Source: a virus (lineage: Duplodnaviria > Caudoviricetes). Taken from it: DNA of 44,169 nucleotides. Positions 1-44,169 of the stretch are shown one piece after another; the first letter of the stretch is position 1, and every line of letters begins with the position of its first letter. The DNA is taken from positions 1-44,169 of the IMG/VR virus record IMGVR_UViG_3300049893_001276. The stretch is one strand, 5' to 3'. The translations under genes and the position numbers were made by a program. The notes beneath the pieces were generated by a model that was not told the origin of the DNA, did no database searches, and saw only the letters and a program-made list of their open reading frames with translations.

Positions 1-204
1 TTGCAAGCCTGGGACCAATCGGTTGAGGACGGCACTACCACCGGCAAGGCTTATTGCTCGCTTCACGCGGCGCGCCAAAATGAAACAATGGGTGCAGGGG
101 ATGTGTGGTACTACCGCGGCGGGCAGGTTGAATACCTGCACACCAGCGCCTACACGCTTGTTGAAACCGCAGGCACCGCAACGGGCTACTCATCCCTGAT
201 CTGT
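1..204. repeat. Terminal direct repeat / circular overlap, left copy
   Basis: 1..204 aligns with 43966..44169, with 6 mismatches all within 81..105. Confidence 0.97.
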
Positions 205-1287
205 GACACCGACGGCGCGATCTTTGGGGATTCATCGCCAGGCCGCACCGTAATCCGCTGGCAGCGCGCACGCACCACCGCCTACACTCCGAGCTCTTTC
301 ACTCTAACTAAAGGCTTCGATTTCGGTTGCTATGGAAACGGCGACGCTCGCCACATTCGTGTTTCCATCCAGGCCACTCATGTGCTTTTCGAGAATTGTC
401 GCTGGCTTTATTCACTCGGTGGCTGGACCGGCGATTCTCATTGTATGGAGCTTTTCGAGGCGGGCGACCGCTGGGCTGAGTTTGTGGACTGTGAATTTGA
501 GCAGTCGGGCCAGACCTATTTGCAGCTAGGGAGCACGGGCCGCGGCGTTGATGGCGGAGCCGTGTTCACCCGCTGCCGATTCTTCAAAGACAACACCACA
601 GCAGGCGGCGCGGTAATGGCCCCATCGGGGGGCAGCGCTGGCATTATCTACTTCGAGGACTGTGACTTCGGCTATGACGGCAGCGGAAACAGCCGTCCGC
701 TTTCCTCCATCTTCGGTTCAAGCGGAGTGTGTGTGTACCTGCGCGGGGGGCGCTTCAATGCCACCACCGTAGGGCCGACACTTGGAGGCGACGGCAACAT
801 GGGCCGCTACTTCTGCGAGGACTGGAACGACACGCCCGGCGACAACCGGCACATCACGAACGCCGGGGTTGTGCAGAGCGAGACTAGCACGGTGCGCTCG
901 GGTGGGGGTGATAAGTCGCTCAAGATGGTGCCGAACAGTTTTATCGGTATCAACCACCAGCTTGTCGCTGGCATGTTTCCGTTCGAGATTCCAGTGAAGT
1001 GTACCGCAGCCTCCACCACCATCACCGTCTACCTTAACACTTACGGCTATACCACTATGCCGACCGCCGCCGAGCTTTATATCGAGGTTTCATACCTTAA
1101 CCACGCGACCCGCGCCACGCGCGCGCGCGTTGTCTCGACCGACGTCGTGTCGTCAAATGGTTCTTGGACCGCCTTTGACGTGACGTTCACGCCAGCACAG
1201 GCGGGGCTTGCTTATGTGGATGTGCACCTTACCAAATACGAGGCCAGCAGCGGGGTTTACGTTGACCCCGTGCCGGTTAAGAGCTAA
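1..1287 (+). CDS. 3' part of a ~511-aa virion protein, possible beta-helix tailspike/receptor-binding protein; gene begins at 43717 and wraps around
   Basis: In frame with ATG 43717 through the terminal overlap; repeated F(E/V/T)(N/D/R)CxF/W motifs typical of parallel beta-helices; lies in the structural operon. Confidence 0.65.
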   Translation: MQAWDQSVEDGTTTGKAYCSLHAARQNETMGAGDVWYYRGGQVEYLHTSAYTLVETAGTATGYSSLICDTDGAIFGDSSPGRTVIRWQRARTTAYTPSSFTLTKGFDFGCYGNGDARHIRVSIQATHVLFENCRWLYSLGGWTGDSHCMELFEAGDRWAEFVDCEFEQSGQTYLQLGSTGRGVDGGAVFTRCRFFKDNTTAGGAVMAPSGGSAGIIYFEDCDFGYDGSGNSRPLSSIFGSSGVCVYLRGGRFNATTVGPTLGGDGNMGRYFCEDWNDTPGDNRHITNAGVVQSETSTVRSGGGDKSLKMVPNSFIGINHQLVAGMFPFEIPVKCTAASTTITVYLNTYGYTTMPTAAELYIEVSYLNHATRATRARVVSTDVVSSNGSWTAFDVTFTPAQAGLAYVDVHLTKYEASSGVYVDPVPVKS

Positions 1288-2036
1288 TGGCCGAGGTATA
1301 TTTTCGAGGCAGTTTACCGATCATCGAGGGCGTGCTTGCCGATCAGCAGGACGTCCAATTCCAGGCCGGTATCCCGTACACCAAGATCACCGCGGATAGC
1401 GGGAACCAAACAGTCAGCGTCCCTGCCGGGGCGCTTCTCCTTAGCGGCAAAATCCCAACCGTTACGGCATCGGATCACAAGGTCGTCGCCGTCCCCGCTG
1501 GGTCGCTTACTCTAACGGCAAACGCCCCGACCGTTTCGGTCCAGGCTAATACAACCGTCGCAGTGCCTGCGGGATCACTGACGCTGACGGGCTTTGCGCC
1601 TACGGTTTCAGTTTCGAACAATATCTCCGTCGCAGTGCCCGCGGGTTCGCTGACTCTGACGGGGAATGCTCCAACGGTTACAGCCTCGGGCAGCCAGTCT
1701 ATTGCTGTCCCGGCCGGGGTGCTGACGCTTGTAGGACAAACACCTACAGTGGCGGCAGGGGGTGGGGCCACGGTATCTGTGCCGGCCGGCTCGCTTTCGC
1801 TGACCGGGAATGCCCCAACGGTTACAACAACGGCGCACCAGATCGTATCCGTTCCAGTCGGGAGTCTGACGCTGACGGGACAGACGCCAACAGTGACCAC
1901 CACATCCAGCGCGCTGATCAACGTCCCGGTCGGGACCCTCACGCTGGTCTCTTATGGCTTCGACGTTATTGCAGGCGACGGCTCGGCTGGGAGCTCTTAT
2001 AATTATCCAATAGCGCGGCGCAAAAGGAGACTTTGA
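1287..2036 (+). CDS. Repetitive fibre-like virion protein (8 x 24-aa VPAGSLTLTG repeats, basic C-terminus)
   Basis: 72-bp periodicity from 1419 to ~1990; ends in ARRKRRL; TAATG coupling to the upstream gene. Confidence 0.7.
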   Translation: MAEVYFRGSLPIIEGVLADQQDVQFQAGIPYTKITADSGNQTVSVPAGALLLSGKIPTVTASDHKVVAVPAGSLTLTANAPTVSVQANTTVAVPAGSLTLTGFAPTVSVSNNISVAVPAGSLTLTGNAPTVTASGSQSIAVPAGVLTLVGQTPTVAAGGGATVSVPAGSLSLTGNAPTVTTTAHQIVSVPVGSLTLTGQTPTVTTTSSALINVPVGTLTLVSYGFDVIAGDGSAGSSYNYPIARRKRRL

Positions 2037-2641
2037 TGGCATCACAAACCGAAATCTGCAACCTTGCGCTTTCGCATATTGGCTCCGCTAAGGAGATCAC
2101 CAACATTGAAACCGAGCGGTCCCAGGAGGCGCTTGCCTGCCGGCGGTATTACACGATCGCGCGCGACATGGTCCTGCGCGATTTCGAGTGGCCGTTTGCC
2201 ACGCGCCTCGTTGCCCTCGGTCTAGTAGAGAGCGACCCTAACGATGAGTGGCGCTATTCATACCGCTATCCGACAGACTGTCTGTTTTTTAGGCGCATTC
2301 TAAGCGGCGTGCGGAACGAGCGTCCGGATCAGCGCATCCCGCACAAGATAGCATCCGACGACACAGGGAAGCTGATATACACCGACCAGCAGAGCGCCGA
2401 GGCGGAGTACACGATTCTTATCAGCAACACGGACGAGTACCACCCTGACTTTGTGATGGCCCTCTCGTATATGCTGGCGTCCCTTGTGGCGTCGAGGCTC
2501 ACGCAGGGCGATCCTCTGAAGCTGGGGACACACATGCTTAAGCTCTACGAGTACGCGATCACCAAGGCCCAGGCATCAGCAGCTAACGAGGAAAACCAAG
2601 GCCCGGAGCCAGAGTCCAGCCTAGCCGCATCGAGGGAATAA
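2036..2641 (+). CDS. Head-tail adaptor / tail tubular protein A (T7 gp11-like)
   Basis: EICNLALSHIG...RD.VL...WPFA...Y.YP.DCL motifs; position before the nozzle gene. Confidence 0.85.
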   Translation: MASQTEICNLALSHIGSAKEITNIETERSQEALACRRYYTIARDMVLRDFEWPFATRLVALGLVESDPNDEWRYSYRYPTDCLFFRRILSGVRNERPDQRIPHKIASDDTGKLIYTDQQSAEAEYTILISNTDEYHPDFVMALSYMLASLVASRLTQGDPLKLGTHMLKLYEYAITKAQASAANEENQGPEPESSLAASRE

Positions 2642-2961
2642 TGGAATTAACCAGCATGAAGGCATCCAAGAGCGATAAGAACAAAACGCCGTCCCCGGAG
2701 GTCGCTGGAGACAGTGAGTATCCATACGGCCTTTCGATCAATTTGAACAGCGAGTCCATAGAGGCGCTCGGCCTGACAACCATCCCCGACGTTGGATCAT
2801 GCTATATGGTCATCGCGCGCGCCGAGGTTAAGTCGACGTCCACGAGCGAGTACGACGGGGAAGGAAAGCAGTCGAACATATCGCTGCAGATAACCGACAT
2901 GGCTCTAGAGAAGGAATCTAAGAAGAAGCCTATGGCGCAGCGCATCTACGGAGACGAATAA
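2641..2961 (+). CDS. Capsid staple/cement protein, epsilon15 gp10-like
   Basis: YPYGL.I.L..ES...LGL...P.VG...A.V.S.S...LQITDM pattern recalled from epsilon15 gp10. Confidence 0.75.
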   Translation: MELTSMKASKSDKNKTPSPEVAGDSEYPYGLSINLNSESIEALGLTTIPDVGSCYMVIARAEVKSTSTSEYDGEGKQSNISLQITDMALEKESKKKPMAQRIYGDE

Positions 2962-2962
2962 C

Positions 2963-5548
2963 GTGGCCTCAATAGCACAGCGCAGTTTTGCTGGTGGCGA
3001 AATCACCCCGTCGCTGTACGCGCGCGTGGACATGGTCAAATATGCCACGGGACTTCGGACCTGTCGCAACTTTATGATCATGCGTCACGGCGGGGCTTCG
3101 AACCGCCCGGGCACGACGTTCGTCGGAGAGGTCGAGGACTCCAGCAAAACCGTCAAGCTGATCCCGTTTATTTTCAACGCTGACCAGACCTATGTGCTTG
3201 AGTTTGGCGACCAGTATATGCGCGTCCACCGCAACGGCGTGCAGCTTACCAACGCGGCTCAAAATATAACCGGCATCACCAACGCGAACCCGGCCGTGCT
3301 GACATACTCTGGCGCGGACAACTATGCCAATGGCGACGAGGTTTATATCAGCGGCGTCGTCGGGGCGATGAGCTCGTTCGTTAACAACAGAAATTTTAAG
3401 GTCGCAAACGTTAACACGGGCACCAATACGTTCGAGCTTCAGTATATGGACAGCACGAACGTCAACAGCACGGCCTTCGGCTCGTACACGTCTGGCGGGA
3501 CGATCGAAGAGATATACCAAATCAGCACGCCTTACGTTGAGGCGGACCTCGCAGAGCTGCAGCATATCCAGTCGGCTGATGTGATCACGATCGTGCATCC
3601 TAGCTATGCACCAAGGGAGCTTTCCCGATCGGGGCACACGAGCTGGACGCTCTCGACGATTACCTTCGCCCCTAGCATCGCAGCCCCCACAGGCGTCACG
3701 AACAGCGGGGCCGCCGGCTCCACGACGCAGTGGGTTGTGACGGCCATCGCTGAGGAAACATTCGAGGAAAGCCTCGCGTCGTCGTCTACAGGGTCGAGTG
3801 CTACGCCGTCGAGCGGGTCACCCATTACGGTTTCTTGGAGCGCCGTATCCGGGGCGCAGGAGTACAACGTCTATAAAAACTCGAACGGCATCTATGGGTT
3901 TATCGGGATCGCCGGCAGCACGTCGTTCGTTGACAACGGCATTACGGCCGACACGGCCGAGGCCCCTCCGACGGCGCGCAATCCATTTAACGCAACAGGG
4001 GACTACCCGTCTGCTGTGACGTATTACCAGCAGCGCCTCGGCTTCGCCAACACGGACAACGACACCGAGAAGGTTTGGTTCTCGCGGTCCGCGAACTTCA
4101 AAAACTTTACCGTCAGCTCCCCGCTGCAGGACGACGACGCCGTCACGTTCACCGTTGTCGGGCGCCAGGTCAACGAGGTGCGGCACATGCTAGACCTCGG
4201 GAAGCTCCTTATCCTAACAAGCGGAGGGGAGTGGATCGCCGAGGGGGACGAGGCCGGCGTGCTTAAGCCGACGGCGATCAACGCCAGGCAGCAGTCCTAC
4301 AACGGGTCCAGCACGCTTCCGCCTCTTGTCGTCGGGAACAACGCTCTATACGTTCAAGCGCGCGGGACAATCGTGCGCGACCTCGGGTACGATCTGGAAT
4401 CCGACGGCTATAGAGGGAACGACCTGACGATATTCGCGGCGCACCTTTTCGACGGATACACGATCAGCAACTGGGCGTTCGCTCAAATCCCGCACTCGAT
4501 TATTTGGGCGGCTCGCAGCGACGGAACGCTTATCGGCATGACCTACGTCCGGGAGCACCAGCTTTGGGCATGGCACCGCCACGACTTCGACGGACTTGTC
4601 GAGAACGTTTGCGTCGTACCGGAGGGCACCGAGGACGTGCTTTACATGGTCATTAAGCGCACAATCGATGGGGCCACGAAGCGATACGTTGAGCGCATGG
4701 CCAGCCGGCGATTCGACGACGTGATCGACTCCATCTTCTTAGACAGCTCCCTTTCCTACGACGGGCGCAACACCGACGCCGCGCACACAATGACGCTCTC
4801 TGGCGGGACGACGTGGGTCTACACGGAAACCCTGACGCTAACGTCCAGCGCGTCCTACTTTGCGTCGACTGACGTCGGGAATCAAATACACCTCACCGGG
4901 GACGATGGGACCATAATCCGCTGCACGATCACCGGCTATACGAGCCCGACGGTTGTATCCGTGACTCCGAACATTACTGTCCCGGTCGCTATGCGATCTG
5001 CGGCTATCAGCGATTGGGCAAAGGCGGTCGATGAGATAACCGGGCTCTGGCACCTAGAGGGCAAGAGTGTGAGCGTTTTTGCAGATCGGTTTGTCGTGGC
5101 CTCACCGAACAACTCGGCATACGAGCTAATCACAGTCAGCGATGGCAGCATCACTCTCGACAAGCCGTACACCGTCATCCATGCGGGGCTCCCGGTAACG
5201 GCGGACCTTCAAACGCTAAACATCGACACAGCCGACGGGGAAACGCTGTCGGATAAGAGGAAGCTGATCACCACGGTTAATATTTTCGTCGAGTCCTCCC
5301 GCGGCATTTGGGCCGGCGCCGTCCCTCCGACGGATGACTCGGTCGACCCGATCGAGGGCTTAGTCGAGCTGAAGCTCCGCAATCAGGAGGGCTACGACGA
5401 CCCGGTCGCCCTTAAAACAGAGGTCGTTGATGTGAAGATTCAGGCGGAGTGGAACTCGAATGGGCGTGTCTTTATTCGGCAAATTGATCCAATCCCGCTC
5501 TCGGTCCTCGCCGTGATCCCGGCGGGGCTGGTGCCATTCAGGGGGTAA
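2963..5548 (+). CDS. Tail nozzle / tail tubular protein B (T7 gp12-like)
   Basis: N-terminal QRSFAGGEI.P.L..R.D motif, P.AV.YYQQRL.F and AWHRH motifs; size and position. Confidence 0.88.
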   Translation: MASIAQRSFAGGEITPSLYARVDMVKYATGLRTCRNFMIMRHGGASNRPGTTFVGEVEDSSKTVKLIPFIFNADQTYVLEFGDQYMRVHRNGVQLTNAAQNITGITNANPAVLTYSGADNYANGDEVYISGVVGAMSSFVNNRNFKVANVNTGTNTFELQYMDSTNVNSTAFGSYTSGGTIEEIYQISTPYVEADLAELQHIQSADVITIVHPSYAPRELSRSGHTSWTLSTITFAPSIAAPTGVTNSGAAGSTTQWVVTAIAEETFEESLASSSTGSSATPSSGSPITVSWSAVSGAQEYNVYKNSNGIYGFIGIAGSTSFVDNGITADTAEAPPTARNPFNATGDYPSAVTYYQQRLGFANTDNDTEKVWFSRSANFKNFTVSSPLQDDDAVTFTVVGRQVNEVRHMLDLGKLLILTSGGEWIAEGDEAGVLKPTAINARQQSYNGSSTLPPLVVGNNALYVQARGTIVRDLGYDLESDGYRGNDLTIFAAHLFDGYTISNWAFAQIPHSIIWAARSDGTLIGMTYVREHQLWAWHRHDFDGLVENVCVVPEGTEDVLYMVIKRTIDGATKRYVERMASRRFDDVIDSIFLDSSLSYDGRNTDAAHTMTLSGGTTWVYTETLTLTSSASYFASTDVGNQIHLTGDDGTIIRCTITGYTSPTVVSVTPNITVPVAMRSAAISDWAKAVDEITGLWHLEGKSVSVFADRFVVASPNNSAYELITVSDGSITLDKPYTVIHAGLPVTADLQTLNIDTADGETLSDKRKLITTVNIFVESSRGIWAGAVPPTDDSVDPIEGLVELKLRNQEGYDDPVALKTEVVDVKIQAEWNSNGRVFIRQIDPIPLSVLAVIPAGLVPFRG

Positions 5549-5550
5549 CG

Positions 5551-6075
5551 ATGGGTGTATCCGCAGCAATTTTAGCAGGAGCCAGCACGGTCGCTACGAT
5601 CGGCTCGACCTATAGCCAGTACAAAGGCATCAAGGCCCAGGGCGATTACGAGCAGGGCGTCTACTCGCGCAACGAGGGGATGTCGAAGCTGATGGCCGAG
5701 GACGCCATATTCCGCGGCAAGAAGGCCGAGAAAAGCCAGCGCGAGACGATCAGGCAGACCATAGGCAGCCAGCGCGCCGCGCTTGCCGCTCAGAACGTGG
5801 ACTTGGAGTCAGGGTCTGCCCTTGACGTTCAGCAGGACACGGCTGCTCTTGGCGCCGAGGACGTTTTGGCGATCCGCAACAACGCCTGGCGCGAGGCGTG
5901 GGGTTACCGTGTGCAGGCATCCGAGTACGCGGCTGGGCGCGAATACGCGCGGATCAGCACGAACATGGCATCGAAAAACACCATCCTGACTGGCGGGCTG
6001 CAGATTGCCAACACCTGGGCGAATTATGCCAATGCAAGTGGGGCTAAGGTTCCCAAGAAAACAGGGAGAGAGTGA
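5551..6075 (+). CDS. Small internal virion/ejection protein (T7 gp14-like)
   Basis: Hydrophobic N-terminus, G.QRA..AA..V...SGS..DV motif, first of three ejection genes after the nozzle. Confidence 0.75.
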   Translation: MGVSAAILAGASTVATIGSTYSQYKGIKAQGDYEQGVYSRNEGMSKLMAEDAIFRGKKAEKSQRETIRQTIGSQRAALAAQNVDLESGSALDVQQDTAALGAEDVLAIRNNAWREAWGYRVQASEYAAGREYARISTNMASKNTILTGGLQIANTWANYANASGAKVPKKTGRE

Positions 6076-7778
6076 TGCCAACAGTCCCCGCTTATAGACG
6101 AAACGGAACGGCTCTAGAGTCAGTCCGACCGCCGCGCGCGACGTCCCAGGCATCCCCGGAGGCTTTTGGTATAGGAGAGTCCTCGGCGGCGCGTGATCGG
6201 GCAACGCAGCAGCTTGCCGATACTGGATTCAAAATATACCAGGCTGAGAAGCAGAAGGCCGACGACATTGCATTCTCCGACGCCGATATGCGCGCATCGG
6301 AGGCACAGCTCCGCATTGAGAACGAAGTGCGCGAAATGCGCGGCAAGGACGCGGCGCGCGGGCCCGACGACGCTTTGGTTAAGTGGACCAAGGCTTCCGA
6401 AGAAATCCGCGCTGGCATGGCCAACGACGTGCAGCGGGAGGCTATAAGCAAGGCCCTGAAGCTTCGGTGGGTGAACCTGAACAAGGTTACGCAGGAGCAC
6501 ATGGCTACGGAAACGCGCCGGTACGATGACGAGCAGTCCGAGGCGTACATCAAAACATCGCGCGATGAGGCCATCCAGAACTACACCGACCCGATGCGGA
6601 TAGAGCTTGCGGTGTACCAACAGCGGGCGGCCATCGCTAAGTATGCAGAGCGCAATGGGCTGCCGGCTGAGTGGCAGAAGATGAAAACGCAGGAGGCCGT
6701 TACTGCTACGCACGTCGGGGTTATCAACCGGATGCTGGCAAACGGTGAAGATCAGCGGGCGTCGGAGTATTACAAAACTGTTAAGGACAACGTTTCGGGT
6801 GATGCATCCGTCGCTGTCGAGAAGGCGCTCGAGGAGGGCTCAACGCGAGGCGAGGCAACGCGCAAGGCCGACAGCATCGTTGGGACGGCTCCTACTAGAG
6901 CAGAGGCGCTCGACATGGTTCGTGGCATCGAGGACCCCAAGCTGCGGGATGAAACACGCAAGCGCGTGAACGAGTACTTTGATGACAAGAAAAACGCCGA
7001 AGCAGAGGCGCGCGACCAGGCGGTTACGGATGCGGCAAATCTCGTCGAGGGTGCGAAGAGCGCAGATGTTGTCCCGCCGGCGATATGGATGCAGCTTACT
7101 GTTGGCGAGCGGTCGGCGCTTGAGTCGCGCGCACGCCAGTTGCGGTCGGGCATTGACCCGGGCACGGATTGGCAGACCTACTACGACCTCAAGAGCCTGG
7201 CGTCAACCGATGAAACGCGCACGCAGTTTCTGCGGACGAACCTGATGCTGCTTCGCGGGAAGCTCTCCGAGCCAGAGTTTAAGGAGCTCATCGGTATCCA
7301 GGCGTCCATGCGCCAGGGTGGGGAAGAGGCCGAGAAGAAGCTCGTCGGGTTCCGAACCGCCAAGCAGATCGTGGACGACTCCCTGGCGGCTGTGAAAATT
7401 GACCCATCGCCTAAGCCGGGCAGGGTCGCGGAGAAGGTGGCGCTGTTTCGGCGCCTTGTTGACGAGCAGATTCAGGCGCGCCAGGCAGAAACCGGCCGAG
7501 AGGTTAAGGGCGAAGAGGTCCAGCAAATTGTGGATAACCTGTTGATAAAGGGATATGTCCCCGGGACAGGCTTCTTCGGGGCGTTCAAAAAGCAGCGTCG
7601 GGCTTTTGAGCTGGGAGCCGGCGACAGCATCGTCATCGATCCGGACGAGGTCCCCAGGGCGGAGAGAGAGAAAATTACGGAGGCCCTGCGACGGCGCGGG
7701 ATGCAGGTTACCGAGGAAAAGATCGTCGAATACTACACGAGGAAGCTGCAACTCATGGTGACCAATGCCGGTGAATGA
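6075..7778 (+). CDS. Internal virion/ejection protein (T7 gp15 position)
   Basis: Highly helical 567-aa protein between the small and giant ejection genes; TGATG coupling. Confidence 0.65.
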   Translation: MPTVPAYRRNGTALESVRPPRATSQASPEAFGIGESSAARDRATQQLADTGFKIYQAEKQKADDIAFSDADMRASEAQLRIENEVREMRGKDAARGPDDALVKWTKASEEIRAGMANDVQREAISKALKLRWVNLNKVTQEHMATETRRYDDEQSEAYIKTSRDEAIQNYTDPMRIELAVYQQRAAIAKYAERNGLPAEWQKMKTQEAVTATHVGVINRMLANGEDQRASEYYKTVKDNVSGDASVAVEKALEEGSTRGEATRKADSIVGTAPTRAEALDMVRGIEDPKLRDETRKRVNEYFDDKKNAEAEARDQAVTDAANLVEGAKSADVVPPAIWMQLTVGERSALESRARQLRSGIDPGTDWQTYYDLKSLASTDETRTQFLRTNLMLLRGKLSEPEFKELIGIQASMRQGGEEAEKKLVGFRTAKQIVDDSLAAVKIDPSPKPGRVAEKVALFRRLVDEQIQARQAETGREVKGEEVQQIVDNLLIKGYVPGTGFFGAFKKQRRAFELGAGDSIVIDPDEVPRAEREKITEALRRRGMQVTEEKIVEYYTRKLQLMVTNAGE

Positions 7779-10700
7779 GTACGACGAAATCATTTCAGGG
7801 GGCAAGGTTCCGAACAACGGCAACGAATATCTTCAGATGGCGGAGGAGGACGGGGCCGACCAGCGCAGCAATCTGCAGCAGTCTTTGTTCAGCGCAAGCA
7901 CAGCGGACCCGGCGCGCATGGCGCAGATCGACGAAATGGCCCGCAAGGCCAAGCTGCCGACTGCGGTTGTTGAGCGCAACTTTGACGAGGTAAGCCGGCG
8001 GTCGTCCCTTGAGGATATCGACTACGACAAGATCATAGACCAGACCCCCGCCCTGGCATCATGGCTTGAGGACCCTGAGAACGCGGCCGTTGGCCGTGAC
8101 GACATCGAGGCCCTCGGCAAGCTCGAGCGCGGCGCCAGGCGCATACTCCCCAAATCAGCAGACCCGAGCCGTGGGGCATTCGGCCGTGCCATAGCTACCG
8201 GCTGGAGCGACCTTACCGCCTCCACATGGCACCTCGCCGCCGTCTATGGGCTCACAGACCCAGCAGAAGCAGCACAACGCGTTGCCGAGGCTAACGCCAA
8301 GGCAGGGACGCTGCGGGCACAGAAGCCTCCATACGCGCTCGAATTCGACCAGATCATGCAGGACGAGGGGGGCGACGTAGACCGGGCGGTTGAGCGATTC
8401 AAGAGCTCCTTTGGCGAAATGCAGGACGGGCGGATATACCAGGGACTCATCGACTACAACGCCGGCAAGATTCAAACCGTAGCCGAGGGGCTAGAGATGC
8501 TCTGGTCAGCCGTAAGCCGGCCGCAAGGGTTGGCTTATTCTTCCCTGGAAAGCCTGGCGCATTCGTTCCCGAGCCTGGTTACCGGCGCTGGGTTTGCTGC
8601 CGCAGGAGCGGCTCTCGGCCCGCAGGCATCCGCGGCATCCGGGATTGCCGGGCTTATGGCTGGGACATTCATTGGCGAGACCCCCGTTGAGGTCGGAGCC
8701 TGGATCAACCAGGCAATGGCCGAGCGCGGAGTTGATATCACATCGGCCGAGGGGGTTGCGGCGGCGTATTCGGACGCGGCTCTGATGGCTGAGATTCGCG
8801 GGGAGGCGGAGCGCAAGGGTATTACCACCGCCGGGGTTGACGCGCTGTTTTCGGCTTTTGCCGGTAAACTAGCTGCCGGCGGGCTTACCTCTAAGGCTAT
8901 TGGAAAAGCGACAAAAACGGCCCTCGTTGCCGCTGATGTTGCGACCCAGGCCGTAGGGGAGGGGGCCAGCGAGTTTGCTGGCCAGGTGGCCGCACGCAAT
9001 GGCCTGCAGGGGGTATCCGTAGGGGAGGCCATCCAGGAGGGCATCGTCAGCCTTGGGCATAGCGTTGGGGACACCGTCGTTGGTACGAGCGTGCGGAGGG
9101 CCTTTAGCCTGGAGCCGGGTGCGGCTGCTGGGGAAATGCTCACCGAGACGGAGCGGGCGCTTAAGGCCCTCGGTGGGGCGAGAGCTCTTGAAGAGGTCGG
9201 CGCCGCGGTAGGCGAGCTTAAGAACGCACAGAACGCTCCAGAGCGCCTCCAGGCGCTAATTGAGACAGCCGGCGGGACGGAGGGCGGGGCGGTTTACTTC
9301 CAGGCCGCACAATGGGACGAGTACTGGCAGGCCCAGGGACTATCCCCGGCTGCAGCGGCGGCTCAAATCCTCGGCGACAACGGCAAGGCATACTACGAGG
9401 CCAAGGCGGCGGACGGCCAGATGGCTGTTCCGCTTGCCGACTACGTGGCGAAGGTTGCCACGAGCGAGCACTTTGAAGGGCTGCTGCCGGCTGCGCGCAC
9501 GAGTCCCGATGGCATGAGCTTGCGGGAGGCGTCCGAGTTTCTAAAGGCGCTCCCGGCCACGATGGATGAACTGGCGGCCGAGGCTGCCGGGAAAACCTCC
9601 CCGATCGATGAGGCTGACGAGCAGATCCGCTCTCAGGTAACTGAGCAGCTTATCCAGGCCGGCTTTGACCCGTCTACGGCCGAGACCTATTCGCAGGTTT
9701 ATTCCGGAATCCGCGTCATGGCGGAGCGCGCTGGCGTTGACCCGCAGGAGCTGTACGAACGCTATGGTCTGCAGATTCGGCGATTTGAGGGCGCCCAGGA
9801 TGCCCCAGGCGGGGCGATCTCCCAGGGGCCAGGTAGTCCCCTACCCGGTGAATTCACCGGACAGGCATGGCGCGCGCCTACCGGGTACAGGCACGGGGCC
9901 AAAGACACCGCCGCCGATGTCGTGAGGTTTGAGACCGAAGAGCTCGGGAACGATCTAGCTGTCCCGCCAGACGTCATGGCGGAGCTTGCCGGCAGGGCCG
10001 CTTCTGACATTGTTTGGGTGACGCGGAAGAAATCTGACGCAGCCCGCTATGGGAAACCAGAACAACAGCAGATGCCGCCTGGATCGCGCATTATTGCGGA
10101 GGACGGGGATGGCGGGTATTTGGTGTTAAAGCCAAAATCTGTCACCGACACGCCTGAATTTAAGGCGTGGTTCGGCACCTCTAAGGTCGTTGATGAAAGC
10201 GGCCAGCCGAAGGTCCTATACCACGCGACGAGGGCGTCGTTTAGAAAATTCATGAAGAGGTTTAACCTGGCGGGGCACTTCGGGACCGTTGATGCCGCGA
10301 ACGATAGGACAACCGGGTTACGTGAGGACGCGCAGGTTCCTTTTGAAGAGGGCGGATTACGCGGCGAGAACATTATGCCGGTGTATCTGAGCATCCAGAA
10401 TCCCGTCCGGATGAAGGACGTCCACTTCGATGAATACGGCACCATGATCGAGGACCTCATAGAAAGCGGGACGTTAGAGCACAGCGATCTGCCTGTCCCG
10501 TTTGCCGCTCGGTATGATTTCAAAACGCGCAAAGCCGAGCAAGAGGCCATCACAGCGACCATTGAGGCCCTCAAGCAGAGGGGCTATGACGGCATCGTTT
10601 ATGAGAACCGCATCGAGGCCCCGGGGAGCGATTCGTGGATACCGTTCGAGCCGAATCAGATTAAGAGCGTGTTTAACCGCGGCACGTTCGACCCGAAGAG

Positions 10701-13700
10701 TCCGGACATCCTATTCCAAGGCGAGGCCCCGCCGGCGCCGGTGTTCTACTCAAATCTGGAGCGCGTTATTGAAGCAAAGATGCCGGCATCTGCTCCGGTA
10801 TCGCAGGTGCTTGGGATCATCAAATCCTCCGGGGTAAAGCAGGACGAGCTCGACCAGGTCGGCCTCGCTGCGTTCCTAGAGGGCAAAACGAAGGTTTCGC
10901 GTGATGAGGTTCTCGCCTACATCCGAGAAAACACGGTGAAGATCGAAGAGGATATTTTGGGGGACGTCCCGCTCGGGCATAAAAATCTGAGCGATGCTGT
11001 CCGCGAGCTCGCCGTTGAACTGTACAACGAAGAACTGCACAATCGCCTCCAGGAGATCGACATCGACGCCCTGGAAGCCGAGGCTGCGGACTACGCGATA
11101 ACGCAGAGCGACGCAAGTCCCAACATCTGGATAATAACATTCAAGCAATCGGGCGACACCCGCAGCGTCTATGGGTCCAGGGAGGAGGCCGTTGCTCAAG
11201 CAGAAGAAATAGCAGAAACAACACACATCCCCCGGGCTGTTAAAGCCGTCGAAGATAGGATCATGGAGCAACTGCAATTCACAACTTTCGCGCAGAAGGC
11301 CCAGGCAGAGCTGGAACGATCCGCCGATCAGATCGCAGATGCCCTATACAAAGAGGCGATCGAAGAATACCTAAGCAGGCAGGACCTCACGGATGTAAAA
11401 AAGGAGGCGGCCGCGTATGTGGTGTTACCAGACGAGCCCGACGCCTGGGGGGTTCTGTTTAGAAAGTCAGGGCACAACGCCAATGGCTTCGCATCAAAAG
11501 AGGCTGCCACGAAATGGGCCGATGAGAGCGTGCCGGCTGAAATCGAGCGCGCTATGGGTGCAGCTCGCGCGGCGGCCAGATTCCATGTCAGCCGCGAGCC
11601 GTTTTTAGAGAAAGCCAGGAAGGTAGTGGGCCTTCACGAAACCAGGGATGCCGAGGGGGTGTCAGACATCCCGCGCTTCAACGAGCCTGACCTGCAAATA
11701 GCCGGTGGCGAGAATTACCGGGAACGGCTGTTTATGCTTCCAGCAGATTTTGTTAAGACGACTTCCGCTGACCGCATAAAGCTCGGGAAGCCCAGGTTAA
11801 ACCTGATCCAGAACGTCCGTGACATCGCTTTCTCTACCACAGAGTGGGCCGTCTTGTATAACGAAAAAGAGATTGGGCAAATAGTATTCAGACCGTCTCG
11901 CGCGATCGACCGGGACTTCTTCAAAGAATTTGATGGGGAAGACGCTTACATTGTCTACTCAAGGAACCAGAGCCCTTCGCTATATTCCGTCGGGGCATCA
12001 TCCTCCCCAATATATAAAACGCTGGAAGAGGCGCTTGCTGGTGTCAGGGCATCCGAAGCGGTGGGAATGCAAAGAGACGAGCAGTATACCCAGGGCCATT
12101 TCCCGAGACACCCGAACCTTCTATTCCACACCAGGACCACGGAGCACACGCTGCCAGACGGCAAGCGGATGTTCTTTCTGCAAGAGGTGCAGTCCGATGC
12201 GCTGCAGGGGCTCCGGAAGCTCAACATAAAGCGCGCGGAGGGCAAGGAGCTTAATGGAGACGAGCAGGCAAAGCTCGACATCCTTTCCAAGTGGCCGTTC
12301 CAAAACACGTGGGGGGAGCTGGCGCTTAAGCGAATGATCCGCCTCGCGGCCGAGAAGGGCTTTGACTACATCGGTTGGACCACTGGCGAGCAACAGGTCG
12401 ATCGCTACAACAATGCCCTCCGCGAAAGAGTCGACGAGATCGAGTGGACCAAGAACGAGAAGGGCGTGCGACTGGTTGGGTACAAGAAAAAGTACGAAGT
12501 CGCACCAACCCTCACACAGATGTTGCGCGACATCCACGCGACATTTATAGACTCGAGCTCTGATGGGCCCACCGTACATTTTGGTGTGGACAAAAGAGTG
12601 TCATTCGACACCAGAGCCGAGGCCCGCGAGTACATCGAGAGTGTGTGGAAAGAAGACCCTGAGAACTGGAAGCAGATGGTCGTCGACACCAACGAAAAGG
12701 AAACCGAGCTATCCGACGCCATAGGCAAGGCGATGGCGGGCAAAATCCTCTCCGACCCGAATCAGTCTGGAACGATCGAAGGCGACGACATCGCTATCTC
12801 AGACACGGGCATGGCCGGGTTTTATGACCGGATGCTGGTGTCTGCGGCGAACAAGATCGGCAAGCGATTCGGGGTGAAGGCTACCATCACGCAGCTCGAA
12901 GGGCAGGACACAACGAAGTTTCCTACATTCAGGGAGCTCAACGAGCACGATCGGGAGGCTCTCCAGGGGGCCGAGGACTTTGCGGATGGCGGGACTCCGG
13001 TCGCTGGCACGACTGCCGTCACAATAGACGGGGTCAAGAAGTACGTCACATTTATTTTGTCCGGAAACGGCTTAAACATTCTCGACAAAGAAGCTTATGC
13101 GGAATTCAGACCGGACGATGCTCTGACATGGGGAAGCGCAGAAGAGGCACAGCGCGTCCTGAAGGAGCGGTGGTACAAGCTTAAGTTTTGGGCGAGTCTC
13201 CATGACCTCACCGGCGAAGAGCACAGCATCCTTCCAATAGCAGAAAAGCCCGGGGCGCCAGAAATAGAGCTCGCGCAAGAAGAGGTCGGCACGGAAATGC
13301 GCTGGGTCGTGCGCGAGAAAGAAGGCGAAGTCGTGCTTGGCGTTTTCGATACCAAGGATGAGGCCCAGGAGCGATTCGACACGATTCAGAAAATGCGCGC
13401 GCCGTCCGCCGTCCACGCTCTTGAGCTAACGCCCGCCATGAAGGAGTCCGTGATTAAGGAAGGCTTCGCGCTGTACCAAGGCGAGAAGGAAACCCCGCGC
13501 GGGCAGTTGCGCTTTGGACCCAACCGACAGATAAACATAGACCTGCTTAAGACGGCTGACCTGTCGACGTTCCTGCATGAGACGGGGCACTTCTACCTTG
13601 AGGTGCTTGGCGACCTGGCCGGCCAGGCTGACGTCCCAGCTCAAATGCGCGACGACTTTCTGACGGTGGTTAATTGGATTGGTTTCGAGAGCGCCGAGGC

Positions 13701-16700
13701 ATGGAGGGCTGCCACCCCAGAGCAGCGCCGCGACGCACACGAGCAATTCGCCCGTGGCTTCGAGACGTACCTTATGGAAGGCAAGGCCCCGTCGGCTGCT
13801 CTGCGCTCGGCATTCGCCCGTTTCCGGGCATGGCTAATCTCTATCTACCGCCAGGTGCGCGGCCTGAATGTTTCACTCACACCCGAGGTCCGCACCGTAT
13901 TCGACCGGATGCTGGCGACGGATGCTGAGATATCAGAGGCGTCCAGAGAGCAGAGCATTCAGCCTCTATTCCCCGATCTGGTCGCGCTTGGGTTCAACGC
14001 GGATGATGCCGCCGAGTATGCTGCGGCAATCGAAGATGCGCGCACGTCTGCGGAGGAAGAGCTCTCATCTAAGCTGATGGCCGAGGTCGCCCGCGAGCAA
14101 AAAGAGTGGTGGAAGGAGCAGCGTGCCGGCGTCCGCGACGAGATCGAGAAGCAGGTAAACGGGATGAAGGTTTACGTTGCCATCGCGCGTCTTCAGAAGG
14201 GTAAGCTCCCCGACGGATCACCGCTGCCCGAGGGCGTGTCCGCGTTCAAACTAGATAAGGACGCGCTGCTTTTGGACTACGACAAGGCCCTCCTTGCGCG
14301 CCTCCCTCGCCCTTATGTTTACGCCGTAGACGGTGGCATCCACCACGACGTCGCGGCCGAGCTTCTTGGATTTGGCTCTGGCGACGAGATGGTGATGGCG
14401 CTCATCAACGCGCCGAAGCGAGAGGCCCTAATCGAGCGCATGACTGACCAGCGCATGAAAGAACTGCACGGGGATATGGCGGCCGATGGGAAGCTGCCGC
14501 TTGAGGCCATGAAGGCCGTGCACAACGAAAAGCGCAGTCAGCTACTAAGGCGCGAGCTTGAAATCCTCGCCTCTGAAAACCTCTCGAAGCTCAAGGGATT
14601 GACGAAGAAGGTCGCCCGGCCAATTCCGCCTGTATCAGCAGTGCGGGCGCAGGCGGAGCGCATAATCGCATCCAAGCGCACGCGCGATATAAAGCCGAGT
14701 GTCTACCAGCGCGCAGAGGCCAAGGCCGCGCGGGATGCTGTGGATGCCATGCTTCGCGGGGATTTTGAGGCCGCGTTCGTGGCTAAGCAAAGGGAGCTGT
14801 TGAACAGCGAGCTCTACCGCGCTGCCGTTAATGCCAACGATGAGACCGCGAAGATCGTTCGCTATATGTCTGGATTCACGAAGAAGAGCGCACGCGAGCG
14901 AATAGGCAAGGCCGGCGCCGGCTACCTGGACCAGATCGACTCCATCCTTGAGCGGTTCGATTTTAGTCGAGGCATGACACTCGGAGCCATTGACAAGCGT
15001 GTTGCCCTCGCTCAATGGATCGAGCAGCAGAGGGCTATGGGAGTCGAGCCAGAGCTCCCGGATACCGTTTTAAACGAGGCATTCCGTCGGCACTACAAAG
15101 ACCTCAAATACGAAGAGCTCGTTGGAATCCGTGACGCCGTAAAGCACGTCGCGCACCTGGCGCGCCTTAAAAATAAGCTGCTCAAGGCAGGCCGTGACCG
15201 CGACCTTCGCAACGCCATAGAAGAGGCCGTGGCGTCTATCTCGGCGAACGCAAAGGGGCTCAAGCGCAAGCCCATAGAAACGCGCACGCCCCAGGAGGAC
15301 TTCGCGGACGGGGTCGTTGGTATATTTGCGTCCCACCGTAAGATGGCCAGCCTCCTGCGCGTTATGGATGGGAACCAGGACGGCGGGGTGATGTGGGAGC
15401 TGGTCATGCGTCCAGCGAACGAGGCCGCCGACGCCGAAGTGTCCATGAACGAGCAGGCGACGGTGAAGCTAAAGGAGCTCTTCTCGGTTTACAGCCAAGC
15501 GGACCTATTGCGGATGTACAAGCGCACCCATATCGAAGGGGTCGGTGGGCTGACGAAGATGGGGCAGCTCATGGTTGCTTTGAATTGGGGCAACGAGGAC
15601 AACCGCACGAAGCTCATGGAAGGCCGCGGGTGGAGCGACGATCAAGTACAGAGCATCCTGGCACAGCTAGACGAGCGCGACTGGAAATTCGTGCAAAGCG
15701 TGTGGGACTTCATCGACTCTTACTGGTCCGAGATCAAGGCGCTTGCCGAGCGGGTAAACGGGGTCGCCCCGGAAAAGGTCGAGGCTGCCCAGGTGATCAC
15801 ACCCTTCGGGACGTTCCGAGGCGGGTACTTCCCGCTCAAATATGACGACCGCCTGGCGCCCAAGGCGTATGCGAACCAAGCGAAGGAGCTCGCCGAGCAG
15901 GCTATGCACGGCGCGTTCTTTAGAGGCTCCACGCGTCACGGCCATCGCAAGGCGCGCGTTGAAGGCGTGAAGCTACCGGTGCGCCTAGACTTCGGCGTGA
16001 TCTTCGAGCACGTCGGCCAGGTGATCCACGACCTGTCGCATTATGAATACATGATTGACGCGAACCGCCTGCTTGGTGACTCGGATATGCAGAGCTCGAT
16101 CATCGATTACCACGGGCACGAGGTCTACAAGCAACTGCGCGCGACCATCAAGGACATCGCCGCCGGCGACGTGCCGGCACAGACACACTTCGAGCGCGCT
16201 TTAAACTGGATTCGCACGGGGACTAGTATTGCGTCGATGGGATGGAACTTGATGACCTCCGCAATGCAGCCGCTTGGGTTGACGCAGTCGATGGTCCGCG
16301 TTGGACCCAAGTGGGTGGCGCGCGGGATGTCCCGCTGGTTCTCTGATGCCGCGCGCATGGAGGATACTGCACGCTGGATACAGCAGCGGTCGACGTTTAT
16401 GCGGATGCGCGCTAAAACGCAGATGCGCGAGATCAATGAAATCCGTAATAAGACCAGGCTGCGCGGACAGATTTCTGCGATGGAGGACACCTACTTCTGG
16501 CTGATAACCAGGCTGCAGCTTGTGGCCGACATCCCGACGTGGCTTGGGGCCTACGAGAAGGCGCTGTCCGAGAATCCAACCGATGAGGCGCGTGCAACCG
16601 CTCTTGCGGATCAGGCGGTGCTGGACTCCCAGGGGGGTGGTCAGGTAAAGGACCTCGCTCAGATTCAGCGTGGCGGGCCGGCCTGGAGGCTGTGGACCAA

Positions 16701-17208
16701 CTTCTATTCGTTCTTCAACACGACGTTCAACCTAACGGCAGAATCGTTGTCGCGGACAAACATTAAAGACCCGCACAGCATCGGGCGCCTCGGGGTTGAT
16801 CTTCTCCTGCTTTACGTTGTGCCGGCCGTCTTGGGGTATGCGCTTCGAAGCGCGCTCAAACCTGGGGACGAGGATGACGAGTTTATTGTTGGGGTGGCTA
16901 AGGAGCTGGCTGCATATACAGCCGGCACGATGGTCGGCGTGCGCGAAATCTCGGGGGCGATCCAGGGCTATTACGGATATGAGGGGCCTGCAGGCGCGCG
17001 CTTCTTTGCGGAGGCGTCGGGCCTTGTTAAGCAGATATCACAGGGAGAGGCAGACGGAGCCTTCTGGAGATCGCTTAACGACACGGCCGGTATCCTGCTG
17101 CACTATCCGTCTACTCAGATGGGGAGAACCCTGCGTGGGATATTGGCCCTCACCGACGGCGATACGGACAATCCTTCGGCGTTGTTAGCTGGGCCGCCGC
17201 GACAATGA
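7765..17208 (+). CDS. Giant ejection / large polyvalent protein (3147 aa) with ART-PolyVal-like and HExxH metallopeptidase domains
   Basis: TPEFKAWFG.SKVVD..G.P...YHAT...PVYL...NP...GYDG...F.P.QIKS (10144..10722); ADLSTFLHETGH with downstream HEQFA (13576..13755); position of T7 gp16. Confidence 0.85.
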   Translation: MPVNEYDEIISGGKVPNNGNEYLQMAEEDGADQRSNLQQSLFSASTADPARMAQIDEMARKAKLPTAVVERNFDEVSRRSSLEDIDYDKIIDQTPALASWLEDPENAAVGRDDIEALGKLERGARRILPKSADPSRGAFGRAIATGWSDLTASTWHLAAVYGLTDPAEAAQRVAEANAKAGTLRAQKPPYALEFDQIMQDEGGDVDRAVERFKSSFGEMQDGRIYQGLIDYNAGKIQTVAEGLEMLWSAVSRPQGLAYSSLESLAHSFPSLVTGAGFAAAGAALGPQASAASGIAGLMAGTFIGETPVEVGAWINQAMAERGVDITSAEGVAAAYSDAALMAEIRGEAERKGITTAGVDALFSAFAGKLAAGGLTSKAIGKATKTALVAADVATQAVGEGASEFAGQVAARNGLQGVSVGEAIQEGIVSLGHSVGDTVVGTSVRRAFSLEPGAAAGEMLTETERALKALGGARALEEVGAAVGELKNAQNAPERLQALIETAGGTEGGAVYFQAAQWDEYWQAQGLSPAAAAAQILGDNGKAYYEAKAADGQMAVPLADYVAKVATSEHFEGLLPAARTSPDGMSLREASEFLKALPATMDELAAEAAGKTSPIDEADEQIRSQVTEQLIQAGFDPSTAETYSQVYSGIRVMAERAGVDPQELYERYGLQIRRFEGAQDAPGGAISQGPGSPLPGEFTGQAWRAPTGYRHGAKDTAADVVRFETEELGNDLAVPPDVMAELAGRAASDIVWVTRKKSDAARYGKPEQQQMPPGSRIIAEDGDGGYLVLKPKSVTDTPEFKAWFGTSKVVDESGQPKVLYHATRASFRKFMKRFNLAGHFGTVDAANDRTTGLREDAQVPFEEGGLRGENIMPVYLSIQNPVRMKDVHFDEYGTMIEDLIESGTLEHSDLPVPFAARYDFKTRKAEQEAITATIEALKQRGYDGIVYENRIEAPGSDSWIPFEPNQIKSVFNRGTFDPKSPDILFQGEAPPAPVFYSNLERVIEAKMPASAPVSQVLGIIKSSGVKQDELDQVGLAAFLEGKTKVSRDEVLAYIRENTVKIEEDILGDVPLGHKNLSDAVRELAVELYNEELHNRLQEIDIDALEAEAADYAITQSDASPNIWIITFKQSGDTRSVYGSREEAVAQAEEIAETTHIPRAVKAVEDRIMEQLQFTTFAQKAQAELERSADQIADALYKEAIEEYLSRQDLTDVKKEAAAYVVLPDEPDAWGVLFRKSGHNANGFASKEAATKWADESVPAEIERAMGAARAAARFHVSREPFLEKARKVVGLHETRDAEGVSDIPRFNEPDLQIAGGENYRERLFMLPADFVKTTSADRIKLGKPRLNLIQNVRDIAFSTTEWAVLYNEKEIGQIVFRPSRAIDRDFFKEFDGEDAYIVYSRNQSPSLYSVGASSSPIYKTLEEALAGVRASEAVGMQRDEQYTQGHFPRHPNLLFHTRTTEHTLPDGKRMFFLQEVQSDALQGLRKLNIKRAEGKELNGDEQAKLDILSKWPFQNTWGELALKRMIRLAAEKGFDYIGWTTGEQQVDRYNNALRERVDEIEWTKNEKGVRLVGYKKKYEVAPTLTQMLRDIHATFIDSSSDGPTVHFGVDKRVSFDTRAEAREYIESVWKEDPENWKQMVVDTNEKETELSDAIGKAMAGKILSDPNQSGTIEGDDIAISDTGMAGFYDRMLVSAANKIGKRFGVKATITQLEGQDTTKFPTFRELNEHDREALQGAEDFADGGTPVAGTTAVTIDGVKKYVTFILSGNGLNILDKEAYAEFRPDDALTWGSAEEAQRVLKERWYKLKFWASLHDLTGEEHSILPIAEKPGAPEIELAQEEVGTEMRWVVREKEGEVVLGVFDTKDEAQERFDTIQKMRAPSAVHALELTPAMKESVIKEGFALYQGEKETPRGQLRFGPNRQINIDLLKTADLSTFLHETGHFYLEVLGDLAGQADVPAQMRDDFLTVVNWIGFESAEAWRAATPEQRRDAHEQFARGFETYLMEGKAPSAALRSAFARFRAWLISIYRQVRGLNVSLTPEVRTVFDRMLATDAEISEASREQSIQPLFPDLVALGFNADDAAEYAAAIEDARTSAEEELSSKLMAEVAREQKEWWKEQRAGVRDEIEKQVNGMKVYVAIARLQKGKLPDGSPLPEGVSAFKLDKDALLLDYDKALLARLPRPYVYAVDGGIHHDVAAELLGFGSGDEMVMALINAPKREALIERMTDQRMKELHGDMAADGKLPLEAMKAVHNEKRSQLLRRELEILASENLSKLKGLTKKVARPIPPVSAVRAQAERIIASKRTRDIKPSVYQRAEAKAARDAVDAMLRGDFEAAFVAKQRELLNSELYRAAVNANDETAKIVRYMSGFTKKSARERIGKAGAGYLDQIDSILERFDFSRGMTLGAIDKRVALAQWIEQQRAMGVEPELPDTVLNEAFRRHYKDLKYEELVGIRDAVKHVAHLARLKNKLLKAGRDRDLRNAIEEAVASISANAKGLKRKPIETRTPQEDFADGVVGIFASHRKMASLLRVMDGNQDGGVMWELVMRPANEAADAEVSMNEQATVKLKELFSVYSQADLLRMYKRTHIEGVGGLTKMGQLMVALNWGNEDNRTKLMEGRGWSDDQVQSILAQLDERDWKFVQSVWDFIDSYWSEIKALAERVNGVAPEKVEAAQVITPFGTFRGGYFPLKYDDRLAPKAYANQAKELAEQAMHGAFFRGSTRHGHRKARVEGVKLPVRLDFGVIFEHVGQVIHDLSHYEYMIDANRLLGDSDMQSSIIDYHGHEVYKQLRATIKDIAAGDVPAQTHFERALNWIRTGTSIASMGWNLMTSAMQPLGLTQSMVRVGPKWVARGMSRWFSDAARMEDTARWIQQRSTFMRMRAKTQMREINEIRNKTRLRGQISAMEDTYFWLITRLQLVADIPTWLGAYEKALSENPTDEARATALADQAVLDSQGGGQVKDLAQIQRGGPAWRLWTNFYSFFNTTFNLTAESLSRTNIKDPHSIGRLGVDLLLLYVVPAVLGYALRSALKPGDEDDEFIVGVAKELAAYTAGTMVGVREISGAIQGYYGYEGPAGARFFAEASGLVKQISQGEADGAFWRSLNDTAGILLHYPSTQMGRTLRGILALTDGDTDNPSALLAGPPRQ

Positions 17209-17433
17209 GCCGAGGAACTCTAGGGCAGCCACCGATGCATACGCGGACGCATAAAATATGACCGCATTCAGCAGCGCGCCGGTTGCTCCGATGATGAAAT
17301 CGAACAGCAGAAAATCAGTCTCGCCCATGAGGGCAAGAGCCGACTTCGATACGGCGGCCCACGGAAGGACTGCTATAGCGATCACGGTTATCGGGAGCAG
17401 GACGCCAGTTGTAAAATTATCTTCTGTTTTCAT
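17185..17433 (-). CDS. Small two-TM membrane protein, antisense to the late operon (moron-like)
   Basis: Two hydrophobic segments; fills the gap between the giant protein and tail fibre genes; own promoter-like sequence. Confidence 0.55.
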   Translation of the reverse strand: MKTEDNFTTGVLLPITVIAIAVLPWAAVSKSALALMGETDFLLFDFIIGATGALLNAVIFYASAYASVAALEFLGSLSRRPS

Positions 17434-17439
17434 GTCTCA

Positions 17440-17468
17440 AGCATGGGGCAGGAATCAAAAGAATGCAA
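17440..17468 (-). promoter_or_regulatory. Putative sigma70 promoter TTGCAT-N17-CATGCT
   Basis: -10 box ends 6 nt before the ATG at 17433; no Shine-Dalgarno sequence. Confidence 0.4.
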
Positions 17469-17514
17469 GGGCAGTTTGTCAAGGAATTTTAAGCGGCATT
17501 AAACAGGAGGACCA

Positions 17515-18912
17515 ATGTCCATAGCTTCGACGACCAGCAGAAACAACTACACCGGCAACGGCGCCACAAGCGTCTACTCGTACTCCTTCCGGATTTTCGC
17601 GCAGACCGATCTCCTCGTCACGGTAAGCGACACATCCGGGAACGAAACCACGCTGGTCCTCACAACCGACTACACAGTCTCTGGCGTTGGGGCCGTGGCC
17701 GGCGGGGCAATAACGTTGGTGAGCGCCGGCCAGGCGTGGCTGACGGCGGGCAACTTAACGACCGACTATACCCTAGCGATCCGTCGTGTGCGCCCGCTCA
17801 CGCAAAGCGCGGACATTCGAAATCAGGGCGACTTTTACCCCGAGGGGCACGAGGACGCTTTTGACCACGGGATTATGGTGGCTCAACAGCAGCAGGATGA
17901 AATCGACCGCTCCGTCAAGGTCCCCGAAACGGTGGACCCGGGCTCGTTTAGCGCGGAGCTGCCGGTTCCCTCGGCGGACAAATACTTGAAGTTTAACGCC
18001 GCCGCGGACGGGCTAGAGGCTGCCACGCTTGTGAGCTCTGACATATCCATTACAGGGAGCGACGCGAACAAGGTCCCTGTTGTGAACGCTGGGGCATCGG
18101 CTCTAGAGCTTAAAACGATCGCGCAGGCCCTGGACCTACTGCTTACAACGCGCGGGGACTTCCCGCTGCGTGGGGCATCCACAACGGCCAGGAAAGCCCT
18201 GGGGGCCAACAACACAGTGCTGGCAAGCGACGGCACAGACCTGACATATCGGACCGTCACAGCCCTGCTGGACGCTCTTTTTTCGAGCACGCAGGGGGCT
18301 CTCTTGTTTCGGTCGACGTCTGCCTGGGATGACCTTGCGCCTGGGACAGCCTACCAACTGCTCAAGAGCCAGGGGTCTGGAGCTGATGTGGCGTGGGCGG
18401 ATGGGACCATTGCCCTAAACCGAGACGTCACCTCGGCGGATGTCGTTAGCACGGCCGCCGAGACCACCGTCTACAGCTTCAGCGTGCCAGCGAACTCGTT
18501 GGGTTCCACCAGGGCGCTGCGGCTGACCATGATAGCCGACTACCTAAACAACTCAGGGTCTGCAACTCAGCTCATCATCAAGGTCAAGCTCGGCACAACG
18601 ACTGTGCTTACTCTAGACAGCACGGCTGGCGCATTCTCAAGCAATGCCACGCGCCGGCCTGTCCGCCTTGAGGCCATGATTTCGGCGGCCAACGCAACCA
18701 ACGCACAGGTCGGCTCTGGTTCCTTGTATATGGGTGGGAACAACGGCGTCACCGGCCAGAGCAATACCCAATCCACGCTGTTTATATCCAACCACAACGC
18801 GGTCGCAGAGGACACGACGAGCGCGAAAACGCTGTCGATTACGGTGCAGCACGACGCAAGCCACGCGAGTCTTAGCTTTATTGCTCGGGCGATTCAGCTT
18901 GAGCTGGTGTAG
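17515..18912 (+). CDS. Tail fibre with T7 gp17-like N-terminal attachment domain
   Basis: YTGNG.T..Y.Y.F.IF...DL.V...DY.V.G...I.R..P.TQ...N.G.F..E.HE.AFD motifs; SD aggagg upstream. Confidence 0.85.
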   Translation: MSIASTTSRNNYTGNGATSVYSYSFRIFAQTDLLVTVSDTSGNETTLVLTTDYTVSGVGAVAGGAITLVSAGQAWLTAGNLTTDYTLAIRRVRPLTQSADIRNQGDFYPEGHEDAFDHGIMVAQQQQDEIDRSVKVPETVDPGSFSAELPVPSADKYLKFNAAADGLEAATLVSSDISITGSDANKVPVVNAGASALELKTIAQALDLLLTTRGDFPLRGASTTARKALGANNTVLASDGTDLTYRTVTALLDALFSSTQGALLFRSTSAWDDLAPGTAYQLLKSQGSGADVAWADGTIALNRDVTSADVVSTAAETTVYSFSVPANSLGSTRALRLTMIADYLNNSGSATQLIIKVKLGTTTVLTLDSTAGAFSSNATRRPVRLEAMISAANATNAQVGSGSLYMGGNNGVTGQSNTQSTLFISNHNAVAEDTTSAKTLSITVQHDASHASLSFIARAIQLELV

Positions 18913-18946
18913 AACAGGCGGGGGCCCGCCAAACAAAGGACGAGTG

Positions 18947-19552
18947 ATGTTCAAAAAGATGCTGTTTGCCGGCGCGCTAATAATGCTCGCCGTTGGGTGC
19001 GCCTCTGCTAAACAGGCGGTTCAAGACTACAACACCGGCAAGGAGCTCGTGGAGTCGGGGCAGGTCGCTGATCCGCGCGTTGAGGCAAAGGAAATCGTGT
19101 CGCAGTGGACGCCGTTTCTTCCAGAGCCGTTGAAGCCGATCGCAGCCGTTTTCGTTTCTGTGCTCGGGGCCATCGGGCTGCGGAACAGAGGCAAGGAAAA
19201 CAGGCTTAATATCCCAGCAGGGACGATGCCGATCCTCGGCAGCTTCGGAAAGAAAACGCGCCTTGAGGATGCCCTGCAGTTATTCGCAGAGGTGACCCAG
19301 GGGGCGACTGAGCTCGTTGGTTCAGACGGGAGCATTACCAGGCGCACGTGGAAGATGGCGCTGCTGTCTGCTATCCCGGTGTTTCTACTACAGGTTCCAG
19401 CTATCGGCGAGTGGGCCGCAGCTAACTCTGCAAACCTGCTGCTGTTGATTTCCGGTGGGACCGCCGTTCTTGGAGGACTTGACAAGGCACTACAGAAAAC
19501 TGTTACCGCCCAGCTCCCGCCAGCACCCCCCACCCCACAACCTACGATCTAA
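18947..19552 (+). CDS. Lipoprotein with additional hydrophobic segments, candidate lysis/spanin-like protein
   Basis: MFKKMLFAGALIMLAVG|C lipobox; further hydrophobic helices; last gene of the late operon. Confidence 0.6.
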   Translation: MFKKMLFAGALIMLAVGCASAKQAVQDYNTGKELVESGQVADPRVEAKEIVSQWTPFLPEPLKPIAAVFVSVLGAIGLRNRGKENRLNIPAGTMPILGSFGKKTRLEDALQLFAEVTQGATELVGSDGSITRRTWKMALLSAIPVFLLQVPAIGEWAAANSANLLLLISGGTAVLGGLDKALQKTVTAQLPPAPPTPQPTI

Positions 19553-19558
19553 GCAAGA

Positions 19559-19594
19559 CCGCCCGGGCCAGCCACCCGGGCGGCTTTCCTTTTC
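19559..19594 (+). terminator. Intrinsic terminator between convergent operons
   Basis: Stem ccgcccggg / cccgggcgg with 7-nt loop, followed by ctttccttttc. Confidence 0.8.
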
Positions 19595-20036
19595 ACGGCT
19601 CGTCGTGGCAAAGGCGGCCGGCCATGTGGTCCATTTCGTGCTGAAATATTCTGGCGTCCATGCGCTTCAGTGTCCGCTCGATCGTTGTATTCAGTCCGGC
19701 CATAGTCGAGTATTCGACGTCGACCACCGCCCATCGCTTCTTTGGTTTGAATATCGTCTGCCCCAATCCATCGAGCACACTTAGACACCCTTCGTGCGTT
19801 TCAAGGAGCTCCTTACCGTGCCGCACGATCCTCGGGTTGATGCAGACGGCAGGGCCAAAAGAAAACCGCGCAATAAAGAACGCGCCCGGTAGCCCAACTT
19901 GATTAGCGGCAAGCCCTGCACCATGTTTGGCTTTTAGTAGGCGCCACATATCAACGATGGTAGATGCTGCCGGGCGATCGGCCATCGGTTCGGCGGGCGT
20001 TAACAGGCGCTTGTCAGGGGCCAGGACCACGTCCAT
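19593..20036 (-). CDS. def: Peptide deformylase
   Basis: All three PDF motifs: GAGLAANQVG, EGCLS, QHEMDH; start at MDVVLAPD overlaps the upstream TAA. Confidence 0.95.
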   Translation of the reverse strand: MDVVLAPDKRLLTPAEPMADRPAASTIVDMWRLLKAKHGAGLAANQVGLPGAFFIARFSFGPAVCINPRIVRHGKELLETHEGCLSVLDGLGQTIFKPKKRWAVVDVEYSTMAGLNTTIERTLKRMDARIFQHEMDHMAGRLCHDEP

Positions 20037-20251
20037 TAGCTGGTTCTCCTCGGGGTTGTCGGTGTGATTTTGATTCTCTCGATTTTCAAATCGTATGCCT
20101 TTTTGAGCGTTGGCCATGCGACCGGCGGGTTGTATATGCAGCAGAACGATTGGATTGTTGCGCGGCGGCTTGCCCGGATTGTTTGCAGGAACCTGAACCC
20201 GCTGCGGTCTACAACGACCCAGGCGTTTTCGTCGGTGGATAGTTTGTGCAT
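20036..20251 (-). CDS. Hypothetical protein
   Basis: Stop overlaps the def start (TAATG). Confidence 0.5.
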   Translation of the reverse strand: MHKLSTDENAWVVVDRSGFRFLQTIRASRRATIQSFCCIYNPPVAWPTLKKAYDLKIERIKITPTTPRRTS

Positions 20252-20481
20252 TGGTGAGCATCTCCATCTTGTGGTGGTTTAAATACAGAATTGCAAAGAT
20301 GGCGGGGGTCCATTGCAAGCGTTAGGTCGATACTCTGAATGGCGGAATATTGCATTTGAGCATAACACCTAACGTTCGGGCCACATGGTACGCCGCGGTG
20401 TGAACAATACTCACTCGTGATGAGACTGATGGCTTCCAACAGAGCGGTCCGTGCCAGACAGAGAGCATGCCTGTCACGCAT
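20209..20481 (-). CDS. Hypothetical protein
   Basis: Tiles the early operon; overlaps both neighbours. Confidence 0.4.
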   Translation of the reverse strand: MRDRHALCLARTALLEAISLITSEYCSHRGVPCGPNVRCYAQMQYSAIQSIDLTLAMDPRHLCNSVFKPPQDGDAHQCTNYPPTKTPGSL

Positions 20482-20749
20482 CCCTCACCTCGATTCTGTT
20501 TCCGCAGCGGCAGATATACGGTCTAGGCAGGAAGAAAGATTCCAGCCCACAGCAGCCCATAAAGTACCAGCCATGAACGTCTGATTGTTTCCGCAGCCAC
20601 ACGCACGTCTGCTCTGGCTCAGGGGCGAGGGCTTCGGAAAGACCACAAGTGCAGTCTGGCCCATGAATACTCGATAAGGGGCTTAATGGACAATACCCAT
20701 GATGCTGCGCGTACTCCTCCAGCCTCTTACATCTCAAACAGCTAGTCAT
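20474..20749 (-). CDS. Cys-rich hypothetical protein
   Basis: CxxC, H...C...H..DCTCG and CxCG motifs. Confidence 0.55.
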   Translation of the reverse strand: MTSCLRCKRLEEYAQHHGYCPLSPLSSIHGPDCTCGLSEALAPEPEQTCVWLRKQSDVHGWYFMGCCGLESFFLPRPYICRCGNRIEVRDA

Positions 20750-20755
20750 TGGCCA

Positions 20756-21205
20756 TCACCGCTTGTCCCAGTCTGCGGCAGCTTGCTTCCACGCTTCATG
20801 TGCCTCTAGGGCCGTTGGGAATGTGCCTAAGTAATACCTACGCATCTGTCGTTTTATGATAGCCGTCCAACGATTTCCACCTTGAGTGACCCACACCCCC
20901 CGATAGCCAGACTTCCCAAGGGCGTGACGGTTGTTTGCCATATTCTCGGAACAGGTCACGATCCTCAGATTTGCTCGGCGGTTGTCTAGACCATTGCCAT
21001 TAATGTGATCTACCTCCATCCCCTCCGGTGGCATCATGATTGCCCTGTGAAGGTAAATACCGCGGCTCTTCCCGCTCTCGCATACTGACCGGATCACGTA
21101 GTTGGTATGTGGCCTACGCGTTATGGTCCACTTATGAGCGGCTACAATGGCAGCATCTTCTGGATCGAATAGAACCACGCCCCACTTCAAAATAGTCTCA
21201 GCCAT
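20756..21205 (-). CDS. HNH endonuclease with C-terminal AP2 domain
   Basis: LHR.IM...VDHINGNGLDNRRANLR; SGYRGV...W.A.I...YLG.F.T..EA. Confidence 0.92.
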   Translation of the reverse strand: MAETILKWGVVLFDPEDAAIVAAHKWTITRRPHTNYVIRSVCESGKSRGIYLHRAIMMPPEGMEVDHINGNGLDNRRANLRIVTCSENMANNRHALGKSGYRGVWVTQGGNRWTAIIKRQMRRYYLGTFPTALEAHEAWKQAAADWDKR

Positions 21206-21363
21206 CACCCCTCCTTCACGCGCTTGTTCCAGGCGTCTGCAAGCACCTCCTGAAAGAAGCGCCACCTGTTTTTCTCAACAACCAGCTTGCGCGGTTTACC
21301 GTCTATGAATACTTGCCAGTCTTTCCATTTCACCTCACCAGGCTTCAACTTAGTCTCAGGCAT
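21205..21363 (-). CDS. Small hypothetical protein (52 aa)
   Basis: Manually translated MPETKLKPGEVKWKDWQ...AWNKRVKEG; coupled to both neighbours. Confidence 0.5.
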   Translation of the reverse strand: MPETKLKPGEVKWKDWQVFIDGKPRKLVVEKNRWRFFQEVLADAWNKRVKEG

Positions 21364-21568
21364 CGTGGGCCTTCAGTGGGAGCGCTTCCGTTGAATATTC
21401 AATGAAAACGTGCCTCGTAATCAAAAACTTTTTATCGCATGAACTACAGTCAACGGTTACCATTTCGCCATTAGGGTCATGGACGAAAAGCTCCCACAAA
21501 TCGGAATACTCATCCCCACAGCGAGGACACACAACCTGATCGGTGTATTTATGATCGAACTCAGACAT
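21356..21568 (-). CDS. Zn-ribbon protein
   Basis: CPRC...CSSC; SD ggagg. Confidence 0.65.
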   Translation of the reverse strand: MSEFDHKYTDQVVCPRCGDEYSDLWELFVHDPNGEMVTVDCSSCDKKFLITRHVFIEYSTEALPLKAHDA

Positions 21569-22004
21569 CCTCCCCCTCCTCTTGGTCTGTGGGGGCCTCA
21601 GAAATAGTTCGCTTCAACACTCCGGCCATGAACCGTCCCATAGCTGCGGAGTTTCTGGTGATTAGGCTAGCATTCTCATCGATTTCTGCGGCAGTCACCT
21701 CGCCAAAAATGTCTACGCTGTAAGCCTTTTCCCAATCGTTTGTCAGTGACACCACAGCGTCCAACTGCTCCCGCAGCCTGGAGTTGGTGGCCTCAAGGGC
21801 TGTCACTTCTTGCTTCCATGACTTACCCATTAAGCCCAGGGCATGATCGTGTTCGCGCACCTCAGCCCTCAGACGCTCGATCTCTGCTTGCTTGTAAGCA
21901 CAGGCGGCAAACCACAAAGACTGTATGTCAATAAACCCACCACGCAGCTGTTTCTTTAGCGCTTCACGATCTGCGGCCCTCTGTTCTTCGCTAGGCTCAG
22001 TCAT
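21561..22004 (-). CDS. Hypothetical coiled-coil protein
   Basis: AEIERLRAEV heptads; tiles the operon. Confidence 0.6.
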   Translation of the reverse strand: MTEPSEEQRAADREALKKQLRGGFIDIQSLWFAACAYKQAEIERLRAEVREHDHALGLMGKSWKQEVTALEATNSRLREQLDAVVSLTNDWEKAYSVDIFGEVTAAEIDENASLITRNSAAMGRFMAGVLKRTISEAPTDQEEGEDV

Positions 22005-22134
22005 TGGCAGTCCCGTCTGCCATCCTAATCAGCGTCGCCCCCCGCCCACACTGAGGACAGCCGTTGTAGTGAATCGGACAATACTTGCAGCCACACGCGC
22101 AGGTTATGTCTCGGCACAAATGCATCTCACTCAT
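21997..22134 (-). CDS. 45-aa Cys-rich peptide
   Basis: Manually translated MSEMHLCRDITCACGCKYCPIHYNGCPQCG...; start overlaps the upstream stop (ATGA). Confidence 0.45.
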   Translation of the reverse strand: MSEMHLCRDITCACGCKYCPIHYNGCPQCGRGATLIRMADGTAND

Positions 22135-22379
22135 CTCTGGCCCCTCGGCTTCTCAAGCTCTTTAAGCAGGGCGTCGGCGTACAGCACAGCAACATTTGCG
22201 GCCCAATCCTCAGCCATGCCTGTGCTTTCTGCATCAGGCGGAACGTAATCCTGGTCTCCTGCGATTAGCCCCTGCATCGCCATCCCCGCGAAGGTGTAGC
22301 GCCATTTCTCTCGCCGCTCTGCCGCTGCCTCAGCTTTTCGCATAGCAAACTTTTCTTCGTCAAATGTGTCTGACTCCAT
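22131..22379 (-). CDS. Conserved phage hypothetical protein
   Basis: R..FAG.AMQGL...A..A..YADALL.EL pattern common in phage early regions. Confidence 0.7.
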   Translation of the reverse strand: MESDTFDEEKFAMRKAEAAAERREKWRYTFAGMAMQGLIAGDQDYVPPDAESTGMAEDWAANVAVLYADALLKELEKPRGQR

Positions 22380-22391
22380 CGTCCTTCCCCC

Positions 22392-22757
22392 TTATTTCTC
22401 AAGCTCTGCAGCCTTGCAAACAGAGCAGTTGTCCGGATAATAAAGGTGGTCGCAGATGCCGGTCGGATTTCTGACGGCTATGGGCCCGTGGCAATGATGG
22501 CAAACCCGGCCGGGGCCGATGTCCCCAAGGGCCGGCTCCTTGGGGGCAGCATCTCGGAGCTTGAGCTCATCTATGCGATCAAGCAGCGCGGCGATCGTCT
22601 CCTCCAGGGCCTGCACAACAATCCGCGAGCTCCGCCTAACGACATCTATCTCGACAGCATCCTCTCGTATTTTTCTGACGCGCATATACTGTGCCCCAAG
22701 GAGTGCCCCGATCGCAGCCCAAGCAACGGCGGCTATAATTTGATCGTTCATTCGTTC
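22392..22757 (-). CDS. Hypothetical protein with N-terminal TM and C-terminal Cys/His cluster
   Basis: IIAAVAWAAIGALLGA; C.HC...IA.RNP.G.CDHLYYP..C..C; exact start uncertain. Confidence 0.6.
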   Translation of the reverse strand, partial: ERMNDQIIAAVAWAAIGALLGAQYMRVRKIREDAVEIDVVRRSSRIVVQALEETIAALLDRIDELKLRDAAPKEPALGDIGPGRVCHHCHGPIAVRNPTGICDHLYYPDNCSVCKAAELEK

Positions 22758-23128
22758 CTCGCTATGGCCGCATTCGCCCAAAAAACGACCTCCTCTAGGT
22801 GATGCACGGCCAGGTTAAGCTCGCTGGAATCCGGAGCCTTATCCAACAACAGCAGCGCGAGCTGCTTTGCCGCGTCACGGATCGCTATATAACGAACCGC
22901 CTGGCCCTCTTTCGGCGGGTGGTATGAAAAACACCGTTCGATATCGCTTCTGTTCATGTCCGTCCCCCATGTTTTTAAACCCATCACGGCGTCATGCAGG
23001 CGCGCGTATCCATCAAGAAACGCGCCCTGCTCCTGAATTACTGTCCTTGCCAGCTCTATCCTGCAGTCCTTGCACAACTGCGCGTTGGCGCAATGCACGC
23101 ATATCTCTATGCCGCCGATCTCTACCAT
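22748..23128 (-). CDS. Acb2/Tad1-like hairpin domain (22748..22957) in frame with an upstream CxxC-CxxC domain
   Basis: F.YH.P...Q...Y..IR...K.LA......P...E..LA...LEE...WANAAIAR; SD-like GGGGA before the internal ATG at 22957. Confidence 0.7.
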   Translation of the reverse strand: MVEIGGIEICVHCANAQLCKDCRIELARTVIQEQGAFLDGYARLHDAVMGLKTWGTDMNRSDIERCFSYHPPKEGQAVRYIAIRDAAKQLALLLLDKAPDSSELNLAVHHLEEVVFWANAAIARNE

Positions 23129-23613
23129 GACCACCCTCGGCGGATGCAGACAGTGGCGACCCCGATCACAGCGCCTTGCAGATACTCGACCCACCACCAA
23201 TCAAGGCGAACCCCCTGATACCCGCGCTCCGTGCTGGGGACTCTTTGTTTTAAAAACGGCAGGTCGTGGTTTGACATATAAACACCGAGCATCCACCACG
23301 CGCCAACGATCGACGCCAGGATGCCGGCCTTGTAGAAGCAGAACGCCTGCGCGAATCCGTAGCTGGCGACGTCGTCCCAATCGCGCTCTTCTATCTCATC
23401 GAGGTTAAAGTGCAGAATCCCACAGAGCAGCAGCGCCGGCGGGATCATCCACCAGTCCCATGCGTATAGCGCAACGGCCAGCGGTATGCCGTAACGGCGT
23501 GCCGGTTTCCACCCGCGGCCTAGAGCGCCCGGGAGCATCTTGTATCCGCCGCCGCCCCATCGATACAGAAACGCGCATAGATCAATAAACAGGACGTCCC
23601 AAACCCAGGTCAT
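23122..23613 (-). CDS. Multi-pass membrane protein
   Basis: Several Trp-rich hydrophobic segments; start MTWVW after ggagg, overlapping the upstream stop. Confidence 0.65.
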   Translation of the reverse strand: MTWVWDVLFIDLCAFLYRWGGGGYKMLPGALGRGWKPARRYGIPLAVALYAWDWWMIPPALLLCGILHFNLDEIEERDWDDVASYGFAQAFCFYKAGILASIVGAWWMLGVYMSNHDLPFLKQRVPSTERGYQGVRLDWWWVEYLQGAVIGVATVCIRRGWSW

Positions 23614-24218
23614 AGCGCCTCCACGGTAACGTCTAGCATCCCCCATGCCACTCCGTTTTTTGTAACACCACGCTGCCCGCCTAGTGCGTCGAATGCCGCA
23701 GGCGAAAGGTCGATTACAACGCCGCGCCGAGCGGCTGCTTTCCCAGGGCCGTAGTCTGTGTGCCGAACGATCACACACCGGCCGCTCCCGTCGGTTCTGC
23801 ACACCAGGTAGTCTCCACCGAAATCGCGCCGGCGCATGGCCGCTGTAAACGCGCGCTCGTCGTACTCATCGCCGCTGGCTGTCACAACGCCGGGATTGCC
23901 CTCGGCTAAGGTTGATTCCCTGGTGTAGTAAGTAGCCTTGCCATCTATGCCAGCGTGAGCGACCTGTGCCGCGCTCGTTACCAGCAACAGCAGCAGAACG
24001 AACCGCCGAACCTTCGGGATTTTCACGATCATGTTTTTCTTTTCGTTGTCCATCGACGCCTTGCGGACCGCGTTGATTGCGTGTAGCGCGTAGCCGTGCG
24101 CTCCGGTCAGGCCGCTGCCCGAGTTGACCATCATCGCCATCGTTTCAAACGTTGGCTCAGACGTCACGCTAACACCGCCCTCCGGTTTATCCTCGAACGT
24201 CAGAACGATCTTTGCCAT
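23610..24218 (-). CDS. RlpA-like (double-psi beta-barrel) lytic transglycosylase with internal signal/TM segment
   Basis: GKATYY...TASG..YD....TAA...V.V...D.GP...IDLS.AAF..L; alternative start MIVKIP at 24032 gives a classic signal peptide ending AHA. Confidence 0.8.
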   Translation of the reverse strand: MAKIVLTFEDKPEGGVSVTSEPTFETMAMMVNSGSGLTGAHGYALHAINAVRKASMDNEKKNMIVKIPKVRRFVLLLLLVTSAAQVAHAGIDGKATYYTRESTLAEGNPGVVTASGDEYDERAFTAAMRRRDFGGDYLVCRTDGSGRCVIVRHTDYGPGKAAARRGVVIDLSPAAFDALGGQRGVTKNGVAWGMLDVTVEAL

Positions 24219-24375
24219 CAGGGTCCTTTCTCTGTTCGTAAAACTTGCAGCCCTTGTCGACGACGTCCGTCGGGATAGGCCGAGGACTTTTCCCGAGCCT
24301 CTCGAAATATCTGCAGAGGCCCGGGAACTCGGTCCCGCGGATGTCGATGTACTTACAGCTCCAGCAGCTTGCCAT
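24187..24375 (-). CDS. Small Cys-containing hypothetical protein
   Basis: CWSC...C.YF...GC.FY. Confidence 0.5.
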   Translation of the reverse strand: MASCWSCKYIDIRGTEFPGLCRYFERLGKSPRPIPTDVVDKGCKFYEQRKDPDGKDRSDVRG

Positions 24376-24571
24376 CTTCGACCAGCTTCGTATTCTTCCG
24401 CTCGTACTCGATAACCGCTGCCAGCGGATAGAATACGGAGCCTCCGATTTTCATATACCGCGGGCCGCGCGGGGGGTGCTTGTATCGCCAGTTGGCTATT
24501 GTCCCTGGAGATTTGCCCCACCGCCGCGCGAGCTGTTCGGTCGTTAATCGAGCTCCGCCGTCCTCTATCAT
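24353..24571 (-). CDS. Excisionase/AlpA-like HTH protein
   Basis: LT..QLA.RW..S..T..NWR.....GP.Y.KIG..V.Y. Confidence 0.8.
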   Translation of the reverse strand: MIEDGGARLTTEQLARRWGKSPGTIANWRYKHPPRGPRYMKIGGSVFYPLAAVIEYERKNTKLVEDGKLLEL

Positions 24572-25488
24572 TAGATTGGTGCCCCCATTTCGTCGTCGTC
24601 TGAGCCAGGCTCCCTGTACTCATTGCCCGGCTCATCCTCATCTGCTGCAGGCTCCGGGGCGGGCGCGTCCTCAAGCATCTTGCCAAGGCGCGATGGGCGC
24701 CCCGTCGCTTTCGGAGCAGCGTCCGCTCCCTTGCCTCCGTCTACATCGTAGAGCGCGTCGTCGGCCGTGATAACGCGCTCGAGGTCCGTGCTCATTGGCA
24801 GGCGCTTCGACAGCCTGCGGAGCGGCGTCTTGCGCCACATCTCAAGGCGGAACGGCCCCTTCCACACACTCTCCGACCGCGAGATCCCCTCAACCTGGCC
24901 GATCTCTTCGGCGCTCATGACCTCGGCATAAATCGATCCGTCCTTTAGCTTTGCCTGGGCATAGGCGCCAACCGGCTCGCCGCGGTCGCCGAATACCGTC
25001 GGCTCGTGCGTTACGTGCTCGCCCTCGTCGTCAATCCAGAAACGGAACGGGTCGTTTTTGTAAACCACCTGCGTCGTGATCACGGAGACCTCGCCGCTGT
25101 TGCGGACCTTCTTCATGATGCCAGCGATCATCGGCATATACTGAACCATGACCTGGCCTGTCTTTTTACTTCTAAACGTTACCAGGGCGGCCTCCTTGCC
25201 GTCCGGGAGCAGTCCGTCCTCGGCCGCCTTCATGCACGCGCCGTATAGGCTCATGCGGTGCGCCTCTAAAAGCGCAGGGCTCTGTACAACGGCCGTTACC
25301 AGGACGCGCGTAAACCGATCCGCGTTGATATGCTTCGGCAGCGCGCGCGCAAACTCGACCTTCATTGCCTCTAGCGCGTCGCGCACTTCATCGACGGCCG
25401 CCTTCGTTGTTGTGGGCTTCTTTGCCGGCTGCGCCAATGCGGGCGCCGCGGGCTTTCGTGCTGCTGCAGATGGTGCTGGTTGGTTCAT
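24571..25488 (-). CDS. recT: RecT-family single-strand annealing recombinase
   Basis: ALP.HI..DRF.R...SL.GA...AA..GL.PDG.EA.LV.F...EM.RKT..RRL.K.LP.S. Confidence 0.92.
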   Translation of the reverse strand: MNQPAPSAAARKPAAPALAQPAKKPTTTKAAVDEVRDALEAMKVEFARALPKHINADRFTRVLVTAVVQSPALLEAHRMSLYGACMKAAEDGLLPDGKEAALVTFRSKKTGQVMVQYMPMIAGIMKKVRNSGEVSVITTQVVYKNDPFRFWIDDEGEHVTHEPTVFGDRGEPVGAYAQAKLKDGSIYAEVMSAEEIGQVEGISRSESVWKGPFRLEMWRKTPLRRLSKRLPMSTDLERVITADDALYDVDGGKGADAAPKATGRPSRLGKMLEDAPAPEPAADEDEPGNEYREPGSDDDEMGAPI

Positions 25489-26420
25489 TATTTGCTCTCC
25501 GCTTTTTTCTCGTACACTCTGAAGTTGCGATAACCCTTCTTCCAAAACGCCTCGACCCTGGTCGGGCCGACAACCCCGGCGCTAATACTAAAGCCGTCCC
25601 CGACGACCTTCTCTGCCTCGCCGATCGTCGCCAACAACTGCGCCTTGATCTGCGTTCTGCGAACCTCGTAGGTCTTAGCGATGTCGCCGGCATGGATGTA
25701 CTCGCGCACCAGCGCGCCGATTTCGTTATCCCCGCTGGCGTCGTACACAGACCCAGGCGCCGCGTACCCATAGAGGCTGACCAGGAAGTCGGCGTCCTGT
25801 TCGAAGTTTGGCTTCGGCTCAATCCCCGCGTCGACCGCGGCCCAAAACGCCACAACGCGCGCCTTCATCTTTTCGATGATAGCGGGGTCGGGAAGCCTGT
25901 GGATGGTGACCAGGCGGTTCCCGCCAACCAGCACCCCCAGGATCGCGTAGCGCAGGCCGCTTACGGCAAGCTGCTGCTGGACCTGGAGCTCTATGTGCGG
26001 GGGCGCTTCGATTTCATCGTCGTCGTTTTCCGTCCACGACTGCTTGAAAACGAGGCCGTCGACGTTTTTGATTTCGAGATGGCCGTCCGGTTTGTCGTTC
26101 TCGTCGAGGATGAAGAAATCAAACGACGCGCCCATCCGCAGGTCAGGCAGGCGCATATACTCAGGCGCCGGTCGGATGCGGAGGTCGCGGTCCTGTGCGA
26201 TGCCGTTTGCTATGGCATCCTGCAGGCGCGTCCCCCACGCCATGCGCTCGTTGGGCTCAAGCTCGACGATTGTTCCGTTTCGCTTGCGGTGCCAGAGCTC
26301 GAACTCTGTCTGGTAGGGGCTCAGTCCGAACAACGCCGCCACCTCCGTGGACGTCACGTCTTTTGTGCGGGAGATGAGCCACTCCTCCCGCGACGTGGGC
26401 GTTATTATTTCCGTGTTCAT
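25488..26420 (-). CDS. YqaJ-like (lambda exonuclease family) nuclease
   Basis: WL..R...V.STEVAAL.GLSPY.T..ELW..K, WG..L, AS.D, LEIK, Q.Q.QL.V; adjacent to recT. Confidence 0.92.
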   Translation of the reverse strand: MNTEIITPTSREEWLISRTKDVTSTEVAALFGLSPYQTEFELWHRKRNGTIVELEPNERMAWGTRLQDAIANGIAQDRDLRIRPAPEYMRLPDLRMGASFDFFILDENDKPDGHLEIKNVDGLVFKQSWTENDDDEIEAPPHIELQVQQQLAVSGLRYAILGVLVGGNRLVTIHRLPDPAIIEKMKARVVAFWAAVDAGIEPKPNFEQDADFLVSLYGYAAPGSVYDASGDNEIGALVREYIHAGDIAKTYEVRRTQIKAQLLATIGEAEKVVGDGFSISAGVVGPTRVEAFWKKGYRNFRVYEKKAESK

Positions 26421-26458
26421 GTGTTTCTCCCCGTGTTGTTTTGTGTAAACACGCAGCC

Positions 26459-26487
26459 ACAATACCACACGGTTGCAAACGGAGCAA
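26459..26487 (-). promoter_or_regulatory. Leftward early promoter TTGCTC-N17-TATTGT (extended -10)
   Basis: Consensus spacing, upstream of the yqaJ SD ggggag. Confidence 0.6.
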
Positions 26488-26557
26488 GCCTCTGTTTTTA
26501 GCATTTTCGCTTAATGGCGCGTAAACCAGATTGTTCGTTTATATGCAACATTATCCC

Positions 26558-26587
26558 TTGACACGGGTGTTCGCTTTAGTGCATCAT
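26558..26587 (+). promoter_or_regulatory. Rightward promoter TTGACA-N18-CATCAT
   Basis: Perfect -35; ATG of the Cro-like gene lies 6 nt after the -10. Confidence 0.55.
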
Positions 26588-26593
26588 GCCCCT

Positions 26594-26794
26594 ATGCAAA
26601 CGCCGGCTCAGTACGTTATCGAGGCATTCCAGGGCGTCCGCGCAACCGCGCGGGCCATAGGGCGAAGCCCGTCCTCGGTCAGCAAGTGGCAGATCAAAGG
26701 CCAAATACCGCGGCCGGCGCAAAAGCGCATCCTCGAGGTAGCGCAGGAGCGCGGCCTTGACATCACGCCAGGCGATTTGATTCTAGGACGATAA
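26594..26794 (+). CDS. Cro-like HTH regulator
   Basis: I.AF.GVRA.AR.IG...S.VS.W...G.IP; first gene of the divergent operon. Confidence 0.8.
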   Translation: MQTPAQYVIEAFQGVRATARAIGRSPSSVSKWQIKGQIPRPAQKRILEVAQERGLDITPGDLILGR

Positions 26795-26811
26795 CCGGGG
26801 GACACAAAGAG

Positions 26812-28212
26812 ATGGCGGCACCGACGCTGCGCCCATACCAGGACGAGATCATCGCAGAAACTAGGTCTCGGTTCCTAGCGGGCATAAGGTCGGTGCTGAT
26901 ACAGTCCCCAACGGGTTCAGGCAAGACGCTGCTGACGGCGCACATGCTAGGCAGCGCCGCCGCGAAGGGGATGCCCGCCTGGTTCGTGGTCCACCGGCGC
27001 GAGCTGATCAAGCAGAGTATGCGCGCGTTCGACCAGGTCGGCGTTACCCACGGGATCGTTGCCAACGGCTGGTGCGAGGACAGAAAGCCGTTGGTGCAGA
27101 TCGCGTCCGTTCAGACGCTCGTCAACCGCCACACCAAGATGCCGGCACCACGTCTTATCGTTTGGGACGAGTGCCACCACGTGGCGGCCAACTCCTGGGC
27201 TCGAATCTTCGCTGCATTTCCTAACGCCTTCCACATCGGCCTGACGGCCACACCAGAGCGCCTCGACGGGACCGGCCTTGGCAAATGGTTCGCGCAGATG
27301 ATAAAGGGCCCTGACGTTCTCTGGCTCATCGAGAATAAATTCCTTTCACCCTACAAGCTCTTCGCTCCCCCAGGGGTCAGCGTCGCCGGCCTGCACTCGC
27401 GCATGGGCGACTACATCAAGAGCGAGCTGGCCGAGGCCGTTGATAAGCCGAAAATCACCGGCAACGCCATCGCCCACTACCAGCGCCACGCCGCCGGCAA
27501 GCGCGCCGTCGTGTTCTGCGTGTCGATCGAGCATAGCAAGCACGTCGTTTCGGAGTTTTTGGCGGCCGGCATCCCTGCCGCACACGTCGATGGCGAAACA
27601 CCAACAGAGGAGCGGGACCATGCAATCAAACAATTCGCAAGCGGGGCGGTGCGTGTTCTGTCGAATGTGGAGCTTTTTGGCGAGGGCTTTGACCTCCCGG
27701 AGATCGAGGCCGCCATCCTCCTGCGCCCTACTCAATCCCTCGGGCTCTACCTGCAACAAGTTGGCCGATCCCTACGACCAGCACCCGGAAAGGATTGCGC
27801 TATCATTCTCGACCACGCCGGCAACGTCGAGCGACACGGATTGCCTGACGAGCAGCGGGATTGGAGCCTCGACGGCCGAGCCAAAAAAGGCAAGTCGGGT
27901 GACGCGGGCGCGGCGGTCCGCGTCTGCCCCAAGTGTTTCGCGGCGCAGTACGTCGGCCGGCCGGTCTGCCAAGAGTGCGGATTCGTCTTCGCCCCGCAGC
28001 CGCGCCAGGTCGAGCAGGTCGAAGGGGACCTGCAAGAGGTCGACCCCGAGGTCATCCGCCAACGACGGCGGCAAGAGCAGCGCGGCGCGCAGTCCTTCGA
28101 CGATCTTGTCGAGCTCGGACGGCAGCGCGGTTACAAGCGGCCGTTGCTGTGGGCCAAGCACGTCTGGAGTGCGAGGCAGGCACGCCGGCTTGCCGCGGGG
28201 AGGCCAGCATGA
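26812..28212 (+). CDS. SF2 DEAD/DEAH-box helicase with C-terminal Zn finger
   Basis: LRPYQ, PTGSGKT, DECHH, GLTATP, EGFD, QQVGR.LR, CPKC...CQEC. Confidence 0.95.
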   Translation: MAAPTLRPYQDEIIAETRSRFLAGIRSVLIQSPTGSGKTLLTAHMLGSAAAKGMPAWFVVHRRELIKQSMRAFDQVGVTHGIVANGWCEDRKPLVQIASVQTLVNRHTKMPAPRLIVWDECHHVAANSWARIFAAFPNAFHIGLTATPERLDGTGLGKWFAQMIKGPDVLWLIENKFLSPYKLFAPPGVSVAGLHSRMGDYIKSELAEAVDKPKITGNAIAHYQRHAAGKRAVVFCVSIEHSKHVVSEFLAAGIPAAHVDGETPTEERDHAIKQFASGAVRVLSNVELFGEGFDLPEIEAAILLRPTQSLGLYLQQVGRSLRPAPGKDCAIILDHAGNVERHGLPDEQRDWSLDGRAKKGKSGDAGAAVRVCPKCFAAQYVGRPVCQECGFVFAPQPRQVEQVEGDLQEVDPEVIRQRRRQEQRGAQSFDDLVELGRQRGYKRPLLWAKHVWSARQARRLAAGRPA

Positions 28213-28499
28213 TTCAGGCGCTTAAGAAGCAGGAGGGCGGGCGGCACTACAAGGACATGGCGATCCAGCCGGTTGAGTACATCCACAAAAACGGCCTGGG
28301 TTTCATCGAGGGCTGCGTGGTCAAATACGTCAGCCGCTGGCGGAGTAAGGGTGGAGTCGAGGACCTTCGGAAGGCCCGGCATTTTATCGATATGCTCATC
28401 GAACTAGAGGAGGACAATGGAAAGCTTCAGGAACAGGCTCACGGAAAAGGAGCGGTTGCCTTACATGAGACAGCGAGCGATGATGCCGCCGGCATTTGA
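28209..28499 (+). CDS. DUF3310 / T7 gp1.7-like nucleotide kinase domain
   Basis: Q.GG.HY...IQP.EYI....F.EG...KY..R...K.G.EDL.KA. Confidence 0.85.
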   Translation: MIQALKKQEGGRHYKDMAIQPVEYIHKNGLGFIEGCVVKYVSRWRSKGGVEDLRKARHFIDMLIELEEDNGKLQEQAHGKGAVALHETASDDAAGI

Positions 28500-28593
28500 C
28501 GACGCCGACGGGATTTCCCTGCACGTTTTCGCCTGCGTTCTGTGCGCGCTGTCCGGGTTTATCCTCGGGCTGTGCACGAGGCTGTTTTGGTAA
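28417..28593 (+). CDS. Small membrane protein (58 aa)
   Basis: Manually translated; SD gaggagg; C-terminal TM LHVFACVLCALSGFILGLC; TAATG coupling to VRR-NUC. Confidence 0.55.
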   Translation: MESFRNRLTEKERLPYMRQRAMMPPAFDDADGISLHVFACVLCALSGFILGLCTRLFW

Positions 28594-28958
28594 TGAAAGA
28601 AACCCCGTTGATGCACGAGATTATGGTGGAGGCGAGCCGTGCTGGACTGCGGCTCTGGCGCAACAACGTGGGTCTATTTAACACCGATGACGGGCGCAAA
28701 ATCCGGACGGGCCTTTGCGTAGGCTCAAGCGACCTAATCGGGCTGGCGCCTATGGTGGTCACGCAGGCTATGGTCGGGCGGAGGGTTGCAATTTTCACGG
28801 CGGTTGAGGTAAAGGTCAAGGGGCGCAAGGCGGAGGGCGGACAGCCTGCGTTCCTGGCGGCGGTTAAGGAGGCGGGTGGGATCGCGGTGGTCGCACACAG
28901 CGTAGCGGAGGCATTAGAACAGATCGGCGGGTGGGAATGGGAAGCCATGAAAAAATAG
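28593..28958 (+). CDS. VRR-NUC nuclease
   Basis: LWRNNVG...G..GSSDLIG...A.EVK...Q..FL..V...GG.A.V..S. Confidence 0.88.
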   Translation: MKETPLMHEIMVEASRAGLRLWRNNVGLFNTDDGRKIRTGLCVGSSDLIGLAPMVVTQAMVGRRVAIFTAVEVKVKGRKAEGGQPAFLAAVKEAGGIAVVAHSVAEALEQIGGWEWEAMKK

Positions 28959-31150
28959 ATTTTCAGGGGCTCGCGGAGGAGCTTCTTAGTAGGGCCAGCA
29001 GCCTGCTCCCGCATTGGCTGCCGGGCGGATCACAGCGCGGGACAGAGTACGTTTGTGGGAACCTTTCAGGCGGGAAGGGCACGTCCTGCAGCATCAACAC
29101 ACGAACGGGCCGGTGGGGGGACTTCGCCACCGACCAAAAGGGCGGTGACCTAATTTCCCTCTATGCCGCCATCCATCAGTGCTCGCAGTACGACGCGGCG
29201 GTCGAGCTTATGCGCTCTGAGGGCATAGGCCAGGCGTCGAAAATCATCCGAAGCGTTCCTGCTAGAATCGAACCAGAGACCCAAGCCGTGTCGAAGCCTC
29301 CGCTCGGCACGGCTGCCCCGGACATGGTCCACCGTCAACACGGAGCACCTACAACCGCCTGGTGCTACAAGGACCGGTCCGGGGCCCCTATTTTTTGGGT
29401 TGCCCGCTACGAAACGCCCGACGGCAAGCTGATCCTGCCGTGGTCCTGGGCGGGGGACCGTTGGGTAATGAGAGGCCAGCCGGTTCCGCGGCCGCTATAC
29501 GGCCTGGAGGTTCTGGAGCAGCGTCCGAGCGCGCCGGTGCTTATCGTCGAGGGTGAGAAGGCGGCGGAGGCAGCCAGGACGCTATGCGGGCACATTTACG
29601 CGGTAGTCACATGGCCCAACGGCTCCAAGGCGGTTAGCAAGGTCGACTGGACGCCGGTGTTTGGCCGCAGCATTCTGATCTGGCCAGACGCGGACGCTCC
29701 TGGTCGGGAGTGCGCCATCGAGATCGCTGAGACCCTGCGGGCGCACTGCCCGGAGGTAAAGGTCCTCGGTCCCGATGATAAGCCAGATGGCTGGGACGCG
29801 GCCGATGCCGTAGCCGAGGGCTGGGACTGGCCGAAAATGCGCGAGTGGGCGAAGGCTCACGTGTCGGTCTACAACGTGCTGGTGGTCCAGCAGAATACGA
29901 CGAACAACTACACATCCGAGGACGAGGACGCCGGCGAGGTCCCTGCCTCGCTGCACGCAATATGGGACAAGCTGGGCGTTCCGGTAGCCGGCAACGGGCA
30001 GCCGATCTGCAACCTAGACGCCGCCACGCGTGTGCTGCAGAACCATCCCTCCTTTAACACATCGATCTGGTTCGACGAATTCCACGGCCGGTACTTCACC
30101 ACATGGCTTACCGAAGGGCGTCCGGTCGAGTGGAGCGATGTCTACGATATCTGGCTGGCTCAGTATATGCAGCGGGACCTTGGTATGCGGAAGATCACCG
30201 ACGAGATGGTCCGCAAGGCTATCGTCGGGCACGCAAATAGGAGCCGGCGCAACGAGCCGCTTGAGTGGATGGAGCATCTATCCTGGGACGGCCAGGCACG
30301 CATCGAGCGGTTCTTTAGCGACTGCCTTGGGGCGGCGGACTCGCAGTACGCGCAGGCGGCCTCGAAGAACTGGTGGGTGTCGATGGTCGCGCGCGTTTAC
30401 AGGCCGGGCTGTAAGGTCGACAACATGGTGATCCTGGAGGGCGCCCAGGGGCGGTACAAGTCAACGGCGCTTGGCATCATCGGTGGGCGCTGGTACACCG
30501 AAGCCCACGAGTCCGTGACCAGCAAGGACTTCTATATGCTGCTCCAGGGCAAGCTGATTGTCGAAATATCCGAGCTCGACTCCTTCAACAAGGCCGAGGT
30601 CACGAAGATCAAGCAGGTGATCTCCTGTCAGACCGACCGCTTCCGCCCACCGTATGGCCGCGTTTCCGCCGACTTTCCGCGACGTTGCGTTTTCGTAGGC
30701 TCCACCAACGAGGACGCCTACCTGCGCGATCCTACCGGCGCGCGGCGCTTCTGGCCCATAAAAACAGGGCGCATAGACATCGAGCGGATTAGGACCGACC
30801 GAGAGCAGCTATTTGCCGAGGCGGTGGTCGCCTTTAAGGCGGGTGCTACCTGGTATGAAATGCCCGACACGGCCATCGAGGTCCAGGAGAGCCGCCGGCA
30901 GGTCGATGAGTGGGAGGCGCCTATCAGCGCCTTCGTGTCCGGGCGCTTCCAAACGACCTCCGTTGAGATAGCAACCGACGCCCTAAACCTTGATGTGTCC
31001 CGCCTGGATATGCTGGCGCAAAAGCGCATCGCTGGGATCATGGCCGGGCTATCTTGGACGAGGGATATTGTACGCGACGGCGAGCGCACGCTTCGTGTTT
31101 GGAACCGACCCCAGGCTAGGGTGGCGGTCCCGGACGATGAGCCGTTTTAG
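28937..31150 (+). CDS. TOPRIM primase fused to VirE/VapE-type P-loop helicase
   Basis: VEGEKAA, PDAD..G, WD.AD; GCK.D...ILEG.QG..KST, EL D, R.PYGR, G.RRFWPI. Confidence 0.9.
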   Translation: MGSHEKIDFQGLAEELLSRASSLLPHWLPGGSQRGTEYVCGNLSGGKGTSCSINTRTGRWGDFATDQKGGDLISLYAAIHQCSQYDAAVELMRSEGIGQASKIIRSVPARIEPETQAVSKPPLGTAAPDMVHRQHGAPTTAWCYKDRSGAPIFWVARYETPDGKLILPWSWAGDRWVMRGQPVPRPLYGLEVLEQRPSAPVLIVEGEKAAEAARTLCGHIYAVVTWPNGSKAVSKVDWTPVFGRSILIWPDADAPGRECAIEIAETLRAHCPEVKVLGPDDKPDGWDAADAVAEGWDWPKMREWAKAHVSVYNVLVVQQNTTNNYTSEDEDAGEVPASLHAIWDKLGVPVAGNGQPICNLDAATRVLQNHPSFNTSIWFDEFHGRYFTTWLTEGRPVEWSDVYDIWLAQYMQRDLGMRKITDEMVRKAIVGHANRSRRNEPLEWMEHLSWDGQARIERFFSDCLGAADSQYAQAASKNWWVSMVARVYRPGCKVDNMVILEGAQGRYKSTALGIIGGRWYTEAHESVTSKDFYMLLQGKLIVEISELDSFNKAEVTKIKQVISCQTDRFRPPYGRVSADFPRRCVFVGSTNEDAYLRDPTGARRFWPIKTGRIDIERIRTDREQLFAEAVVAFKAGATWYEMPDTAIEVQESRRQVDEWEAPISAFVSGRFQTTSVEIATDALNLDVSRLDMLAQKRIAGIMAGLSWTRDIVRDGERTLRVWNRPQARVAVPDDEPF

Positions 31151-31483
31151 TGAAATATCACCATAACTGCTTACTTATCATAGTAGCGTAATAATATCAC
31201 CAAAAACAAATATAAACCGAAATGAGTAGCACAAATATTTCAATCCGGTCTAAAGTAGTGAAAATCGTGTACTTTGAGCCTGTACCTGTAACACTCGATG
31301 TGCCTATAAATAAAAGACTTGTGACTGTATCCGCTGTTACACCATATTCTGTAAGTAGTAGGTATATTATATATATATACTACTATCCGTAATAAGTAGC
31401 GATTTAGTTGTTGTAAAACTAGAAACTTTACAGCCCATTTTTTGGTCCGAGGTGTAACATAAAAAAGGAGGCAAGAAAAGAAA
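31151..31483. other. AT-rich non-coding region, putative replication origin
   Basis: Sharp GC drop directly after the primase-helicase; AATATCACCA x2, TGTAAC/GTTACA repeats, (TA)n palindrome. Confidence 0.55.
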
Positions 31484-31699
31484 ATGCGATACCTGCATAA
31501 CCACCAACCGGATAACTATACCAGCTCCCTGCGGTACGGCTGGGAACGCCTCGAGGTCGGGGATACCCTCGAGATCGTAGGCCCCGCGCTGGCCGACAAC
31601 GTCTACGAGTCGCTGCGGCGCTTCAGCAAAAAGCACGGCTGCGATTTTGACGTCACGTTGCTAAAACCGCAGCACTTCGTGGTTAAGCGGGTGTCATGA
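31484..31699 (+). CDS. Hypothetical protein
   Basis: SD aggagg; Y.W..L.VGD...I motif of small phage DNA-binding proteins. Confidence 0.6.
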   Translation: MRYLHNHQPDNYTSSLRYGWERLEVGDTLEIVGPALADNVYESLRRFSKKHGCDFDVTLLKPQHFVVKRVS

Positions 31700-32070
31700 T
31701 GGGCGGCGACGTTTTCGTTCACACGTGCGCCCGCTGTGGGCATCGTTGGGGCTCTAGGAGTGAGCTGCCTATGAGCTGCGCTGGGTGTAAGGCAAAGGCA
31801 TGGTGGCGCATCGCTGGGGTTGTTGGCAGGCCGGCCGCTCCGGGGAAGAAGCGAACAGGGCGGAAGCCTCGCTACCCGGAGCTCTATAGGCTGGGCCCAG
31901 GGGAGTCTGCGGTCCTGCCGTGGCGGAGGCACCCATCCGGTGCGATCATCGATGGGCCGTACATCAACCAGGCTATCGCCCACGCGCACCGGAGGACCGG
32001 CTACGTGTTCATGGCGACGGCCTCCGAGGCGGGGGTTCTGGTTACGAGGAAGAGCGAGGCCATTGCATAA
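31696..32070 (+). CDS. Zn-ribbon hypothetical protein
   Basis: C.RCGH.W......P..C..CK...W. Confidence 0.6.
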   Translation: MMGGDVFVHTCARCGHRWGSRSELPMSCAGCKAKAWWRIAGVVGRPAAPGKKRTGRKPRYPELYRLGPGESAVLPWRRHPSGAIIDGPYINQAIAHAHRRTGYVFMATASEAGVLVTRKSEAIA

Positions 32071-32091
32071 ACTGCAACGCGGTGTTACTCT
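32063..32091 (+). promoter_or_regulatory. Putative promoter TTGCAT-N17-TACTCT (extended -10)
   Basis: 10 nt upstream of the methyltransferase ATG. Confidence 0.5.
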
Positions 32092-32101
32092 TAGGGTAGA
32101 A

Positions 32102-33286
32102 ATGAAACTAGAACAGGTCCCTCTCTCTCGCCTGAAGCCGTGGGACAAAAACCCGCGGATCAACGACGCCGCAGCAGAGCGCCTCGCAAAGCTCATCGAG
32201 GCCCACGGGTTTATCAACCCAATCGTCGCCACGCCCGATGGCATCATCCGCGCAGGGCACACCCGCTACAAGGCAGCGCAACACCTAAAGCTAGCAACCG
32301 TCCCGGTCCTGTTTGTCGACTTCGCCTCCGAGGCCAAGGCCAGCGCCTATGCTCTAGCAGACAACAAGAGCTCGGAGTGGGCTGAGTGGGATATGGAGCA
32401 GGTAGCCTCCGTCCTCGACGACATACGGCGCAGCGACGTGCAGCTATTCGAGACAGGCTTCTCTGCCGAGGAGATCGAGCGATTGTTCCACGTGGAACAC
32501 GAGGGCATCGGCTCCGATCCGGACGACGTGCCGTCGCTGCCCGATACCCCGCGCACAAAGCGAGGCGACCTATACCAGCTCGGCCGGCACAGGCTCGTGT
32601 GCGGGGACGCTACAGATCACGGCGACGTCGAGCGTCTTATGGGCACGACGATTGCAGACATAGTGTTCACCGACCCACCGTACAACGTCGATTACGAAGG
32701 AAAGACGAAGGACGCTTTGAAGATAAAAAACGACGCGATGGGGAGCGAGCAGTTTAGAGATTTTCTCAAGGAGTCGTTTTCGAATATGATCGCGCACACC
32801 AAGGCCGGCGGCGCGATCTACGTCACGCACGCCGACATGGAGGGATACAACTTCCGCGGCGCATTCACCGACGCAGGCTGGATGCTAAAGCAATGCCTGG
32901 TGTGGGTGAAGCAAACGATCGTGATGGGACGGCAGGACTACCACTGGCAGCACGAGCCGATCCTCTACGGCTGGGCGCCCGGCGCCGCGCATACGTGGAA
33001 CACCGACCGCAAGCAATCTACCCTCCTTAACTTCGACCGACCAACGCGCTCCGAAGAACACCCCACCATGAAACCAGTCGCCCTCATCGAGTACCTGCTA
33101 GGGAACAGCTCGTTTGATGAGGCGGCAGTCATGGACCTATTCGGCGGCAGCGGCTCTACAATGATCGCCTGCGAGATGAGCAAGCGGCGTGCGTTTCTGC
33201 TGGAGCTCGACCCTGCCTATTGCGACGTGATCATCGAGCGCTGGGAGCGGTTCACAGGGAAGAAAGCCGAGCGCATCAATGCCTGA
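32102..33286 (+). CDS. ParB-like domain fused to beta-class N6/N4 DNA methyltransferase
   Basis: NPR...GF.NP...AGH.R..AA...LADNK; TDPPY, HPTMKP, DLFGGSGST. Confidence 0.92.
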   Translation: MKLEQVPLSRLKPWDKNPRINDAAAERLAKLIEAHGFINPIVATPDGIIRAGHTRYKAAQHLKLATVPVLFVDFASEAKASAYALADNKSSEWAEWDMEQVASVLDDIRRSDVQLFETGFSAEEIERLFHVEHEGIGSDPDDVPSLPDTPRTKRGDLYQLGRHRLVCGDATDHGDVERLMGTTIADIVFTDPPYNVDYEGKTKDALKIKNDAMGSEQFRDFLKESFSNMIAHTKAGGAIYVTHADMEGYNFRGAFTDAGWMLKQCLVWVKQTIVMGRQDYHWQHEPILYGWAPGAAHTWNTDRKQSTLLNFDRPTRSEEHPTMKPVALIEYLLGNSSFDEAAVMDLFGGSGSTMIACEMSKRRAFLLELDPAYCDVIIERWERFTGKKAERINA

Positions 33287-33737
33287 GCCTATTGTTCCAT
33301 TCGAGGAGCTCGCACCGATTGAGCGATCCAAGATCAGCCTGAAGGTTTTCGAGCTATTCAAGGCCGGCTATACGCCGCGCCAGATTGCCATGTACGTCGG
33401 TTATAGCGAACAGCAGACCCGCGAGCTGTTGGCGGAGGAACAGGCAGCCATCGTCAAGGACTTCATCGAGGACCAGGACAAGGCGCGCAGGCTAGACCTA
33501 AACCGCCTCGATGATATGCTCCGCGCCGTTTACTCCAACGCAGTCAAGGGCAACCTCAACGCTGTCGACCGTGTGCTGAAAATACTAGAACGCCGCGCGA
33601 AGTACCTCGGGACAGACCAACACGTCGACAAATTCCAAATGGGCGGCAAGGTCACGCTTGAGCAGCTCGTCCTGTCGTCCATGAAAGAGGGGGACAATGG
33701 AGCCGAAGAAAAACCGGACGCTTCTCAGGCGCCCTAA
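33279..33737 (+). CDS. Terminase small subunit (putative)
   Basis: N-terminal HTH, L.RLD.M...A..G...A.DRVLKI.ERRAK.LG; upstream of TerL. Confidence 0.65.
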   Translation: MPEPIVPFEELAPIERSKISLKVFELFKAGYTPRQIAMYVGYSEQQTRELLAEEQAAIVKDFIEDQDKARRLDLNRLDDMLRAVYSNAVKGNLNAVDRVLKILERRAKYLGTDQHVDKFQMGGKVTLEQLVLSSMKEGDNGAEEKPDASQAP

Positions 33738-33891
33738 TCAGAGCAAGCTGTACGGATGGGTGTGCCCATCGTGTGGGCGAGGAAATGCCCCATCTACGGA
33801 AACGTGTCCATGCGGGCCGCTGGTAATAACCACAACGCACACCGGCGACCCGTTCACGATGCCGGCAAACGCGACCGCTTGCGCGATCTGA
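33697..33891 (+). CDS. Small Zn-finger protein
   Basis: GW.CP.CGR..AP....CPC; SD gagggg. Confidence 0.5.
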   Translation: MEPKKNRTLLRRPNQSKLYGWVCPSCGRGNAPSTETCPCGPLVITTTHTGDPFTMPANATACAI

Positions 33892-33892
33892 A

Positions 33893-35314
33893 ATGCTAGA
33901 GGAGGCGGCGGAACGTATCCGGGTCTGGCGCGAGGACCCCGTCCGCTTCGTGGTTGAAGAACTAAAGGCGGAGCCCGACTCGTGGCAGGTAGAGGGGCTC
34001 CAAGCCTTCCGCAAGACAAAGCGAATGTCGCTTAAGGCGTGCAAGGGCCCTGGCAAAACGGCCTTCCTGTCGTGGATCGCGTGGAACTTCCTGGCAACGC
34101 GTCCGCACCCAAAGATGGTCGCCACGTCAATCACAGGCGACAACCTCAACGACAACCTATGGCCTGAGATGGCCAAGTGGCAGTCCCGCAGCGAATTCCT
34201 AAAGCAAACCTTCACCTGGACCAAGACGCGCATCTTCTCGAACCAGCATCCCGAAACGTGGTTTATGTCCGCGCGCACCTGGCCCAAGAGCGCCGACCAA
34301 ACGCAGCAGGCGGACACCCTAGCAGGGCTGCACGCAGACTTCCTGCTGTTTATTCTCGACGAGGCCGGCGGCATCCCCGACGCAGTTGCAGCTACGGCCG
34401 AGGCTGGTCTGGCCACCGGCATCGAGACCAAGATCGTTATCGCCGGCAACCCCACGCACCTAGAGGGGCCGCTGTACCGCTCGTGCACGACGGAGCGGCA
34501 CCTGTGGCACGTCATCGAGATTACCGGTGACCCGGATGATCCGCGACGCTCGAAGCGTATCTCCGAGCAGTGGGCGCGCGAGCAGATCGAGAAATACGGC
34601 AAGGACAACCCGTGGGTGCTGGTGAATGTTTTCGGGAAATTCCCGCCGAGCAGCATCAACACCCTTCTAGGTCCGGACGAGGTGCAGGCGTCTATGCGGC
34701 GCACGCTGCGGGAGGACGCCTACTCCTGGGCGCAGAAGCGCCTTGGAGTGGACGTTGCTCGCTTTGGTGACGACCGCAGCGTGATATTCCCGCGCCAGGG
34801 CTTGGCTTCGTTCCGCCCGGCAATCATGCGAAACGTCCGCACGACCGACATTGCCGCGCGCGTTATCCTTGCCCTCTCTCGGTGGAACGCCGAGATCACC
34901 CTGGTGGACGACAGCGGGCATTGGGGCCACGGCGTGATCGATAACCTAATAACCAGCGGGGCGCCAGCCATCCCGATCCTCGGGGAGTCGCCGGCGATCA
35001 ACCCGCGATACTTCAACAGGCGCACTGAGATGTGGCTGGAGATGGCCGAGTGGGTAAAGCGTGGCGGGGCCCTACCGAACATCCCCGAGCTCGTTCCAGA
35101 GCTTACTGCACCAACGTACACATTCCTGAACGGCAAATTCCAGCTGGAGCCAAAGGACCAGATCAAGAAACGCCTGGGCAACTCTCCGGACATAGCGGAC
35201 GCTCTGGCGCTTACATTTGCCATTCCGGATATGCCGGCGAACTCGGCGACGCTGGCTGGACGACAAGGCAAGCCTTCAAACCATCATTCAGACTATGAGC
35301 CCACAGAAACGTGA
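33893..35314 (+). CDS. terL: Terminase large subunit
   Basis: Walker A KGPGKT, Walker B FILDEA, GNPT, nuclease GVDVARFGDD, SPD.ADALALTF. Confidence 0.95.
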   Translation: MLEEAAERIRVWREDPVRFVVEELKAEPDSWQVEGLQAFRKTKRMSLKACKGPGKTAFLSWIAWNFLATRPHPKMVATSITGDNLNDNLWPEMAKWQSRSEFLKQTFTWTKTRIFSNQHPETWFMSARTWPKSADQTQQADTLAGLHADFLLFILDEAGGIPDAVAATAEAGLATGIETKIVIAGNPTHLEGPLYRSCTTERHLWHVIEITGDPDDPRRSKRISEQWAREQIEKYGKDNPWVLVNVFGKFPPSSINTLLGPDEVQASMRRTLREDAYSWAQKRLGVDVARFGDDRSVIFPRQGLASFRPAIMRNVRTTDIAARVILALSRWNAEITLVDDSGHWGHGVIDNLITSGAPAIPILGESPAINPRYFNRRTEMWLEMAEWVKRGGALPNIPELVPELTAPTYTFLNGKFQLEPKDQIKKRLGNSPDIADALALTFAIPDMPANSATLAGRQGKPSNHHSDYEPTET

Positions 35315-35463
35315 CGACCGACCCAGGTACTGTGTACACGGAGCAGAGCGCAGGTGGTGTACTCGCTGTCGTTATGGCCCGCTTTTCGATGAGCCAGAGG
35401 ACGGAGAGCAGGACGTGGTTGATTTCATGAGCAGGCACGACAGACCTGTCAAGTAGTTTTTGA

Positions 35464-35492
35464 TTGTGCTGGATTGTTTTTCGCGTTAGGAT
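35464..35492 (+). promoter_or_regulatory. Putative promoter TTGTGC-N17-TAGGAT
   Basis: T-rich intergenic gap upstream of the GNAT/portal block. Confidence 0.4.
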
Positions 35493-35509
35493 AGTACAAA
35501 GGGGGATAG

Positions 35510-35968
35510 ATGCGCTTTCAAAAGGAGTCATTCACTGAGGAGCTCTTTGAAGAAGCCTATCCCCTTTTGTTCCAGCATTGGCGCGAGATCGCGCACTATC
35601 AAGACATCCCTCTAGACCCAAACCTTGAAGGCTACATGGCCGCCAACGAAGCCGGCGGCCTGCGCGTTTATACAGCGCGCGACAACGAGGGCGTGCTCGT
35701 AGGGTACGCGGTTTTTATCGTTCGGCGTAACCTACACTACAGCTCATCCCTGCAGGCTATCCAGGACATTCTCTACATCGCACCCACCAGGCGCGGCCTG
35801 GGCGGGTACTTCATCCACTGGTGCGACGACCGGCTCAAGGAAGAGGGCGTCCAGGTCGTGTACCACCACGTGAAGGAAGCGCACAATTTCGGCGCGCTCA
35901 TGGAGCGCCTCGGCTATGAACTCGTCGACCACATCTACGCTCGGAGGCTTGACCAGAATGGGAGTTAG
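35510..35968 (+). CDS. GNAT-family acetyl/acyltransferase
   Basis: R...LVGY...DILYIAP.RRG.G...L...GV...L..RLGY. Confidence 0.85.
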   Translation: MRFQKESFTEELFEEAYPLLFQHWREIAHYQDIPLDPNLEGYMAANEAGGLRVYTARDNEGVLVGYAVFIVRRNLHYSSSLQAIQDILYIAPTRRGLGGYFIHWCDDRLKEEGVQVVYHHVKEAHNFGALMERLGYELVDHIYARRLDQNGS

Positions 35969-36296
35969 CGCGGCTATCATTACAGCGGCTGTTGTCGGGG
36001 GGTCAACCGTGTACGCGGCAAACCAATCAAACAAGGCTCAAAAGCAGGCCGCCAACCAGAGCGCTGACCAGGGGCGAACCGCCGAGCGATTGCAGAACGA
36101 GCTGATCTCGCGCCAGGACGAGCAGGTTAAAGGCGCAGAGAGCGAGGCGGCCAACACGACCGCACGCGATGAGGCAAAGCGTCGGCAGCGCCAACGCTCG
36201 GTTGGTGCAACCGGTCGGCGCGACACAATCCTGACCAGCCCGCTTGGGCTCGTTGGCCAGGCAAGCGCAACCGGTAAGACACTGCTGGGGCAGTAA
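35958..36296 (+). CDS. Small virion protein preceding the portal
   Basis: Hydrophobic N-terminus and GR..TILT.P.G......KTLLG C-terminus typical of BPP-1/epsilon15-like phages. Confidence 0.75.
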   Translation: MGVSAAIITAAVVGGSTVYAANQSNKAQKQAANQSADQGRTAERLQNELISRQDEQVKGAESEAANTTARDEAKRRQRQRSVGATGRRDTILTSPLGLVGQASATGKTLLGQ

Positions 36297-36297
36297 C

Positions 36298-38124
36298 ATG
36301 TCCTACGGCGTAGGGACCTACGCGGCAAATCGAGGCGACTCAGGAGCTGGCTCCGCGTCCATCGGTGGCTATGCTGCCACTAAGCGGCAGGAGCTCGAGG
36401 CGTTGCGCGGGCAGCTAGAACAGGAGCGGTCCTCGTTCATAAGCCACTGGCGCGCGATCGGCGAGTATATCCAGCCGCGGCGCCCACGCTTCACGATCAC
36501 GGACGTCAATCAAGGCGACCGTCGCAACCAAAAGATTCTCGACTCTACAGGCACTCTGGCCGCGCGAACGCTCGCTTCCGGTATGATGGCGGGCGTAACC
36601 TCCCCCGCGCGGCCTTGGTTTAGACTGACCGTCCCCGATCCGGAGCTTGCCGAAAGCGGGGCGGTCAAATCGTGGCTGCACATCGTCACAGCTCGGATGG
36701 CGACCGTGTTCTTGCGATCGAACCTATACAACGCACTGCCGACCGTCTATGGCGACATGGGCAGCTTCGCCACCGCGGCCGTTGGGATAGAGGAGGACTT
36801 CGAGAACGTAATCCGCAGTTATCCGTTCCCGATTGGCAGCTACTACATCTCGACGAACGAGCGCGGTGTTGTTGATACGTTCATGCGCGAAATGCGGTTT
36901 ACAATTCGGCAGCTCGTTTCAAAGTTTGGCTACACATCCGGGAGCAAGGAGATCGACTGGCGCAAATTCAGCACGGTCGTGAAGGCACAGTGGGATAAGA
37001 AAAACTTTGAGCATTGGGTCGACGTCTGCCACGTCATCCGACCAAACCCTGAATACGATCCAGCCTCGCGCCTTAACAAGCACAAGCGATACGAGGCGTG
37101 CTACTACGAGATCGGCGTTACAAACGCACAGGCGGGGAACTACATGAGCAAGGAACGTGAGGACCTGTTCCTTGATGAGAAGGGTTACAGCATCTTTCCT
37201 GTTTTGTGCCCGCGCTGGGAAACAACTGGCGAGGACGCCTACGGCACAAACTGTCCTGGCATGGTGGCCCTCGGGGACATCAAGCAGCTCCAAAGCGGGG
37301 AGAAAACCGCTCTTAAGGCTATCCAAAAGATGGCCGACCCTCCGATGGTGGCACCGACCGCGTTGAGGACGTCGCGCACATCCATTCTGCCCGGCGACAT
37401 AACCTACAGCGACGAGACGGCCACCTCGAAGGGTTTTCGCCCGGCGCATGAGGTCGACCCGCGCATCCAAGAGCTCGAAGGCAAGCAAGAGCAGGTGCGC
37501 GTTCGCGTGCGCCGCGCGTTCTTCGAGGACCTGTTTTTGATGCTGCACGCTGACACACGTCAGCAGCCTCCGACCGCGCGCGAGATCGAGGAGCGCCACG
37601 AGGAGAAGCTTCTCGCGCTAGGCCCGGTGCTTGAGCAGCTAAACCAAGACCTGCTGGACCCTCTTATTGATATCACCTTCGAGTATATGGATCGCCAAGG
37701 GCTCATCCCAGAGCCACCCGAGGAAATCGCAGGGATGCCGCTTAATGTCGAGTATGTATCCATCATGGCCCAGGCGCAGAAGCTAATCGGGCTCGCCGGC
37801 CTTGAGCGTTTTGCCGGCTTCGTCGGTAACCTAGCAGCCAACACGCAGGACCCGTCGGTTCTGGATAAGGTAGACATTGAGCAAATGATAGACGTCTACG
37901 GAGACACCGTCGGTGTTGACCCTGGGATCATCCGAGCCGATGAGGTTGTCGCGCAGATGAAGCAGGACCGCGCGAAGGCAGCGCAGGCACAGCAACAAGC
38001 GACGGTTATCCGCGAGGGAGCCGGCGCCGCGCGCGACCTGGCGTCCGCTGATATGAGCGGGGATAATGCCTTAACCAGGCTCATCAAACGTGCAAACGCC
38101 GGCAACCCCGTTCCGGTGTCGTGA
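36298..38124 (+). CDS. Portal / head-tail connector (T7 gp8/BPP-1 type)
   Basis: T...A...LASG...G.TSPARPWF.L, PRW....YG..PG..ALGD...LQ, TA.EI.ER.EEKL..LGPVLE. Confidence 0.95.
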   Translation: MSYGVGTYAANRGDSGAGSASIGGYAATKRQELEALRGQLEQERSSFISHWRAIGEYIQPRRPRFTITDVNQGDRRNQKILDSTGTLAARTLASGMMAGVTSPARPWFRLTVPDPELAESGAVKSWLHIVTARMATVFLRSNLYNALPTVYGDMGSFATAAVGIEEDFENVIRSYPFPIGSYYISTNERGVVDTFMREMRFTIRQLVSKFGYTSGSKEIDWRKFSTVVKAQWDKKNFEHWVDVCHVIRPNPEYDPASRLNKHKRYEACYYEIGVTNAQAGNYMSKEREDLFLDEKGYSIFPVLCPRWETTGEDAYGTNCPGMVALGDIKQLQSGEKTALKAIQKMADPPMVAPTALRTSRTSILPGDITYSDETATSKGFRPAHEVDPRIQELEGKQEQVRVRVRRAFFEDLFLMLHADTRQQPPTAREIEERHEEKLLALGPVLEQLNQDLLDPLIDITFEYMDRQGLIPEPPEEIAGMPLNVEYVSIMAQAQKLIGLAGLERFAGFVGNLAANTQDPSVLDKVDIEQMIDVYGDTVGVDPGIIRADEVVAQMKQDRAKAAQAQQQATVIREGAGAARDLASADMSGDNALTRLIKRANAGNPVPVS

Positions 38125-38288
38125 TGGACGCATTCGGCGAGGACCCGATCCGCTTGATATCGAACGACGTCATTGGGCTCGTCAAGCAAAAATACCCTGG
38201 CCTTAGCGCCGCCGAAGTATGCGCCGGCCTTGAGATGGCGAAGATGGAAATTTACGTCGCGGTGGTATGCGAGGAACCAGAGGAATGA
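38124..38288 (+). CDS. Small hypothetical protein (54 aa)
   Basis: Manually translated MDAFGEDPIRL...EEPEE; coupled to both neighbours. Confidence 0.5.
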   Translation: MDAFGEDPIRLISNDVIGLVKQKYPGLSAAEVCAGLEMAKMEIYVAVVCEEPEE

Positions 38289-38608
38289 CGCAGCAGGCAT
38301 TCGTTCAGAACGCGGCTGACCCGCAGCAGGTTAAAGAGGGCGGGACGCGGGCGCAGATATTGCGTCGGCGTGAGCTCGACGACGTCAGGTTCTTGCTGGC
38401 GAACCCGTCCGGGCGTCGGTTCATCTGGCGCCTGCTTGAGCACTGCAGCGTGTTCAAAACGATCTGGCACCCGAGTGCTCTGATCCACCACAATTCAGGA
38501 AAACAGGACGTCGGACATTTCATTATGGGCGAGGTTACAGAGGCAGACGCAGAAGCTTTTATTCAGATGATGGTCGAGGCAAAGCAAACGGAGAACAACA
38601 ATGGCTGA
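38285..38608 (+). CDS. Bbp19-like protein
   Basis: D...L.....GRRF.WRLL....VF........N.G....G; lies between portal and scaffold. Confidence 0.75.
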   Translation: MTQQAFVQNAADPQQVKEGGTRAQILRRRELDDVRFLLANPSGRRFIWRLLEHCSVFKTIWHPSALIHHNSGKQDVGHFIMGEVTEADAEAFIQMMVEAKQTENNNG

Positions 38609-39227
38609 CAACGCAAACGCACAGGGCTCACCGAATGCGGGTGCTGGAGAGAACAACAACCCGGACGCGGCCGCACAAGCTGCCGCCGCCGCCGCTGCTG
38701 CAGCAGAGGCCGCCAAAAAGACACCGCCGGCTGGTGATGCCGGCAAGGCGCCGACCCCGACCGTCCCCGAAAAATACGAATTGAAAATTCCAGAGGGCTC
38801 TTTTATCAAAGCCACTCGCCTAGACGAGATCGCAGCCGAAGCGCGCGCGCGAGGATTGTCGAACGAGCAGGCACAAGAGCTGGTTGAACGTGAGCACGGC
38901 GCGATTCACGGGTACATAGAAAACAGCGTCGCGGAAAGTAAGCAGGCGTGGCTGCAGGCCGCTCAAACCGATAAGGAAATCGGAGGCGACCGTTTCAACG
39001 AAAGCGCGGAGATGGCCAAGAGGGCCGTCGACCATTTCGGAAGCCCCGCCTTCAAACAGGCTCTAGAGGACACCGGGTTAGGCAATCACCCTGAACTGAT
39101 CCGCGTGTTTCGACGTGTATTTGAGGCAGCTCTAGCGGATGGGAAACTCGAACGCGCCGCACCAAGCGCAGGCGCCAAGAAGTCCCTCGCTGAACGGCTT
39201 TATGGAGACTCAGAAAAGAAGGAGTAA
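38601..39227 (+). CDS. Capsid scaffolding protein
   Basis: Low-complexity N-terminus, PE.YE...PEG, L..EQAQ, D.EIGG, L..TGLGNHP; immediately before the capsid gene. Confidence 0.85.
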   Translation: MADNANAQGSPNAGAGENNNPDAAAQAAAAAAAAAEAAKKTPPAGDAGKAPTPTVPEKYELKIPEGSFIKATRLDEIAAEARARGLSNEQAQELVEREHGAIHGYIENSVAESKQAWLQAAQTDKEIGGDRFNESAEMAKRAVDHFGSPAFKQALEDTGLGNHPELIRVFRRVFEAALADGKLERAAPSAGAKKSLAERLYGDSEKKE

Positions 39228-39233
39228 CGTTAA

Positions 39234-40235
39234 ATGGCAACACTGGCAGCTAATGTTTTAACCCTGGCCGATTGGGCAAAGCGGCTTGATCCGAACGGGA
39301 CGGTCCCCGATGTCGTGGAACTGCTCTCGCAGACCAACGAAATCCTGACGGATATGTTGTGGCAAGAGGGCAACCTGCCCGTCGGCCACCGCGTGACTGT
39401 CCGCACCGGCTTGCCGACCGTTGCATGGCGCCTGCTAAACCAGGGCGTGCAGCCGAGCAAGAGCACCACGGCTCAGATCGACGAGGCGTGCGGTATGCTC
39501 GAGGCGTGGTCCGAGGTAGACAAGGACTTGGCCGACCTCAACGGCAACACCAGCGAATTCCGTCTCTCCGAAGCGACGGCGTTTATCGAGTCGATGAACC
39601 AGGAAATGGCGCAGACCCTGTTCTACGGAAACAGCGGCACGGCCCCGGAAGAGTTTACCGGTCTGGCCGTTCGCTACTCGTCCCTGTCCGCGAATAATGC
39701 TCAGAACATTATCACCGGCTCCGGGTCTGGTTCCGACAACAGCTCGATCTGGCTGGTCGTTTGGGGCGGGCAGAGCGTCTATGGTATCTTCCCGAAGGGC
39801 AGCAAGGCAGGGTTGATCCACGAGAACCTCGGTCTTGTAACCGTCGAGACAACGGCCGGTATCGCAGGCACGCGCTTGCGCGCTTACCAGGACCGCTGGC
39901 AATGGAAGTGTGGCGTTGCGCTGAAGGACTGGCGTTACGTTGTCCGCATCCCGAACATCGACATCAGCAATCTGGTGGCGAAGTCCTCGGCAGCGGACCT
40001 GATCGAGCTGATGATTAAGGCCATTCACCGTGTGCCGAATCTGCAGCTTGGTCGCGCCGTGTTCTACATGAACCGGAGCTGCTTCCAGATGCTGGACATC
40101 CAGCGCCGTGATGACATCATCACCGGCGGCGGACTCACCTGGCAAACGGTCGACGGCGTTCCGCAGGCGAGCTTCCGGGGCATCCCGGTTCGCATTTGCG
40201 ACGCTCTCACCGAAGCCGAGGCTGTGGTCAGCTAA
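39234..40235 (+). CDS. Major capsid protein (BPP-1 Bbp17 / epsilon15 gp7-like)
   Basis: TL.D.AKR.DP, E.L.QTNEIL.D, RTGLP...WR..N.GV, F.GL..RY, DWRYV.RI.NID, F.G.P.R..DA. Confidence 0.95.
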   Translation: MATLAANVLTLADWAKRLDPNGTVPDVVELLSQTNEILTDMLWQEGNLPVGHRVTVRTGLPTVAWRLLNQGVQPSKSTTAQIDEACGMLEAWSEVDKDLADLNGNTSEFRLSEATAFIESMNQEMAQTLFYGNSGTAPEEFTGLAVRYSSLSANNAQNIITGSGSGSDNSSIWLVVWGGQSVYGIFPKGSKAGLIHENLGLVTVETTAGIAGTRLRAYQDRWQWKCGVALKDWRYVVRIPNIDISNLVAKSSAADLIELMIKAIHRVPNLQLGRAVFYMNRSCFQMLDIQRRDDIITGGGLTWQTVDGVPQASFRGIPVRICDALTEAEAVVS

Positions 40236-40292
40236 AGCGGATCGGGTTGGTTGCTCGGTTGAAGTTAAAATTGCATCAGAAGGAGACATGAA

Positions 40293-40769
40293 ATGATTCT
40301 TGACGCACAAGGGCAGTTTTCCGATTCGCAGGCCGTTACGGCCGACGCAGTCGGTACAAATGTGATCGACCTCGGGGTTGATCGGTCGTTAGGCAATGGC
40401 GAGGCAATGGCCGTTGTTTTCACGGTTGAAGTCGCGGCGGATCAAACCACCGGTGACGAGGACTACACGTTCGACGTGGAGTACGCAAGCAACGCAGCGC
40501 AAAGCACCGGTCGTCAGTTAATCGGTCGCCGCGTTTTTGAGTCTGGCACTCCGACGGCCCCCGCGCAAGACGCGGACCTGTTGGTGGCCGGCTTTACGTT
40601 TGCGATCCCGATCCCCCCGACGAAGCTGTCGGAGAGCGAGAGGTATCTCGGCATCCGGTACGACGTCACAGGCACCACGCCCACCATCACCTGCAGCGCG
40701 CACCTGGTGCCGTTGCGTTCTGTTGATGTTGGTTCGATATCGTATCCTGACGGAATCACCATCAGCTAA
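40293..40769 (+). CDS. Bbp16-like capsid cement protein
   Basis: MILD....FS..QAVT.....TNVIDL...L.AG...RYL...Y.V; directly after the capsid gene. Confidence 0.8.
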   Translation: MILDAQGQFSDSQAVTADAVGTNVIDLGVDRSLGNGEAMAVVFTVEVAADQTTGDEDYTFDVEYASNAAQSTGRQLIGRRVFESGTPTAPAQDADLLVAGFTFAIPIPPTKLSESERYLGIRYDVTGTTPTITCSAHLVPLRSVDVGSISYPDGITIS

Positions 40770-40828
40770 CATTGGTGGTGATGCGCGGCGGGCCAGAGGC
40801 TCCCCCCGTGGGCTTCTGGCCCGACCGC
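40755..40828 (+). other. Two tandem RNA hairpins after the capsid/cement genes
   Basis: atcaccatcag/ttggtggtgat spanning the stop codon; cgggccagaggc/gcttctggcccg at 40789..40823; no U-tract. Confidence 0.6.
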
Positions 40829-40850
40829 TCCTTAAAATGAGAGGGAAACA

Positions 40851-41078
40851 ATGCTTGTTGAAGCAAAGCAGCTCGGATACTTTGGACACGTGCGCCGCCG
40901 TCCGGGCGATCGTTTTGAGATTGAATCGGAGCAGCAATTCTCGCACAAGTGGATGATCAAGGTCGACGGGTCCGTCGCAAGCGCGCCGGCTCAGTCTAAG
41001 AAGCGCGTCATTGCGCCGAAGGCCGTGAGCGCAGAGACGCACCACGAATCGGCCACAGGGGACACCGAGGTTATTTAA
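40851..41078 (+). CDS. Small conserved head-region protein
   Basis: A...GY....RR.GD.F.I....FS..WM; SD gaggg. Confidence 0.65.
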   Translation: MLVEAKQLGYFGHVRRRPGDRFEIESEQQFSHKWMIKVDGSVASAPAQSKKRVIAPKAVSAETHHESATGDTEVI

Positions 41079-41115
41079 CAGGCACCCATCTATGGGGCAG
41101 CAAACGAGGTAATCG

Positions 41116-41475
41116 ATGGCGGTAATAGCAGAAGCAATAACGCCTATTCGGACATGGGGGGACCGCGCACACATTATCTCGTGGACCCCTCTGGCTAACG
41201 GCGACAGCGGAAGCCCGATTGAAATGCCGGGCTCCGCAGACCGAAGCATTCAGATTTCAGGGACCTTCGGCGCTGGAGGAACGATTGTTTTCGAGGGCAG
41301 CAACGACGGCACAAACTACGTTACCCTGACCGACCCGCAGGGCAACGCAATCAGCAAGACGGCAGCCTCGATCGAGGCAGTCACCGAGCTTACGCGCTAC
41401 GTTCGCCCGCGCGTTACTGCGGGGGACGGCACCACGGCTCTTACGGCAACACTCATCGTTCGGAGGATTCTATGA
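41116..41475 (+). CDS. Beta-sandwich virion/decoration protein
   Basis: Q.SGTFG.G.T...EGSNDGTN..TL...RY.RP.V. Confidence 0.65.
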   Translation: MAVIAEAITPIRTWGDRAHIISWTPLANGDSGSPIEMPGSADRSIQISGTFGAGGTIVFEGSNDGTNYVTLTDPQGNAISKTAASIEAVTELTRYVRPRVTAGDGTTALTATLIVRRIL

Positions 41476-41948
41476 GCCGCGCATCCCAGGCAGCAGATGA
41501 CATCAAAAATCTGGCGACGAAGTTTCGCAGCCTGCTGACCCTCGCTGAAGCACTTGAGGCCATCGGCAGCATCGAGCAGGCAGAACGCGACGCGAAATCA
41601 CGCAAGGACAAAGCTGTGGCAGAAGAGGCCGTATCCGCGCAGCAGTTAACGCTTGCGGTCGCGCGCCTTAAAACCGCCGAGGAAAAGATCGCCGACGTTG
41701 ACCGCAACGCCGCGGAGATTATCCGGAACGCAGAGGACAAGGCGGCTTCGATTATAAGCGAGGCCAAGGCATCTGCGTCGGCTATTAGTGCGGAGTCGGA
41801 CAAGCGTGTCGATGCTGTTAAGCAGGACATTGTGATCCTGCGCGGGAGTCTGCAGGCGTTGCAGGGCAAGATCGACGAAAAGACGGCAGAGCTCGCAAAT
41901 CTAACCAAGGCCATCGAGGACGCGAAGAGCAGGGTTCTCTCTCTGTAA
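41472..41948 (+). CDS. Coiled-coil protein
   Basis: Ala/Lys/Glu-rich heptads throughout. Confidence 0.7.
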   Translation: MSRASQAADDIKNLATKFRSLLTLAEALEAIGSIEQAERDAKSRKDKAVAEEAVSAQQLTLAVARLKTAEEKIADVDRNAAEIIRNAEDKAASIISEAKASASAISAESDKRVDAVKQDIVILRGSLQALQGKIDEKTAELANLTKAIEDAKSRVLSL

Positions 41949-42145
41949 TGGAGTGGAACAGTCGACGACGAAGCTGGGTGGTAAGCGGGGCAGGGGTTGC
42001 GCTTGTGGCGCTAATTTGGAGCATTGGCTTTCAACTAATGCGAGCTGCGTCTTGGGTGTACGACACCCTCCGCCAGACGCACGACAACTCGGGGCGCATA
42101 GACGAACTGGAGGCGACCGTGAAATCTATGAGGCAGGGACCATGA
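41948..42145 (+). CDS. Small single-TM protein (holin/spanin-like candidate)
   Basis: Basic N-terminus, one TM helix, short coiled coil; TAATG coupling. Confidence 0.5.
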   Translation: MEWNSRRRSWVVSGAGVALVALIWSIGFQLMRAASWVYDTLRQTHDNSGRIDELEATVKSMRQGP

Positions 42146-42148
42146 AAT

Positions 42149-42928
42149 ATGGATTCTCAAAGGCTCATCGAAGTGTCGGGCAAGATCAGGACCGGGGATG
42201 CGATTCTGTGGCGGTCGGAGCCGAACTTACACAATGCGGACACCTATGCGGTGATCCCGATACTGCGAGCTGGCGGGCAGAGCGACTGGATGCACATCAG
42301 CCGCGCGATAGTCGAGAGGCGCATCATAAGGCCGAACTGGCAAACCGATGGTGGACCCCCGGAGTTTTGGACCTATTACGACTCCCCGAAGGTAATGGAA
42401 CTGCAGCGGGAGGTTTACGTCAAGGTCTTACACGCTTCAAAGCATGGTGGCGTGCGCGTCGAGTATCTCAAGCGGATGATGGAGGCCCATCACGGCAGCG
42501 CGGTTTGGATACCGATGGATCACGAGAAGGCGTACAAGATCAACCCAAACTATCAGTCGGTGATCATGGCGCAAAGTATCGTCCAAGATGGCCTCGACTA
42601 CTCGGTAGGCAATCTGGCGCGGCACTCATCCCTCTTGCGCTGGATGTTCAGGGTCAACCGATCTGCATGGGAGTGCTCGCGGCTTTTTGGGGTCGTCGAC
42701 ATTCTATGCGGATTCCCGGTCAAATCAAACGCCACTCCTCCGGAGCGCGTCGAGTCGGGGATGTACCGCTTGGACTTGGCGCAGCTCCTCGAACCAGACT
42801 ATCTCGGGCAATTCCGCTTATACAATACTCCATCAGGCAAGCGGTCGACGCGGCGTGGCGCGAAGCCTGGCGAGCACTCTAAAAAAAGGGAGCAAGACTT
42901 AGATGGCGGCATCGATTACGTTCTATAA
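42149..42928 (+). CDS. Permuted papain-like NlpC/P60 (YiiX/YebB-like) protein
   Basis: TGD.IL.R...I......W.H...(His first)...GV....L...G..Y...ECS.L (Cys last). Confidence 0.55.
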   Translation: MDSQRLIEVSGKIRTGDAILWRSEPNLHNADTYAVIPILRAGGQSDWMHISRAIVERRIIRPNWQTDGGPPEFWTYYDSPKVMELQREVYVKVLHASKHGGVRVEYLKRMMEAHHGSAVWIPMDHEKAYKINPNYQSVIMAQSIVQDGLDYSVGNLARHSSLLRWMFRVNRSAWECSRLFGVVDILCGFPVKSNATPPERVESGMYRLDLAQLLEPDYLGQFRLYNTPSGKRSTRRGAKPGEHSKKREQDLDGGIDYVL

Positions 42929-43340
42929 CAGCTTCAAAGAGTTTATCGCAGACGGCACGACCGATCTTGATACAAACACGTTTAAGGTGCTGCTTACATC
43001 GTCGAGCTACACTCCGTCGGCATCAACGCATACGGTTAAGGCTGACGTAACGAATGAGCTCGCTACTGCCAACGGATACACAGCAGGCGGCGCAACGCTT
43101 GGTTCTGTTACCTGGGGGCAATCGGGCGGAACTGCTACATTCGACGCAGCCGACACTGTCTGGACTGCGTCTGGTGGCTCCATCACCGCTCGGTATGCCG
43201 TGATCTACGACGACACATCGGCCAGCGACATTTTGGTTGCGTACATCCTGCTCGATACGACGCCGGCAGATGTAACGGCCACATCCGGAAACACATTGAC
43301 GCTTGCCTGGAACGCAAGCGGAATATTTACGCTGGCATAA
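42903..43340 (+). CDS. Conserved ~145-aa virion structural protein
   Basis: D...TFK..L....YTP...H...E.....GYTAGG..L...FDA.D..W......RYAVIY. Confidence 0.75.
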   Translation: MAASITFYNSFKEFIADGTTDLDTNTFKVLLTSSSYTPSASTHTVKADVTNELATANGYTAGGATLGSVTWGQSGGTATFDAADTVWTASGGSITARYAVIYDDTSASDILVAYILLDTTPADVTATSGNTLTLAWNASGIFTLA

Positions 43341-43717
43341 TGGCACTCGCCAGGCTTAACCACCAGCGCCCGCCAACCTGGGGCGAGCTTGCGGACATTC
43401 GCGCGCGGTATGTGGACCAGGCAAACACCACAAAGGCCGCGTACCGCGCGGACGTCCTAGCACTCGGCCAGGCGCTTGACCATGCGCTAAACCTTCTGCA
43501 CCAGGCGGTTGGGCTGAAGGTAGTTTGCCGGGACATGCTTCTTCCGATGCTATGCCCTGAGTGTACGCAATGGGCGGCGGGCACTAACAAGGCGCAGAAG
43601 CGTTACACGAAAGCCCACGAGGGCGGCACCTGCACCTGCTTTGATGCAAACCCGAACGACGCGCTTGCGAGTGCTAGCACGATTGAAACCCCGATGGTCT
43701 TAGAGGGGGCCGAGTAA
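43340..43717 (+). CDS. Hypothetical protein with CPEC...H...CTC
   Basis: TAATG-coupled on both sides. Confidence 0.6.
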   Translation: MALARLNHQRPPTWGELADIRARYVDQANTTKAAYRADVLALGQALDHALNLLHQAVGLKVVCRDMLLPMLCPECTQWAAGTNKAQKRYTKAHEGGTCTCFDANPNDALASASTIETPMVLEGAE

Positions 43718-44169
43718 TGGCGACGCGCTACATTGACTTCGAGAACGTCAGCAGCACCCTTACCGGGACGTGGACAAGCACCGGCACGGCGGTGGCTGGC
43801 ACGGGTGGGGCAGCCACGACCGAGCTTGCGGTCGGTGACTATGTTCGCAAAAATTCGGGGGCGCTCACTTGGTATCGTGTGACTGCCATCACGGACGACA
43901 ACAACATTACGATTGACTTCTCCCCAGCCACGAACGGCATGGAGGGGGCTTTCTCAAGCGCCACATTGCAAGCCTGGGACCAATCGGTTGAGGACGGCAC
44001 TACCACCGGCAAGGCTTATTGCTCGCTTCACGCGGCGCGCCAAAACGAGACTATGGGCGCAGGGGATATTTGGTACTACCGCGGCGGGCAGGTTGAATAC
44101 CTGCACACCAGCGCCTACACGCTTGTTGAAACCGCAGGCACCGCAACGGGCTACTCATCCCTGATCTGT
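43717..44169 (+). CDS. 5' part of the tailspike-like gene that continues at position 1
   Basis: ATG 43717 (MATRYIDFENV...) is open to the end; 83 codons precede the repeat start at 43966, in frame with ORF 1..1287. Confidence 0.85.
   Translation, partial: MATRYIDFENVSSTLTGTWTSTGTAVAGTGGAATTELAVGDYVRKNSGALTWYRVTAITDDNNITIDFSPATNGMEGAFSSATLQAWDQSVEDGTTTGKAYCSLHAARQNETMGAGDIWYYRGGQVEYLHTSAYTLVETAGTATGYSSLIC
43966..44169. repeat. Terminal direct repeat / circular overlap, right copy
   Basis: Matches 1..204. Confidence 0.97.

Follow-up and report, generated by a model that had tools for sequence, protein, structure and literature searches.

A hydrophobic-x-glutamine junction tag goes with the HExxH peptidase-like domain in Bbp10-family polyvalent phage proteins

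The window analyzed here is the whole 44,169-nucleotide stretch of a Caudoviricetes virus (IMG/VR record IMGVR_UViG_3300049893_001276). An open reading frame at 7765..17208 (+ strand, as are all features of its product described below) encodes an internal virion (ejection) polyvalent protein of 3147 aa that belongs to the Bbp10 family (phrog_9880). BPP-1 Bbp10 aligned with aa 1901-3140 at 37.8% identity, an alignment that takes in 99% of aa 1901-3147; for the counterpart in Caulobacter phage Jess A the identity was 41.7%. A total of 3906 homologues were found at E≤0.001, and relatives in the family infect widely differing hosts. Bbp10 is entered among the IVP-D homologues in Table 2 of PMC4819975, and the 3147-aa protein was placed in this family (IVP-D, epsilon15 group) by homology across both the peptidase-like domain and the C-terminal core. 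Two upstream genes (5551..7778, + strand) encode a T7 gp14-like protein of 174 aa and a protein of 568 aa (PF24072, phrog_418); the PF24072 match is under its cut-off (E 1e-4), and phrog_418 is labelled 'internal virion protein'. Because these two internal-virion genes stand upstream, the giant gene was placed in an ejection operon. The gene order, tail-tube and internal virion genes followed by the giant gene and a tail fibre gene, is the same in BPP-1 and AF. The protein combines several unrelated domains, with LPD22 and ART-PolyVal above the Pfam cut-offs, and is encoded within a virion/ejection operon, as is typical of phage-type polyvalent proteins. Based on family and synteny, we infer that it is packaged and ejected into the host bacterium. 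Another polyvalent protein, gp47 of phi24B, was found in virions (bioRxiv 10.64898/2026.04.10.717836); the main text of the OANV1 paper gives no virion protein sizes.

The family layout runs from LPD22 through cargo to an HExxH/E peptidase-like domain, with two conserved cores flanking variable cargo that is 51-2054 aa long in homologues. The N-terminal core (aa 1-676, 7765..9792), delimited by the end of conservation in homologues, includes LPD22 (aa 41-126, 7885-8142; PF18834, E 6e-15). The C-terminal core (13945..17205) is supported by the phrog_9880 match to aa 1893-3138 and had no match in Pfam; it is presumed to be the ejection-conduit part, based on synteny and PMC4819975. Homologues swap in GNAT, GGDEF, RelA/SpoT, zeta-like, PBECR5, MuF_C, and LPD3/5/13 cargo, and modules move between terminal and internal positions.

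Three cargo units were delimited in the 3147-aa protein. A unit of ~100 aa (9826..10134), with no match in Pfam and no family assigned, is joined at ~aa 790 to an ART-PolyVal module (10135..10719; PF18760, E 5e-15, Pfam aa 810-971) that ends in L-F-Q. An initial sequence-only reading had described a single ART-like module spanning aa 685-983; the region comprises two units. The third unit, a ~920-aa module (10720..13479) of unassigned function, occurs in 37 of 117 homologues. It has conserved blocks (FYS.., HF..N.L.H.R, EE[IV]QSD, and W..ALKR) and five small repeated subdomains, none of which is flanked by the junction tag described below. No family was identified for it in Pfam, NCBIfam, or Atlas, and a scan of viral contigs gave no confirmed relative. 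A GNAT-like pattern found no support, all five single-sequence profile comparisons giving probabilities under 1%.

A zincin-like peptidase domain (MPTase / CLCA_X; 13498..13944) was predicted from residue invariance and structural modeling, with H1938-E1939-x-x-H1942 and E1993 as its putative active-site residues. The HExxH residues and E1993 were invariant in 117/117 homologues. HETGH (13576, aa 1938) and HEQFA (13738, aa 1992) are located where the sequence-only reading had put them, and its proposal of a third ligand in HEQFA applies to E1993 as the candidate rather than to H1992, which is kept in 111/117. An alignment-based model predicted two strands followed by the HExxH helix (pLDDT 83), and the HExxH and the distal Glu both fell in predicted helices (H44-63 and H96-116), as in gluzincin-type domains. 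In the same model the tag preceding the domain (A1902-Q1905) forms a beta-strand adjoining the peptidase sheet; it was disordered in a single-sequence fold (pLDDT ~35). Foldseek searches with both models gave no match at E≤0.001, the best VIA hit (Z 6.3) was to an unrelated chain, with zincin-like folds reaching only Z 3.8-5.0, and profile searches matched Spartan and FtsH only at E 0.4. Bbp10 aa 700-1000 served as a seed of CLCA_X, a group reported as sister to the self-cleaving CLCA proteases (PMC3650047). The Bbp10-type clade is a CLCA_X variant through Bbp10 as a published seed, although it departs from the HExxHxxxD consensus: 103/117 have E four positions past the second His. The domain would be an active zinc peptidase that reads the tag.

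Three junctions in the protein carry the motifs on which the sequence-only reading was built, and its coordinates for ISQG (9817, aa 685), LFQGE (10711, aa 983), and LYQGE (13471, aa 1903) were accurate. Junction 1, I-S-Q (aa 685-687, 9817..9825), stands where the family tag is expected, in a degenerate form; ISQ687 scored -1.6 on the family matrix and ranked 45 of 141 Q sites. Alignment ends of seven homologues of the terminal module and starts of six homologues of the first module project onto junction 2, L-F-Q (aa 983-985, 10711..10719). Junction 3, L-Y-Q (aa 1903-1905, 13471..13479), is seven residues ahead of the R-G strand of the peptidase. Of the proposed domain boundaries, homology confirms LFQ985 and LYQ1905 as true limits between modules, and ISQ687 is well placed but degenerate. 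The fourth junction, between the unassigned unit and ART (~aa 790), has no tag; the related junction in homologue P0049 has F-N-Q. The QG dipeptide, proposed earlier as the bounding signal, was rejected, since its 13 copies in the protein are at chance level (11.2 expected); a second ISQG lies at aa 3091, within the conserved C-terminal core. Two copies of L[FY]QGE exceed chance (0.005 expected; a post hoc estimate). A high-scoring tag copy also occurs inside the ~920-aa module, at Q1128.

Comparison of relatives indicated that the conserved tag is [L/F/Y/M]-x-Q, a hydrophobic residue, any residue, and glutamine. Gly followed the Gln at only 27 of 110 terminal sites and Pro at 14 of 110, and over 156 sites the residue was G at 32, S at 29, P at 21, D at 20, and R at 14; the analogy with Q|G viral proteases finds no support in these counts. 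Among the 117 homologues (three of 120 could not be anchored and were left out), 110 had a tag ≤14 aa ahead of the peptidase (chance for such a window, ~0.11), as did 65 of 72 anchorable viral loci (8 of 80 lacked an anchor; 6 were duplicates). Internal junctions set by homology, independently of the tag, were tagged in 73/113 and 52/63 cases (backgrounds, 0.11 and 0.17), and those with at least two supporters in 80/88 (background, 0.137). A good tag was present ≤40 aa from the end of the N-terminal core in 46/117 homologues (control, 0.029). These counts overstate the number of independent events because of kinship among the homologues, and the tag holds little information, with a frequency of ~9 per 1000 residues everywhere. 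Because LFQ985 and LYQ1905 were among the sites used to train the family matrix, the top ranks of these two are circular, a problem that does not touch the N-junction count. Alignment of homologues, the check suggested by the sequence-only reading, showed that variable inserts begin and end at the motif.

The tag goes with the peptidase type, not with the cargo, as the sequence comparisons reveal. ART tails were tagged in 60/65 cases in 28 proteins with this peptidase and in 4/260 in 84 proteins without it (58/63 and 6/262 by a BLAST-based count); 7 of 119 proteins from the ART search lacked a parsable tail and were left out. Among the proteins counted are P0134 and P0142, in which the peptidase occurs with neither core. 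ARTs in proteins without this peptidase use other tails (RFS, TKS, and TES). A second cargo module was tagged in 35/37 cases with this peptidase and in 1/12 without it. The closest ART relatives (up to 57% identity) belong to proteins of other types, where their tails are RFS, RFA, RYA, or RYS, and the protein's own ART grouped with eight untagged ARTs in a supported clade (SH-aLRT 99). The tag was scattered on the ART tree (28 changes versus 30.2 in shuffles); this is a quick tree, whose well-supported branches force only two changes. The absence of clustering and the untagged relatives suggest that the tail was likely changed to match the protein that carries the module. ART modules downstream of the peptidase ended in the tag in 9/9 cases, and internal copies behind one core extension, a diverged linker, were tagged in 13/13 (2 of 20 core-extension proteins were not located), indicating that tags are not mere relics of a terminal position. 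Up to seven tags occur in P0134. An ART is inserted within the peptidase of P0213, with a tag on either side; cutting at both would split the peptidase itself. Some ART-bearing proteins have consistent linkers but no HExxH (e.g., P0126, P0128, P0138, and P0146), so the linkers do not in every case depend on a peptidase in cis, and I-x-E|S-like tails are present in some other polyvalent proteins.

Since the tag co-segregates with the peptidase clade, it likely marks sites of self-cleavage. We propose, with a probability of roughly 0.6, that the protein cleaves itself at the tags through its built-in HExxH domain, probably before the Gln, and thereby frees its cargo. Unrelated modules would be inserted end to end in a conserved phage core, joined by the hydrophobic-x-glutamine tag, which would be the cleavage site of the cognate HExxH domain in the same chain; the chain would be cut at x|Q, probably following ejection, and the freed modules would act as separate enzymes within the host. 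The self-processing suggested by the sequence-only reading is thus favored, but its Q|G bond finds no support. A cut at x|Q is preferred for three reasons: the Gln aligns with the S of the RF|S, TK|S, and TE|S tails found elsewhere; the residue after the Gln is variable and often Pro, which would make an odd P1'; and most metallopeptidases set specificity at P1', with S1' the main specificity site (PMC6949598). We infer both this bond and the timing. Autoproteolysis by MPTases was predicted in 2017 (PMC5512222). Several observations count against self-cleavage. In the protein itself, junction 1 is degenerate and the ~aa 790 junction has no tag; the good tag after the N-terminal core is found in fewer than half of the homologues, and Q1128 places a tag inside the ~920-aa module. 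Full-length N4 vRNAP, an HExxH-bearing IVP-D homologue, was purified undegraded (PMC13434306), and N4 vRNAP, ArdC, and TraC1 are described as delivered uncut (PMC5512222).

The intact N4 vRNAP is also what would be expected if the tag were an uncut docking strand that pairs with the peptidase-like sheet, in fold completion or inhibition, and orders, tethers, or threads the cargo during packaging or ejection. This reading, which we consider unlikely, accounts for the co-segregation of tag and domain equally well as cleavage does, and it is in keeping with the predicted strand at A1902-Q1905 and with the spacer of only 2-3 residues between the tag and the R-G strand in 18/117 homologues. Against it, the general-base glutamate is invariant (117/117), a single site cannot hold the seven tags of P0134 together, and the doubly tagged insert of P0213 fits excision better. 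Cutting by another protease, either a phage head protease in trans or a host protease, is quite improbable. The linker-bearing proteins that lack HExxH speak for it, as do their I-x-E|S tails in some cases, which resemble the T4 head-protease motif. The window also has a 208-aa gene (38601-39227) labelled 'protease' by PHROGs (phrog_458), but this gene had no peptidase match in Pfam, NCBIfam, or PDB and presumably encodes something resembling a scaffold protein. A Pfam scan of 54 ORFs in the window found no peptidase family, the tag stays with the HExxH clade in proteins of other architectures too, and the hosts of relatives are very different.

Conservation of the tag is at the protein level, not the DNA level. 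The sequence-only reading had also suggested a recombination junction, and the DNA it noted (ct.t.ccaaggcgag) is indeed shared by the LFQGE and LYQGE copies, which have 13/15 bases in common. However, tag codons are free, with all six Leu and both Gln codons in use, and at none of ten flanking positions did copies from one protein resemble each other more than they resembled copies from other proteins; the Q codon was common to both copies in 15/34 within-protein pairs. Both residues after the Q were identical in 1/77 within-protein pairs, the one in this protein, versus 0.86 expected, so the shared GE and the DNA after Q are a chance outcome; given Q-G-E twice, the probability of identical codons is 0.13. 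The repeat does not rank among the gene's 20 largest direct-repeat families. In favor of a DNA-level signal, the terminal Q is encoded by CAA more often than elsewhere (29/59 versus 28% overall); avoidance of CCWGG was rejected as the cause, since the window has 109 copies of CCAGG. With variable codons and no excess likeness within genes, a DNA recombination site is unsupported. A microhomology or site-specific system for cassette swapping, with the amino acids as a by-product, has no conserved junction repeat; it is very improbable and already largely refuted for the Bbp10 family. Equally improbable is the view that the terminal tag alone has a role, within the peptidase fold, and that the internal tags are neutral leftovers from modules once placed last. 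Degenerate and missing tags in the 3147-aa protein and the shifting of modules between terminal and internal places would suit it, but internal tags persist at 80 of 88 junctions, behind the diverged linker, and downstream of the peptidase.

Self-cleavage could be part of a broader and more tentative scheme, a self-excising cargo bay, which may well be wrong. Each polyvalent lineage would have its own tag/peptidase pair, and the tails of incoming modules would be rewritten to match; a lineage-specific tail code is shown statistically by the sequence counts. In the Bbp10 family, the first helix and strand of the peptidase would be the end of the N-terminal core, with the cargo looped out from the peptidase. 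Cuts before each Gln would free enzymes with stable N-termini, and the nicked peptidase would bridge the conduit halves. The loop-out topology matched by eye only, in two cargo-free proteins (P0201 and P0237), with a profile probability under 1%. Profile comparisons for the N-core end as the first half of the peptidase were not significant.

The zincin-like MPTase is the most frequent domain in polyvalent proteins, and self-cutting by it, along with the position of such cuts, has been a question since 2017. Exact candidate bonds are now available in the culturable phages Jess A, Carin1, AF, and BPP-1, which turns this into a question for gels and mass spectrometry. The tag also supplies a parsing rule by which giant phage proteins, thousands of them without annotation, can be split into individual candidate modules of counter-defence, the ~920-aa module being one example.

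The polyvalent proteins of Iyer et al. 2017 (PMC5512222) likewise combine LPD22, ART-PolyVal, and HExxH/E in a giant protein of the virion operon, and autoproteolytic domain release is also proposed there; the main text does not use the word 'linker', names no cleavage site, and is not known to describe a clade-specific junction tag. CLCA_N zincins self-cleave at a conserved site, and CLCA cuts once; CLCA_X has HExxHxxxD, whereas the Bbp10-type clade has HExxHxxxE and a distal E (PMC3650047). BPP-1 Bbp10, Jess A gp39, AF gp16, and Carin1 gp32 share the cores, operon position, and tag of the 3147-aa protein. The cargo of Bbp10 is bounded by F-D-Q608 and F-Y-Q768; tags in Jess A are L-T-Q587 and L-A-Q791, and in Carin1 L-N-Q903, L-F-Q1492, and Y-N-Q1605. 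Cargo differs in each of these relatives, whose annotations read lysin, crystallin-motif, or hypothetical protein. Picornaviral 3C polyprotein sites are Q|G. The likeness to them is coincidental: L-F-Q-G is alike in this one protein only, Gly is unconserved in the family, and the enzyme type and predicted bond differ. Head-protease processing by T4 gp21 is a comparable case of cutting at one motif. In jumbo phage SPN3US (gp245; PMC10052503), one short motif likewise marks cuts in packaged proteins, where a separate protease removes N-terminal propeptides at head maturation. The 3147-aa protein differs from SPN3US in that it contains its own candidate enzyme and has its tags on either side of internal cargo.

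The window is a BPP-1-type podovirus genome, with genes ordered head-tail connector, GP7 capsid, Bbp16- and Bbp19-like genes, tail tube, two internal-virion genes, the 3147-aa ORF (7765-17208), and tail fibre. Also among the tail genes (1-2036, plus strand, and 41953-44164) are two unassigned ORFs, for a 428-aa protein and for a 249-aa protein built of repeated V-x-V-P-A-G-x-L-x-L-T-G units, neither with a Pfam or PHROG match. On the minus strand, the 22748-23200 gene encodes an Acb2/Tad1 hairpin domain (PF24729, E 2e-17) and is likely an anti-CBASS/Thoeris sponge; a phage peptide deformylase corresponds to aa 96-239 of a 241-aa ORF (19593-20318) whose real start is probably further downstream; and a 358-aa ORF (23610-24686) of the early region, adjoining RecT/YqaJ, ends in an RlpA-like lytic transglycosylase domain.

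The 3147-aa ORF carries LPD22 (aa 41-126) and an ART-PolyVal (ART) module (aa 810-971), and its aa 1901-3147 matched 49 GenBank phage records, including BPP-1 Bbp10 (37.8%), Jess A, Carin1, and AF. Bbp10 appears as an IVP-D homologue in the list of Hardies et al., where passenger domains are noted on such proteins (PMC4819975). G+C is 0.63-0.66 at 8001-10000 and drops to 0.55-0.57 at 10001-13000, as foreign cargo would give.

All five motifs of the sequence-only reading (ISQG, LFQGE, LYQGE, HETGH, and HEQFA) are present where it placed them. QG, which it took as the signal, has 13 copies in the ORF where 11.2 are expected, and a second ISQG lies at aa 3091. QG alone was thus uninformative within this protein. 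The question had to be decided on homologues. Of 7995 candidates scored in a search with aa 1895-2400 as query, 3906 proteins matched; the top 120 were taken, and the 117 with both anchors formed the set for family counts. All 117 have an N-core and a C-core separated by a variable region of 51-2054 aa, with ART, GNAT, GGDEF, RelA/SpoT, zeta-like, PBECR5, MuF_C, and LPD domains among its contents.

A tag of the form [L/F/Y/M]-x-Q closes the variable region within 14 residues of a conserved R-G-x-I strand, just before the peptidase-like domain, in 110 of the 117 homologues, and is followed by G (27), D (16), P (14), R (13), or S (13), among others. The terminal tag was also found in 65 of 72 anchorable viral loci (80 fetched); three loci (L037, L051, and L039) have L-F-S or L-F-H instead of the Q tag directly before the domain. 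Internal junctions were set independently of the motif, by projecting module ends from proteins having that module last. Tags occurred within six residues of 73/113 projected ends (background 0.11) and within 10 residues of 52/63 module starts (background 0.17). Where a junction had at least two supporters, 80 of 88 were tagged (background 0.137; 117 proteins and 50 loci). The junction feature is real, but it was misnamed QG. One homologue, P0117, has a near-empty cargo bay (51-aa variable region) that still carries three F-Q tags and the remnant of an ART tail, and resembles a P0110-like gene that has undergone deletion.

The proposal that cargo boundaries in the 3147-aa ORF fall at the motifs held for LFQ985 and LYQ1905, which are homology-projected module junctions. 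ISQ687 itself scored poorly as a tag, and its position bears a good tag in 46/117 homologues (control 0.029). A fourth boundary at aa ~790, ahead of the ART proper, is untagged; P0049, a homologue, has F-N-Q there. The 920-aa module (10720-13479) contains five small repeated subdomains (aa ~1120, 1228, 1600, 1775, and 1847; W-x-V ... F-x-S/T-x-E-E-A, with weak DUF2188/DUF7336 matches), none with junction tags. The rule is thus strong in the family and imperfect in this ORF.

DNA shared by two of the motifs had suggested a recombination junction, which the comparison of tag copies did not bear out: internal and terminal tags were no more alike within one protein than between proteins. Each of the six Leu codons appears among the 59 distinct terminal sites, as do both codons for Gln. 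Both residues after Q were identical in one of 77 within-protein pairs (the 3147-aa ORF itself) against 0.86 expected, and the Q codon was shared in 15/34, so the common DNA is most likely chance, with a recent local event in this one gene a less likely source. One oddity was CAA at 29/59 terminal Q positions (loci L001-L080) versus 28% overall, with no over-use at internal tags (10/34).

A further search, with only the ART module as query, added 119 new proteins of diverse architecture. The conserved end of the ART is F-D-P-x-x-P-D-I, and the sequence after it varies with the host protein. ART tails were hydrophobic-x-Q in 60/65 cases in 28 proteins matching the profile of this peptidase-like domain and in 4/260 in 84 proteins without a match (58/63 versus 6/262 by BLAST); tails in proteins lacking the domain read R-F-S, T-K-S, T-E-S, R-A-Q-S, and similar. 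These tails were consistent within a protein, agreeing in 336 of 442 pairs (70 proteins; shuffles, at most 172). The 920-aa module split likewise, with Q in 35/37 versus 1/12 tails. P0134 and P0142, which have the peptidase-like domain and neither core, had tags on 13/13 parsed ART tails, as did ART modules downstream of the domain (9/9) and internal copies behind one core extension (13/13). In P0213 (aa ~1565-1740), an ART cassette is inserted within the domain, separating the HExxH helix from the third-ligand helix, with a tag on either side. In a quick ART tree (121 modules, tails excluded), the tag was unclustered (28 changes; shuffled mean, 30.2); the ART of the 3147-aa ORF joined eight untagged ARTs in one clade (SH-aLRT 99), with the rest of the tree poorly resolved. 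These comparisons indicate that the tag goes with the peptidase clade rather than the cargo. An autoproteolysis site would be expected to vary with peptidase clade and to be imposed on incoming modules, as the tag is.

H1938, E1939, H1942, and E1993 of the HExxH domain are invariant in 117/117 homologues. A model of aa 1890-2077, built on a 62-sequence alignment (mean pLDDT 83), has strands at 1913-1917 and 1923-1927 and the HExxH helix. A1902-Q1905 forms a third strand within a block of pLDDT 62; modelled without the alignment, the stretch is disordered, and the strand may fill in for a part absent from the construct. In structure comparisons Foldseek gave no match at E<=0.001, and VIA scored zincin-like folds at Z 3.8-5.0, below its best Z of 6.3 for an unrelated chain. 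CLCA_X, seeded by the Bbp10 domain, has been placed as sister to the self-cleaving CLCA proteases (PMC3650047).

We favor self-cleavage of the 3147-aa chain at the tags, with a probability of about 0.6; it is directly testable. The built-in peptidase-like domain would read the tag and free modules by autoproteolysis. The predicted cut would fall before Q (as P1'), since I-L-F-Q aligns with I-R-F-S, I-T-K-S, and I-T-E-S tails; of these, I-T-E-S is similar to the T4 head-protease motif, which is cut after E. An N-terminal Q or S would escape the bacterial N-end rule, whereas L or F would not. S1' sets specificity in most metallopeptidases (PMC6949598). The short spacer after the tag would suit a hairpin onto the R-G strand.

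Against cleavage, the N4 vRNAP, HExxH domain included, was intact on purification (PMC13434306), and HExxH is absent from some linker-bearing proteins. A tag serving as a docking strand, left uncut, would also account for its co-segregation with the peptidase-like domain. For cutting by a separate protease, the window has a gene at 38601-39227 (plus strand) labelled 'protease' by PHROG, but the label looks wrong, given a low-complexity N-terminus and no peptidase match; the gene probably encodes the scaffold protein. In five other giant proteins (P0126, P0127, P0128, P0140, and P0179), mostly without HExxH, a longer linker, [W/F]-D-E-x-x-H-P-R-x-x-x-G-x-F or N-H-D-x-x-G-R-F, recurs after the ART tail and may be a capsid-targeting motif that follows a head-protease site.

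The literature searched, in which subscription journals are thinly represented, yielded no description of junction tags in polyvalent proteins or of Bbp10-family processing. The Bbp10 family and the autoproteolysis idea are already known: Iyer et al. proposed domain release by MPTase autoproteolysis, the cleavage site going unnamed in the text available (PMC5512222). New within that literature are the junction tag, its link with a single peptidase clade, and the bond predicted to be cut.
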